From contig JBEQUD010000285.1 in assembly GCA_040349235.1 (NCBI GenBank), positions 1 to 30,173 of the forward strand: a stretch of DNA of 30,173 bases. The letters run 5' to 3'. The notes beneath the pieces were generated by a model that was not told where the DNA came from, did not search any database, and worked only from the letters and a program-made list of their open reading frames with translations. This document shows, in pieces, positions 1 through 30,173 of this stretch. The translations under genes were made by a program, and so were the position numbers. How positions within the stretch are numbered: position 1 is the stretch's first letter; each line of letters opens with the position of its first letter. Origin of the DNA: Acidobacteriota bacterium. GTDB taxonomy: Bacteria; Acidobacteriota; Vicinamibacteria; Vicinamibacterales; CAVVIG01.

Positions 1-1371
1 GCCCATGAACAGCACGGGGATGAACACGGCGGCCAGCGACAGGGTCATCGAGACGATCGTGAACCCGATTTCCCGCGACCCGACGAGCGACGCTTCGAGC
101 GGATCCTCGCCCATCTCGACGTGCCGGTAGATGTTCTCCAGCATGACGATGGCATCGTCTACGACGAAGCCGACCGAGAGGATGAGCGCCATCATCGACA
201 GGTTGTCCAGGCTGTCGTCCAGCATGTACATCACGGTGAACGTGCCGACGATAGAGAAGGGCAGCGCGAGGCTCGGAATGATGGTCGCCCACACGTTCCG
301 CAGGAACACGAAGATGACCATGATGACGAGGCCGAGCGTCAGCAGCATCGTGAACTGGACGTCGCGATAGGATTCGCGAATCGTCTCGGAGCGGTCGTAG
401 AGCACGTCCAGGTGGACGCTGGCCGGCAGTTCGGCCTGGAACTGCGGGATGAGGTTCTTGACGGCGTCCGACACGGCGATGGTGTTCGTCCCGGGCTGGC
501 GCTGGATGCCGAGCGTGATCGCGCGCTGGTCGCTGTCTGCCGTGTAGAACCACGAGCCCGTGTGCGGGTCCTGCGCGCCGTCAACGACGTCGCCGAGCTG
601 GCCGAGGCGTACGGGCGCGCCGTTGCGATACGTGACGACCATGTCGCGGAATTCGTCCGCGTTCATGAGCTGCCCGGTGGCCTGCAGCGTGAAGGCCCGG
701 TGCGGGCCGACGATGTTGCCGGCCGGCACGTTGACGTTCCAGGCGCGCAGGGCGGTTTCGACCTCGTTGATGCCAATCTGGCGCGCGGCGAGCGCGTGGG
801 GGTCGAGCTGCGCGTGGACGGCGTACTTCTGCGCGCCGAGCACCTGCACCTGCGCGACGCCGCTCACCTGGGAGATGCGCTGGGCGATGCGGGTCTCGGC
901 CCACTCGTCGAGCTTCCAGGCCGGCAGCGTCGTGGAGGTGACGACGAGGTACAGGATGGGCTGGTCCGCCGGATTGACCTTCGTGAAGGTCGGCGGCGTC
1001 GGCATCCCCTGGGGCAGCAGCCGGGTTGCCTGTGTGATGGCGCCCTGCACGTCCACCGCGCCGCCGTCCAGGCTGCGGTTCAGTTCGAACTCGAGCGTGA
1101 TCTGGGTCGAGCCCAGCGAGTTGACCGACGTCATCGACTCGAGTCCCGCGATGGTCGAGAACTGGTTCTCGAGCGGGGTTGCAACCGATGCACCCATCGT
1201 TTCCGGGCTGGCGCCGGGCAGGCTGGCCGTGACGAGGAGCGTCGGGAAATCGACGTTCGGCAGGTCGCTGACCGGGAGCGAGCGGTAGGCGACCGCGCCG
1301 AACAGGGCGATGGCGGCCATCAGCAGGCTGGTGGCGATGGGCCGTTTGATGAATCCTTCAGAAATATTCAT
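1..1371 (-). CDS. RND efflux permease (MdtB/MdtC-like), 3' end runs off the window
   Basis: Manual translation from ATG 1371: MNISEGFIKRPIATSLLMAAIALFG...PVSDLPNVDFP...GFVVDDAIVMLENI. Paralogous to 1387-4506. The real frame is absent from the ORF track because it has no stop in the window. Confidence 0.93.
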   Translation of the reverse strand, partial: MNISEGFIKRPIATSLLMAAIALFGAVAYRSLPVSDLPNVDFPTLLVTASLPGASPETMGASVATPLENQFSTIAGLESMTSVNSLGSTQITLEFELNRSLDGGAVDVQGAITQATRLLPQGMPTPPTFTKVNPADQPILYLVVTSTTLPAWKLDEWAETRIAQRISQVSGVAQVQVLGAQKYAVHAQLDPHALAARQIGINEVETALRAWNVNVPAGNIVGPHRAFTLQATGQLMNADEFRDMVVTYRNGAPVRLGQLGDVVDGAQDPHTGSWFYTADSDQRAITLGIQRQPGTNTIAVSDAVKNLIPQFQAELPASVHLDVLYDRSETIRESYRDVQFTMLLTLGLVIMVIFVFLRNVWATIIPSLALPFSIVGTFTVMYMLDDSLDNLSMMALILSVGFVVDDAIVMLENIYRHVEMGEDPLEASLVGSREIGFTIVSMTLSLAAVFIPVLFMG

Positions 1372-1386
1372 AGAGTGACCGCGCCG

Positions 1387-4300
1387 TTAGGCCGTGGCAG
1401 GGACCGTCGTGGTCGCCGTGATCTTGCGTGTCTTCACCAGCTGCGCCATGTAGGTGTAGACGACCGGTGTCAGGTAGAGCGTGATTAACTGGGAGACGAC
1501 GAGCCCGCCGACCACGGCCAGACCGAGCGGCCGCCGGGCTTCGCCGCCAGCGCCGTAGCCGAGGGCAATCGGCAGGGCGCCGAAGAGCGCCGCCGCCGTC
1601 GTCATCATGATAGGCCGGAACCGGATGACGCAGCCCTCGTAGATGGCTTCGCTCGGCGTCTTGTCGTGCTCGCGCTCCTGGTCGAGGGCGAAGTCGATCT
1701 GCATGATGGCGTTCTTCTTCACGATGCCGATGAGCATGACCAGGCCGACGAACGAGTAGATGTTCAGCTCGTTGCCGAAGACGTGCAGGGTGATGAGCGC
1801 GCCGAGCCCGGCCGACGGCAGGCCCGAGAGAATCGTCAGCGGATGGATGTAGCTCTCATACAGCATGCCGAGCACGATGTAGACCACGCCGATGGCCACG
1901 AACAGCAGCAGGCTCAGGTTGTTCAGCGACTGTTGGAACACCTTGGCCGAGCCCTGGAAGCTGGTGGTGATGGTGGGCGGCAGCACCTGTTTGGCCACGG
2001 CGTTGACGTGGTCCACGGCCGCCCCGAGCGACACGCCCGGGCGCAGGCTGAAGGACACGGACACGGCCGGCAGCTGCCCGACGTGGTTGACGCTCTGGGG
2101 GCCGACCGTTTCCTTGAAGCGCACCACGGATTCGAGCGGTACCAGGGCGCCGGACGGCGTCTTGAACCCGAGGCGCGTGAGCGAGTCGGCCTGTTCCTGG
2201 TACTTGGGGTCGAGTTCGAGCAGCACCTTGTACTGGCTGCGCGTGCCGTAGATGGTGGACGACCACCGCGGGCCGAGGCCCGTGCTCAGCGTGTTGGCGA
2301 TGATGTTCGCGTCCAGGCCCACGGCGGCGGCCTTGTCGCGGTCGATGACGAGATCGACGCGCGGGCTCTTGGCCTCGAGATTCGTCGAGACTTCCTGCAC
2401 CTCGGGGAGCGCCGAGACCGCCTGCTCGAGGATGGGCGCCCACTTCGTCAGCTCGTCGTAGTCGAGGCTCTCGATCATCAGGTTGTAGTTGCTGTTGCCC
2501 TGGAAGCCGCCGATCTGGAGGGACTGGGGGATGTTGACGAACGCGCGGAAGCCGGGATAGCGGCCGAGCGGCCCGCGCAGCTGCTGGGCGATCTGCTGCG
2601 CGGAGACGGGGCGTTCGCTCCGCGGCGTCAGCTGGATGTTCATCCGGCCGGTGTTCGACCCACCGAAGCGCGGCGCACCCGTATTGACCATCATCGCTTC
2701 GATGTACGGGTTCTTGTTGACCGCGGTCGCGACCCGCTCCATGTAGTTGACCATCTCGTAGAACGACGTCCCTTGGGCGGCGACGAGATTGACGTTGAGC
2801 GTGTCGTTGTCGGTATCGGGCACGAACCCCTTCGGCACGACGCCGAACATGTGCACCGTGGCCCAGATGACCGCGACGAACAGCACCATCATCGCCAGGC
2901 GATAGCGGAGCACCCAGCGGAGGCTCCACGCGTAGCCGCGCCGCAGGGCGTCGAAGCCGCGGTCCACCATGCCGGCGAAACCCGTGCTGGTGTGCACGAC
3001 ATGGAGGAACCGGCTGCAGAGCATCGGCGTGAGCGTAATCGAGACGACGCCCGAGATGAGGATGGCGGCGGTGATGGTGACGGCGAACTCGCGGAAGAGG
3101 CGCCCCAGGATGCCGGACATGAACAGAATGGGGATGAACACCGCGGCGAGCGATGTCGTCATCGTCAGGATGGTGAAGCCGATTTCCTTCGAGCCCCGGA
3201 GCGACGCCGTCAGGGCGTCCTCGCCCATCTCCATGTGCCGGACGATGTTCTCCAGCATCACGATGGCGTCGTCCACCACGAAGCCGACCGACAGGATGAG
3301 CGCCATCATGGACAGATTGTCCAGGCTGTAGTTCATCAGCTGCATGACGGCAAACGTGCCGAGGATGGAGAAGGGCAGGGCGAGCGCGGGGATGAGTGTC
3401 GCCGACCCATTGTGGAGGAACAGGTAGATGACCCCCACCACGAGCACCAGCGTGATGAGCATCGTGAACTGGATGTCGCCGAATGCCTGCCGAATCGTCT
3501 TCGACCGGTCCTGCCGGACGCTCATGTGGACCGACGGCGGCAGCTGCGCCTCGAGGCCCGGGATGACGGCGCGGACGCGGTCCGTCACGTCGATCACATT
3601 GGTGCCGGGCTGCTTCTGCACCTGCAGCGTGATGACGCGCTCGGTGTCCGCCTTGGTGTACAGCCAGGCGCGCTGCGTCGTGACCTCGACGCTGTCGAGC
3701 ACGTTGGCGACCTGATCGAGGCGCACCGGCCGGCCGTCGCGATACGCGAGCACGATGGGCCGGAACATCTGCGCGCTGCGCAGCAGGCCGTCCGGGCTCG
3801 TCAGCATGCCGTTGGCGTTGATCGTGAACGTGTTGCCCGAGCCGAAGAGCTGGCCGGTCGGCTGGTTGACGTTCCAGTTCTGGAGCGCCCGGTCCACTTC
3901 GTTCAGGCCGATGCCCTGCGCCTTCAGCTTGTTCGGGTCGAGCTGCACGCGGACGGCGTACTTCTGCGCGCCCTGGACGGTGACCTGCGACACCCCGTCC
4001 ACCATCGAGATGCGCGGCGCGAGGATGTTCTCCGCGTAGTCGTCCACGGCTGACATCTCGAGCGTCTTCGACACGAGGTTCAGCGACAGAATGGGCTGGT
4101 CCGCCGGGTTGGCCTTGCGGAACGACGGCGGCGCCGTCAGGGTGGAGGGCAGCAGCGGCGACGCCGCCGCGATGGCGGTCTGCACATCGACGACGGCGCT
4201 ATCGACGTTACGATCGAGGTCGAACGTCATCGTGATGACGGTGCTGGCCGCACCGCTCGACGACGTCATCTCGTCCACGCCGGCAATGGTGGTGAACTGG

Positions 4301-4506
4301 CGTTCGAGCGGGCTGGCGACCGTGGAGGCCATCGTCACCGGATCGCCGCCGGGCATGGCGGCGATCACGAACACAGAGGGGTAATCGACGGTCGGCAGGT
4401 CCGAGACCGGCAGCGCGCGGTACGCGACGACGCCGAACATCGCGATTGCCGCCATCAGCAGGCTGGTAGCGACGGGGCGTCGAATGAAGACTTCAGAAAA
4501 ATTCAC
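1387..4506 (-). CDS. RND efflux permease (HAE1, MdtB/MdtC-like), 1039 aa
   Basis: RRPVATSLLM N-terminus, TM4 VDDAIV proton-relay motif, GIVKKNAI and RFRPIMMTT motifs, typical length. Confidence 0.96.
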   Translation of the reverse strand: MNFSEVFIRRPVATSLLMAAIAMFGVVAYRALPVSDLPTVDYPSVFVIAAMPGGDPVTMASTVASPLERQFTTIAGVDEMTSSSGAASTVITMTFDLDRNVDSAVVDVQTAIAAASPLLPSTLTAPPSFRKANPADQPILSLNLVSKTLEMSAVDDYAENILAPRISMVDGVSQVTVQGAQKYAVRVQLDPNKLKAQGIGLNEVDRALQNWNVNQPTGQLFGSGNTFTINANGMLTSPDGLLRSAQMFRPIVLAYRDGRPVRLDQVANVLDSVEVTTQRAWLYTKADTERVITLQVQKQPGTNVIDVTDRVRAVIPGLEAQLPPSVHMSVRQDRSKTIRQAFGDIQFTMLITLVLVVGVIYLFLHNGSATLIPALALPFSILGTFAVMQLMNYSLDNLSMMALILSVGFVVDDAIVMLENIVRHMEMGEDALTASLRGSKEIGFTILTMTTSLAAVFIPILFMSGILGRLFREFAVTITAAILISGVVSITLTPMLCSRFLHVVHTSTGFAGMVDRGFDALRRGYAWSLRWVLRYRLAMMVLFVAVIWATVHMFGVVPKGFVPDTDNDTLNVNLVAAQGTSFYEMVNYMERVATAVNKNPYIEAMMVNTGAPRFGGSNTGRMNIQLTPRSERPVSAQQIAQQLRGPLGRYPGFRAFVNIPQSLQIGGFQGNSNYNLMIESLDYDELTKWAPILEQAVSALPEVQEVSTNLEAKSPRVDLVIDRDKAAAVGLDANIIANTLSTGLGPRWSSTIYGTRSQYKVLLELDPKYQEQADSLTRLGFKTPSGALVPLESVVRFKETVGPQSVNHVGQLPAVSVSFSLRPGVSLGAAVDHVNAVAKQVLPPTITTSFQGSAKVFQQSLNNLSLLLFVAIGVVYIVLGMLYESYIHPLTILSGLPSAGLGALITLHVFGNELNIYSFVGLVMLIGIVKKNAIMQIDFALDQEREHDKTPSEAIYEGCVIRFRPIMMTTAAALFGALPIALGYGAGGEARRPLGLAVVGGLVVSQLITLYLTPVVYTYMAQLVKTRKITATTTVPATA

Positions 4507-4560
4507 GCTGGCCTGCCCTCGTAGGGACAGCGCCCGGCCGAAGCCAGACGCCGGCGCTCG

Positions 4561-6021
4561 CTACTGGCCGCGCTGGCCTTGGGCGCCGCCCTGGCCCTGC
4601 CCCTGGCCCCCGCGGCCGCCACGCCCCCCGCGGCCGCCGCCCTGGACGTTGCCATTCGGATCGCTCAGCTGCACGCGCGTGCCGTCCTCGAGGCGCAGCT
4701 GCCCCTCCGTGACGACGAGCTCTCCCGGCTTGACGCCCTTCTCGATCACGATGTCGTCCCCGACCCGCTGGCCGACGGTCACGGGGCGCTGTTCGACCGT
4801 CATCGCGGGCGGGCCCGCTGCGTCGGCCCCACCCCTCGCATCCCCGGCTGGCGGCGCGCCCGCCGGCGGCGCACTCTGCGCTTGCCCGCGGCCCTGTCCG
4901 CGGCCGCCGCCCTGGTTGACCACGAAGATGAACTGGCCCTCCTGCCCGGTTTGGACCGCCTGCTGCGGGACGATGGTCGCCTGCGGCAGCGTCGTCAGCC
5001 GGAGGCTGACGCGCGCGAATTGGCCGGGCCACAGGCGGTGGTCGGTGTTCGGGAACGTCGCCTTCAGACGGATGGTGTCCGTCGTCTGATCGACGAGGTT
5101 GTCGATGAAGGTGAGCTCGCCCTCGGCGGGCTGCGCGTCGGCGTCCTGGGGTGTCGCGACCACGGACAGCTTGTCGCGACCACTGCTGTGTGCCTTGATC
5201 GTCGGCAGGTGGGTCGCTGGCACGGCAAAGGTGACGAAGACCGGCTGGATCTGGGCGATCGTCATAATCTGCGACGTGTTCGCGGTGACAAGATTGCCCG
5301 CCTTCACGGTGACGTCGCCCATCCGCCCGTCGATGGGCGACCGGAGCACGCAGTAGCTGAGCTGTACCTTCGCGGTGTCCACCGCGGCCTGCTGGGCGGT
5401 GAGCTGCGCGCGTGCGCTTTCCACAGAGGCCTTGTCGGCTTTCACGGTCGCGGCCGTGGCGTCGGCCTGCGAGCGCGCCTGCTGGCCGATATCCTTCGAG
5501 ACGATGCCCCGGGCGACCAGTTGCGTCTGACGCTCGGCCGACAGCTGCTGGTACTCCGCGCTCGCCGCGTCGCGAGCCAGTGCGGCTTCGGCTTGGGCGA
5601 GGAGCGCCTGGTCCCGGACGTAGTTCGCGTTGGCTTGCTCGAGGGCGGCCTGGAAGGGGCGTGCGTCGAGGCGGAAGAGCAGATCGCCCTTCTTCACCAT
5701 GTCCCCCTCGTGGATCGCCACCTGGTCCAGGATGCCGGTGACCTGGGACCGGACCGCGATGGTCGTATAGGCCTCGACGTTGCCGACGGCGCTGATGTCC
5801 ACCGGGACGTCCTTCTGGGTGACCCGGGCCGTCACGACCGGCTGCGTCCCGCCCCGGGCGCCCCGCCCCCCCCGACGGCCCCCACCCCCGCCACCTGGTG
5901 CCCCGTCAGCGCCCGCGCCGCCCCCGCACCCGGCGGCAAGAATGGCGACAGACAGCGCGGCCATCCCGGCGCACACACGACGAACCTGTCCAGCAGTTAG
6001 AATTTTGCGCACACGGCTCAT
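4561..6021 (-). CDS. RND membrane fusion protein (MdtA-like), predicted lipoprotein
   Basis: Start taken at ATG 6021 (MSRVRK); lipobox LAAGC; lipoyl-like VRSQVTG...GDMVKKGDLLF; SPIDG and LWPGQF motifs; upstream of two permeases. Confidence 0.92.
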   Translation of the reverse strand: MSRVRKILTAGQVRRVCAGMAALSVAILAAGCGGGAGADGAPGGGGGGRRGGRGARGGTQPVVTARVTQKDVPVDISAVGNVEAYTTIAVRSQVTGILDQVAIHEGDMVKKGDLLFRLDARPFQAALEQANANYVRDQALLAQAEAALARDAASAEYQQLSAERQTQLVARGIVSKDIGQQARSQADATAATVKADKASVESARAQLTAQQAAVDTAKVQLSYCVLRSPIDGRMGDVTVKAGNLVTANTSQIMTIAQIQPVFVTFAVPATHLPTIKAHSSGRDKLSVVATPQDADAQPAEGELTFIDNLVDQTTDTIRLKATFPNTDHRLWPGQFARVSLRLTTLPQATIVPQQAVQTGQEGQFIFVVNQGGGRGQGRGQAQSAPPAGAPPAGDARGGADAAGPPAMTVEQRPVTVGQRVGDDIVIEKGVKPGELVVTEGQLRLEDGTRVQLSDPNGNVQGGGRGGRGGRGGQGQGQGGAQGQRGQ

Positions 6022-6148
6022 TACGAATAGGCTCCACGAATCCAGGGATCTTGGGCTGGGATACTGTACAAGATACGGGTTGTCGGCCCGTACCATTTAC
6101 CCGGCTGCCGGGGAGACAGCAGAAACCACAGGCACTTACGCTTTATCT

Positions 6149-7015
6149 ATGCTTTTTCCCCACGACTGGACGGCCTGGGATCGGGAAGACGGGGCCGCCG
6201 TGGACGCCGCCGCCGTCGCGCAGCTCGAATCGGGCGGTATCCTACTCTTTCCGCAGCTGGCTTTTGAAGTGCGGGCCGCCGAGCGCGACTTCTTCGTCCC
6301 CTCGATGGCGATTGCCAAGAACGTCAGCTTCGACCCGGCCTCGGGACGGGTCGGCGGCGCCCGGGCCACCGGGGACGAGGCCGTGGCGCTTGGTTCGTGG
6401 CTGCGCCGGTTCAGCGACAGCGCAGCAGCCCTGGTGGACGCCGCGCTCCCCGACTATCGCGGGCGGTTGGAGCGCGGCCGCGCGAGCTTCAGGCCCGCGG
6501 AGATCGCCGGCCGCCAGACGTCGTGGCGCCACGATGACACGCGCCTGCATGTGGACAGCTTTCCCGCCACGCCGGTTCAAGGGCGGCGCATCCTGCGGGT
6601 GTTCACCAACGTCAATCCGGAGGGGAGACCGCGCACGTGGCGCGTCGGTGAAGCCTTCGACCGCGTCGCGCTCCGCTTCCATGGTCGGTTTCGCCTACCG
6701 TTTCCGCTGACAGCGGCCGTCCTGCGCGCCGTCCGCATCACGAAGACCCGCCGGTCTCCGTACGACACGCTGATGCTGCAGCTCCACGACTTGATGAAGG
6801 CCGATGGGGCCTACCAGGCGTCGGCGGTGCAGACCGAGGTGTCGTTTTCCGCCGGCTCGACGTGGGTGGCCTTCACGGACGCGGTCAGCCATGCGGCCAC
6901 GTCCGGCCAGTACCAACTCGAGCAGACGTTCCTTCTGCCGGTGGAGGCCATGCTGCAGCCCGAGGCGTCGCCGCTTCGCATTCTGGAACGTCTCACCCGC
7001 CGCCCGCTGGTCTGA
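6149..7015 (+). CDS. kdoO: Kdo hydroxylase family protein (Fe/2-oxoglutarate dioxygenase, KdoO-like)
   Basis: LESGGILLFPQLAF, DDTRLHVDSFP (HxD), RILRVFTNVNP, FTDAVSHAATSGQYQLEQTF. Start at ATG 6149 within the longer tracked ORF. Confidence 0.82.
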   Translation: MLFPHDWTAWDREDGAAVDAAAVAQLESGGILLFPQLAFEVRAAERDFFVPSMAIAKNVSFDPASGRVGGARATGDEAVALGSWLRRFSDSAAALVDAALPDYRGRLERGRASFRPAEIAGRQTSWRHDDTRLHVDSFPATPVQGRRILRVFTNVNPEGRPRTWRVGEAFDRVALRFHGRFRLPFPLTAAVLRAVRITKTRRSPYDTLMLQLHDLMKADGAYQASAVQTEVSFSAGSTWVAFTDAVSHAATSGQYQLEQTFLLPVEAMLQPEASPLRILERLTRRPLV

Positions 7016-7045
7016 ACCCACACGACCGCGGTGCGGGCGTGGCGG

Positions 7046-7468
7046 CTACTGGGCGCGCAGCAGCAGCACCGGAATTCTGACGAGATGGCGGACGCGGTCC
7101 GCTGTCGCGCCGTGCAGCAGATCCAGCAGGAAGCGGTGGCCGTGTGTGGACATGGCGATGAGGTCGGCGTGCTGGGCCTCGGCGGCCTTGACGAGTTCCG
7201 TGGCGGGGTCGCCCATCGCGAGGCGTGTTTCGACGGAGAACCCCTGGCCGACCAGCTCCACCCGCAAGCGTTCCAGGTAGGCCCGGTCGTCCTTCATCTC
7301 TTCGGATTCCCGGAGCTTCAGCTCGTTGAAATGGCGCGCGGCCCATCCGTCCGCGACGTGCACGAGGAGCAGCGTCGCGCCGGTCAGTCGGGCCAGCTGC
7401 GCCACGTGGAGCAGGATGGTCTGGTCCGCCACCGAGTTCTCCACCGCGACCAGGATGCGCTGATACAT
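7046..7468 (-). CDS. Universal stress protein (UspA family), 140 aa
   Basis: MYQRILVAVE, LLLVHV, GDPATELVKAAE...ADLIAMSTHG, IPVLLLR; follows mntH. Confidence 0.92.
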   Translation of the reverse strand: MYQRILVAVENSVADQTILLHVAQLARLTGATLLLVHVADGWAARHFNELKLRESEEMKDDRAYLERLRVELVGQGFSVETRLAMGDPATELVKAAEAQHADLIAMSTHGHRFLLDLLHGATADRVRHLVRIPVLLLRAQ

Positions 7469-7505
7469 AAGGGAACGTGAAACTCGGCCAGAGGTACTCG
7501 ACGAC

Positions 7506-8876
7506 CTACGTGCCCGCCACGGTCTGATACAGCAGCCACACGTTGAGCACCGCGATGATAACCGCGATCGCCCAGGCGAGGGCTTGCAGCCAGCGCGGCG
7601 TGACGAAGGCGCCCATCTTGGCCGGGTCGGACGTGAACGCCACGAGCGGAAACACGGCGAATGGCAGCTGCAGGCTGAGGATGACCTGGCTGAGGATGAT
7701 GAGCGGGCCCGTGCCGCGGTCGCCGTAGATTGCAATCACGATAATCGCGGGCACGATCGCCAGCAGGCGCGTGATGAGCCGCCGCAGCCACGGCCGCAGG
7801 CGCAGGTTGATGAACCCCTCCATCACGATCTGTCCGGCCAGGGTCCCCGTGAGCGTGGCGTTCTGGCCCGAACAGAGCAGCGCGACGGCAAACAGGACGC
7901 TGGCCGCCGTCGTGCCGAGCAGCGGCGACAGCAGCTGGTACGCGTCGCCGATTTCGGCGACGTCCTGGTGGCCCGTGCCGTGGAAGGTCGCGGCGGCCAT
8001 GATGAGGATGGCGGCGTTGATGAAGAGCGCGAACATCAGCGCGAAGGTCGAATCGATGGAGGCGAAGCGAATCGCTTCGCGCCGGCTCTCGAGCGAATCC
8101 GTGTACTTCCGCGTCTGCACGATGGACGAGTGCAGATACAGGTTGTGCGGCATGACCGTGGCGCCCAGGATGCCGATCGCGATGTACAGCATGCTGCCGT
8201 CGCGGAGGATATCCGGGTGCGGGACGAACCCCGCGGCCACCGCACCGACGGCCGGGTGCGCCAGCCAGAGTTCGACCGCAAACGAGCCGGCAATGGCCAG
8301 AATCAGCCCGACGACCAACGCCTCGACGTAGCGGAAGCCGCGGTGCTGGAGGAACAGCACGACGAGGACGTCCAGCGACGTGATCACGACACCCCAGATG
8401 AGCGGCAAGTGAAACAGCAGGTTGAGCGCGATGGCGGAGCCGATGACCTCGGCCAGGTCGCAGGCCGCGATGGCGATTTCGCAGAGCACCCAGAGGAAAA
8501 TAGTCGTCGGCTTCGAGTAGCTGTCGCGGCACGCCTGGGCCAGGTCCCGCCCGCTCGCGATCCCGAGCCGTAGCGCGAGCGCTTGAAGGACGATGGCCAT
8601 GACGTTCGAGATGAGGATGACGCTCAGCAGACGGTAGCCGTATTGGGCGCCCCCCTGCAGGTCGGTGGCCCAGTTGCCCGGATCCATGTAGCCGACGGCG
8701 ACCAGATAGCCCGGCCCCGCAAAGGCGAGCATCTTCCGCCAGAAGCCGGCCCCATGCGGAATGGCGACAGACCCGTGCACCTCGGGCAGACTGACGGCCG
8801 GGCTGGGGGTGCGCCAACCTTTACCAGTCGCACTTTTTATTTCCGGCTCAGCCGTATGAATATTTTGAATACTCAA
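7506..8876 (-). CDS. mntH: Nramp-family divalent metal (Mn2+/H+) transporter
   Basis: [10 protein letters not shown] and [10 protein letters not shown] signatures, about 11 TM segments. Start uncertain: GTG 8906 or TTG 8876 (a TACAAT box lies at 8888-8893). Confidence 0.93.
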
Positions 8877-8934
8877 AGTCTCGTGTAATTGTACCGCCTT
8901 GGCCACACGGAAGCGATACTTTCCTCAGGCGGGG

Positions 8935-8976
8935 AGTTGGTTCCCATTGTGGCCCATTGTGGGTAGTTGGTTCCCA
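8935..8976. repeat. Direct repeats AGTTGGTTCCCA x2 (30 bp apart) with a nested tandem CCCATTGTGG x2
   Basis: AGTTGGTTCCCA at 8935-8946 and 8965-8976; CCCATTGTGG at 8943-8952 and 8953-8962. Confidence 0.85.
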
Positions 8977-9039
8977 GAGCAGCAGGGCAACCAGAGAAAT
9001 AAAGCGAAGAACTTCTAGAACTCTTGGTTCTTTCCACGC

Positions 9040-9055
9040 AGGCACAGCACTTGCC
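9040..9055 (+). promoter_or_regulatory. Candidate sigma54 (-24/-12) promoter
   Basis: aGGCACagcacTTGCc matches TGGCAC-N5-TTGC with exact GG-N10-GC spacing; implied +1 near 9066, just before ATG 9067. Confidence 0.7.
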
Positions 9056-9066
9056 GTCAGGCGAGC

Positions 9067-9318
9067 ATGCCCGACCCCTTCGCCCGGTTCGTATCGGCCC
9101 GCAGTGTGTTCGTCGAAGATGCCGCCGCGCTGCTCGGCGTGTCGCGACGCACGATTTACTACCGGATTCGGGACGGGAAGCTCGCGACGATTCGTACCCG
9201 GGGCGGATCGCAGCGTGTGCTCGTCGAGTCGATCGGCGCGCTGTTGAGGCAGGAACGGCGGGCGAGGCAGGTGCGGGGGAGGACCGACGGCGTCAGAGCC
9301 CTAACCGATGGCGCTTGA
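9067..9318 (+). CDS. Small excisionase/BldC-like (MerR-type, HTH_17) DNA-binding protein, 83 aa
   Basis: VEDAAALLGVSRRTIYYRIRDGKLATIR pattern; 30/45 identical to the N-terminus of the subtilase at 14255-16324. Confidence 0.85.
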   Translation: MPDPFARFVSARSVFVEDAAALLGVSRRTIYYRIRDGKLATIRTRGGSQRVLVESIGALLRQERRARQVRGRTDGVRALTDGA

Positions 9319-12019
9319 GATACAGGCCCTTGCGTGAGATGCCCAGCGCCCGTGCCGCGGCGTCCACCCGGCCGTGGTGTTCTCGAAGGGCGACCTTGAT
9401 CATCTCGCGCTCGACCTGCGCGAGCGTGGTGTTGAGCTTGTTCGTCAGGCCAACCGCGATCTCGCGCCCGCCCGCGGGCGGTGTGGATGGGGTGCTGACC
9501 TCACGCGCCCGTCCGATGTCCGGAGACAGCAGACTCGTCGCGAGGACCGAGTGCGACTCGGCGATCGCGACGATCCGTCGGATCTCATTCTGGAGCTGCC
9601 GGACGTTGCCGGGCCATTCGTAGAGGACAAGCCGCTCCATCGCCTCCTCCGAGATGCGGACGTGCGTCTTCCTGAATTCCTCGGAGGCTCGCATCAGGAA
9701 GTTGCTCACGAGCGTCGGGATTTCGTCCCGCCGCTCGCGCAAGGGCCGCAGGGAGAGCCGGACGATGTTGAGCCGATAGAAAAGGTCTTCGCGGAAGCGT
9801 CCCTCTTTGACGAGGGCCTCGAGCTTCGAGTTGGTCGCCGCGACAATCCGCACGTCCACGACGAACGGCGCAGACTCGCCAAGCGGGCAGATCTCGCCGG
9901 ACTCCAGGAAGCGGAGCAGCTTGGGCTGCAACTCCAGGCTCAGTTCCCCGACTTCGTCGAGGAACAGCGTGCCATCCCGAGCGCTACGGATTACGCCAGG
10001 ATTGTCCCGATCCGCACCTGTGAAGGCCCCGCGGCGGTGACCGAACAACTGGCTCTCGAGCATCTCCCGTGGGATAGCCGCGCAGTTGAAGGGGACGAAG
10101 GGATGCTTGGCGCGACTCGAGTGTGTGTGGATGGCGCGCGCGACGACCTCCTTGCCCGTTCCGCTCTCGCCGGTGATGAGCACGCCGATGTTCGCGTGGG
10201 CGATCTTCTTCGCAAAGGTGATGACCTCGCGCATGTGACCGACCGTTACCGCGCCATCGCCGTCCGCCGGCAACTCGTCGATCGGCCAGAGCGTCGCGCG
10301 CTCCTCCCGCTCGGCCCGCGCGCATTCGAGGTCCCGCAGTGTCGCGACGATGAGGCCGATGGCGTTGACGGTTGCAATGGACTCGAGATCGTCTTTGGGT
10401 GTGAGCACGAGACTGACGTCTCGCTCCCCAGCCTTGCCGATCGCGACCCGCCGTCCGCCGCGCCGGCACCGTCGCTCGGGCTCCCCCGTTTCCGCCAGCG
10501 TCTCGACAACGCCATCGGTGCCGCGTGCCTCCGCTGCCGCGTGCCACACACTGCCTGTCTTGCCGAGCAGGTCGATCAACTCGGTCGCGATGAGGATGGG
10601 CCGACCAACATGGAGCGTGAGGGATGCCACGCTGTGCAGAGCGCTTGAGGGCGATAGGAATTGCTCGTCCGAATCTATCTCTGCGTTTGGGGAATTGGAA
10701 CACGCTCTTTCCCAAGCGTTCGCAAGCTCGAGCGCTCCGGCGTGATGCTGAAGGTCGCCAAAGATTCTTGCCGAGCGCCGGCGGTGGCAATCACCGGCGC
10801 CCATTTGGCCGGCTCGAACTGTCGCGCAGGCGAGAACTCGTTCATAGTGCGCAGAGAAATCTGGTGGCTGTTGAGGAATGGATAGCATGAGGTCTCGAAG
10901 AATCGAGCCACACTCATCCAATCGGCCGGCCTCCTGCAGGAAGTCCGCCTTCGATAGCGAGGCGATATTGCCGAAGAACTCGTCTTTTGCGCGCGTCGCG
11001 AGGCCGATCACAAATTCGATCTGACGGAGAGCTCCATCAATGTCGCCTTGTCGAGCCAATAAGACCGCGCGGGTCATCTGGGCGTGCCGGTATACGAACC
11101 TAGCCTGATCACCGCTCTCGCGCGCCTCCGACTCAATTTCATCAAGAACCCTAGCGCAGTTAGCGATGTGATCTTGTGCAAGATGAATACGAGCCAGAGT
11201 GTCAAGGCACCCTACCCAGGTATCCGATCCCCTCCTCGTTGTTCTTGCGCGCGTCAAGAAATCGTAGGCCTCGTCAAACCTTCCGGCAAGGTAGGCTAAG
11301 TGGCCGAGATTGCCAAGGGCACTCTCTCGAATGCTGGAAGCCCCGGCGTCCTCGGCGATGTCAAGCGACGTGCGCGCGTGCGTATTGGCTGCGACGAAGT
11401 TGGAGCACATTGTCTCGACCGCGCACGCCACATTCTCCACTAACGCCTCTAGCCAACGGTTTCCTGAGGAGGCCAGCCCGCGCCTTCCCATTTCCAGGTG
11501 GCGACGTGCGTTTCTCAGCAAACCCCGCTTGGCCTCTGTCTCCGAGACGTGGATATGAAGAGCGGCGACAATTCCAGAATTGCCGGTGTTCATAACGCGT
11601 GAGCGAAGTTCTGCCAGCATCGAGGCGATCGAATCCGGGCCAGAACGGTCGGAAAGGACGAGCAGGAGTCTCAACTGGGCCCAGCAAGCACGCTCTTGAT
11701 CATTGCCCTCAAGCGCAAGCGTCACCGCTCGCTGGAGTTGCGCGGTTGCAATTGCTGAATGGCCGTGCTCAATATTCACTCGGGCCAGCACGAGTTCACA
11801 GGAACTGCGCTCGGAGGGACTTAGGCCCTTCCCACGCAGCAGCGATTCCGCAAGCGCTGAACTCTTCTCGTATTGGCCTAGTCGTTCGAGTAGTTCTGCC
11901 CGTAGAACATCCGTCGATCGGCGGACGACGCCGATTGAGGCTGTATCTCGAAGAATTGCCAGCGCTTCTCTGAAGCGTCCCGCGTCGCGTAAGGCCTTGG
12001 CCTCATCCATGTGCACCAT
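9293..12019 (-). CDS. Sigma54-dependent activator (bEBP): TPR-like N-terminus + AAA+ + Fis HTH, no receiver domain
   Basis: Walker A GESGTGKE, FGHRRGAFTGA, Walker B LFLDEVGE, REDLFYRL, WPGNVRQLQN, C-terminal AAARALGISRKGLY; helical Ala/Leu repeats in the N-terminal ~470 aa. Start uncertain (TTG 12106, ATG 12019 or ATG 12010). Confidence 0.93.
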   Translation of the reverse strand: MVHMDEAKALRDAGRFREALAILRDTASIGVVRRSTDVLRAELLERLGQYEKSSALAESLLRGKGLSPSERSSCELVLARVNIEHGHSAIATAQLQRAVTLALEGNDQERACWAQLRLLLVLSDRSGPDSIASMLAELRSRVMNTGNSGIVAALHIHVSETEAKRGLLRNARRHLEMGRRGLASSGNRWLEALVENVACAVETMCSNFVAANTHARTSLDIAEDAGASSIRESALGNLGHLAYLAGRFDEAYDFLTRARTTRRGSDTWVGCLDTLARIHLAQDHIANCARVLDEIESEARESGDQARFVYRHAQMTRAVLLARQGDIDGALRQIEFVIGLATRAKDEFFGNIASLSKADFLQEAGRLDECGSILRDLMLSIPQQPPDFSAHYERVLACATVRAGQMGAGDCHRRRSARIFGDLQHHAGALELANAWERACSNSPNAEIDSDEQFLSPSSALHSVASLTLHVGRPILIATELIDLLGKTGSVWHAAAEARGTDGVVETLAETGEPERRCRRGGRRVAIGKAGERDVSLVLTPKDDLESIATVNAIGLIVATLRDLECARAEREERATLWPIDELPADGDGAVTVGHMREVITFAKKIAHANIGVLITGESGTGKEVVARAIHTHSSRAKHPFVPFNCAAIPREMLESQLFGHRRGAFTGADRDNPGVIRSARDGTLFLDEVGELSLELQPKLLRFLESGEICPLGESAPFVVDVRIVAATNSKLEALVKEGRFREDLFYRLNIVRLSLRPLRERRDEIPTLVSNFLMRASEEFRKTHVRISEEAMERLVLYEWPGNVRQLQNEIRRIVAIAESHSVLATSLLSPDIGRAREVSTPSTPPAGGREIAVGLTNKLNTTLAQVEREMIKVALREHHGRVDAAARALGISRKGLYLKRHRLGL

Positions 12020-12109
12020 TGCGTCGCTCGTTTCATGTGGGGTGAGAGCCAAACTCTTCCATATTCCGTAGCTGTTTTGGAAGTGATAATGGATGAGCCT
12101 CGACAAGAA

Positions 12110-12129
12110 GCGTGCAAATTGTGGGTGAC
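12110..12129. promoter_or_regulatory. Candidate operator GCGTGCAAATT-N3-GGTG (copy 1)
   Basis: 15/18 identical to 16530-16547; resembles the NtrC box TGCAC-N7-GTGCA. Confidence 0.45.
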
Positions 12130-12209
12130 CGAGAAGGCTGTGCCTGTCCCCCTCTCGGATCGCAACGCCCTCCGACGCCAGGGCAGGCCATGGCGTGGCC
12201 AGGCCGCGT

Positions 12210-14198
12210 CTAGCCCTCTTGGCGACGAACCACTACTGACCTGGCGGCGAACGGCACGGTGTCTAGTGCGCCGGCCACGATCTGTGTCTGGCAGATGTCA
12301 CCAAAACTATCCCACAGGGAATCATGGCCGCGCGCTATTGCTTCGAGCGCCCGTCGGTCGCCGTCGCTAAACCCATTCTCAGAGGCTGTGTAGAGGGTAA
12401 TCACTCCGAGGAATCGTTTGCTGCTGGTGAGCGGGGTGCTCAGGCACGCTTGGAGGCCGCGGTCTAATGCAATGTCTCCAAGGTCGAGGGCTGCCGCCGA
12501 ATTAAGGATGGTCTGGTTGTTCACGGCTACCCAACCACTCAGGCGCTGTCCCAGAGGTATTCTCAAGGTATCCAGGTCTGCCGCGCCGGCGCCGAACGCC
12601 GCCGCAACTTCTAGCTCGTCGATAGCTCGGTTGTTGATGAAAAGCACACCCAGTGAAAAATCAATCGACGCGCTCGTCAGCGCGCGCAAACGTTCTGTTG
12701 CGTCGAAATGAGACTGAAGCGCCAAAGAGTCTGGCATCGTGCCGTCGCTGCGCTTGCTCTCCTCCGGCAACCGGTGCGGAGCTTGAAAACTCGCCTGGGT
12801 GGCCGCGACGATCTCTCGAAGTGCGTGTCTAGGAGGCCCAAGCGATGTCTCTTTGGGCGCAATGTCCCTGTAGACCCTGGCGAAAGTATCCACGACTAGG
12901 GGATCGTACATTGATCCCCGTCTCTCCTGCAGGATGGCCAGTGCCGCCTCGTCGGAGAGGCGAGGACGATATGGTCTGTCTGATGTCAATGCATCGAAGC
13001 AATCGACAACCGAGAGAATCCTGGCGCCAATGGGGATGTTGGTTCCGCAAAGTCCCTCAGGATATCCGGTGCCATTCCAGCTTTCGTGGTGACACCTAAC
13101 GATGGGAACGACTGGATACGGAAAGTCGATCGCTCCGAGGATATCGGCGCCGATTGTTACGTGCAACTTCATTTTTTCAAACTCGACCGGCGTGAGCTTG
13201 CCCGGCTTGTTCAGGATGTACTCGGGTACAGCCAGCTTGCCCATGTCATGAAGCAAGGCGGCCGCCTCGATCGCCTTGATGAGCTTTTCATCGCTTACGC
13301 CAAGCTCCTTTGCGAGCCCGACCGCGTAAGCCTGCACCCGTCTAATGTGCCCGTGGGTGATCTGATCTTTGGCGTCTATCGCCATTGCCAGTGTTTCGAT
13401 CGTCGAGAGATACAGTGTGTTCAATTGCCCAACGTGTCTGTAGGCGTCCTCCACTCGTTCCATTGATGTCTTGAACGTGAAATAGAGCACAAGTAAGAGA
13501 GGCACCACGATCCCAACAAACCGCAAGTCGATGGTTCTGTTGTAGCCCACAAGGAGTACGGCGACTGACGCGCCGCAAAAGTAGTTGAGGGAAAGCCACA
13601 CGAACCCGTCACGCCAGACGTCAAGGACGTTTGCTCGTCGGTGGATGGCAATGCGCACAGCGATTAGTCCACTGTTGAGGCCGAAGTATGTAACTGCGAA
13701 CAGAACTAGAGACGGTAGGATCTGGTTCAGTGAGGCGGGCTGTTCGGACAGCGGCGCAATCCCGGAGGCCTTAAAGAATAGTTGCGCGGAGCACCAGGCT
13801 GACAATGCGGGCGCCGCTATATTGAACAGCACTCGCTCCACTTCCGGACGCCGTTTGGCTAGCCAGAAGGAGATAACCAGGCCGTCAAGGGCGACAGTGA
13901 GCGTTCCGGCTGATGGCCCGTATAGAAGGACGGCCGCGAAGACGAAGGCTTCGGAGATTGAGATGGTTACGTTCGTTCGAGGCAGTTCGACGCCGGCTGA
14001 GCCGCTGATCAGCGTCAGAAGACCAAGAAGCAACCATTGGGCGCCAATAGGTACGCGGTAAAGATGAACAAGGGATTCCCCGATCGCGAGGAATCCCATG
14101 AGGATCACGAGGAATACGAATGTCCTGCCGAGGCGAGACAAGGGTGAGCCAGTGGATGCCGTGGGCCAAGCAGTTATCGGTTGTTTAGTCCCAAACAA
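12210..14198 (-). CDS. HD-GYP cyclic dinucleotide phosphodiesterase with ~7-TM N-terminal sensor and C-terminal GAF
   Basis: DAKDQITHGH, LLHDMGK, HHESWNGTGYP, VDCFDALTSDRPYR all intact; hydrophobic N-terminal ~240 aa; GAF-like GLSGW-type segment (QRLSGWVAVN) and STPL...GVITLY...FSDGD. Start uncertain (TTG 14198). Confidence 0.92.
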   Translation of the reverse strand: MFGTKQPITAWPTASTGSPLSRLGRTFVFLVILMGFLAIGESLVHLYRVPIGAQWLLLGLLTLISGSAGVELPRTNVTISISEAFVFAAVLLYGPSAGTLTVALDGLVISFWLAKRRPEVERVLFNIAAPALSAWCSAQLFFKASGIAPLSEQPASLNQILPSLVLFAVTYFGLNSGLIAVRIAIHRRANVLDVWRDGFVWLSLNYFCGASVAVLLVGYNRTIDLRFVGIVVPLLLVLYFTFKTSMERVEDAYRHVGQLNTLYLSTIETLAMAIDAKDQITHGHIRRVQAYAVGLAKELGVSDEKLIKAIEAAALLHDMGKLAVPEYILNKPGKLTPVEFEKMKLHVTIGADILGAIDFPYPVVPIVRCHHESWNGTGYPEGLCGTNIPIGARILSVVDCFDALTSDRPYRPRLSDEAALAILQERRGSMYDPLVVDTFARVYRDIAPKETSLGPPRHALREIVAATQASFQAPHRLPEESKRSDGTMPDSLALQSHFDATERLRALTSASIDFSLGVLFINNRAIDELEVAAAFGAGAADLDTLRIPLGQRLSGWVAVNNQTILNSAAALDLGDIALDRGLQACLSTPLTSSKRFLGVITLYTASENGFSDGDRRALEAIARGHDSLWDSFGDICQTQIVAGALDTVPFAARSVVVRRQEG

Positions 14199-14211
14199 TT
14201 ATTGGCTTCAT
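14185..14211 (-). CDS. Putative micro-ORF MKPIIVWD
   Basis: ATG AAG CCA ATA ATT GTT TGG GAC TAA preceded by GAGAG; IVW-D resembles the adjacent SIVWS(G/D) repeats. Translation unproven. Confidence 0.3.
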   Translation of the reverse strand: MKPIIVWD

Positions 14212-14254
14212 GCGCTCTCGTCAACCCTCGGGTTTCGGGCGGCCACTCAGGAGC

Positions 14255-16324
14255 CTAGTCGAGTGTAGCGCCTGACCAAACAATGGATTGTCCGGTTGCG
14301 TCTGACCAAACGATGGACTGGCCTGTCGAGCCTGACCAGACAATGGATTGATTTGTCGCGTCGGACCAAACGATGGAGTCTGACCAAACAATTGATCCAG
14401 ACCACACGATAGACTTTGCATCGAGCATCTGGCTCGACCACTGGATGGGTTCATTTGAGCCCGACCACACGATTGAGTTTGCGCCGGGCGCTGCCCCAGA
14501 CCACACAATTGATCCCGACCAGACGATCGATCCCGACCAGACGATCGATCCCGACCAGACGATTGAATGTGGCGAGAGCCGTGAGCCCGACCAGACGATC
14601 GAGTCAGACCACACGATTGAATCAGGTCTCACTCTCGCCCCGGACCAGACGATCGAGACCGTACGGACGAGACTTCCGGACCAGACTATTGAATTCCCCA
14701 GTAAGAGCCGTTGGCCTCCTGGAGTGTTTCTTGCCAAGATTCCGCTGCCCACCGCCCTTTCTCCAGCGATCTGCGTCGCTGGCAACACTCCGTTAAGGCC
14801 GACTTCGATGAAGTCTGCAGCGGCGAGCACGTTCAGACTTCCAGAGCCACCATCAAGAATCCCGACCGCTGGCGAGAACGAGCTGGTGAGCTGCAGGATC
14901 GTCTTCGTTTCCCCCGGCTGTAGTCCGCCTCTTTCGTCCAGTAGTAACGCGGCGGCGCCGCTGACCACCGCCGCGGCCATGCTCGTGCCCGAGAGCTGCA
15001 TGTAGGCGTTGGCCCCGGTGCCGCTGACGTGCCGCTGCGGATAGTTCGTGCTGAGGTACGAGTTCGCGGATTCGGCCCCGTGGATGTGGGCGCCGGGCGC
15101 CGCGAGGTCCGGCTTCAGGACGCGATCGTAGGCGGTTGGGCCGCGCGAGCTCCAGGGGGCCACGGTGTCGTCCGAGCGCTGGGGTGTGTCGTGCGTGTCG
15201 AGGGCGCCGACCGTCAGGGCGTAGGGACTGTTGCCAGGGGACGTGATGCCGCCGATGACGTTCTTGCCGTCCGCGGTCTGGCCGAAATTGCCGGCCGCCG
15301 CGACGACGAGGATTCCGGCGCGCGTCGCCCGTTCGACGGCCTCGCACAGCGGGTCGTCGCGGAACGGCTGCAGGACGGGGGCGCCGAGCGACAGATTGAT
15401 GATGCGGATGTTGAACTGGCCGCGGTGGCGGATGGCCCAGTCGATGGCCTCGACGACGTCGCTTGCATTGCCGGAGCCGTCGGCGCCGAGGGCGCGCAGG
15501 TTGATCAGCCTGGCGCCGTACGCGATGCCGCGGTAGCTGGCCGCGGAGTTGCGCGAGAGACCGGCGATGATCGAGGCAACGTGGGTGCCGTGCCCGTAGC
15601 GGTCCTGGCCGTTGCCGCCGGTGAAGTCCACGGATGCCACGACGCGGTTGCGGAGCGCCGCGTGCGTCGTATCAATCCCGGAATCGATGACGGCGACGCC
15701 GACGCCGTTGCCCGAGAGCGGGTCGAGTGCGCCGGCGCCAGCCCATACCTGATCGGCGCCAATCGACTCCGCGGTGACGTCCGCGAGGGACTGCACGCGG
15801 CTGTCGCTCGAAAGGTGATCGATGGCGTCGTCCTGTTGCAGGGCGTCGAGCTGGCCGGAATTGACGCGGACGACCGCGCCGCTCTCCAACTTTCGCTTGA
15901 TGACAAGGTTGTACTTCCGGGCGATGCCGGTCACTTCCTGGTCGCTGCCGTGGACGATGACGTTGATGTCCTGTCCGCCTCGGTTCAGGCGGTCTGCCAG
16001 GTCCGAACTGAGTCGTGCGCGGTGCTGGGCAGCGGCGGGTCTGATGCAGAGCGCGAGTAATAGGACGGCCGTGCCGGCTGTGCGGGCTTGTTGCCGCCAC
16101 GCCGAGACTGGGGCTGGGGCGGGATCCCGCAATTCCACGATCGACTCGAGCAGCACGCGCTTGGATGCACCAAACGTTCGCACCGTCCGGAGGCGGCCCT
16201 CGCTGATCCTGCTGTACACCGTTCGGCGCGACACGCCGAGCAGCGCCGCCGCTTGGTCGATGGAAACGCTGCGACCGACGAGCACGTCGTGAGTCGGACG
16301 AGAGAAGTCCTGAGACAGGGGCAT
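14255..16324 (-). CDS. S8 subtilase with N-terminal HTH_17 domain, internal signal peptide, prodomain and C-terminal SIVWS repeat tail, 689 aa
   Basis: Catalytic triad VAVIDSGID, HGTHVA, GTSMAAA; oxyanion AAGN; GGAGG RBS before ATG 16324. Confidence 0.94.
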   Translation of the reverse strand: MPLSQDFSRPTHDVLVGRSVSIDQAAALLGVSRRTVYSRISEGRLRTVRTFGASKRVLLESIVELRDPAPAPVSAWRQQARTAGTAVLLLALCIRPAAAQHRARLSSDLADRLNRGGQDINVIVHGSDQEVTGIARKYNLVIKRKLESGAVVRVNSGQLDALQQDDAIDHLSSDSRVQSLADVTAESIGADQVWAGAGALDPLSGNGVGVAVIDSGIDTTHAALRNRVVASVDFTGGNGQDRYGHGTHVASIIAGLSRNSAASYRGIAYGARLINLRALGADGSGNASDVVEAIDWAIRHRGQFNIRIINLSLGAPVLQPFRDDPLCEAVERATRAGILVVAAAGNFGQTADGKNVIGGITSPGNSPYALTVGALDTHDTPQRSDDTVAPWSSRGPTAYDRVLKPDLAAPGAHIHGAESANSYLSTNYPQRHVSGTGANAYMQLSGTSMAAAVVSGAAALLLDERGGLQPGETKTILQLTSSFSPAVGILDGGSGSLNVLAAADFIEVGLNGVLPATQIAGERAVGSGILARNTPGGQRLLLGNSIVWSGSLVRTVSIVWSGARVRPDSIVWSDSIVWSGSRLSPHSIVWSGSIVWSGSIVWSGSIVWSGAAPGANSIVWSGSNEPIQWSSQMLDAKSIVWSGSIVWSDSIVWSDATNQSIVWSGSTGQSIVWSDATGQSIVWSGATLD
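14270..14692 (-). repeat. Intragenic repeat: 15 x SIVWS(G/D) plus one PIQWSS variant
   Basis: Counted from manual translation: 11 end in G and 4 in D; codons vary between copies; 18-nt tandem array at 14513-14566. Confidence 0.97.
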
Positions 16325-16353
16325 CGTGAAGTCCTCCGGTTTCCGTGTGTAAA

Positions 16354-16369
16354 CGCACGCCCGATACCA
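16354..16369 (-). promoter_or_regulatory. Candidate sigma54 promoter for the subtilase gene
   Basis: TGGTATcgggcGTGCG has GG-N10-GC spacing; implied +1 near 16343, about 19 nt before the ATG, with GGAGG in between. Weaker match than the 9040 site. Confidence 0.5.
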
Positions 16370-16405
16370 CACGGCGCACCCGGCAGGCGTTCGCTGTTTG
16401 TCTGC

Positions 16406-16420
16406 TGTAAGTCGCTTACA
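16406..16420. promoter_or_regulatory. Palindrome TGTAAG-N3-CTTACA
   Basis: Perfect 6-bp inverted repeat upstream of the subtilase promoter candidate. Confidence 0.45.
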
Positions 16421-16529
16421 TCCAGTTGTTTAGCTCTAGGGACTCAGCCGCGGCGCATCTCGAGAGACGGCACGATTCGGCCAAGAAACTGTCCAGTTGG
16501 CACGGTCTCTCGCGGTGGCTCGCTATTTT

Positions 16530-16549
16530 GCGTGCAAATTTCAGGTGCT
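16530..16549. promoter_or_regulatory. Candidate operator/enhancer GCGTGCAAATT-N3-GGTG (copy 2)
   Basis: TGCAaatttcaGGTGCt resembles the NtrC consensus; about 190 bp upstream of the implied +1. Confidence 0.45.
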
Positions 16550-16714
16550 CGGCTGGACGGTATGGGAATTTTGCCGGTCAAGAAACTAGCCACCAGGCCA
16601 GGAATCAGACAGACAGAAGAGGATAGAGGGCGTCACTATGCGCACCGGTACGCAACGCACGCCGGGGGGCGCGTCGCCGTGGCCCGAGGCCCCCTAACGT
16701 ACAATGCCGCGCAC

Positions 16715-17605
16715 ATGACCTTCACGGGTGTTCTTGCACCAATTCCGACACCGTTCAACGAGACGGGAGCGTGCGATGCCGACCGTCTCCGTCGCGCCCT
16801 GACACGGTGGATGGCGACGCCGCTGGCGGGCGTCGTCGTTCTCGGGACGAGCGGGGAAGCGCATCTGGTGGACGACGACGAGGCCGACCGGGTCGTCGGT
16901 GTGGCGCGGGAGTGCGTGCCGGCGGACCGCGCCTTCATCGTGGGGGCGGGTCGCGAATCGACCGCGTGCACGATTCGCGCGGTCGCTCGGGCGGCGCGCC
17001 TCGGTGCCGATGCCGTGCTCGTCCGCACGCCTGGGGCGTTCAGGAATCAGATGACAGACGAGGCGTTGACCGCGCACTACACGGCCGTGGCGGATGCGGC
17101 CACCGTGCCGGTGCTCTTGTACAACTTCCCCGCGCTCACGGGCGTGTGCCTCTCGGCCGGGGCGGTGGCACGGCTGGCGACGCACCCGAACATCGTCGGC
17201 ATCAAGGACTCGAGCGGCGACGTGGCGCAAATTGCGGCGTTTGCCGCCGCGGCGAGCGACTCCTTCACGGTGCTCTCGGGCTCGGGGTCCACGTTCGACG
17301 CCGCGGTGTCGTGCGGTGCAGGCGGGGGGATTCTCGCGCTGGCCTGTGTGCTGCCGGCGGCGTGCGTCGAGCTGTTTGGGCTGGCGAGGGCGGGGGAGGG
17401 CGAGGCCGCACGGATGCTCCAGGCGCGTCTGCTTTCCGTCGCGCGGCTCATTGGGGCGCAGTACGGTATCCCGGGCCTGAAAGCCGCAGCCTGTCTCGCT
17501 GGTTACGACGTTGGCGTGCCGCGGCTGCCGTTGGCGCCCGCTCCACCCGAGGCGGTCGGCGCGATCGCCGAGGCCCTTCGCGCGTTCCAGACATCCGCGG
17601 TGTGA
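16715..17605 (+). CDS. Dihydrodipicolinate synthase family aldolase (DapA/HOGA-like)
   Basis: PIPTPF, LGTSGE, LYNFP, NIVGIKDSSGD (Schiff-base Lys); start ATG 16715. Confidence 0.92.
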   Translation: MTFTGVLAPIPTPFNETGACDADRLRRALTRWMATPLAGVVVLGTSGEAHLVDDDEADRVVGVARECVPADRAFIVGAGRESTACTIRAVARAARLGADAVLVRTPGAFRNQMTDEALTAHYTAVADAATVPVLLYNFPALTGVCLSAGAVARLATHPNIVGIKDSSGDVAQIAAFAAAASDSFTVLSGSGSTFDAAVSCGAGGGILALACVLPAACVELFGLARAGEGEAARMLQARLLSVARLIGAQYGIPGLKAAACLAGYDVGVPRLPLAPAPPEAVGAIAEALRAFQTSAV

Positions 17606-17648
17606 AGGACGCCCGCCGACGAGCCGACACTACAATGGCAGGATCCCC

Positions 17649-18380
17649 GTGGTGTCGGTTGTGCTTCGTAGGCTCGTTTCCTTTCTCCTCGGCGCCGCCG
17701 CTGCCGGCTTCGTGTGCCTGTCTTATGTCTATTTGACGCTGCCCGACGTCCTGCCGCTCAAGACGTCCAATCCCCCCACGACGGCATTCATCGAATTGCG
17801 CGCCAGAGAAGCCCGCGCCAAGGGAAGCGCGCCGAAGCGGATCCAGCGGTGGGTCGGCTATCGGCACATCTCGCCGCATCTGACGCGCGCGGTGCTCGTC
17901 GCCGAGGACGACGCGTTCTGGCAGCACGAGGGGGTGGACTTCGAGCAGATGCAGGAATCGCTCGAACTCGATTGGGCGCGAGGGCGGTTCGTGCGCGGCG
18001 GCAGCACCATCACGCAGCAGCTCGCCAAGAACCTGTACCTGTCGCCGTCGCGGAACCCGCTCCGGAAGTTCCAGGAACTGATTCTGGCGCGGCGGCTCGA
18101 AGCGGAACTGAGCAAGACGCGCATCCTCGAGCTGTACTTGAACGTCATCGAATGGGGCGACGGTATCTACGGCGCTGAAGCGGCCGCCCGCACGTACTTT
18201 CACGAAGCGGCCTCCGACCTCGGCCCCGCGGAGTCGGCCTTGCTCGCCGGCGCGATCATCAATCCGCGCGTGTTGAGCCCGGCACATCCCACCGGCCGCC
18301 TGGTGCGGCGGCAGGCACTCATCATGAAGCGCGCGGCGGGCGTGTCGCCGCCGCGCGAGGCGCTCGATGACGCGCGCTGA
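17649..18380 (+). CDS. mtgA: Monofunctional peptidoglycan transglycosylase
   Basis: AEDDAFWQHEGVDF, GGSTITQQLAKNLYL, RKFQE, LELYLNVIEWG; N-terminal TM. Start GTG 17649 or 17661. Confidence 0.9.
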   Translation: MVSVVLRRLVSFLLGAAAAGFVCLSYVYLTLPDVLPLKTSNPPTTAFIELRAREARAKGSAPKRIQRWVGYRHISPHLTRAVLVAEDDAFWQHEGVDFEQMQESLELDWARGRFVRGGSTITQQLAKNLYLSPSRNPLRKFQELILARRLEAELSKTRILELYLNVIEWGDGIYGAEAAARTYFHEAASDLGPAESALLAGAIINPRVLSPAHPTGRLVRRQALIMKRAAGVSPPREALDDAR

Positions 18381-18446
18381 CCGGGCCGTGCGTCTTGCGC
18401 CGGCGTGCGGCGTCCGATATAGTCACCGCACTTCAGTCGATCCCAC

Positions 18447-19370
18447 ATGATCAATTACACGGACCACCTCACGATGTTGATGAAGGACATCGTGTCCCGT
18501 GTCCCTGTCCTGTCGTTCATCGATACGCGCGACGTGCTGGTGTTCGCCAGGTTCGGTCGCTCGCATGCCGAAGGCGCATTTGCGACGTGCCATTGCCTGA
18601 ACCTGCCGCCGAGTGAGCCGGGCCACTACTTCTGGAGGGATCGAGCCAGCGGGCGCATCACGCGTCGCTCGGAGTGGTTCGTCACCAGGTCGCCGCGCGT
18701 CAGCGTCGCCGGGCGCAGCGTGAAGTACCTGGTCTCGTTCGCCCTCCCGCGCTTCTGCGATCAGTCGCTGGAAGGGTCGCGCAAGGCGCTGCTGTATCCC
18801 CGGCTCGAACCGTGGGTGGCGAAACTGGATACGGTCGTCCACGAGCTCTATCACATCGACCCGCAACTCGGCGGCATCCGCCGGATCGCGCGCGAGGACG
18901 GCGCCTATCTGGTCAACTCGCACAGTCCCCGTTTTTTCGAGCAGGTGGCCGCGATTGTCCGCGCGTACCTGGATACGCACCCCGACCCAGGGATTACGGA
19001 TTTCTTGCGCCACGATTTCGCCGGCCTCGAAGCGCGGCACGGCGGGGTGATCGGCGCCAGCTTCCGGACGTTCCCGTCGTTTCCGCAGCGATACATCGAG
19101 CGGCTGGCCGAACAGGTCCCGGCCGACACCGACGCGGGCGACGTCAAGATCGAGCCGTTGCGGCCGCAGCGGCAGCCGACCGTCTACACGGAAGACGATC
19201 TCGACCTGCGCCACTTCTCGGAGAGCAGGTCGAGGCGACTCGCAGTCCACGAGCCGGATGCGGCTGGCGCGCGCGAAGAATCCCGGCGTCTCAATTCCGA
19301 GCGGCTGCGGCGCGAGCCGGCACGAGCCGCCGAGCACCCAGGTAGCGCGCGGACCAGTAAGGCGCGCTGA
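18447..19370 (+). CDS. Putative zinc metallopeptidase (HExxH)
   Basis: KLDTVVHELYHIDP; host-like codon usage; TATAGT box at 18418-18423. Confidence 0.7.
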   Translation: MINYTDHLTMLMKDIVSRVPVLSFIDTRDVLVFARFGRSHAEGAFATCHCLNLPPSEPGHYFWRDRASGRITRRSEWFVTRSPRVSVAGRSVKYLVSFALPRFCDQSLEGSRKALLYPRLEPWVAKLDTVVHELYHIDPQLGGIRRIAREDGAYLVNSHSPRFFEQVAAIVRAYLDTHPDPGITDFLRHDFAGLEARHGGVIGASFRTFPSFPQRYIERLAEQVPADTDAGDVKIEPLRPQRQPTVYTEDDLDLRHFSESRSRRLAVHEPDAAGAREESRRLNSERLRREPARAAEHPGSARTSKAR

Positions 19371-19869
19371 GGCTCTCCACGCGCACGACGCCACTCGAGC
19401 TGGGCGCGTGCACGAATTGGTCTCCCCCGATGGCAATCGCCACGTGCGTGGCGTCCATCGCTTCCCGAGCCGTCGCGAAAAAGATCAAATCCCCCACGGC
19501 AAGCTCGCCGGCCCCGGTCGCTACGCCCTGCTGGAACTGGGTTCTGACGTCGCGCGGCAGCACGATGCCGTGCTGGGCGTAGACGTACTGCGTGAAGCCG
19601 CTACAGTCGAACCCGCGCGGGGTGGTCCCACCGTTCAGATACGGCACCCCCCGTAGCGCCAACGCCGTCCCGACCACAGCGGGATTGCCCGCAGAGGGGC
19701 CGCGTTCTGCTGACGTGCGCTGGTCGCTCGGCGAGGGAAACGGATGGGGCATCGCGCCGCGCGCGGCGCACCCGCCCGATGCGAGAAGCCCGAGCACGAG
19801 GAGCACGCCCGCGGCGACCGGTGCGGCCGCCTTGCTAACCCCATGTTTCACAGCAGTTACAGGGCCCAT
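19291..19869 (-). CDS. NlpC/P60 (C40) cell-wall peptidase, predicted lipoprotein
   Basis: GVPY..GG...GFDCSG, VGDLIFF, HVAI, FVHAPSS; hydrophobic signal ending in ASGGC. Start uncertain. Confidence 0.92.
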   Translation of the reverse strand: MGPVTAVKHGVSKAAAPVAAGVLLVLGLLASGGCAARGAMPHPFPSPSDQRTSAERGPSAGNPAVVGTALALRGVPYLNGGTTPRGFDCSGFTQYVYAQHGIVLPRDVRTQFQQGVATGAGELAVGDLIFFATAREAMDATHVAIAIGGDQFVHAPSSSGVVRVESLSAPYWSARYLGARRLVPARAAAARN

Positions 19870-19872
19870 TTC

Positions 19873-19902
19873 TTGACACCCCGCCGAGCGTCGGGGCACA
19901 AT
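19873..19902 (+). promoter_or_regulatory. Candidate sigma70 promoter for the HNH gene
   Basis: TTGACA-N18-CACAAT; the spacer contains the inverted repeat CCCCG...CGGGG. Confidence 0.5.
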
Positions 19903-19937
19903 TCCTTCATCACGGGAGCGTCAGCTCCTACTCGTAC

Positions 19938-20471
19938 ATGGAACAGACGCTGCTTCTCAACGCGTCGTACGAACCTCTCAAGATCGTTCACTGGCAAAAG
20001 GCGGTGACGCTGTGGTGCCAGGGAAAGGTCGAGGTTATCTCTGTGTACGACAGAGAAGTCCGGGCTGTTTCCTTCAGCTTCAAGCTCCCCTCGGTCATCC
20101 GCCTGCTCAGGTATATCAAGATCAAGCGCCGGTTCGACTACGTCCCGTTCTCGCGCGCCAACATCTACGCGCGGGACGACCACAGGTGCCAGTATTGCGG
20201 CGATGCCTTCTCGACCAGCGAACTGACATTCGACCACGTGGTGCCGGTCGCGCAGGGCGGGCGAAAGGACTGGGAAAACATCGTCAGCGCCTGTGTCACC
20301 TGCAATCGGACCAAGGGCGGCCGCACGCCGGACGAGGCTGGCATGCACCTGCTTCGTGTGCCCAAACGGCCGGAGTCGGCACCGGCCCTCCGTATCACTA
20401 TCGGTCTGCGGAACGCGCCCGATAGCTGGCGCGATTATGTCTACTGGAACGCCGAACTGGACGATACATAA
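19938..20471 (+). CDS. HNH endonuclease family protein
   Basis: RDDHRCQYCG, LTFDHVVPVAQGG, WENIVSACVTCNRTKG; N-terminal LLLNASYEPL of a widespread chromosomal subfamily. Confidence 0.92.
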   Translation: MEQTLLLNASYEPLKIVHWQKAVTLWCQGKVEVISVYDREVRAVSFSFKLPSVIRLLRYIKIKRRFDYVPFSRANIYARDDHRCQYCGDAFSTSELTFDHVVPVAQGGRKDWENIVSACVTCNRTKGGRTPDEAGMHLLRVPKRPESAPALRITIGLRNAPDSWRDYVYWNAELDDT

Positions 20472-20477
20472 TAGTTG

Positions 20478-21467
20478 ATGCCCGTCCGCGTCTTCTCGCT
20501 CCATCCCCCGGCGGCCATCGAGGGCGGCCGCATCACGATCGAAGGCGCGAACTTCCCGATCGATCAGCCCGAGCTACCCGAGGTCCGCGTCGCTGATGTG
20601 CGCGCCCGCGTGGTGTTCGCGTCGTCGCAGCGTCTCGCCGTGCTCGTCCCGTCGGGCCTCGACAGCGGGCCGGCGCCCGTCTCCGTGGAGGACGTAACGG
20701 GGCCGGCGTCCATCAACGTGGCCCTGCCCTTCGCGACCGGTCTCCATCAGGTCGATAACCCGGTCTTCGATGCGACCGGGAGCCTGTACGTCACCTACAG
20801 CGGCTCTCGCGGCCAGCAGGTACCCATCTCCATCTTCCGCGTGCGCCCGAACGGTACGCGCGAAACCTTTTCCGCCGGCGTCGTCAATCCCACCTCCATG
20901 GCGGTCTCGCCAGACGGCGTGTTGTATGTCTCGAGCCGCTTCGAGGGGACCGTCTACCGGGTGGGCGAAGACGGTTCGGTCGAGACGTTCGCGACGGATC
21001 TCGGGGTGGCGTGCGGCCTGGCATTCGATCGGGAGGGAACGCTGTTCGTCGGCGATCGATCGGGGACGATCTTTCGCATCGACGCCGGGGGACGCACATC
21101 GACGCTGGCGTCGCTGCCGTCGAGCGTCGCGGCGTTCCACCTCGCGTTCGGTCCTGACGGCAGACTCTACGTGACGGGACCGACGCTGGCGACGTACGAC
21201 GCCGTCTACGAAATCGATCGCGACGGCAAGGTCGGGGTCCGGTCAACCGCGTTCGGCCGTCCGCAGGGCATTGCGTTCGATGCCCACGGCGATCTGTTCG
21301 TCGTCGAAGCACTCGCCGGCAAGAGCGGTCTTTATCGCCTGAAGGAAGGCGCGGTGCCCGAACTCGTGCTGGCTGGCCCGGGGCTGGTCGGCGTGGCGTT
21401 CGACCAGGTCGGCGGCCTGGTGGTGTGTTCGAACGACACGGCCTACCGCCTGACGCGGTTCCCCTGA
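20478..21467 (+). CDS. IPT/TIG domain + beta-propeller (SMP-30/NHL-like) protein
   Basis: AAIEGGRITIEGANF Ig-like start; repeated (M/L/I)A(F/V)xxDGxLYV blades; 6 nt after the HNH stop. Confidence 0.75.
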   Translation: MPVRVFSLHPPAAIEGGRITIEGANFPIDQPELPEVRVADVRARVVFASSQRLAVLVPSGLDSGPAPVSVEDVTGPASINVALPFATGLHQVDNPVFDATGSLYVTYSGSRGQQVPISIFRVRPNGTRETFSAGVVNPTSMAVSPDGVLYVSSRFEGTVYRVGEDGSVETFATDLGVACGLAFDREGTLFVGDRSGTIFRIDAGGRTSTLASLPSSVAAFHLAFGPDGRLYVTGPTLATYDAVYEIDRDGKVGVRSTAFGRPQGIAFDAHGDLFVVEALAGKSGLYRLKEGAVPELVLAGPGLVGVAFDQVGGLVVCSNDTAYRLTRFP

Positions 21468-21500
21468 CCGCATACGTGCCTTCCGTTCATCACCCGTCCA

Positions 21501-23198
21501 TCAATCGGGCAAACCGAAGACGCACAGCGACAGCCCCGACACGGTGGCGACGTATTGTTTGCCGTCCACCGCGTAGGTCATCGGGCCGTTGATGATTTGC
21601 GCGCCGAGGCTCGCCTTCCACAAGAGGGTTCCCGTGCGGGCGTCGAGCGCCTGGAAGTAGCCCTCGCGGCCGCCCGCGAACAGGACGTCCGTGGCGGTCG
21701 TCAGGACGCCGCTGTCGGTGACGTCGGTCATGGGGAACTTCCATTTCTGTGCGCCCGTGGTGGGGTCCAGTGCGATCACGGCGCCGGTCGCGGCCGTTTC
21801 CGTCCAGTTGTTGATCGGGCCTCGGCGGCCCAGGCCCGGCAGGTCCGGGGCGCCGGGCACGGGTTCGAGCGGCCGGTGGCCGCCACCGCCGAAACCGCGC
21901 CCCTCTTGGTACTCCGCGGGGACGCTGTTGAAGAACATCGCGTAATTCTCCCAGGCGGAAAGGTAGAACAACTTCGTATGCGGGCTGTATGAGGGCGAAA
22001 ACCAGTTCGTCCCACCCTGATTGCCCGGCCACGTCGGCTGCCCCGGGGGTTGCGGCGTCTGGACGGGCCGCCCGTGCTCGTCGATGCCACTGGCCCAATT
22101 CAGCTTCACGAAGGGCTTGCCGAGCAGGAACTGTCCCGTCGCGCGATTCAAGACGTAGAAGTAGCCGTTCCGGTTCGCCCAGAGCATCGCCTTCAGCGGC
22201 GCGCCGCGCCACGTGATGTCGGCGAGCACCGGTACCTGCACGGCGTCGTAGTCGTAGCGATCGTGCGGCGTGAACTGGTAGTGCCACTTCAACGCACCCG
22301 TATCGGCATCGAGGGCGACGACCGAGTCGGTGTAGAGGTTGTCGCCGGGGCGCTGGTCGGCGTTGTAGTCGGGCCCTGCGTTGCCGACGCCCCAGTAGGT
22401 GAGGTTGAGTTCGGGATCGTACGACCCGGTTACCCAAATAGAGCCGCCGCCATGCTTCGCGGCGGCGGGGTCGCAGAATGTTGTCTGGGTGGGAGGGCAC
22501 GGCTCCCAGGTCTCGTATCCCGCCTCGCCGGGGCCAGGAATCGTGTAGAACCGCCAGGCCTCCTTGCCGCTGCGCGCGTCGTACGCGGCGATGAACCCGC
22601 GGATGCCGAACTCGCCGCCCCCGACGCCGATGAGCACTTTGTCCTTGATCACAAGCGGCGCCAGCGTGATCGAGTAGCCCGTCTTGTTGTCGGCCACCCT
22701 GACGTTCCACAGCGGGCGTCCCGACCTGGAGTCGATAGCGACGAGATGGGCGTCGAGGGTGCCCATATAGAGCGTGTCGCCGAGCATCGCGAGGCCGCGA
22801 TTGTTCGCCCCGCAGCAGACGAGTTGGACGGGATCGACCGCGTAGCGGTAGATCCAGAACACGCGCCCGGTCTTCGCATCGAGCGCGACGACGTCGTTCG
22901 GCCGCTGGGTCACGTACATGATGCCATCGACCACGAGCGGGCTCGTCTGCCACCCGCCTGCGGCCGCGGCCTGGTACATCCATTTCAATTCGAGGTTCTT
23001 GACGTTGGCCGTCGTGACCTGCGTGAGGGTGCTGTAGCGCTGGGACAGATACGTACCCGAGTAGGTGACCCAATTTGGCGCGTCCTTCGCGGCATTCAGC
23101 AGCCGGTCGTAGGTAACCTGGGCCTGCGCGGTGACGAGCGACGCGGCCCCCACGACGAATCCGAGGGCCGCGAGAACGAACCGTGACTGTGTGCGCAC
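21501..23198 (-). CDS. PQQ-dependent dehydrogenase (methanol/ethanol family), paralogue 3
   Basis: Signal peptide from GTG 23198 (GGAG RBS); VCCG vicinal cysteines; GGGEFG; WGVGN; HDRYDYD; Trp-docking repeats. Confidence 0.94.
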   Translation of the reverse strand: MRTQSRFVLAALGFVVGAASLVTAQAQVTYDRLLNAAKDAPNWVTYSGTYLSQRYSTLTQVTTANVKNLELKWMYQAAAAGGWQTSPLVVDGIMYVTQRPNDVVALDAKTGRVFWIYRYAVDPVQLVCCGANNRGLAMLGDTLYMGTLDAHLVAIDSRSGRPLWNVRVADNKTGYSITLAPLVIKDKVLIGVGGGEFGIRGFIAAYDARSGKEAWRFYTIPGPGEAGYETWEPCPPTQTTFCDPAAAKHGGGSIWVTGSYDPELNLTYWGVGNAGPDYNADQRPGDNLYTDSVVALDADTGALKWHYQFTPHDRYDYDAVQVPVLADITWRGAPLKAMLWANRNGYFYVLNRATGQFLLGKPFVKLNWASGIDEHGRPVQTPQPPGQPTWPGNQGGTNWFSPSYSPHTKLFYLSAWENYAMFFNSVPAEYQEGRGFGGGGHRPLEPVPGAPDLPGLGRRGPINNWTETAATGAVIALDPTTGAQKWKFPMTDVTDSGVLTTATDVLFAGGREGYFQALDARTGTLLWKASLGAQIINGPMTYAVDGKQYVATVSGLSLCVFGLPD

Positions 23199-23253
23199 GT
23201 TGTCTTCACTCCGACAGGACAGGACACTCGCCAACAGGCGGCCCAGGCTTTTG

Positions 23254-24948
23254 CTACTCGCGGAGGCCAAAGACGCACAGCGACAGGCCCGACACGGTGG
23301 CGACGTACTGTTTGCCATCCACCGCGTAGGTCGTGGGGGCGTTGATGATTTGCGCGCCGAGGCTCGCCTTCCACAAGAGGGTTCCCGTGCGGGCGTCGAG
23401 CGCCTGGAAGTACCCTTCGCGTCCGCCCGTGAACAGGAGGTCGGTCGCAGTCGTCAGGATGCCGCTGTCCGTCACGTCGGTCGTCGGGAATCGCCACTTC
23501 CGCTCGCCGGTCGTCGGGTCCAGGGCAATGACGGCGCCGCTCCCCGCGGTTTCCGTCCAGTTGTTGATCGGGCCGCGTCGGCCCAACCCCGCAAGCCCAG
23601 GGGCGCCCGGCACCGGTTCGACCGGACGGAGCACGCCGCCCCCGAAGCCGCGGCCTTCCTGGTATTCCGCCGGGAGCCCGCCAAAGATGGTCGCGTAGTT
23701 CTCCCACGCAGAGAGATAGAAGAGTCGTGTGCGCGGGCTGTAGGACGGTGAATACCAGTTCGTCCCCCCCTGATTGCCCGGCCACGTGGGCTGCCCAGGA
23801 GGCTGCGGTGTCTGAATCGGCCGCCCGTGCTCGTCAATCCCGCTCGACCAGTTGACCTTCACGAACGGCTTCCCGAGCAGGAACTGTCCGGTCTCCCGGT
23901 CCAACACGTAGAAGTACCCGTTGCGGTTGGCCCAGAACATCGCTTTCAGCGGCGCGCCGTGCCAGGTGATGTCCGCGAGCACGGGAACTTGAACGGAGTC
24001 GTAGTCGTAGCGGTCGTGCGGCGTGAACTGATAGTGCCACTTCAACGCGCCGGTGTCGGCGTCGAGCGCGACCACCGAATCCGTGTAGAGGTTGTCGCCG
24101 GGGCGCTGCTCTTGGTTGTAGTCCGGCCCGGCGTTGCCCACCCCCCAGTAGGTCAGGTTGAGCGCCGGATCGTACGACCCGGTCACCCACACGGAGCCGC
24201 CGCCATGTTTCCACGCGGACGGATCGCAGAATGTCTTTTGCGCGGCCGGGCACGCCTCCCATGTGTCGTATCCCGCCTCGCCCGGGCCGGGAATCGTGTA
24301 GAACCGCCAGACTTGCTTGCCGGTCCGCGCATCGTACGCGGCAACGAACCCGCGAATACCGAACTCGCCGCCGCCGACGCCCACGAGCACCTTGTCCTTG
24401 ACGACGAGCGGCGCGAGCGTCACGGAGTAGCCCGCCTTGTTATCCGCCACGGCGATGTTCCAGATGGGCCGTCCCGTCTTCGCGTCGATGGCCACGAGGC
24501 GCGCGTCGAGAGTCCCCATGAAGAGCGTGTCGCCGAGCATGGCCAGGCCGCGATTGTTCGCCCCGCAGCAGACGATCTGCGTGGGGTCCAGCGTATGGCG
24601 GTAGATCCAGAACACGCGCCCGGTCTTGGCGTCGAGTGCGACGACGTCGTTCGGCCGCTGGGTCACGTACATGATGCCGTCAACGACGAGCGGGCTCGTC
24701 TGCCAGCCTCCTGGGGCCGCGGCCTGGTACATCCATTTCAGCTCGAGGTTCTTCACGTTCGCCGGCGTGATCTGGGCGAGCGTGCTGTGCCGCTGGGAGA
24801 AATAGGTGCCGGAATAGGTGATCCAGTTCTGGGCGTCTCTGGCCGCGTTCACCAGGCGGTCTGAGGTAACTTGGGCGTGTGCGCGGACGGCGAGCGCTGC
24901 CACGAGCAGGGCGACCGTTCGTGCGACCGTTGCACGTCGAGTCATCAT
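23254..24948 (-). CDS. PQQ-dependent dehydrogenase, paralogue 2
   Basis: Start MMTRR overlaps the cytochrome stop (ATGATGA); same motifs as paralogue 3. Confidence 0.94.
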   Translation of the reverse strand: MMTRRATVARTVALLVAALAVRAHAQVTSDRLVNAARDAQNWITYSGTYFSQRHSTLAQITPANVKNLELKWMYQAAAPGGWQTSPLVVDGIMYVTQRPNDVVALDAKTGRVFWIYRHTLDPTQIVCCGANNRGLAMLGDTLFMGTLDARLVAIDAKTGRPIWNIAVADNKAGYSVTLAPLVVKDKVLVGVGGGEFGIRGFVAAYDARTGKQVWRFYTIPGPGEAGYDTWEACPAAQKTFCDPSAWKHGGGSVWVTGSYDPALNLTYWGVGNAGPDYNQEQRPGDNLYTDSVVALDADTGALKWHYQFTPHDRYDYDSVQVPVLADITWHGAPLKAMFWANRNGYFYVLDRETGQFLLGKPFVKVNWSSGIDEHGRPIQTPQPPGQPTWPGNQGGTNWYSPSYSPRTRLFYLSAWENYATIFGGLPAEYQEGRGFGGGVLRPVEPVPGAPGLAGLGRRGPINNWTETAGSGAVIALDPTTGERKWRFPTTDVTDSGILTTATDLLFTGGREGYFQALDARTGTLLWKASLGAQIINAPTTYAVDGKQYVATVSGLSLCVFGLRE

Positions 24949-25733
24949 CGCCCCTTGAGCGACAGCAAGTACGCCAGCAGGTCCGCCGCTTCTTCGTCGG
25001 TCAGCTTGCCCTTGTAGGACGGCATCGGCGACACGGTGCGGATGGTGTACTCGCGGAGGTCCGCCTTGGTCAGCGAGACCAGGCGTTCCTGGTCGTCGAT
25101 CAACTGCACGGTGTAGGTGTCTTCGTTCAGCCGCCGGCCGTTGATGACGCGGCCGTCCCGCGTGACCGCGTGCACCGGGCGATTGATGGGCATCATCTGG
25201 CTGGACGGGTCCATCAGCGTGCGCATGATCGACCCGGCGCCGCGCGTCGCGCCGATGTCGCTCAGGTCCGGTGCGGCGCGGGGCCCCCGGGCGCCCACGC
25301 GGTGGCAGTGCCCGCAGTCGCCCTTGCCTTCGAAGACCTGCTGGCCGCGGACGGCATCGCCCGGCTTCACCGACGAGCGATCGAAGGCGTTGATGTTGCG
25401 GAGATACGCGATGACGCCCGCCAACTCCGACGCGTCGAACTTGAAGGCCGGCATGCCCTTGCCCGCGACCCCGTTCGTGATGACGCCGGCCAGGTCGCGG
25501 TCGGTCACCGCGGTGTGGAACTTGCCGGTCTTGAAGTCGATGCCGCCCACGCCGTCGCCGTTCGGCCCGTGGCACGTGGTGCACTGCGAGTCATATAGGC
25601 GTGCGCCGTAGGCGATGTCGGCGGGGGCATAGTCCTCGGGATGGCCGTTTCCGGGCGCTTGCGCGGCGAGGGATGTCGAGCCCAGGACGGCAAGGCCGAG
25701 AACCGCGAGAAGTCGAAGTGCGTGTCTGTGCAT
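24945..25733 (-). CDS. Periplasmic di-haem cytochrome c with Pirellula/Verrucomicrobium-type haem-binding domain
   Basis: Signal peptide; CTTCH and CGHCH; candidate axial Met in GMPAF and SPMPSY. Confidence 0.88.
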   Translation of the reverse strand: MHRHALRLLAVLGLAVLGSTSLAAQAPGNGHPEDYAPADIAYGARLYDSQCTTCHGPNGDGVGGIDFKTGKFHTAVTDRDLAGVITNGVAGKGMPAFKFDASELAGVIAYLRNINAFDRSSVKPGDAVRGQQVFEGKGDCGHCHRVGARGPRAAPDLSDIGATRGAGSIMRTLMDPSSQMMPINRPVHAVTRDGRVINGRRLNEDTYTVQLIDDQERLVSLTKADLREYTIRTVSPMPSYKGKLTDEEAADLLAYLLSLKGR

Positions 25734-25760
25734 GTCTACCCCCAATCGATGGCGTCGTCG

Positions 25761-27446
25761 CTACTCGTGCAAGCCGAAGACGCACAGTGACAAGCCAGAG
25801 ATGGTCGCCACATATTGCTTGCCGTCGATTTCGTAGGTGATAGGTCCGTTGACCACTTGTCCGCCCAGGATGGTTTTCCACAGGAGTGTGCCGCTACGGG
25901 CATCCATGGCCTGGAAGTAGCCGTCGTTGGTGCCCGCGAACAGGACGTCCGAGGCGGTCGTCAAGATGCCGCTCTCGTTGCCGTCGTGCAGCGGGAACTT
26001 CCATTTCAGTTTGCCGGTGGTTGCATCGAGGGCCATGATGGCCCCGCTGCCCACGGCTTCGGTCCACGTGTTGATCGGGCCGCGACGGAAGCCCGGGGAT
26101 GTCGGCGCACCCGGCACGGGCACGAACGGTGTGGGCCCACCGCCGCCGAAGATGCGGCCTTCGACGTAGTCCGAGCGGCTGCTCTTCACGATGGCCGCGA
26201 AGTTCTCCCAGACGGACAGGTAGAAGAGGCCCGTGCGAGGACTGTACGACGGCGAATACCAGTTGGTGCCCCCCGGGCTACTCGGCCACGTCGGCTGCCC
26301 TTCGGCCTGCGGTGTTTGAATGGGTCGCCCGCCCTCGTCGAAGCCGCTGGCCCAGTTGAGTTTGATGAAGGGCTCCGCCTGCAGGAACTTTCCGGTTGCG
26401 CGGTCCAGGAGGTAGAAGTAGCCGTTGCGGTTGGCCCACAACATCGCCTTGAGCGGCGCGCCGTGCCACGTGAGATCGGCGAGCACCGGAATCTGAACGG
26501 CGTCGTAGTCGTACCGATCCTGCGGGGTGAATTGATAGTGCCACTTCAGCGTCCCTGTATCGGCGTCGAGTGCGACCACCGAGGTGGTGTAGAGGTTGTC
26601 ACCGGGCCGCTGAAACGGGTTGTAGTCGGGACCAGGGTTGCCCGTGCCCCAGTACGTCAGGTTGAGCGTGGGATCGTACGAGCCCGTGACCCAGACGGCG
26701 CCGCCTCCGTGTTTCCACGCCTCGGGGTCGCAGTAGGTGGTCGGCTTCTCTGGGCACGCTTGCCATGTTTCGAACCCGGGCTCGCCCGGGCCAGGCACCA
26801 TGTAGGACCGCCACGCTTCCTTGCCGCTGTGGGCGTCATACGCCGCGACGAAGCCGCGCACACCGAAGTCGCTGCCGCCCACGCCGAGGAGCACCTTGTC
26901 CTTTACGACGAGGGGCGCCATGGTCACCGAGTAGCCGGTCCGACCCTCCGCGATCTTCGTATTCCACACCGGCCGGCCGGTCTTCGTATCGATGGCGATG
27001 AGATGCGCGTCGAGCGTGCCCAGAAAGAGCGTGTCGCCCAAGATGGCAAGCCCGCGATTGTTCGCCCCGCAGCAGACGATCTGGACGGGATCGAGCGTGG
27101 GGTGGTAGATCCAGAACACGCGGCCGGTCTTCGCGTCGAGCGCGACGACGTCGTTCGGTCGCTGCGTGACGTACATGACGCCATCGACGACGAGCGGTGT
27201 GGCCTCCCAGCCGCCGGGCACGGCGCCCTGGTACATCCATTTCAGCTCGAGGTTCTTTGCGTTGGCAGGTGTGATTTGGGCGAGCGTGCTGTAGCGCTGG
27301 CTCGCGTAGGTACCCGAATACGTGATCCAGTTGCGGGCATCGCGGCCGGCGTTCAACAGACCATCCGCGGTCACCTGCGCGCGTGCCGCCGGCGCGATGG
27401 TGAGCGTCAGGAGGAGGCCCAAGCCGACCCAGGACCGTTGGTGCAT
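25761..27446 (-). CDS. PQQ-dependent dehydrogenase, paralogue 1
   Basis: VCCG, GGSDFG, WGTGN, QDRYDYD; signal peptide. Start ATG 27446 or 27497. Confidence 0.94.
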   Translation of the reverse strand: MHQRSWVGLGLLLTLTIAPAARAQVTADGLLNAGRDARNWITYSGTYASQRYSTLAQITPANAKNLELKWMYQGAVPGGWEATPLVVDGVMYVTQRPNDVVALDAKTGRVFWIYHPTLDPVQIVCCGANNRGLAILGDTLFLGTLDAHLIAIDTKTGRPVWNTKIAEGRTGYSVTMAPLVVKDKVLLGVGGSDFGVRGFVAAYDAHSGKEAWRSYMVPGPGEPGFETWQACPEKPTTYCDPEAWKHGGGAVWVTGSYDPTLNLTYWGTGNPGPDYNPFQRPGDNLYTTSVVALDADTGTLKWHYQFTPQDRYDYDAVQIPVLADLTWHGAPLKAMLWANRNGYFYLLDRATGKFLQAEPFIKLNWASGFDEGGRPIQTPQAEGQPTWPSSPGGTNWYSPSYSPRTGLFYLSVWENFAAIVKSSRSDYVEGRIFGGGGPTPFVPVPGAPTSPGFRRGPINTWTEAVGSGAIMALDATTGKLKWKFPLHDGNESGILTTASDVLFAGTNDGYFQAMDARSGTLLWKTILGGQVVNGPITYEIDGKQYVATISGLSLCVFGLHE

Positions 27447-27577
27447 GCGTCTCAGGCAGCCTCGTGCGCGTGGCGGAAGCAATTGCATCATCCCCATGCG
27501 CGTCACTATAGCGCCAACCGCTGCCGCCAGTGAGGACGTTGTGCCGAGTGGCGACAATCGACCGTTCCGCCGATCGG

Positions 27578-28798
27578 TCAGCGCTGCGCGACTGTCTGCG
27601 TCGCCGCGGCGGTCGGCGCGTGCGGCGGCGGCACACGCGACGCGACATACGCAGCGATGGACACCATGTCGTCCTTGGTCAAGTTCGCCACGACCAGCTT
27701 CATCAGCTGCGCGGAGGCGCCGTTGCGCGTGCCGCTCTGGATGTCCCACATCTGCCGGACGATATAGCTCGGCGAGCGGCCGGCAATCGGCGGCACGTCG
27801 CCGACGCCCATGAGATCAGCGCCGTGGCACGTGCCGCACGCGGTGGTCTTTCCCTGGACGATCTGGTTCCCGACGATGCGCATCCCTCCGGTCGTGACTA
27901 GTGCCTCGCCCGCCTTGATGCTGCCAGTTGGGACGTACGCGACAAAACCCACATGGGGATTGCGATATTTCTCGACCTGTTCGTCGTTCTCGGGGACCTC
28001 GATGATGCGTCCGGCGATGGGCTCGGTCCGGGCGGTCTCTGTGGCGTGGAACATGCCTCCGGCGATGCGCGTCTTCGGAACCAGCTTCGTTTCGACCACG
28101 CGGATCCAGGGCGACCACTCGAGCGAGGAGAAATAGCCGGCGGCGGCATTCAGTTCCTCCTCGGTCATCGACTTTGCGAGTTCGATCATGAGGTTGGTGT
28201 TGCTCTTCCGGGGATCGGACGTATAGCGGAGGCCGCTCCGGAAATCGTGGATCTGTCGCAGGATGTAGGCAGCGGGGAGCCCGGCCGTCGGCGCGTTCTC
28301 GGGGCGGCCCTTGCCCGTCGGCAGGTGGCACGAGCCGCAGCCGCGCGCGGTGTCGCCCATGCGCGCCGGGCCGTGCTTGACGACATTGGGCATCGGCGGA
28401 TGGTCGTTCGGGAACCAGTCGATGACGTTGTGCCCGTCGCGCACATCGAGGAACGAATAGGACGCGGGGCTCCCGTCGATGCGTCTGGGCTTGGCTTGCT
28501 CGGGATCGACGGCTGCCGGTGCATTGCGTGCCTGGGCGGCTGGCGGCGGCGCCGTCTCGCCGGGTTTGGGTGGGGCGTCATAGCCGTACGCCCAGGTCGG
28601 CTCACGCTCGAACTGCTCCGCCGGAACAGTGATGCGCTTCGCGACGGCGACGGCTGCGGGCGCGACTTCAACCGGCGGCTTGGCCGCCTGGGTGACCGGC
28701 TGTGGCGCTGGCCTGCTGCTGTCGTACCAGCGCTGCACGGCGGCACCAAGCCCGAAACCGACGATTCCCACGATAACGGCGCTGACGCCCCGATTCAT
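27578..28798 (-). CDS. Di-haem cytochrome c (c4/c553-like) with N-terminal anchor and Pro/Ala linker
   Basis: GGAGG RBS before ATG 28798; CGSCH and CGTCH; AGLPAAYILRQ and IAGRSPSYIVRQ c4-type motifs. Confidence 0.88.
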   Translation of the reverse strand: MNRGVSAVIVGIVGFGLGAAVQRWYDSSRPAPQPVTQAAKPPVEVAPAAVAVAKRITVPAEQFEREPTWAYGYDAPPKPGETAPPPAAQARNAPAAVDPEQAKPRRIDGSPASYSFLDVRDGHNVIDWFPNDHPPMPNVVKHGPARMGDTARGCGSCHLPTGKGRPENAPTAGLPAAYILRQIHDFRSGLRYTSDPRKSNTNLMIELAKSMTEEELNAAAGYFSSLEWSPWIRVVETKLVPKTRIAGGMFHATETARTEPIAGRIIEVPENDEQVEKYRNPHVGFVAYVPTGSIKAGEALVTTGGMRIVGNQIVQGKTTACGTCHGADLMGVGDVPPIAGRSPSYIVRQMWDIQSGTRNGASAQLMKLVVANLTKDDMVSIAAYVASRVPPPHAPTAAATQTVAQR

Positions 28799-28861
28799 TC
28801 CCGCCTCCTGATAGATGCACGCGGGGCCGCTCGACTCGTCCCAACGCGTCCCGGCGCGCGC

Positions 28862-28878
28862 TGATTGTCGCTCAATCA
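28862..28878. promoter_or_regulatory. Palindrome TGATTG-N5-CAATCA in a divergent intergenic region
   Basis: Perfect 6-bp inverted repeat in an AT-richer patch. Confidence 0.45.
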
Positions 28879-28973
28879 ATGGGTTTGTCAACCGTGGGCG
28901 ATGGCGGCGCCACGCGCACGCGAATGCGCTGCCGGCGTCGATCTGCCCCCATGCGGAGAGGCGCCTTTGGTGT

Positions 28974-29002
28974 TTGAATACCCTCGACCGAGGCGTTACA
29001 CT
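28974..29002 (+). promoter_or_regulatory. Candidate sigma70 promoter
   Basis: TTGAAT-N17-TACACT; the spacer contains CCTCG-N2-CGAGG. Confidence 0.5.
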
Positions 29003-29081
29003 GCGCCTGCAATCCTCGTCTGTGCAGGGGGGACGTTCCGACTTGGGGCGCGCAACAGGATCAGTGTTTGTGGAGGCGGGG

Positions 29082-30047
29082 ATGAACGTTCGCGAACGTC
29101 GGCGTGGCAGGCTTGCGGCGGGGATTGGTGTGGTGCTCGTGGCAGTGTTCTCCGCGCGAGGCTATGCGCGTCCCGGCCAGCAGGCCGACGCGGACGAAGC
29201 CGCGCGTCTGGTCCGCGGGACCATCGACATCCATGTGCATTCGGGGCCTGACACCGTCGAGCGCGCGCTGGACGGCATCGACGCGGCCAAGTTCGCCCGT
29301 GCGAAGGGGATGCGCGCCATCGTCCTCAAGAATCACCTGGACCCCACCGGACAGATGGCCGTCCTGGCCAGGAAGGAAGCGCCGGGGCTCGAAGTCTACG
29401 GCGGGGTGGACCTCAATCTGCCGGTCGGCGGCATGAACCCGGCGGCGGTCGAGCACATGACGGAGCTGCTCGGTAGCCCGGGCCGCATGGTCTGGATGTC
29501 CACGAACGACGCCGAGTTCGTGGTGCGCACGGCGAAATCGAACCGCCCGTTCGTCAGCGTCGCGCGCGACGGCGCCCTGCTGCCCGAAACGAAGGCCGTC
29601 ATCGCGGTCATCGCGAAACACGGGTTGGCCATGGCGACCGGACACACGTCGGCCCTCGAGGCCCTGATGCTGATTCGAGAGGCGCGCGCGCAAGGCGTCA
29701 ACCACATCGTCGTGACCCACGCGATCAACATGCCGGCGCCGGGAATGTCCATTGCGCAGATGAAGGAAGCCGCGTCGCTCGGCGCATTCCTCGAGTTTAC
29801 CGGCGGGCCGAGCACCAGCCCGGCCGACCAGGCGAAGCTGGATCGCTTCGCGGCCGCGATTCGCCAGGTCGGGCCGCAGTTCTGCATCCTGTCGTCCGAC
29901 CTCGGTCAGAAGGGCAGCATCCTGCCCGCTGACGGATTTGCCGCGACGCTCGTCGAGTTGAAGAAGCGAGGATTCAGCGAGGACGAACTAGCCGCGATGT
30001 CGAGGCGCAACCCCGCGCAACTGCTGGGGCTTCCCGCGCAACCGTAG
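29082..30047 (+). CDS. Secreted amidohydrolase-like protein (DUF6282-like)
   Basis: GGAGG RBS; signal-like N-terminus; IDIHVHSGPD, LKNH, TGH, VVTH and SSDLGQ metal-ligand pattern. Confidence 0.8.
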   Translation: MNVRERRRGRLAAGIGVVLVAVFSARGYARPGQQADADEAARLVRGTIDIHVHSGPDTVERALDGIDAAKFARAKGMRAIVLKNHLDPTGQMAVLARKEAPGLEVYGGVDLNLPVGGMNPAAVEHMTELLGSPGRMVWMSTNDAEFVVRTAKSNRPFVSVARDGALLPETKAVIAVIAKHGLAMATGHTSALEALMLIREARAQGVNHIVVTHAINMPAPGMSIAQMKEAASLGAFLEFTGGPSTSPADQAKLDRFAAAIRQVGPQFCILSSDLGQKGSILPADGFAATLVELKKRGFSEDELAAMSRRNPAQLLGLPAQP

Positions 30048-30150
30048 CGCCGGAGCAGATTCGAGACGGGCAAGCTACGGGCGAGACGCGCCTGCACCGC
30101 TTGTCGATGCGATTCTCCCGCGGGCGCTTGATCATGATTGGAGGCCGTGC

Positions 30151-30173
30151 ATGCGTGTCGTGACGATCGGCGG
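30151..30173 (+). CDS. Start of a probable FAD/NAD-binding oxidoreductase (partial)
   Basis: GGAGG RBS then MRVVTIG(G), a Rossmann-like first strand; only 7 full codons visible. Confidence 0.35.

Follow-up and report, generated by a model that had tools for sequence, protein, structure and literature searches.

The window analysed here, a 30,173-nucleotide stretch of DNA from an acidobacterium of the order Vicinamibacterales, carries a gene cluster in the order dapA, HTH_17, S8 protease, membrane HD-GYP protein, TPR-containing sigma-54 activator (bEBP), HTH_17, Nramp, in which the last HTH_17 gene is convergent with the other cluster genes. All four genes and the domains that a first-pass annotation had read from the letters were recovered by profile matches. 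Vicinamibacterales are common soil and rhizosphere bacteria, and DNA of the source organism was detected in soil and rhizosphere runs from several studies. The features of the locus are as follows:

9040..9055, plus strand: sigma-54 type -24/-12 promoter, AGGCAC-N5-TTGCC, of the convergent HTH gene
9067..9318, plus strand: convergent HTH_17 gene (small, Xis/MerR-like; profile match)
9293..12019, minus strand: bEBP (profiles and AF2; ORF 9293-12106, probable ATG 12019)
12110..12127, minus strand: second TTTGCACGC box, within the 190-nt gap ahead of the bEBP ATG
12210..14198, minus strand: membrane HD-GYP protein with ~8 TM helices (MASE9-like), HD-GYP and GAF (profiles)
14185..14211, minus strand: micro-ORF, MKPIIVWD-stop (order-wide conservation)
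14255..14692, minus strand: C-terminal tail of the subtilase, 15 SIVWS[G/D] hexapeptides (sequence reading)
14255..16324, minus strand: HTH_17, signal anchor, I9-like propeptide, S8 subtilase and tail in a single frame
16354..16369, minus strand: sigma-54 type promoter, TGGTAT-N5-GTGCG, of the HTH-S8-micro-ORF-HD-GYP-bEBP string
16405..16442, minus strand: pair of conserved boxes lying between enhancer and promoter, window equivalents of GCAATCACTTAG and CATCCTAGACCAACAA
16479..16495, minus strand: dyad-like box TGGACAGTTTCTTGGCC, family consensus GCCA-N6-TGGC, candidate enhancer
16526..16538, minus strand: near-palindromic box TTTGCACGCAAAA, ~170 nt upstream of the operon promoter
16576..16592, minus strand: second copy of the dyad-like box, TGGCTAGTTTCTTGACC

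The first-pass annotation had held that its reading would fall if these genes did not occur together in other genomes. They do: of 80 Vicinamibacterales species, 52 species-level genomes had a locus with sufficient flanking sequence, and at least 38 of these keep the full cluster, scored as S8, HD-GYP and bEBP genes together. Synteny was retained in 40 relatives, other families included, and the cluster persists in at least nine of the order's families, with 45-60% identity; in some clusters HTH and bEBP occur without S8. The HTH marker was present in 13 of 15 further genomes sampled from the same order and in none of the ~185 other Acidobacteriota genomes sampled. The cluster is a real regulatory gene set, encountered so far only in Vicinamibacterales, and the domains and conserved gene order can be taken as established at the level of sequence. 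The dapA and Nramp flanks are conserved too, so part of the synteny is simple inheritance, and the conservation of these housekeeping genes would agree with the view that the cluster genes are merely neighbours by descent with no common function. We consider this very improbable, given the persistence of the cluster over at least nine families at such divergence, the existence of independent S8/HD-GYP pairs elsewhere in genomes (several carry a second, paralogous pair whose genes abut or overlap), the fusion of HTH and S8 in some species and the presence of cis elements specific to the cluster locus.

From ATG 12019 the bEBP comprises a TPR superhelix of ~24 helices (residues 1-441), a small alpha/beta domain, a long linker helix, an AAA+ domain with GAFTGA and an HTH_8 domain. 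It matched Sigma54_activat (PF00158, E 5e-66) and HTH_8 (PF02954, E 6e-12), and the motifs GESGTGKE and GAFTGA were read in it; the Walker A, GAFTGA and C-terminal HTH_8 elements that define a bEBP are thus all found, while no NCBIfam equivalog was reached, the best full-length-type models scoring far below their cut-offs. The earlier description as a TPR sigma-54 activator was borne out: the superhelix, which stands in place of a receiver domain, was confidently modelled (AF2 pLDDT 90 over the first 591 residues) and resembles peptide-binding TPRs, its fold matches including LGN, the C-degron reader APPBP2, phage Rap with its pheromone and MalT domain III. Among relatives, the TPR region diverges much faster (30-38% identity) than the AAA+ domain (~65%). 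The activator would presumably be switched by a ligand or partner on the TPR superhelix. NorR, XylR/DmpR and FhlA likewise place a GAFTGA bEBP core under an N-terminal sensor domain, but the sensor here is a ~440-residue, 24-helix superhelix with a small alpha/beta domain.

The HD-GYP protein starts at TTG 14198 or TTG 14141, and its membrane part matches MASE9 weakly; HD_5 (PF13487, E 5e-41) and GAF follow, and the protein has no periplasmic domain. The motifs LLHDMGK and HHESWNGTGYP provide the HD pair and signature of the family with one Asp to Asn change, Asn replacing the Asp of HHExxDGxGYP, and the closest solved structures by alignment are V-cGAP3, PmGH and PA4781. The protein would apparently be an active phosphodiesterase. 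The LapD/LapG system similarly links, at the genetic level, a protease that is exported and a c-di-GMP protein of the inner membrane. There, however, the protease (LapG) is of the cysteine type and its partner (LapD) is a receptor with degenerate GGDEF-EAL and a periplasmic domain, whereas the cluster pairs an S8 serine protease with an apparently active HD-GYP protein that lacks a periplasmic domain. Since Pfam shows S8 and HD-GYP/GAF only, we rejected LapD/LapG as an assignment.

The subtilase lies in ORF 14255-16372 (minus strand), with its real start at ATG 16324 preceded by GGAGGA, and Peptidase_S8 (PF00082, E 2e-52) and HTH_17 (PF12728, 31 bits) matched the same protein. D214, H248 and S448 are invariant in 38 orthologues and the oxyanion Asn, N346, is at least 90% conserved, so that both the profile and the Asp-His-Ser triad with oxyanion Asn of the S8 family are present; AF2 gave pLDDT >90 across the protease core. 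The claim that the HTH domain is duplicated on the protease held, PF12728 being found in the N-part of the protease and in the convergent gene, which encodes its paralogue, overlaps the bEBP 3' end by 26 nt and, in 25 of the 80 anchored loci, has a counterpart on the downstream side of the bEBP. Both HTHs exceed the curated cut-offs for HTH_17 (PF12728; 31.4 and 36.2 bits against 27) and the excisionase-type DNA-binding domain (TIGR01764; 32 and 31.4 bits against 28.8). Of the label 'Xis/BldC-like', the Xis-type part therefore stands and the likeness to BldC extends to size and fold class, but membership of the BldC family was rejected (NF033787, 21 bits against a cut-off of 77). In most relatives the HTH gene is separate from the protease; the two are fused in 5 of 55 loci, the fusion recurring in four other species. 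No conflicting indels were found at the fusion in contigs from other runs, and the fusion in the window is real. Such fusions are a link of the Rosetta-stone type between HTH and S8.

Sigma-54-like promoters had been proposed to face inward from both ends of the locus, and comparison of orthologous loci upheld this. Against a chance expectation of ~0.05 per 40-nt window for the consensus, an operon-side element was present at the equivalent position, set at a constant spacing ahead of the first HTH gene (75-106 nt before the HTH core), in 47 of 54 loci, and an equivalent of the convergent-HTH promoter in 17 of 25. Each site in the window is on its own a modest match; the consensus at both in orthologous loci is TGGCAC-N5-xTGC(C/G). 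The ATG of the convergent HTH gene lies 11 nt past its promoter, so its transcript would be nearly leaderless, and wherever this site was found the ATG followed 11-14 nt after the motif (16 nt in one case). The gene for sigma-54, rpoN, was present in 19 of 20 relatives and was not found in the source assembly, which is 69% complete. An anchored comparison of 48 upstream regions revealed four further conserved boxes upstream of the operon promoter. The candidate enhancer TGGACAGTTTCTTGGCC lies ~115 nt upstream of that promoter, ~26 of 33 strict occurrences of TTTGCACGCAAAA across 80 loci fall at the position equivalent to 16526, and the strict TTTGCACGC box is rare (0.026 per kb) and, in relatives, nearly confined to the cluster locus. 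Both promoters and the upstream boxes can be regarded as established by this comparative evidence. We infer that the bEBP turns on both promoters: one would drive the string HTH_17, S8 protease, micro-ORF, HD-GYP and bEBP and, as the bEBP gene lies inside this string, make the circuit autoregulatory, and the other would yield the nearly leaderless transcript for the second HTH_17 protein. Its outputs would be two DNA-binding proteins of the Xis-like type, a secreted subtilase and a phosphodiesterase in the membrane that lowers the level of c-di-GMP (or of a related dinucleotide).

The most informative finding is a micro-ORF of 8-9 codons: 43-45 of 53 loci (~85%) have one in the interval separating the protease gene from the HD-GYP gene, with an ATG start in 41 of 43 and a Shine-Dalgarno-like sequence in 40 of 43. 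Its second codon positions are invariant (entropy ~0) and its third positions vary (1-2 bits), a coding type of conservation that points to selection on the peptide rather than the RNA. In the window it is unique within the 2.83-Mb assembly, identical in a contig from another study's run, and followed by a conserved CCGATAA box (14169-14175); it overlaps the HD-GYP start option TTG 14198. It has no signal sequence, and its C-terminus is a hydrophobic-Trp-small-acidic motif that is also repeated in the protease tail. In most loci a stable hairpin contains the HD-GYP start or lies right next to it (mean z -1.08, 40 loci; z below -1.5 in 40% of loci), but none follows the micro-ORF in the window (z +0.35) or in its closest relative, L039 (z +0.85), and in MAFFT/RNAalifold the downstream hairpins of the loci did not align. 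The paralogous S8/HD-GYP pairs have no micro-ORF.

Across the order the tail motif is repeated 5-25 times, in a flavour that orthologue comparison found specific to each species. In the window, the 15 units have the same residues even though their third codon positions differ at 56%, the spacers are mostly 0 or 6 residues, the codons include rare A/T-ending ones (GC3 0.62) and AF2 predicts no fold (pLDDT ~30). On visual inspection, roughly half of the S8 orthologues examined terminate exactly in Trp-small-acid-stop. An equal tail is borne by an S8 paralogue adjoining ruvABC, with no HD-GYP or regulator nearby, and in relatives many S8 paralogues bear one. Most likely, the tail is a C-terminal extension found generally in this S8 subfamily and probably unfolded.

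We considered whether the tail, as the first-pass annotation had proposed, could be a source of signals. In this reading, cuts after each Trp would release diffusible hexapeptides, and a feedback loop would close once these are detected by the membrane domain of the HD-GYP protein and/or, following import, by the TPR superhelix. Every unit is a subtilisin-type site (a bulky aromatic residue at P1 and a small one after it), and the constancy of its residues, the species-specific flavour, the lack of a predicted fold, the likeness to phage Rap with pheromone, the fast divergence of the TPR region and the single motif copy that the micro-ORF would make in the cytoplasm are all consistent with this. 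However, tails also occur on paralogues away from the cluster, some clusters lack S8, the HD-GYP protein has no periplasmic domain to sense with, tail flavour and micro-ORF showed no co-variation across the loci compared, and spacers of 0 or 6 residues preserve a six-residue period, suggesting that the register is structural. The closest parallels are the RRNPP and Rgg/SHP systems (Rap, NprR, PlcR, PrgX, AimR), in which a TPR-type receptor likewise adjoins a tiny gene for a short hydrophobic peptide, and to which the fold match with phage Rap and its pheromone adds a model-based likeness; here, though, the receptor output is a sigma-54 AAA+ ATPase rather than an HTH or phosphatase, the organism belongs to the Acidobacteriota, the micro-ORF, lacking an export signal, does not match the exported pro-peptide gene of RRNPP systems, and no Opp-type oligopeptide permease was found in the window or the conserved cluster. 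Cyanobactin PatE, fungal Kex2-processed repeats and BURP-fused lyciumin precursors also carry many identical short units per polypeptide, which here are fused to an enzyme domain; in the cluster, however, the units recur on unlinked paralogues and have no modifying enzymes beside them. We therefore think peptide signalling possible but unlikely.

The micro-ORF peptide, with its hydrophobic-Trp-(Gly)-acid ending, might instead act in trans, as a cytoplasmic ligand of the TPR superhelix (through a carboxylate clamp) or of GAF, reporting the level of operon translation. Selection on the peptide, its conservation even at loci without the CCGATAA box and hairpin, the orthologues that end in the same Trp-small-acid terminus and the match to APPBP2 would fit such a role. 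However, a location immediately ahead of the HD-GYP start, where most loci also have a hairpin, fits a cis role, and we know of no functional bacterial peptide of eight residues that is made without processing; this reading, too, seems improbable to us. Within the ribosome, the motif could stall translation, the repeats slowing the protease C-terminus until export pulls on it (as in SecM, MifM and VemP) and arrest on the micro-ORF opening the HD-GYP start. That would account for the motif common to tail and micro-ORF, for the rare codons of the tail and for a secreted protein with a C-terminal motif just upstream of a structured start region. The proposal is nevertheless wholly inferential, 15-25 serial arrests would be costly, paralogous pairs do without a micro-ORF, and we know of no arrest sequence resembling the Trp motif; we rate it as quite unlikely.

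Overall, we favour, at about even confidence, a self-contained sigma-54 regulatory module with a cis-acting micro-ORF, in which the 8-codon ORF would most likely be a sequence-specific leader peptide gating HD-GYP translation. A short ORF directly upstream of the regulated gene and selection on its peptide, two marks of a leader peptide, are present. As with ermCL, the cat-86/cmlA leaders, msrDL and tnaC, a short ORF with its own Shine-Dalgarno, here of 8-9 codons, stands just before the regulated gene; in the cluster its peptide is conserved, and in most loci a hairpin lies at or over the HD-GYP start. The window differs in lacking the hairpin, so that a cis mechanism here would need the overlap of the micro-ORF with TTG 14198. 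Gating in cis is at least as likely as peptide signalling, but by itself leaves the match between micro-ORF and tail unexplained: in contrast to attenuation leaders, the peptide reproduces a repeat motif of the secreted protein encoded upstream, and we know of no leader peptide that does so. One broader reading, which we offer as a tentative and rather doubtful one, is that the hydrophobic-Trp-small-acid hexapeptide is the information carrier of a peptide-based signalling circuit in a Gram-negative phylum of soil bacteria, present as one cytoplasmic copy from the 8-codon gene and 5-25 copies on the secreted subtilase, and read by the TPR activator and/or the HD-GYP protein, which would couple extracellular proteolysis to a second messenger.

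The architecture appears undescribed: the first-pass annotation knew of no such system, and none was found in the papers searched. To our knowledge, almost nothing is known of regulation in Vicinamibacterales, and the module, order-specific in our sample and present in most species of the order, has a fully legible control region. Its puzzle is that a tiny conserved gene spells the repeat unit of the tail of the neighbouring protease. If the motif is a signal, the cluster would represent a type of peptide-sensing circuit undescribed in Gram-negative bacteria; if the micro-ORF encodes a leader peptide, a cyclic-dinucleotide enzyme would here be under a translational switch that is new and sequence-specific.

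The cluster comprises four genes, flanked by Nramp/Usp (7046-8906) and dapA (about 16.7-17.6 kb). These genes, and the micro-ORF that lies past the protease stop, are as follows:

ATG 16324, minus strand: HTH_17-S8 protein (subtilase), 689 residues, start preceded by GGAGGA
14185-14211, minus strand: micro-ORF, MKPIIVWD
Minus strand: membrane HD-GYP protein, 662 residues, with HD-GYP and GAF domains preceded by about eight membrane helices that match MASE9 weakly
Probable ATG 12019, minus strand: sigma-54 activator (bEBP) with TPR repeats, GAFTGA, Walker A and HTH_8
9067-9318, plus strand: convergent HTH_17 protein, 83 residues, with a 26-nt overlap with the 3' end of the activator gene

The first-pass annotation had described this four-gene set and a SIVWS[G/D] tail on the protease, and the genes, their domains and 15 such units can all be read in the window. 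The 689-residue protein consists, in this order, of HTH_17, a hydrophobic signal anchor ending AAA/Q, an I9-like propeptide, the Peptidase_S8 core and the tail. In the activator, which reached no NCBIfam equivalog, TPR repeats take the position of the receiver domain; alignment with orthologues sets in only at residue 30 of the long ORF, which makes ATG 12019 the activator's probable start. The source assembly, of which the window is contig C332, measures 2.83 Mb and is 69% complete, and soil and rhizosphere runs from several studies hold near-identical DNA. Outside the conserved cluster, the window carries an RND efflux set of two AcrB-family genes and an HlyD-type adaptor (1-6096), and also a tandem array of three PQQ-dependent dehydrogenase genes with a cytochrome c gene after it (21501-28891), a region where sequence blocks repeat at intervals of about 1.75-2.5 kb.

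Whole-genome searches of 40 relatives found the orthologues of the subtilase, the HD-GYP protein and the TPR part of the activator to be adjacent, an arrangement kept in most genomes of the window's family; at least eight further families of the order Vicinamibacterales show it as well. An anchored scan, for which we used the very conserved HTH, gave 80 loci, each from a different species. With strict thresholds, S8, HD-GYP and bEBP genes occurred together in 38 of the 52 loci whose sequence reached 7.5 kb or more past the anchor, and looser thresholds add several more; the co-occurrence that the first-pass annotation had proposed as its own check thus holds across genomes. Partial losses, leaving the HTH only, the HTH and bEBP, or a cluster without HD-GYP, were seen in a few loci. 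We also looked for the HTH marker in 200 sampled Acidobacteriota, not counting the window's genome, and found it in 13 of the 15 that belong to the same order and in 0 of the roughly 185 that do not. Since the kept order (dapA / HTH, S8, HD-GYP, bEBP, convergent HTH / Nramp) runs from flank to flank, part of this synteny is plain inheritance. A functional link between the genes is argued instead by three other features: a second, paralogous S8/HD-GYP pair elsewhere in several genomes, in which the two genes abut or overlap; the in-frame fusion of the HTH to the S8 signal anchor; and the locus-specific cis elements described below. The fusion is found in the window (16024-16324) and four other species (L039, L049, L105 and L107; 5 of 55 loci), the HTH being a separate gene in 50, and cleavage of the fused protein by signal peptidase would leave a membrane-tethered DNA-binding fragment. 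One related locus, L033 (G003:C5), holds a decaying copy of the cluster, with S8 deleted and in-frame stops in the bEBP gene; a 20-codon ORF ending SIVWGL persists there after the HTH gene, and a CCGATAA box still stands before HD-GYP.

We considered whether part of the cluster was a low-GC cassette recently acquired by horizontal transfer. GC3 is 0.60-0.65 over the protease tail, the micro-ORF, the HD-GYP gene and the TPR part of the bEBP gene (10600-14950 in the window). In the S8 core, dapA and Nramp, and likewise in the AAA+ stretch of that bEBP gene, it is 0.83-0.89. The breakpoints fall inside genes, and the same low-GC3 pattern recurs in 39 orthologous loci and is order-wide, so recent transfer was rejected. 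The paralogous HD-GYP gene in the related locus L040 has a GC3 of 0.87.

The two sigma-54-like sites reported in the first-pass annotation are weak when taken alone, the one at 9040 matching the consensus at 9 of 12 positions and the one at 16354 at fewer. Both sit exactly where orthologous loci carry TGGCAC-N5-xTGC(C/G): a site lies 75-106 nt before the core of the first HTH in 47 of 54 loci, and 25-76 nt before that of the convergent HTH in 17 of 25, against a background expectation of about 0.05 per 40-nt window, which substantiates the earlier report. The rpoN gene was found in 19 of 20 relatives, and was not found in the window's own 69%-complete assembly. Wherever the convergent site was found, in the window as in orthologous loci, the ATG of the convergent HTH_17 gene follows the 16-nt motif by 11-14 nt (16 nt in one locus), and the 5' leaders would therefore be only a few nucleotides long; a nearly leaderless sigma-54 mRNA is thus predicted (9040-9069 in the window; about 17 related loci). 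Sigma-70 promoters and terminators were at chance level only, and a search of sequencing runs of any kind, not RNA-specific, showed no listed run to hold the locus as RNA. Comparison of 48 upstream regions anchored on the promoter brought out the following elements:

About 40 nt upstream of the promoter: conserved box GCAATCACTTAG
About 65 nt upstream: conserved box CATCCTAGACCAACAA
About 115 nt upstream: dyad GCCA-N6-TGGC, two copies in the window
About 170-190 nt upstream: near-palindrome TTTGCACGCAAA, the strict form of which occurs at 0.026 per kb, almost only at this locus

Now and then a further copy of the near-palindrome stands before the bEBP gene (12110-12127 in the window) or ahead of the convergent HTH. 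The activator gene sits inside the gene string that its product most likely drives.

The first-pass annotation had further proposed a feedback loop in which the protease displays or releases SIVWS(G/D) peptides that are sensed by the HD-GYP protein and/or the activator. In the window's tail, the 15 units keep the same residues even though, at third codon positions, they differ from one another in 56% of cases, and the spacers between them are mostly 0 or 6 residues. Each S8 orthologue has its own hexapeptide, homogeneous within the tail, with flavours that include NSIVWG, DTIMWG (about 20 perfect copies), DSLVWT, NTLVWG, DRIVWG, IIVWGE, GIYWGN and IIVFGE; in consensus, a unit runs polar, Ser/Thr, hydrophobic, hydrophobic, Trp, small. 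Neither Pfam nor NCBIfam has a model that spans the tail. AlphaFold2 (AF2) modelled the HTH, anchor helix, propeptide and catalytic domain well, and a stable solenoid was not supported for the tail (pLDDT about 30, a value weakened by a shallow, repeat-confused alignment). Only two proteins in the window's genome bear such a tail, and both are S8 proteases; the second (G000:C330:1298-3136; NIIWGT x11) adjoins ruvB, ruvA, ruvC and a YebC-like gene, with no HD-GYP gene nearby. Up to a dozen S8 paralogues per relative align through the tail, and a homologue search with the tail alone returned nine proteins, all S8 and one likewise an HTH_17 fusion. Since non-cluster S8 paralogues carry it, the tail is a general feature of an S8 subfamily and not specific to the cluster. 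More in keeping with peptide sensing is the AF2 model of the activator sensor (pLDDT 90, pTM 0.88), in which some 24 helices form a superhelix, followed by a small alpha/beta domain and then a long helix into AAA+, and for which Foldseek matched APC5, MalT domain III, LGN/Pins, degron-bound APPBP2 and a pheromone-bound phage Rap. The modelled sensor thus appears to resemble the general class of TPR proteins that grip extended peptides in a groove, a match that is not diagnostic, and solved structures, when searched with the sequence of the TPR region, gave no match. Overall, we regard the proposed loop as quite unlikely.

The micro-ORF begins 44 nt past the protease stop, and an ORF of 8-9 codons occupies the same place in 43-45 of 53 orthologous loci. 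It has an ATG start in 41 and a Shine-Dalgarno-like sequence in 40 of the 43 scored, and its peptide closes with [L/I]-I-[V/I]-W plus D, S, GE, GD, GN, GS or TE before the stop. The peptides fall mainly into two classes: the window's clade has xxIIVWD and another has xxLIIWGE. There is next to no variation at second codon positions, while the entropy at third positions is 1-2 bits (Leu CTC/CTG/TTG/CTA, Gly GGT/GGC/GGA, Glu GAA/GAG), a pattern indicating that selection acts on the peptide. This coding-type conservation, the ATG, the Shine-Dalgarno sequence and the fixed length led us to reject a decayed leftover repeat. The micro-ORF is identical in a contig from another study's run, no other ORF of its form exists in the whole assembly, and it is missing from the paralogous S8/HD-GYP pairs.

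Selection on the peptide would suit a micropeptide acting in trans as a ligand, which we hold to be similarly improbable to the loop. Arrest of the ribosome by the motif we hold to be very improbable. The position of the micro-ORF, which in the window overlaps a candidate TTG start of HD-GYP (14198), is consistent with a leader peptide that would act in cis and gate HD-GYP translation. In most loci a GC-rich hairpin holds or abuts the HD-GYP start (mean z -1.08, n=40 loci), and it is absent in the window and its closest relative; alignment of the spacer between micro-ORF and HD-GYP did not bring the hairpins into register as a consensus RNA structure, and a search of the whole of 8900-16800 against Rfam gave no match with an E value of 1 or below. 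A CCGATAA box follows the micro-ORF stop in many loci and is invariant in 21 aligned sequences; as CCGATA(A/G) it lies 1-8 nt after the stop in the window (14169-14175) and 20 related loci, and is missing from many LIIWGE-class loci. Tail flavour did not co-vary with the micro-ORF, except in one locus with Trp-Thr in both.

The most likely reading, to which we give roughly even confidence, is a joint one: that the micro-ORF is a cis-acting leader gating translation of HD-GYP and that the tail is an extension generic to this protease family. This reading leaves the motif shared by tail and micro-ORF unexplained. All domains of the module are already known, and the papers searched for the domain combination and the motifs gave no relevant description, in line with the first-pass remark that its author knew of no described system with this architecture. 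We class the module as a sigma-54 regulatory operon with a c-di-GMP enzyme; that it is a categorically new peptide-based circuit seems unlikely. What is firmly supported is a sigma-54-dependent module, specific to the order among the genomes sampled, that would supply the cell with a secreted protease, a predicted cyclic-dinucleotide phosphodiesterase and a pair of Xis-like DNA-binding proteins.

Follow-up and report, generated by a model that had tools for sequence, protein, structure and literature searches.

In peptide quorum-sensing operons, regions such as agrB-agrD-agrC of staphylococci and comQXP of Bacillus define the pherotype. Another kind of variable locus, the O-antigen and capsule serotype cassettes, is swapped via recombination in conserved flanking genes and has an atypically low GC content. 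Further, peptides are bound in the cytoplasm by TPR receptors of the RRNPP type (Rap, NprR, PlcR and PrgX). To our knowledge, cell-cell signalling in Acidobacteriota is little understood. Here we analyzed a stretch of 30,173 nt (the window) from an acidobacterium of the order Vicinamibacterales, which contains a conserved three-gene cassette with a variable core of low GC3. With a probability of about three in four, we propose that this core is present as old allelic types moved between lineages by homologous recombination, and that its low GC3 may stem from an escape from gene conversion.

The cassette resembles agr and comQXP in that its variable central segment has both ends inside genes and is surrounded by conserved parts of the same operon, that the allele types are incongruent with the background while recombination maps to the conserved flanks, and that a membrane sensor module lies beside a short repeated peptide-coding segment. 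The sequence-only reading of the window had already proposed this parallel, which holds for the evolutionary pattern (intragenic variable ends, incongruent allele trees) and is limited to it. Unlike in those operons, no signal peptide, modifying enzyme or histidine kinase was identified in the cassette, and the candidate signal is a repeat tail on a subtilase. The sensor is fused to HD-GYP, a second variable module (TPR) is located on a sigma-54 activator, a highly conserved catalytic domain is included in the block, and the host belongs to the Acidobacteriota. With serotype cassettes the locus appears to share ancient alleles, a fixed site, whole-block switching by flanking recombination and a GC content persistently below that of the genome; however, those cassettes are devoted to surface-polysaccharide synthesis and have breakpoints in flanking genes, whereas here signalling domains are concerned and the breakpoints are inside multidomain regulatory genes. 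Like the RRNPP receptors, the activator has TPRs fused to a transcription regulator, is highly variable between strains or species, and is encoded beside a candidate pro-peptide gene, but it matched generic TPR profiles only, its output domain is a sigma-54 AAA+ module, and no test that we ran placed it among the RRNPP proteins. Our literature search yielded no description of a cassette or signalling system of such make-up, and nothing directly on GC content in pherotype regions.

All three genes are on the minus strand. According to Pfam and the translation, the first (14255 to 16372) encodes a protein of 705 aa composed of an HTH_17 domain, a membrane segment, a peptidase S8 domain and a repeat tail. 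The match to Peptidase_S8 (PF00082; aa 221-497, 2.3e-52, 178.6 bits at a cut-off of 21.8) makes it a member of this family, and the HGTHV and GTSMA motifs are present. The excisionase-like HTH_17 domain (aa 37-80, 2.3e-07) belongs to the protease. The C-terminal tail (14255 to 14700, minus strand) consists of approximately 15 SIVWS(G/D) units, recognizable in the translation, as 18-nt periodic repeats and in the tails of orthologues; its repeat unit differs in most species (for example SIVWSG, TVIWGD and SIVWTD).

The second gene (12210 to 14198, minus strand; 662 aa) encodes a MASE9-like membrane part followed by HD-GYP (HD_5) and GAF domains. HD_5 (PF13487) was matched with 5.3e-41 and 140.6 bits at a cut-off of 27.2, and GAF_2 with 2.2e-09, while the MASE9 match (1.4e-03) is under its cut-off. 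The HHE..GTGYP signature of the HD_5 family is present and invariant in the alignment of orthologues, and by its domains the protein is a predicted c-di-GMP phosphodiesterase. A degenerate GGDEF end, carried by most orthologues, is missing from the protein of the window. The third gene (9293 to 12106, minus strand; 937 aa) encodes, as judged by Pfam, a TPR - sigma-54 AAA+ - Fis-type HTH activator. Matches to Sigma54_activat (PF00158; aa 624-784, 5.3e-66, 221.9 bits), AAA_lid_14 and HTH_8 (PF02954; 45.6 bits), together with a GAFTGA loop, identify it as a sigma-54-dependent activator (bacterial enhancer-binding protein). Its TPR matches at aa 19-385 are to generic profiles with scores under or near their cut-offs.

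The source genome is a metagenome assembly of 2.83 Mb with 68% GC. In the window, the bulk GC content is 0.54-0.60 between approximately 10500 and 15000 and 0.64-0.72 on either side. A lower-GC cassette with both breakpoints within genes, at about 14945 and 10600, had been claimed from the letters alone, on the basis of five GC counts per line made by hand; these counts (45, 35, 27, 31 and 47) were reproduced exactly. A GC3 profile without steps at the two positions had been named as the outcome that would overturn the claim, and the computed profile has both steps. When a likelihood model with two change points was fitted to all 2307 codons of the cassette genes, the maximum-likelihood positions were 14945 (S8 aa ~476) and 10601 (activator aa ~502). 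Between them GC3 is 0.631, compared to 0.851 in the rest of these genes, and the log-likelihood ratio of 69.9 contrasts with a maximum of 9.9 in 60 permutations. The low-GC3 block (10601 to 14945, minus strand; 4.3 kb) comprises the C-terminal part of the S8 protein with the repeat tail, the HD-GYP gene in its entirety and the TPR part of the activator gene.

The 2-lnL support interval of the upstream breakpoint (14855 to 14963, minus strand) is located just past the catalytic-Ser motif of the peptidase. The stretch with this motif, GTSMAAAVVSGAA, corresponds to S8 aa 462-474 (14989 to 14951 in the window), so that the change point is five bases beyond its last codon, and directly after GTSMAAAVVSGAA the codons TTA (476), CTA (477), AGA (481) and CTA (484) are used. 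The downstream interval (10583 to 10643, minus strand) is at the TPR/linker junction of the activator, approximately 120 codons before the AAA+ core. The step concerns GC3 and has no counterpart in amino-acid content. At four-fold sites of the valley we counted about 20% A, 31% C, 29% G and 20% T, the composition being the same in HD-GYP as in the TPR region, with A approximately equal to T; the shift is even across all codon families, and no single rare codon is enriched. The HD-GYP gene (GC3 of 0.65) is at about the 1st to 2nd percentile of the ORFs of its genome (mean 0.84, sd 0.065), but since the filtering of shadow frames was incomplete in this ranking, we put the weight on 4-kb windows: the GC content of the block from 10600 to 14950 (0.577) is below the 0.1 percentile (0.595) of 1137 such windows of its own genome.

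The cassette was found at a fixed site between a gene of the DHDPS family and an Nramp gene across Vicinamibacterales. Among 80 related loci, an adjacent S8 gene was detected at 65, the small HTH gene at 36, DHDPS at 34 and Nramp at 26. The same GC3 valley was present in all 49 orthologous loci of related soil Acidobacteria that could be scored (flanks 0.867±0.055, centre 0.612±0.048, minimum difference 0.09). In the meta-profile of 44-50 species, GC3 is 0.88-0.90 in the S8 core, 0.55-0.69 in HD-GYP, 0.56-0.63 in the TPR region and 0.80-0.88 in AAA+. The valley is specific to this locus: GC3 is 0.85-0.92 in six HD-GYP paralogues of the same genome and 0.81-0.90 in the paralogous S8-HD-GYP pairs of relatives. 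The earlier description of the block as holding only signal and sensor modules is right for the repeat tail, the HD-GYP gene and the TPR region, but the conserved catalytic HD domain is inside as well. Since this domain is in the valley (GC3 of 0.55-0.66) and yet is the most conserved protein segment (77-91% amino-acid identity), the valley is not merely the hypervariable part. In every species examined, low GC3 is a long-standing property of the core and reflects a general loss of the bias towards G/C-ending codons. The valley can also be lost, as the nearly normal GC3 of the HD-GYP gene in locus L063 (0.77-0.86) indicates.

These data bear on two explanations that would confine the low-GC block to this assembly or its close kin. 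An assembly chimera, in which the contig joins a high-GC and a lower-GC organism inside conserved motifs, could be suspected in a genome of 503 contigs and 69% completeness in which both breaks are beside highly conserved motifs. However, the valley is at homologous positions in 49 loci, several of them on contigs of 2.1-5.35 Mb (for example L049 and L098). Moreover, unitigs from runs of two studies cross the change points with 0-1 differences: unitig X1 (14556-15197, 0 differences) covers the entire upstream support interval, X2 14641-14965 spans 14945, and X2 10483-10742 crosses the downstream junction. The Logan contigs from four runs have a depth of 2-4x and lengths of 150-1300 nt, which is enough for the junctions and too shallow for variants. 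We regard the probability of a chimera as practically negligible. As a side observation, loose unitig ends at about 9940-10190 correspond to AAA+ cores from other organisms.

A recent horizontal import from a lower-GC donor into this genome or its near relatives alone, either as an island or as a gene replacement, would be in line with the lowest-GC 4-kb stretch of the genome and with the abrupt onset of rare codons. It is nevertheless very improbable. A genomic island would be present here and absent from the same site in relatives, whereas the relatives share the genes, their order and the neighbours; there is no tRNA in the window, no direct repeats were found at 10600 or 14950, and none of the ten other ORFs of the window scanned against Pfam matched a recombinase family. 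Further, the valley is found throughout the order despite the saturation of synonymous sites between its species, and the allele type of the window is that of its nearest scored relatives, L036 and L053. Thus, the "replaced block" of the sequence-only reading is a real low-GC block and not a replacement private to this genome, while its preference for allele exchange by homologous recombination over island insertion is borne out by the synteny and by the lack of a tRNA and of terminal repeats.

Each of the compared genomes is of a different genus, and only two species pairs are close enough for informative synonymous distances; beyond them, the flanks themselves are near saturation. Conspecific genomes or near-identical metagenome contigs were not found, the best match in a JGI metagenome scan with the S8 core being 78% identical. 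Between the sisters L036 and L082, DNA identity is 0.80-0.93 over most of the S8 core, fades to 0.78 at aa 456-495 and is 0.41-0.54 by S8 aa 500-556. In the numbering of the window, this upstream collapse is at aa ~475-535. Between the two junctions it remains at about 45-55%, across the tail and up to the end of the TPR region, except for the HD domain with higher values (0.64-0.83), and it returns to 0.84 at activator aa ~491. The dS of the flanks is 0.41-0.57, while the centre is at or near saturation (2.1 in the TM segment, other segments saturated). Because the GC3 of the flanks is near 0.9, NG86 dS understates the flank distances, and composition-corrected distances at four-fold sites were added. 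A faster synonymous rate in the valley could explain part of the excess divergence.

Tree comparisons were made with 36 taxa, and two genes, Nramp and DHDPS, served for the background tree. Incongruence between the domains had been predicted, and it was found: the trees of the S8 and AAA+ cores are in mutual agreement and match those of the neighbouring genes, while HD-GYP, in particular its membrane sensor, and TPR reject these histories by hundreds of lnL units. Eleven of the 13 strong splits of the S8-core tree were recovered in the AAA+ tree, with one conflict, compared to 8 to 12 strong splits in conflict, in either direction, between the HD-GYP tree and either flank tree. In AU tests the S8-core alignment lost 86 lnL on the AAA+ tree versus 819 on the HD-GYP tree, and the AAA+ alignment lost 278 on the S8-core tree versus 961 on the HD-GYP tree. 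For the Nramp+DHDPS alignment, the AAA+ tree was acceptable (delta 25, p-AU 0.075), whereas the HD-GYP (384) and TPR (432) trees were rejected. Conversely, the HD-GYP alignment rejects the trees of the neighbouring genes, S8 and AAA+ by at least 750 lnL, and when only the membrane sensor was aligned, the S8 and AAA+ trees were rejected with a loss of approximately 1100 lnL. The HD+GAF tree is poorly resolved, and every other tree was rejected moderately by this part (151-282 lnL).

Within the HD-GYP protein, the membrane sensor domain (aa 20-250; 13449 to 14141, minus strand) is the most strongly swapped module, with three deep types which we named alpha, beta and gamma. Its types form discrete, strongly supported clades, in which genomes that are not sisters come together and sisters come apart: L036 carries alpha against beta in L082, and L051 and L061 carry alpha against beta in L094. 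Pairwise identities of the sensor are bimodal and show no correlation with the identity of the flanks (within clade I, rho is about 0). In the activator, the TPR region (aa 1-500; 10607 to 12106, minus strand) has a GC3 of 0.61, an identity of 20-51% between species and its own tree. The core itself is a mosaic, in which the tail with the membrane sensor, HD-GAF and TPR have separate histories. The assumption that the block is exchanged as one unit is therefore correct for the exchange of the centre and has to be given up for its unity. By its tree, the post-catalytic S8 segment at aa 486-565 is nearer to the flanks (delta 61-80) than to the sensor (delta 129), and it is a short transitional segment outside the swapped sensor block in most species.

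It could be argued that no exchange took place, and that the centre descended vertically and evolved faster under relaxed or diversifying selection and relaxed codon bias, with the tree conflicts being artefacts of saturation. The centre segments do evolve fast, the identity of TPR being 20-50%, and by our own estimate relaxed GC3 pressure should roughly double the synonymous rate. But a rise in rate alone cannot place L082 among other beta types, and neither the discrete sensor clades that split sisters nor the bimodal identities are expected from it, which makes this explanation quite unlikely.

Also unlikely is hidden paralogy, by which at least two ancestral copies of the cassette or of HD-GYP were followed by differential loss or by ectopic gene conversion between the paralogues. 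Many genomes have a second full-length HD-GYP homologue beside an S8 gene, and L058 has a second S8-HD-GYP pair immediately downstream. However, at none of the 80 loci does a second HD-GYP gene lie between S8 and the activator, and the sisters with a flank dS of about 0.4 differ in type, so both copies would have to have been retained until very recently. The paralogous pairs that we examined have no adjacent TPR activator of their own, their GC3 is normal, and their identity reaches only about 72% for the HD domain and 34-36% for the sensor; thus, they are not the source of the valley alleles.

Exchange of the block by homologous recombination in conserved flanks is, judged by these comparisons, well supported. 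The core exists as old, deeply diverged allelic types. Crossovers fell within the conserved catalytic core of S8 at one end and within the linker/AAA+ region of the activator at the other, while the flanks, namely the S8 pro-region with the catalytic core (14946 to 16060, minus strand; GC3 of 0.9) and the AAA+ core with the DNA-binding end (9296 to 10246, minus strand; GC3 of 0.84), descend vertically and are co-inherited with the neighbouring genes.

Of the possible causes of the low GC3, we prefer an escape from GC-biased gene conversion. Linked to recombination, such conversion may keep the rest of the genome at a GC3 of about 0.85-0.9, and the core would escape this or an equivalent pressure because alleles so divergent cannot form heteroduplexes with each other. 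An association between recombination and GC content in bacterial genes, and the hypothesis of GC-biased gene conversion, were put forward by Lassalle et al. 2015 (PMC4450053), who reported that sequences without evident homologous recombination have a lower GC3 than recombining sequences of the same genome, independently of selection on codon usage. Theirs is a statistical trend at the level of genes, whereas here a sharp intragenic GC3 step of about 0.25 occurs at homologous positions in approximately 50 species, and the link to gene conversion is our inference.

For the valley only, a different cause can be considered, namely selection that maintains A/T-ending codons, for example because translation has to be slow or conditional, because of mRNA properties or because a nucleoid protein binds to the locus and silences it. 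The conservation of the valley across the entire order, which includes the strongly constrained HD domain, and its composition, which is nearly independent of the host GC3, would fit such selection. On the other hand, the uniformity of the shift over codon families, with A close to T and without enrichment of a particular rare codon, is not what it predicts, and since the steps are inside reading frames, the expression level cannot differ across them. In addition, the most conserved residues lack the preferred codons of the genome, and L063 and L094 have retained the cassette with largely normal GC3 in HD-GYP. We consider such selection possible but doubtful. The GC3 of the valley is only weakly correlated with that of the host flanks (rho 0.24), and a shared foreign gene pool would also fit this.

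It is tempting to speculate that the cassette is a new peptide-specificity ("pherotype") system of Acidobacteriota. In this scheme the repeat tail, which is species-specific, would be cut by its own subtilase into many copies of a short Trp peptide, to be read by the adjacent membrane HD-GYP sensor and/or the TPR domain, and long-term balancing selection on matched signal and receptor alleles would block homologous pairing within the block. The diversification of the core may be driven by a need for the repeat peptide to match the sensor or TPR modules beside it in specificity, a proposal weaker than that of the escape from gene conversion. The tail motif requires 6 changes on the sensor tree compared to 10 on its own S8-core tree, but tail and sensor are physically adjacent, and linkage alone could account for this. 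A single-sequence AlphaFold2 model of protease aa 100-705 had a mean pLDDT of 38.9, with about 50-57 and short strands in the tail, and did not separate a folded repeat domain from a cleavable pro-peptide. We therefore put the pherotype scheme forward tentatively, as improbable on present data. If it is true, the GC3 valley seen across the order would record, directly and with unusual clarity, an escape from GC-biased gene conversion in bacteria.

The locus is important for several reasons. It is a concrete candidate for an order-wide signalling system with the evolutionary signature of a specificity system. Further, a GC3 step inside reading frames, at the same positions in about 50 species despite synonymous saturation, is a rare natural experiment: since the step is within genes and absent from paralogues, expression level, gene function and amino-acid content are controlled. 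Thus, the debated cause of high GC content in bacteria, selection or biased gene conversion, becomes testable at a single locus. Last but not least, short contigs comprising the valley only are present in public MAGs with labels of unrelated phyla, which suggests that such blocks may fragment assemblies and be mis-binned.

At the border of the cassette, a small HTH gene (9024 to 9623, plus strand) is convergent with the activator gene and overlaps its 3' end. A strict GGCAC-N5-TTGC motif is present upstream of it at 9041-9054 in the window and in none of the other loci, and with a looser sigma-54 pattern the window had 10 matches against 11.6 expected from shuffles, thus no excess. The small HTH gene is a paralogue of the N-terminal HTH part of the protease gene: its product is 61% identical to S8 aa 31-81, and inverted arms of 136 nt are present at 9100-9235 and 16138-16273.

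The cassette consists of three minus-strand genes. The first (14255-16372) encodes a protease of 705 aa in which an excisionase-type HTH is combined with a hydrophobic segment, a peptidase S8 domain and approximately 15 SIVWS(G/D) units. It is followed by the gene for a membrane protein of 662 aa with HD-GYP (HD_5) and GAF domains (12210-14198), and by the gene for an activator of 937 aa, whose TPR region is joined to a sigma-54 AAA+ core and a Fis-type HTH (9293-12106). On the plus strand, a small HTH gene (9024-9623), which was also found in 36 related loci, encodes a paralogue of the protease HTH (61% amino-acid identity). The HTH-coding segments of the two genes form inverted arms of 136 nt (9100-9235 and 16138-16273; 71% complementary), which bracket the entire three-gene cassette. 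An 18-nt box, GCGTGCAAATT...GGTG, is found in the same orientation at 12110-12127 and 16530-16547 (15/18 identical), upstream of the activator gene (within the low-GC3 block described below) and of the protease gene (outside it). The HD-GYP protein of the window, like that of the related locus L033, stops directly after the GAF domain (3' end at 12210-12330), while most orthologues (compared with loci L024-L030) carry approximately 170 additional, degenerate-GGDEF-like C-terminal residues. The GAF region of the window's protein is unusually divergent.

Bulk GC between approximately 10500 and 15000 is 0.54-0.60, compared to 0.64-0.72 in the surroundings. Recounting G+C in five 60-nt lines reproduced exactly the values of the sequence-only reading (45, 35, 27, 31 and 47), which had placed compositional shifts at approximately 14945 and 10600. 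A two-change-point likelihood fit to the GC content of third codon positions (GC3) in the 2307 codons of the three genes located the steps at 14945 and 10601 (2-lnL support intervals 14855-14963 and 10583-10643), with a GC3 of 0.631 inside the block and 0.851 outside. The log-likelihood ratio was 69.9, while the permutation maximum was 9.9. The GC of the block, 0.577, is under the 0.1 percentile of all 4-kb windows in the source genome (2.83 Mb, 68% GC), and the effect resides in third codon positions. The low-GC3 valley begins five bases after the last codon of the S8 catalytic-Ser motif stretch, GTSMAAAVVSGAA (residues 462-474, 14989-14951). Rare codons follow directly, as had been noted, with TTA at residue 476, CTA at 477, AGA at 481 and CTA at 484. 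The valley comprises the S8 tail, the whole HD-GYP gene and the TPR region, and ends approximately 120 codons ahead of the AAA+ core. Fit and domain map thus bear out the content proposed earlier, with both ends inside genes.

A valley was detected in all 49 related loci in which every segment could be scored (GC3 0.867±0.055 in the flanks, 0.612±0.048 in the centre; smallest difference 0.09). In a meta-profile of 44-50 species on window protein coordinates, GC3 was 0.88-0.90 in the S8 core, 0.63-0.77 in the post-catalytic part and tail, 0.55-0.69 in the whole HD-GYP gene, 0.56-0.63 in the TPR region, 0.67-0.78 in the linker, and 0.80-0.88 in the AAA+ core and C-terminal end. Many species have their upstream step approximately 30-60 codons later than the window. 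Six HD-GYP paralogues in the window's genome (GC3 0.85-0.92) and paralogous S8-HD-GYP pairs of relatives (0.81-0.90) have no valley. In the valley, four-fold sites of the HD-GYP gene and of the TPR region have the same composition, approximately 20% A, 31% C, 29% G and 20% T, while in the flanks A accounts for 4-6% and T for 5-6%. The valley is therefore a general, A/T-symmetric loss of codon bias in which particular rare codons are not enriched. No protein segment is more conserved than the HD catalytic domain (77-91% identity to the window), and yet its GC3 is among the lowest. Together, these observations rule out gene-level expression, strand-asymmetric mutation, amino-acid composition and accuracy-type codon selection on conserved residues as the cause of the valley. 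The start of the protease gene, which encodes the HTH (window approximately 16100-16330), has a GC3 of only 0.60-0.69 in other species, as measured at positions with a traceable frame (occupancy about 0.4), and of 0.77-0.83 in the window, which could point to a second, smaller dip at the 5' end of this gene.

Since the source genome is a fragmented assembly (69% complete), we considered the possibility of an assembly chimera. It was rejected by unitigs from public runs of two sequencing studies (X1 and X2), which cross both change points with 0-1 differences (X1 14556-15197, X2 14641-14965 and X2 10483-10742), and more decisively by synteny across relatives. The cassette is syntenic in further genera of the family and order and is present in most of 80 species-representative loci, nearly all of which are labelled Acidobacteriota or Vicinamibacterales; the S8 gene is adjacent in 65, and several of the loci are on megabase-scale contigs. 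On the upstream side a DHDPS-family gene, and on the downstream side the small HTH and Nramp genes, are kept as neighbours in 26-36 loci. This synteny, together with the absence of a tRNA in the window and of direct repeats at the block ends, also rejects an island, in line with the proposal of homologous recombination rather than island insertion. Public MAGs contain several short contigs (L052, L059, L096 and L110; 3-6.5 kb, GC 0.56-0.58) that are almost purely valley and bear the labels Fimbriimonas, Bryobacteraceae, Blastocatellia or Planctomycetota; longer cassette loci appear there as Betaproteobacteria, Bifidobacterium and Gemmatimonadaceae. Probably, the atypical GC of the valley causes assembly breaks and mis-binning.

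The history of the segments was compared in maximum-likelihood trees of 36 taxa for the S8 core, HD-GYP gene, TPR region and AAA+ core. The two flanks, 4.3 kb apart, are congruent: of the 13 strong splits of the S8 core, 11 are also found in the AAA+ tree, and a single conflict was seen. Between the HD-GYP tree and either flank tree, 8-12 strong splits conflict. In AU tests, the AAA+ tree cost the S8-core alignment 86 lnL, and the HD-GYP and TPR trees cost it 819 and 492; the corresponding losses of the AAA+ alignment were 278 (S8 core), 961 and 534. The neighbouring Nramp and DHDPS genes were aligned as a background (20 taxa). For this alignment the AAA+ tree was not rejected (delta 25, p-AU 0.075) and the S8-core tree was near (52), while the HD-GYP (delta 384) and TPR (432) trees were rejected. 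The HD-GYP alignment in turn rejected the background, S8 and AAA+ trees, each by at least 750 lnL. Within the centre, the conflict is strongest for the membrane sensor (aa 20-250). The flank trees cost it approximately 1100 lnL, and its sequences group into three deep types, here named alpha, beta and gamma. Resolution of the HD+GAF tree is weak, and the history of the TPR region is a separate one. Pairwise identities of the flank segments are intercorrelated (rho 0.54-0.74); that of the sensor is bimodal and correlated with no other segment.

The junctions can be seen in L036 and L082, loci which the background tree and both flank trees join as sisters. Their DNA identity is 0.80-0.93 over most of the S8 core and still 0.78 at window aa 456-495, falls to 0.41-0.54 by S8 aa 500-556, is low in the tail, sensor (42% at the amino-acid level) and TPR region, with only the conserved HD domain higher (0.64-0.83), and rises sharply to 0.84 at activator aa ~491. 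These junctions correspond to window positions ~14900 and ~10640 and coincide with the GC3 steps. Flank dS is 0.41-0.57 for this pair, while the centre segments are at or near saturation. Composition-corrected flank distances at four-fold sites are 0.39 for L036/L082 and 0.50 for the pair L049/L050; in the valley they range from at least 1.5 up to saturation, even between shared sensor types. By our own estimate, a relaxation of GC3 pressure could speed up synonymous change about two-fold, and therefore most of the excess divergence probably points to older alleles. Hidden paralogy is unlikely, because in no locus are the S8 and activator genes separated by two HD-GYP genes, and because the paralogues examined have normal GC3, no adjacent TPR activator of their own and only distant similarity. 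In the second flank clade (L054, L056, L060, L062, L069, L079 and others) an additional S8 paralogue lies in opposite orientation approximately 5 kb upstream of the cassette, and in L058 the activator is directly followed by a second S8-HD-GYP pair.

As judged from these trees and alignments, the locus holds an old polymorphic core at a fixed position, which has been exchanged between lineages by crossovers in the conserved S8 core and in the activator linker/AAA+ region. The core is internally mosaic, with a standing low-GC3 regime. Nothing suggests that the window's genome is a recent recombinant; its allele is of the same type as in the nearest relatives scored, L036 and L053.

The protease ends in tandem x-(I/V/L)-(I/V/L/F)-W-x-x units in all eight orthologues first examined and in 31 of the 36 tree taxa. 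The units (for example SIVWSG, SIVWGN, TVIWGD, SIFWGT, TIIWGQ, SIVWTD and ILVWGN) are homogenised inside each protein and differ in most species. The residue following Trp requires six changes on the sensor tree and ten on the tree of its own protease core, change counts reached by 0/300 and 33/300 label shuffles, respectively. Accordingly distributed are three pairs of flank sisters (L093/L058, L060/L054 and L079/L071), each of which is split by tail and sensor subtype, ILVWGN occurring with a gamma-1 sensor and S-x-VWT-(D/N) with gamma-2. Because tail and sensor adjoin, this tracking indicates that they are inherited together in one block; signal-receptor matching would fit this pattern but is not proven by it. 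It is tempting to speculate that the HD-GYP sensor and/or the TPR activator detect Trp peptides derived from the protease. In L029 (8400-8986), TIIWGQ units are broken by runs such as ATPSSGVRA, which looks like repeat DNA read in another frame after a frameshift within the repeats of a long contig.

Regarding the cause of the low GC3, a recombination-associated push toward GC was described for bacterial genes (PMC4450053). Diverged core alleles would be unable to pair, and a core that does not pair would escape this push; we favour this as the reason why the valley persists. Alternatively, the valley could reflect selection for A/T-ending codons, against which L063 and L094 provide a mild argument, since they keep the cassette with a largely normal GC3 of the HD-GYP gene (0.77-0.86 and 0.60-0.80, respectively). 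These two loci are sisters in the sensor tree, and their TPR region is still low (0.62-0.65). A third explanation is a shared lower-GC gene pool. The tie between valley GC3 and host flank GC3 is weak (rho 0.24) and does not separate these hypotheses.

The sequence-only reading had likened the block to the pherotype regions agr and comQXP. The likeness holds for the evolutionary pattern: in these regions, as in serotype cassettes, a variable low-GC block is switched by recombination in conserved flanks. It does not extend to the gene content, which here is a subtilase tail, an HD-GYP sensor and a TPR sigma-54 activator. Further, the phylum differs, the block encloses a highly conserved catalytic domain, and the compositional step is at homologous intragenic positions order-wide. 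A description of such a cassette was not found in our paper search. Elsewhere in the window, three large tandem ORFs on the minus strand (21501-23318, 23254-25584 and 25761-27749) share repeated sequence, with pattern matches recurring at offsets of 1753 and 2504 nt, and each is approximately 41% identical to one single gene of the related locus L038.

Follow-up and report, generated by a model that had tools for sequence, protein, structure and literature searches.

An apparently recurrent in-frame fusion of an HTH_17 domain to a secreted subtilase in a sigma-54 module of Vicinamibacterales

The window, a 30,173 nt stretch of DNA from the metagenome bin of a soil bacterium of the order Vicinamibacterales (Acidobacteriota), encodes a predicted DNA-binding domain and a secreted protease in a single open reading frame. 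Most relatives have the same parts as separate genes, the first two of a putative sigma-54 module. We read the window gene as a self-resolving fusion of these two genes, at a probability of about one half. The HTH gene would have lost its tail and stop codon by a deletion that also took the spacer, the ribosome-binding site and start codon of the protease gene and most of the n-region of the protease signal. A single ribosome start would now yield a pre-pro-protease with a leader of 99 amino acids, composed of a folded DNA-binding domain and an ordinary Sec signal. The coordinates are listed in Table 1.

Table 1. Features of the fused gene and of its surroundings, in window positions
Feature	Position	Strand	Remarks
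Fused gene	14258..16324	minus	single ORF, 689 aa; ATG 16324-16322, stop 14257-14255
HTH_17 / excisionase-type winged helix domain	16133..16264	minus	aa 21-64; Pfam, NCBIfam, AlphaFold
Linker	16100..16132	minus	aa 65-75; predicted disordered
Sec-type signal segment	16028..16099	minus	aa 76-99; predicted SPase I cut A99/Q100
Pro-region, I9-like beta-alpha-beta fold	15755..16027	minus	starts with the family-wide HRARLSxDL; AlphaFold block-mean pLDDT 75-94
Peptidase_S8 catalytic domain	14882..15712	minus	aa 205-481; PF00082, E 2e-52
C-terminal tail	14258..14692	minus	about 15 SIVWS(G/D) repeats; no Pfam match; poorly modelled
Shine-Dalgarno (SD) sequence GGAGG	16333..16337	minus	8 nt ahead of ATG 16324; anti-SD pairing dG -9.5
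Sigma-54-type promoter TGGTAT-N6-TGC	16355..16369	minus	predicted; GG -24, GC -12; 31 nt ahead of the ATG
HD-GYP (HD_5) + GAF protein gene	12210..14198	minus	downstream; same neighbour in L001, L003, L011, L012
TPR + sigma-54 activator (AAA+) + HTH_8 gene	9293..12106	minus	downstream; same neighbour in L001, L011, L012
Stand-alone HTH_17 paralogue	9067..9318	plus	83 aa; convergent with the sigma-54 activator gene

The fused open reading frame

The gene product starts with the HTH_17 domain, followed by a linker, the Sec-type signal, the pro-region, the S8 subtilase domain and the SIVWSG/D repeats. No stop codon interrupts the stretch from the HTH to the signal, and a search of the genome from which the window comes returned a 100% match over aa 1-689, free of stops. 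The first-pass annotation had placed an HTH domain in frame ahead of a Sec-like signal. The reading frame, the profile matches and independent contigs bear this out. An artefact, two genes joined by an assembly or sequencing error, is extremely improbable, even if the source bin is 69% complete in 503 contigs and two related long-read contigs (L005 and L010) contain probable indel errors. Logan contigs cover positions 15700-16500 piecewise with 0 differences. They derive from the probable source run and three further samples, of which two belong to other studies; HTH, linker and a part of the h-region are covered. The two genes meet in a clean join of the deletion type, not in a single-base change. 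The architecture recurs in independent genomes, that is, in G023 (identical in two further assemblies), G123 and G038, and on the contigs L003/L004. The fusion of HTH and protease in one frame is real and not an assembly slip.

The protease part is assigned to peptidase family S8 (subtilases) by profile and motifs. The motifs of the catalytic Asp, His and Ser are present as VIDSG, HGTH and SGTSMA, and 3afg is the closest solved structure (E 1.5e-44). Invariant alignment columns of the pro-region are A103, R104, S106, D108 and L109. IVW(G) repeats like those of the tail occur in the consensus of the protease family, too. An AlphaFold model of the whole protein, based on an alignment of 18 rows, had a mean pLDDT of 52; the HTH, the signal helix and the pro-region were usable, the catalytic domain and the tail were poor.

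The sigma-54 module in Vicinamibacterales

The fused gene has a conserved neighbourhood. The module consists of a small HTH_17 gene, a secreted S8 protease gene, an HD-GYP/GAF gene and the gene of a TPR sigma-54 activator, in this order; the second small HTH paralogue lies at its far end. In most related loci, whether fused or split, an equivalent of the predicted promoter, TGGCAC-N5-xTGC, is conserved about 40 nt before the start of the HTH. TGG-N9-TGC was present at the same place in 15 of 24 distinct loci and the remainder were one-base variants. Gene order and promoter thus place the window locus in an HTH/S8/HD-GYP/bEBP sigma-54 module of Vicinamibacterales. In most genomes this module has a separate HTH gene and the split protease has its own ribosome-binding site; in the window, HTH and protease form one ORF and the protease lacks a ribosome-binding site of its own. 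Small HTH and protease are firmly linked; their cistrons open a sigma-54 module that is uncharacterised and occurs widely in soil Acidobacteriota. A limited literature search did not retrieve the module, and a survey of subtilase architectures from 2008 did not mention an HTH.

The order-wide survey covered 151 genomes, and the counts given here come from loci read directly as DNA. Among about 30 species-representative genomes examined in this way, four were fused (the source genome, G023, G123 and G038) and 26 split; about 15 further pairs were split as judged from coordinates alone. In the split state, the HTH gene ends with its own stop codon directly upstream of the protease gene, which has its own SD, start codon and signal peptide. 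The syntenic loci L011 and L012 are examples: an HTH_17 gene for 83 amino acids is followed by one or two stops, a spacer of 30 nt and an S8 gene with its own start and signal. Five genomes (G004, G103, G136, G137 and G110) had been further fusion candidates on the basis of equal open-frame values and all turned out to be split when the DNA was read. In G079, a second copy (L047) looks frameshifted or decayed.

Fused HTH/S8 loci are those of the window, G023, G123, G038, L003 and L005. They do not form one clade in the S8 tree, in which the starred branches force at least four changes. A single fused clade was rejected by the AU test (p=2.8e-42; 4.3e-8 with L010 counted as fused), so a single ancient fusion is ruled out. 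The fusion is not a conserved design of the family; it appears to be a derived state, found in a minority, that arose repeatedly by the merging of operon neighbours. The direction, fusion rather than fission, follows from the commonness of the split state and from the unfused state of the wider families and is not a rooted reconstruction. Programmed read-through of the stop codon or frameshifting in the split genes was also rejected: HTH and protease share the frame in only 5 of 19 pairs, against one third expected by chance, and the stop codons are mixed.

These observations divide the expectations attached to the first annotation. Several diverged homologues do keep the HTH in frame with the signal, but most have a stop codon between them. 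Such a stop had been named as a sign of recent read-through or of a sequencing error; it is present in the majority of homologues, but the fusion is neither of the two. For annotation, this is a warning that an 'architecture' of an HTH and a secreted enzyme can be merely two merged operon neighbours. The relatives with the same parts as separate genes are natural matched controls for the fused form. Such matched fused and split genes make the tolerance of signal peptides for an N-terminal cargo testable, together with the fate of the stub.

Translation starts

The GGAGG reported ahead of the HTH start is present at 16337-16333. In-frame GTG (V63) and TTG (L65) codons lie between the HTH and the signal. 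The TTG has no SD pairing: its dG is -2.5, compared with a mean of -2.9 for the background within the gene and with -9.5 for the HTH start. No GGAG-like run was seen by eye in the 20 nt preceding the GTG. This agrees with the earlier observation that no start led by a ribosome-binding site precedes the signal. Across the fused genes, internal starts were at background level (dG -1.1 to -3.3), with the exception of L003 (-7.3). Their HTH starts had values of -9.3 to -10.3 (L003 -6.6), and the S8 starts of split genes a median of -6.6. The SD of the protease has been lost in all fused lineages but L003. In a single ORF without an SD-led internal start, every HTH molecule of this locus must begin attached to the pre-protease.

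Alternatively, the ORF may give two products, with the protease precursor translated mainly from a codon inside the ORF, close to where its gene used to start (V63/L65 in the window, Met in G023, L005, G123 and G038), and the long fusion as a minor by-product. All fused genes have an in-frame ATG, GTG or TTG just before the signal. The ATG of G038 gives a textbook short signal (M-R-hydrophobic-AxA), L003 has the SD-like run, and internal initiation independent of an SD is possible. Against this, the SD is absent at the internal codons in five of six fused lineages, whereas split genes have one. In addition, ribosomes translating the conserved HTH all continue into the protease, as there is no stop codon; the fusion protein cannot be rarer than the HTH itself. 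We regard two products as quite unlikely.

The signal segment

The n-region WRQQAR and the cleavage motif PAAA/Q had been read correctly (aa 76-99). The n-region extends from W76 to R81, the h-region from T82 to I94 (13 amino acids) and the c-region from R95 to A99 (RPAAA). R77 and R81 provide the charges, P96 a helix breaker, and A97 and A99 are the small residues at -3 and -1, from which a cut between A99 and Q100 is likely. AlphaFold placed a helix at 79-93, over the h-region. The segment aligns with the N-terminal signal peptides of more than 100 unfused homologues, all of which end with AxA followed by (Q/A)HRARLSADL. The uncharged run had a mean length of 19.8 amino acids in fused and 20.8 in split genes, the peak hydrophobicity was 2.83 and 2.82, respectively, and the small residues at -3 and -1 were kept in the signals of the fused genes. 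By these measures, fused and unfused genes do not differ in the signal segment, which is predicted to be cleavable. With length and hydrophobicity unchanged, no lengthening of the signal into an anchor after the fusion was seen. The linker in front of the signal is unrelated in sequence to the linkers of other fused lineages.

The position of the signal is atypical. Instead of being at the extreme N-terminus, it follows a folded domain and begins with residue 76. With 75 residues in front of it, the signal could act as an uncleaved anchor or reduce the efficiency of export. Membrane-bound HTH regulators exist, and an uncleaved segment would make the protein a type II membrane protein, a one-component regulator like ToxR or CadC whose HTH is in the cytoplasm and whose protease faces outward and remains attached to the cell. 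Positive charges ahead of the hydrophobic segment agree with an N-in topology. The hydrophobic core in the window, however, has just 13 residues, short of the about 18 or more of a stable transmembrane anchor, and is followed by R-P-A-A-A. All fused segments have the length and hydrophobicity of the signals of unfused orthologues, with the small -3/-1 residues retained. Such a signal anchor is very unlikely.

The HTH domain

The first-pass annotation had assigned the first ~65 amino acids to HTH_17. Two profiles scored above their cut-offs: Pfam HTH_17 (PF12728) with 31.5 bits against 27, at aa 21-64, and NCBIfam TIGR01764 'excisionase family DNA-binding' with 32.1 against 28.8. The AlphaFold topology is strand-helix-helix-strand-strand-helix (E19-20, H22-29, H33-41, E47-49, E55-58, H59-65), with block-mean pLDDT values of 75-87. 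Among solved structures, the closest sequence was 4j2n, 'Gp37' (E 0.004). By profile and fold prediction, the domain belongs to the HTH_17/excisionase family and is predicted to bind DNA. Nearly all members of the HTH family are stand-alone proteins of 70-130 amino acids.

The HTH stays under purifying selection in the fused genes. Its dN/dS was 0.06-0.38 in fused pairs compared to 0.04-0.34 in split pairs, and the match to the family consensus was 36.8 of 45 in fused and 35.4-36.8 in split genes. Both measures are alike in the two states, and no relaxed selection on the fused HTH was seen.

The paralogue at the far end of the module shares 61% identity with aa 15-65 of the fused protein and retains all highly conserved HTH columns. 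The window HTH has two substitutions, G36A and Q38K (core numbering), at columns that are at least 85% conserved, and its Pfam score was the lowest among those scored. With a free paralogue in the genome and two changes in conserved columns, the fused HTH could be partly redundant in this organism. The HTH may even be a passenger: the free paralogue would regulate, and the fused HTH would be tolerated as an N-terminal extension and degraded along with the signal peptide. This is rather unlikely. The dN/dS of window pairs is still 0.16-0.38, no close second copy was found in G023 and G038, and the HTH has not been lost from the fused clade, where identity is down to about 63-71%.

Another reading goes back to the first-pass annotation. 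The fusion would be adaptive: a membrane-bound HTH would be freed by a regulated intramembrane cleavage after export and cutting of the protease and would adjust the transcription of the module, whose expression would then reflect the flux of secretion. Each step is mechanistically possible, with precedents in RsiV (PMC9044953) and in the action of RseP on signal peptides (PMC8144685). The purifying selection on the fused HTH is in line with it. In G023 and G038, no close HTH other than the fused copy was found (E<=1e-8), so in these genomes the HTH has to function as part of the fusion. The repeated origin of the fusion also fits, but would be expected just as much if tightly packed genes merged neutrally into a self-resolving fusion. 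In most relatives the HTH of the module is free, so the module can do without the coupling. Furthermore, no feature of the signal or of the unrelated linkers is specific to fused genes. An export-coupled signalling device is therefore considered unlikely; release by S2P and a coupling of transcription to export are possible but unsupported and purely conjectural. A related proposal, about as improbable, is a bacterial 'functional long signal peptide', in which signal peptidase and an intramembrane protease free the HTH, its dose reports the exported protease, and it feeds back on the module. Fused and split genes would in that case represent different wirings of one and the same circuit.

A proposed course for the fused protein

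In the self-resolving fusion, the HTH would fold in the cytoplasm and the signal would insert N-in/C-out via SRP/Sec. Signal peptidase I would cut after A97-A98-A99 and the pro-protease would leave, so that HTH and protease end up on opposite sides of the membrane. General enzymes of signal-peptide clearance, of the S2P/RseP type or SppA, would extract the stub of HTH and signal from the membrane. Clearance would turn the stub into a soluble HTH that closely resembles the free protein found in relatives, whose C-terminal tail varies anyway. As a side effect, the supply of HTH would be tied one-to-one to the export of the protease. A fusion that resolves itself at low cost would explain both the repeated origin and the persistence. 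M50/S2P matches were found on contigs C218 and C231 of the source genome; S2P is near-universal and was present in 14 of 14 control genomes. Genes for S26 signal peptidases, also near-universal, are present in the source genome. RseP is known to clear signal peptides once leader peptidase has cut (PMC8144685). A limited literature search, not aimed at such layouts, yielded no described bacterial case of a recoverable cytoplasmic DNA-binding domain before a cleavable signal. If the fused protein works as proposed, a cytoplasmic DNA-binding domain can precede a cleavable signal and be recovered.

Comparison with known systems

The sequence layout of the window protein fits the RsiV type, with topology and cleavage predicted from sequence alone. 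RsiV of the sigma-V system of Bacillus subtilis and Clostridioides difficile has an N-terminal cytoplasmic regulatory domain, one membrane segment and an outer AxA-type site, and its cytoplasmic part is released by signal peptidase and then by the S2P protease RasP (PMC9044953). RsiV is an anti-sigma factor with an outer domain that acts as a receptor, and its cut is gated by the binding of lysozyme (PMC9044953). In contrast, the window protein has an inner HTH and an outer pro-protease that goes back to an ordinary secreted enzyme, and there is no sign of gating. The two proteins have no sequence relationship.

In the clearance of signal peptides by RseP/S2P, and for signals derived from signal peptides such as the enterococcal pheromones, the membrane remnant left by leader peptidase is the S2P substrate and fragments can have a function of their own (PMC8144685 and references therein). 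The known bacterial remnants are short signal peptides of about 20-30 amino acids, none of them with a folded N-terminal domain of 65 amino acids. Leaders of about 100 amino acids with a functional N-terminal part before the targeting part are described by the NtraC model (PMC2447879) and for the Env signal peptide of HERV-K(HML-2) (PMC2649029). Their N-terminal part acts in the cytosol or nucleus after cleavage by signal peptidase. These are systems of eukaryotes and retroviruses with the ER machinery and serve the window protein as an analogy only.

ToxR, CadC and TcpP resemble the window layout in that the DNA-binding domain is in the cytoplasm, the chain passes the membrane once and a further domain lies outside. 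They have stable transmembrane helices and OmpR-type winged-helix domains. Unlike these, the hydrophobic core of the window protein is signal-peptide-like (13 amino acids) and has a cleavage motif. Excisionases and other HTH_17 proteins (TIGR01764; 4j2n) resemble the window HTH in profile scores and winged-helix topology. Unlike excisionases, the window HTH is not part of a mobile element and no integrase accompanies it; it has a secreted protease as conserved partner, downstream of a sigma-54 promoter.

Architecture of the fused gene

The window gene corresponds to the first two cistrons of the Vicinamibacterales sigma-54 protease module, joined into a single reading frame. The first-pass annotation had described an HTH_17 domain followed in frame by a Sec-like signal and a protease; reading of the ORF, Pfam and NCBIfam agreed with this order. 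The HTH part scored 31.5 bits for HTH_17 in Pfam (cut-off 27) and 32.1 bits for 'excisionase family DNA-binding protein' in NCBIfam (cut-off 28.8). Pfam detected Peptidase_S8 with an E-value of 2e-52, and the sequence contains all subtilase catalytic motifs. An AlphaFold model based on an 18-row alignment showed a winged helix for the HTH (block-mean pLDDT 75–87), disorder for residues 66–78, a helix for residues 79–93 and a beta-alpha-beta fold for the pro-region, residues 100–178 (block-mean pLDDT 75–94). The C-terminal repeat tail had neither a Pfam match nor a usable AlphaFold model. IVWG-type repeats in varying number occur throughout the protease family.

Coordinates of the fused gene, its parts and neighbouring features in the window (aa numbering of the 689-aa protein)
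Feature	Position	Strand	Remark
Sigma-54-type element TGGTATCGGGCGTGC	16369–16355	minus	31 nt from ATG
Shine-Dalgarno (SD) GGAGG	8 nt upstream of ATG at 16324	minus	
Fused HTH-protease ORF, 689 aa	ATG at 16324, stop 14257–14255	minus	
HTH_17	aa 21–64		Pfam
Linker	aa 65–75		between HTH_17 and WRQQAR
WRQQAR	aa 76–81		directly ahead of hydrophobic core
Hydrophobic core, 13 residues	T82–I94		
RPAAA	aa 95–99		followed by QHRARLS
(Q/A)HRARLS(A/S)DL	16010–16027	minus	right after signal cleavage site
Peptidase_S8	aa 205–481		Pfam
C-terminal tail, about 15 SIVWS(G/D) repeats	14258–14692	minus	from sequence
Sigma-54 activator gene	9293–12106	minus	
Free HTH_17 paralogue, 83 aa	9067–9318	plus	61% identical to aa 15–65 of the fused protein

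The genome holding the window is an incomplete bin (69%, 503 contigs). Despite this, the HTH-signal junction is reproducible. Matching Logan contigs came from the probable source run and from three further samples, of which two belong to other studies. They had 0 differences in 15700–16500 and span the HTH and linker as well as some of the hydrophobic core. These matches and the independent fused genomes rule out an assembly or sequencing artefact.

Fused and split loci in the order

The protease is a member of a very large family from soil with more than 5000 matches, many labelled AprX, Acidobacteria or Vicinamibacterales. Nearly all members have about 580–620 aa and an ordinary signal peptide ending in AxA, followed by (Q/A)HRARLSADL. 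An HTH was attached only in the closest matches, P0002, P0005 and P0006. They share the genomic context of the window, with mtgA and a DHDPS gene upstream in divergent orientation and the HD-GYP/GAF and TPR sigma-54 activator genes downstream. In two syntenic loci (L011, L012), HTH_17 is a separate 83-aa gene closed by one or two stops; a 30-nt spacer divides it from the protease gene, which has a start and a signal peptide of its own. This separate-gene arrangement recurred in many families of the order when 151 genomes were searched.

The DNA of 43 distinct loci was read directly to score fused and split states. Four are fused without a stop (the own genome, G023, G123 and G038). The expectation that homologues keep the fusion in frame thus holds for several fused lineages, but not for 26 of the 43 loci, where the HTH ORF ends in a stop of its own just upstream of the protease gene, 53–88 codons beyond the start of the HTH match. 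A further 11 loci have a protease copy without an upstream HTH. The remaining two are an apparently decayed second copy (L047) and a locus without an HTH match (L049). Metagenome contigs provided additional fused cases (L001/L002, identical to G023; L003/L004; L005) and fused fragments (P0122, P0123, P0127). Residues 1–105 had 817 matches at E ≤ 0.001 among 1.8 billion representative proteins, and the best 150 were almost all stand-alone proteins of 70–130 aa.

The HTH and protease families are both overwhelmingly unfused. From this family-wide prevalence, and not from a rooted reconstruction, we infer that the split state is ancestral and the fusions are derived. In a tree of pro-region and catalytic domain, fused genes occupied at least four places on well-supported branches. 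A single fused clade was rejected (AU test, p = 2.8e-42), also with L010 scored as fused (p = 4.3e-8); this long-read contig probably contains an indel. Linker sequences are unrelated between fused lineages. The distance from HTH to pro-region is 97–124 nt in fused and 161–309 nt in split genes. The shorter distance fits deletions of the HTH tail, stop, spacer, SD, start and n-region. The fused form is genuine and has arisen repeatedly, and split relatives serve as natural controls; the fusion is nevertheless a minority state derived from a normal pair of separate genes. Programmed read-through of split pairs is not indicated, since HTH and protease are in the same frame in only 5 of 19 pairs, the chance expectation.

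Both L005 and L010 are long-read style contigs with broken genes and frame changes within the HTH or linker. Upstream of its Met, the L010 protease frame reads RRRP, a motif also present in the fused L005 linker. An indel error may therefore lie behind the 'split' state of L010. Genome G138 has two complete HTH-protease pairs on contigs C14 and C17, so both genes can be copied together as one unit.

Transcription and translation

Of 24 distinct loci, both fused and split ones, 15 have a TGGCAC-N5-xTGC element about 40 nt upstream of the HTH start; several others have one-base variants in the same place. It is kept across families of the order (window and L001–L042). The element matches the sigma-54 −24/−12 layout and an activator gene belongs to the module, which makes the HTH cistron the 5′-proximal reading frame of the message. 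From the position of this predicted promoter, the leader would be very short and the TPR activator of the module would be the regulator.

The ribosome-binding site noted earlier ahead of the HTH was confirmed, and the fused HTH starts keep a strong SD (dG −9.3 to −10.3; L003 −6.6). Split protease starts have their own SD (median dG −6.6, many GGAGG). A protease made by internal initiation on the fused message is possible, as in-frame ATG, GTG or TTG codons precede the signal. They are without SD in five of six fused lineages (dG −1.1 to −3.3, background −2.9), the window included, as the first reading had stated; the exception is L003 (dG −7.3). Without a stop between HTH and protease, every ribosome making the HTH continues into the protease.

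Proposed fate of the HTH domain

Signal segments could not be distinguished between fused and split genes by length (19.8 and 20.8 uncharged residues), peak hydrophobicity (2.83 and 2.82) or small residues at −3/−1. The fused signal therefore still looks cleavable. The alternative, an uncleaved membrane anchor, fits poorly with so short a hydrophobic core and with a cleavage motif still in place. The (Q/A)HRARLS(A/S)DL motif is near-invariant in more than 100 homologues of the protease family, with A103, R104, S106, D108 and L109 invariant in the homologue alignment. Such conservation of the first pro-region residues is unusual.

HTH core dN/dS was 0.06–0.38 among fused and 0.04–0.34 among split genes; synonymous sites were close to saturation. 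Fused and split copies were equally similar to the family consensus (36.8/45 fused, 35.4–36.8 split). The window HTH has changed slightly more than the majority and deviates at two highly conserved columns. For the own genome, a plausible alternative is that the fused HTH is a passenger made redundant by the free paralogue. This does not fit G023 and G038, which have no close second HTH copy. The paralogue is convergent with the sigma-54 activator gene and slightly overlaps its 3′ end. Extra HTH_17 copies are also present in L005 and L010 and absent from L001, L011 and L012.

The window gene is a single ORF behind one SD and one sigma-54 promoter, with both the HTH and the cleavable-type signal conserved. 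In the most likely mechanism, the HTH would fold in the cytoplasm, and the signal would insert N-in/C-out. Signal peptidase I would cut after A99 and release the pro-protease. General clearance enzymes would then take the 99-aa HTH-signal stub out of the membrane. The own genome carries S26 signal peptidase and M50/S2P genes, a weak support as both are near-universal. Each step has precedents in published work. Signal peptides freed by leader peptidase are cleaved by RseP (PMC8144685). In RsiV, signal peptidase and then the S2P RasP free an N-terminal cytoplasmic regulatory domain (PMC9044953). The released stub would resemble the free HTH proteins of relatives, which have variable tails of 8–40 aa. 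Such a fusion would be self-resolving and nearly neutral, which would account for its recurrence and persistence.

HTH supply would become tied to export. An adaptive export-coupled signal, as first proposed, is possible and the most interesting reading, but nothing sets it apart from the neutral version and most relatives do without it; any special function is hypothetical. RsiV-type proteolysis and S2P clearance of signal peptides are the nearest functional analogues; long two-domain signal peptides of eukaryotes and retroviruses are another (PMC2447879, PMC2649029). None is sequence-related to the window gene. In a literature search not aimed at this question, no description was found of a bacterial protein with a folded DNA-binding domain in front of a cleavable signal peptide.

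Atypical copies

L047 (G079:C4:364300–367258, HTH match at 783–914) is a second HTH-protease copy close to a contig end. Its HTH frame is open for 431 codons through apparently out-of-frame sequence, followed by a stretch resembling the protease pro-region. This copy has probably been frameshifted or is decaying. In the metagenome representative P0148 (210 aa, possibly truncated), a hydrophobic segment at the C-terminal end follows three tandem HTH_17-like units, so that here, too, HTH domains may precede a membrane or signal segment. P0124 (144 aa), also a metagenome representative, joins an HTH of the fused gene's family to a signal-like segment with PAAAQ at its end. The sequence past PAAAQ is unlike the protease pro-region and represents either other cargo or a frameshift.

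Follow-up and report, generated by a model that had tools for sequence, protein, structure and literature searches.

A Trp-centred hexapeptide repeat tail on a predicted secreted subtilase of a soil acidobacterium, encoded beside a MASE9-HD-GYP-GAF protein

The analysed window, a stretch of 30,173 nucleotides (GCA_040349235.1, contig JBEQUD010000285.1, positions 1 to 30,173) from an acidobacterium of the order Vicinamibacterales, contains an open reading frame at 14255-16372 on the minus strand, encoding an intact subtilase of 705 amino acid residues. From its N-terminus, the deduced protein consists of an HTH_17 domain (16133-16264, minus strand; PF12728, 31.4 bits), a hydrophobic signal/TM segment at residues 97-115 (16028-16084, minus strand), a pro-region, a Peptidase_S8 catalytic domain (14882-15712, minus strand) and a C-terminal tail comprising residues 556-705 (14258-14707, minus strand). 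The HTH_17 domain is fused in frame in this window, as in the homologues P0002 and P0005, whereas it is a separate small gene in most relatives. The hydrophobic segment, read directly from the sequence, ends in PAAA/Q and aligns with the Sec signal peptides of homologues. The catalytic domain scores 178.6 bits with PF00082 (cut-off of 21.8) and contains the triad Asp230, His261 and Ser464 together with the oxyanion Asn362, within the motifs DSGI, HGTH, GTSM and NFG, and it was modelled by AF2 with pLDDT above 90. No Pfam or NCBIfam model reached its cut-off for the tail.

The tail carries 15 SIVWS(G/D) units (11 SIVWSG and 4 SIVWSD) at residues 561-701 (14270-14692, minus strand), plus one PIQWSS at residues 642-647 (14432-14449, minus strand), and tandem repeat analysis (TRF) detected periods of 18, 30 and 54. 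This confirms the observation of an earlier note, made from the sequence alone, that the hexapeptide is conserved as protein but not as DNA. Codon usage is as described there: the first Ser is encoded by TCA (6), TCG (4), TCC (4) and TCT (1), Ile by ATC (10), ATT (4) and ATA (1), Val by GTC (7), GTG (4) and GTT (4), and the second Ser by TCG (5), TCA (4), TCC (3) and TCT (3). The 15 units have 13 different DNA versions, with a pairwise codon identity of 0.32 at the four degenerate codons, about what random pairing of the codon pool gives, while there is no amino acid change in the five core residues. Recent duplication as the cause of unit identity is thus rejected for this window, although it does hold for some relatives, where codon identity is 0.8-1.0. 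Two details of the note required correction: the spacers are 0, 4 or 6 residues long (spacings of 6, 10 and 12) and not 0-8, apart from the 15-residue stretch that holds PIQWSS, and bases 14255-14257, included in the tail by the note, are the stop codon. In addition, residues 561-638 form 13 hexads in one unbroken register, since each of the 6-residue spacers (SLVRTV, ARVRPD, SRLSPH and AAPGAN) fills exactly one hexad.

Immediately downstream of the protease gene lies a mini-ORF (14185-14211, minus strand), in another frame than the protease, encoding MKPIIVWD plus a stop codon. It is followed by a gene for a MASE9-HD-GYP-GAF c-di-GMP phosphodiesterase (12210-14198, minus strand), whose true start is probably the TTG at codon 20. 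This protein matches HD_5 (140.6 bits), HD and GAF_2 of Pfam, with HD at position 317 and GYP at position 378, and its MASE9 domain (about 13503-13946, minus strand) scores 24.9 bits against a cut-off of 24.3. A further conserved member of the cluster, a TPR sigma54 enhancer-binding protein, is encoded at 9293-12106 on the minus strand. The order HTH_17, S8-tail, mini-ORF of 8-9 codons, MASE9-HD-GYP-GAF and TPR sigma54 activator is strongly conserved in related genomes, and a peptide ABC importer (SBP_bac_5) faces the cluster in 17 of 20 loci from 10 families, but is missing in this window. A window-specific low-GC cassette acquired by gene transfer is rejected, because the same GC3 mosaic is the median pattern of 51 orthologous loci (S8 and AAA+ about 0.87, tail 0.72, HD-GYP 0.60-0.65 and TPR 0.58).

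A near single-copy orthologue of the subtilase was found in 251 of 401 genomes of the order, nearly all of them carrying tails of x-[ILV]-[ILVFM]-W-[GSTA]-[DNEG] units, which excludes chance as the origin of the repeats. Each protein is uniform inside, but proteins differ from one another. Only the core of 5-6 residues is kept, whereas spacing varies from 6 to 13 residues and copy number from 4 to 33. In 28 of 70 orthologous tails with at least 6 identical units, codon identity among the units is below 0.48, so that selection on the peptide itself, as proposed in the note, is supported not only in this window. Orthologues without a tail mostly carry the Trp units in another frame or behind a stop, pointing to assembly errors or pseudogenes and not to loss of the tail. 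In a phmmer search of 1.84 billion representatives, the hits carrying Trp units were C-termini or fragments of S8 peptidases, while the other hits were ordinary hexapeptide-repeat proteins or low-complexity sequences. No paper covering the tail was found: full-text searches for the motif strings of the tail and of the mini-peptide returned nothing relevant, and neither did a search for Vicinamibacter combined with subtilisin or c-di-GMP. The S8-tail and HD-GYP genes are adjacent in both the primary and the paralogous loci. The latter have a fixed three units in conserved, non-repetitive surroundings, which looks like a folded domain; since their motif follows all domains alike, they give no independent test of co-variation.

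Evidence for a defined fold of the tail is weak. AF2 gave pLDDT values of 35-55 for the tail with a 95-sequence alignment, and a mean of 47 for the tail fragment (residues 520-705) folded alone. The Hexapep family (PF00132) matched the tail alone at E 0.005 with 16.8 bits, below the Pfam cut-off of 27, and its signature [LIV]-[GAED]-x2-[STAV]-x fits only in part in any register, although the period of six residues holds for 13 hexads. Weak NCBIfam hits were all LbH proteins, and the PDB sequence hits were left-handed beta-helix proteins, almost all of the gamma-carbonic-anhydrase/hexapeptide-transferase kind (best E 9e-4). LbR_Ice_bind (PF21300) gave no hit for the tail of this window, but scored above its cut-off of 30 for the tails of 7-8-residue units of the homologues P0020 (35.5 bits) and P0112 (30.9 bits). 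The ESM Atlas model of the tail, of modest quality, is nearest to beta-helices such as AIDA/Ag43 passengers and bactofilin (TM 0.59-0.72). These hints, together with the strict register and a motif typical of beta-solenoids (beta-branched residues, then Trp, then a G-D/N turn), leave room for a doubtful but serious alternative, namely that the tail folds into a beta-ladder or beta-solenoid with stacked Trp and Ile, stays attached, and docks on, or is held by, the MASE9-HD-GYP protein, thereby coupling c-di-GMP state with protease location or activity in the manner of LapD holding LapG. In-register ladders favour identical residues, which would explain both the uniform units and the joint change of all three units in the paralogues, and docking would also explain the co-variation described below. 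On the other hand, the periods of 6 to 13 and the irregular spacing of orthologues are hard to fit to one solenoid, and MASE9 has only very short periplasmic segments.

Whether the repeat type co-varies with the sensors had been named in advance as a test of the note's interpretation, and the outcome is mixed. Within families, the tail motif correlates with the MASE9 sequence (r 0.47 for its first half and 0.31 for its second half, both p 0.001), but not with eight control domains, including the TPR domain of the sigma54 activator (r 0.05, p 0.6); values range from -0.19 to 0.13 for the S8 pro-region, the catalytic domain, its last 70 residues, the pre-repeat linker, the HD-GYP catalytic domain, GAF, TPR, AAA+ and HTH. 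A co-variation with TPR seen in a first small sample vanished in the larger one. Mantel tests were likewise positive for MASE9 only, although their p-values are inflated by relatedness. Two MASE9 classes, matching S-I-V-W and T-x-x-W tails respectively, lie interleaved on the backbone tree and occur together in one genus. A strict independent-pairs test found only 3 supported contrasts (7 on all branches), all in the same direction, but with so few events the sign test cannot reach 0.05. Loci L001 and L002 were left out of all statistics and trees, L006 was left out of the Mantel, within-family and clustering sets (it still counts among the mini-ORF loci), L004 and L005, identical to L089 and L009, were left out of the mini-ORF and independent-pairs sets, and loci with fewer than 4 units or cut by a contig end were also excluded.

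As MASE9 lies next to the tail on the DNA, linkage or gene conversion could contribute to this correlation, and the tail might be an ordinary C-terminal extension, serving for folding, anchoring to envelope or substrate, or oligomerisation, without any specific tie to the sensor. Such extensions are common in subtilases, the correlation falls with distance on the 3' side (0.47, 0.31 and 0.05), the tail and the mini-ORF share DNA words and match weakly at positions -1 and +2, and in the paralogues the motif follows every domain equally. This explanation is nevertheless considered unlikely, because the sequence directly 5' of the repeats, equally close and equally variable, does not follow the motif (r -0.01 to 0.09), because GAF and the HD-GYP catalytic domain are uncoupled from MASE9 within one gene, and because the Trp units turned up, in the searches run, only on S8 peptidases.

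An ORF homologous to the mini-ORF, with the pattern M-x-x-[ILV]-I-[VI]-W-[GDST]-([DE]), was found in 70 related loci, corresponding by our count to about 70 of 73 primary loci. It starts with ATG in 65, is preceded by a Shine-Dalgarno-like word in 63, uses all three stop codons and shows synonymous variation. Its length of 8-9 codons, the position of Trp 1-2 codons before the stop, its location about 40-60 nt upstream of the HD-GYP start and the frequency of rare codons (ATA, CTA and GTT) would also suit an arrest or Trp-sensing leader comparable to the short erm or trp leaders, with the Trp-rich tail, in which about 10% of codons are TGG, making translation of the operon depend on Trp-tRNA supply. 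This possibility is regarded as very unlikely, since all core residues of the tail are conserved and not only Trp, no significant RNA structure spans the mini-ORF and the HD-GYP start (z -1.57), and AT-rich codons are in any case expected near start codons. Least likely of all is that the tail is an autoinhibitory segment or intramolecular chaperone occupying the active site until its removal. Trp as P1 preceded by hydrophobic residues suits subtilisin-type clefts, and the Trp units found were always attached to an S8 domain, but one unit would be enough where 4-33 identical units are kept, AF2 does not place the tail in the cleft with any confidence, and the co-variation with MASE9 remains unexplained.

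Overall, the tail is probably the signal or docking partner of the MASE9 sensor and not ordinary filler, and the explanation tentatively preferred here, held with less than even confidence, is that it is a tandem array of one short Trp-centred motif supplying the matched ligand of that sensor. In this view, the subtilase would be exported by its Sec signal and activated, and its catalytic domain, or that of sister molecules, would cut the tail after Trp (P1), giving many copies of hexa- to dodecapeptides ending in x-I-V-W; these hydrophobic peptides would enter the inner membrane and be read by MASE9, which would set c-di-GMP hydrolysis, and in most relatives the adjacent importer would take the peptides up. 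Identical units with randomised codons are the pattern of polyproteins whose units each work alone, and Galperin and Chou (bioRxiv 10.1101/2021.11.05.467447) state that the MASE9 ligand is unknown and probably binds within the membrane. The analysis itself establishes the identity of the units under purifying selection, their presence on an intact protease, the order-wide synteny and a conserved mini-ORF for one free copy of a near-identical motif, whereas a switching of motif type together with MASE9 class is indicated by the correlations but has only the few independent contrasts given above; cleavage and release of the peptides, their binding and any effect on c-di-GMP are inferred. Against this explanation, there is no evidence of cleavage and no conserved flanking cleavage site other than Trp itself, the spacers being absent or variable and only Trp and the small residue after it constant, and no precedent is known to us for a bacterial protease carrying its own signal peptides. 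The interpretation offered by the note is therefore only partly supported: none of its three proposed roles (a multi-copy pheromone precursor cut by its own protease, a Trp-ladder beta-solenoid or amyloid-like anchor, and an autoinhibitory tail) is demonstrated. A more far-reaching version, doubtful but compatible with the data, is that the peptides released by the protease from its own polyprotein and the near-identical mini-peptide together form the ligand set of the orphan intramembrane sensor MASE9, with pherotype-like classes (S-I-V-W tail, ...IIVWD mini-peptide and MASE9 class 13, versus T-x-x-W tail, ...LIVWGD mini-peptide and class 9) maintained across genera of an acidobacterial order.

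Acidobacteria are among the most abundant soil bacteria, and almost nothing is known of how they signal. The present data give a concrete candidate ligand, short x-I-V-W peptides, for MASE9, a widespread sensor domain, and point to a link between extracellular proteolysis, peptide uptake, c-di-GMP and sigma54 control conserved across a whole order. If the peptides are released, this would be the first bacterial case known to us of a protease carrying its own multi-copy signal; if the tail stays attached, it is a new Trp-ladder repeat module specific to subtilases that deserves a family model in the domain databases.

Among known systems, multi-copy peptide precursors cut by subtilases, such as yeast alpha-factor and fungal Kex2-processed repeat proteins like the ustiloxin precursor, share the tandem identical short units, the maintenance of amino acid identity while synonymous sites drift (a pattern also exemplified by polyubiquitin) and, if the tail is cut as proposed, an S8 protease as processing enzyme, but in this bacterial system the units are fused to the protease itself, without dibasic or other fixed flanking sites, and their release is only hypothesized. 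In the pherotype cassettes of peptide quorum sensing (agrBDC, comCD), peptide type and membrane sensor domain switch together while the flanking conserved parts do not, as the tail motif and MASE9 appear to do, and distinct classes likewise coexist within one genus; here, however, the sensor is a MASE9-HD-GYP c-di-GMP phosphodiesterase and not a histidine kinase, the peptide is multi-copy and sits on an enzyme, and the statistics are suggestive only. RRNPP systems (Rap/Phr, PlcR/PapR) similarly combine an extracellular protease, an Opp-type importer and a TPR regulator in one neighbourhood, but the TPR domain does not follow the motif here, the regulator is a sigma54 activator and this window lacks the importer. 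The bacterial transferase hexapeptide repeat or left-handed beta-helix (PF00132) and the grass ice-binding beta-roll (PF21300) are comparable in the six-residue period, the weak sequence matches and the beta-helix neighbours of the ESM model, and differ in that the tail of this window scores below the Pfam cut-off, has Trp in every unit, shows varying periods among orthologues and lacks a confident fold. In LapD/LapG of Pseudomonas fluorescens a periplasmic protease is functionally tied to an inner-membrane c-di-GMP protein, as is proposed for the subtilase, but LapG is a cysteine protease bound by a large periplasmic domain of LapD, whereas MASE9 has almost no periplasmic part and no adhesin substrate is seen here. 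Finally, plant BURP-domain peptide cyclases with fused core-peptide repeats unite an enzyme and its repeated peptide substrate in one polypeptide, as is proposed here, although they belong to a different enzyme class, chemistry and kingdom.

The open reading frame at 14255-16372(-) encodes a deduced protein of 705 amino acid residues, in which Pfam profiles identified a Peptidase_S8 domain at residues 221-497 (178.6 bits) and an HTH_17 domain at residues 37-80 (31.4 bits). The catalytic triad Asp230, His261 and Ser464 and the oxyanion Asn362 are present, and a hydrophobic segment at residues 97-115 aligns with the Sec signal peptides of homologues. The HTH_17 domain (16133-16264(-)) is fused in frame in front of the protease signal peptide, as it is in the homologues P0002 and P0005, whereas in most relatives it is a separate gene ending 20-40 nt before the protease gene. 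A second, free-standing HTH_17 gene (9091-9243(+), Pfam 35.8 bits), 61% identical to the domain fused to the protease, lies convergent to the activator gene. The last 150 residues of the protease contain 11 SIVWSG units, 4 SIVWSD units and one PIQWSS. Residues 561-638 form 13 hexads in a single register, the six-residue 'spacers' being themselves degenerate hexads. The 15 perfect units are written in 13 different DNA versions, with a codon identity at the four degenerate codons of 0.32, which is the value expected for random pairing, and without any amino acid change. The repeat array reported in the earlier note, conserved as protein but not as DNA, is therefore confirmed, although the spacers are 0, 4 or 6 residues long and not 0-8 as stated there.

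A word-index search returned more than 6,500 homologues, the best of them at 50-68% identity, a few of which are named by their sources as Vicinamibacterales or Acidobacteria S8 peptidases. Nearly all end in units of the form x-[ILV]-[ILVFMY]-W-[GSTAD]; each protein is uniform, but the proteins differ from one another (SIVWG, TIVWG, TLVWG, SILWG, TIIWS, TIYWG, RIVWGD and others), with periods from 6 to 13 and copy numbers from 4 to 33. In whole genomes the orthologue is near single-copy and was found in 251 of 401 genomes of the order (a tally including one unpublished genome, G401, from which nothing else was used), and in none of the other orders of the class that were sampled. Many contigs end exactly at the tail, and most 'tail-less' copies have the Trp units in another frame. 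Contig ends at the repeat tail were seen, among many other places, in loci L007, L008, L015, L021, L025 and L043-L045, and several long-read assemblies have frameshifts between the catalytic domain and the tail; the tail is a hot spot for assembly errors. Among 70 tails with at least 6 identical units, 28 have a codon identity below 0.48, one example having 18 units in 17 DNA versions, while others are young arrays with identity of 0.8-1.0. The arrays therefore turn over, but old arrays are held identical by purifying selection.

A phmmer search of the tail against 1.84 billion representatives gave 55 hits. Those carrying Trp units are C-termini or fragments of S8 peptidases, including a DNIVWG type from other lineages, and the rest are ordinary hexapeptide-repeat proteins or low-complexity sequences. 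In two loci of another lineage (L146, 6001-11296, and L148, 248-2952), the DNIVWG-tailed S8 peptidases are each followed by an Acetyltransf_3 (RimL/MccE-like) gene, and L146 has two such pairs in tandem. No Pfam or NCBIfam model reaches its cut-off on the window's tail, and full-text literature searches for the motifs found nothing.

Structure prediction with AF2 gave a mean pLDDT of 47 for the tail fragment alone; with a 95-row alignment the catalytic domain scored above 90 and the tail 35-55. Several hints nevertheless point to a beta-helix. The Hexapep model matches at E 0.005, below the cut-off, and the weak NCBIfam hits are all LbH proteins. The PDB sequence hits are left-handed beta-helix proteins, almost all of the gamma-carbonic-anhydrase / hexapeptide-transferase kind (best E 9e-4), and LbR_Ice_bind scores above its cut-off for two homologues with 7-8-residue periods. 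Finally, the ESM Atlas model of this protein (pTM 0.58) has beta-helices as the nearest structures to its tail. Taken together, this amounts to a lead and not to a fold assignment, and an attached beta-ladder that would dock on the sensor protein is retained as the second, rather doubtful, explanation of the tail.

Five metagenomic loci and 120 genome loci were examined for gene order. The arrangement HTH_17, S8-tail, HD-GYP-GAF(-GGDEF) and TPR sigma54 activator recurs across at least ten families, while one group of families lacks the HD-GYP and has 20-33 RIVWGD units. An SBP_bac_5 binding protein, two permeases and a DHDPS-family gene face the cluster in 17 of 20 loci. At 16000-26000 of the window this SBP_bac_5/permease peptide importer is missing, and only the DHDPS-family gene remains, followed by a transglycosylase gene. 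A low-GC3 block (about 10600-14900) covers the tail, the whole HD-GYP gene and the TPR part of the activator; since the same mosaic is the median pattern of 51 orthologous loci, a gene transfer specific to this window is rejected as its explanation. The N-terminal membrane part of the window's HD-GYP is a Pfam MASE9 domain (24.9 bits against a cut-off of 24.3), described by Galperin and Chou (bioRxiv 10.1101/2021.11.05.467447) as a sensor with unknown ligand that probably binds within the membrane.

Some genomes hold a paralogous pair (loci L106-L125, in the same family), consisting of an S8 peptidase with exactly three identical units (QILWGT, IILWGD, TIAWGT and others) in conserved, non-repetitive surroundings, plus an HD-GYP, but without HTH, activator or mini-ORF. 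These paralogues are the strongest point for a folded domain. Their three positionally orthologous units change jointly between close relatives, for example from QILW to IILW within one genus, with codon differences kept. This pattern fits either matching to one partner or in-register stacking.

Whether the repeat type follows the sensors, a test set in the earlier note, was examined by taking the consensus unit of each tail and comparing motif distance with the sequence distance of each domain. In a first set of 25-44 loci, the MASE9 region gave r 0.25-0.50 (p at or below 0.001), whereas all other domains were near zero or negative, except for a weak signal from the TPR domain. Parsimony changes of the motif are fewest on the MASE9 tree (47 against 53-59). 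After the addition of 40 loci, only same-family pairs were used and labels were shuffled within families (62 primary loci). The first and second halves of MASE9 then gave r 0.47 and 0.31, respectively (both p 0.001), as compared with -0.05 for the S8 pro-region, 0.07 for the S8 catalytic domain, -0.01 for the last 70 residues of the catalytic domain, 0.09 for the pre-repeat linker, 0.05 for the HD-GYP catalytic domain, -0.07 for GAF, 0.05 for TPR, 0.13 for AAA+ and -0.19 for HTH. Position -3 of the unit carries most of the signal.

Within genus g81 all S8 catalytic domains are 64-77% identical, but the MASE9 regions fall into two classes (71-90% identical within a class and 44-53% between classes), which match TI[VI]WG and SIVWG tails. 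Three loci from three different families share both the AILW tail and one MASE9 clade, and on a backbone tree the two main classes are interleaved. The GAF domain seems to be exchanged independently, being only 36% identical between loci L014 and L016, although the MASE9 (89-90%) and HD-GYP catalytic (88%) domains of the same genes are close. Mantel-type p-values are inflated by relatedness, and the strict independent-pairs test finds only 3 supported contrasts (7 on all branches), all of which go the same way, although the test cannot reach significance. As MASE9 is the nearest downstream sequence, linkage may contribute, although the equally near upstream sequence shows no association; a structural extension whose co-variation comes from linkage is ranked third and considered unlikely. 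The association is therefore real in the sample and specific to MASE9, but not yet proven as co-evolution, and the TPR domain does not follow the motif. The interpretation offered in the earlier note, which named a lack of co-variation with the sensors among its refuting conditions, is in this respect supported only in part.

A very short ORF between the S8 stop and HD-GYP was found in 70 loci, about 70 of the 73 primary loci by our count. It is 8 or 9 codons long in 65 of the 70, starts with ATG in 65, is preceded by a Shine-Dalgarno-like word in 63 and ends with any of the three stop codons. It reads M-x-x-[ILV]-I-[VI]-W-[GDST]-([DE]), with synonymous variation at the conserved residues. In the window it is MKPIIVWD at 14185-14211(-), in another frame than the protease and about 40 nt before the likely HD-GYP start. 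Its type follows the MASE9 class: class 13 goes with ...IIVWD and class 9 with ...[LV]I[VI]WG[DE]. Tail and mini-peptide agree more often than shuffles at positions -1 and +2 (p 0.004 and 0.009, respectively), but differ systematically at position -3, which is polar in the tail and aliphatic in the mini-peptide. A conserved gene whose whole product is little more than the motif argues that the motif can act as a free short peptide, while ribosome-level control by Trp codons or an arrest peptide, the fourth explanation, is considered very unlikely.

Three linked elements, namely the tail, the mini-peptide and the MASE9 domain, share one motif and change together in the loci sampled. The tail always sits on an active-looking protease, whose family prefers large hydrophobic P1 residues, and each tail unit is selected on its own. 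On these grounds, a model in which the tail would supply released peptides as ligand is tentatively placed first; the identity of the units, their codon pattern and the association with MASE9 are observed, whereas release of the peptides and their recognition by the sensor are inferred. An autoinhibitory role of the tail is ranked last and regarded as the least likely.

No description of this system was found in the literature searched; new here are the order-wide census, the codon analysis, the MASE9-specific co-variation and the rejection of the gene-transfer reading of the GC mosaic. The gene is a member of peptidase family S8, while its tail falls below the curated thresholds of the hexapeptide and ice-binding repeat families. 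In its logic it resembles Kex2-processed multi-copy precursors and pherotype cassettes, with tandem identical core peptides under purifying selection, although release of the peptides is inferred and the spacers between the units are absent or variable, only the Trp and the small residue after it being constant.
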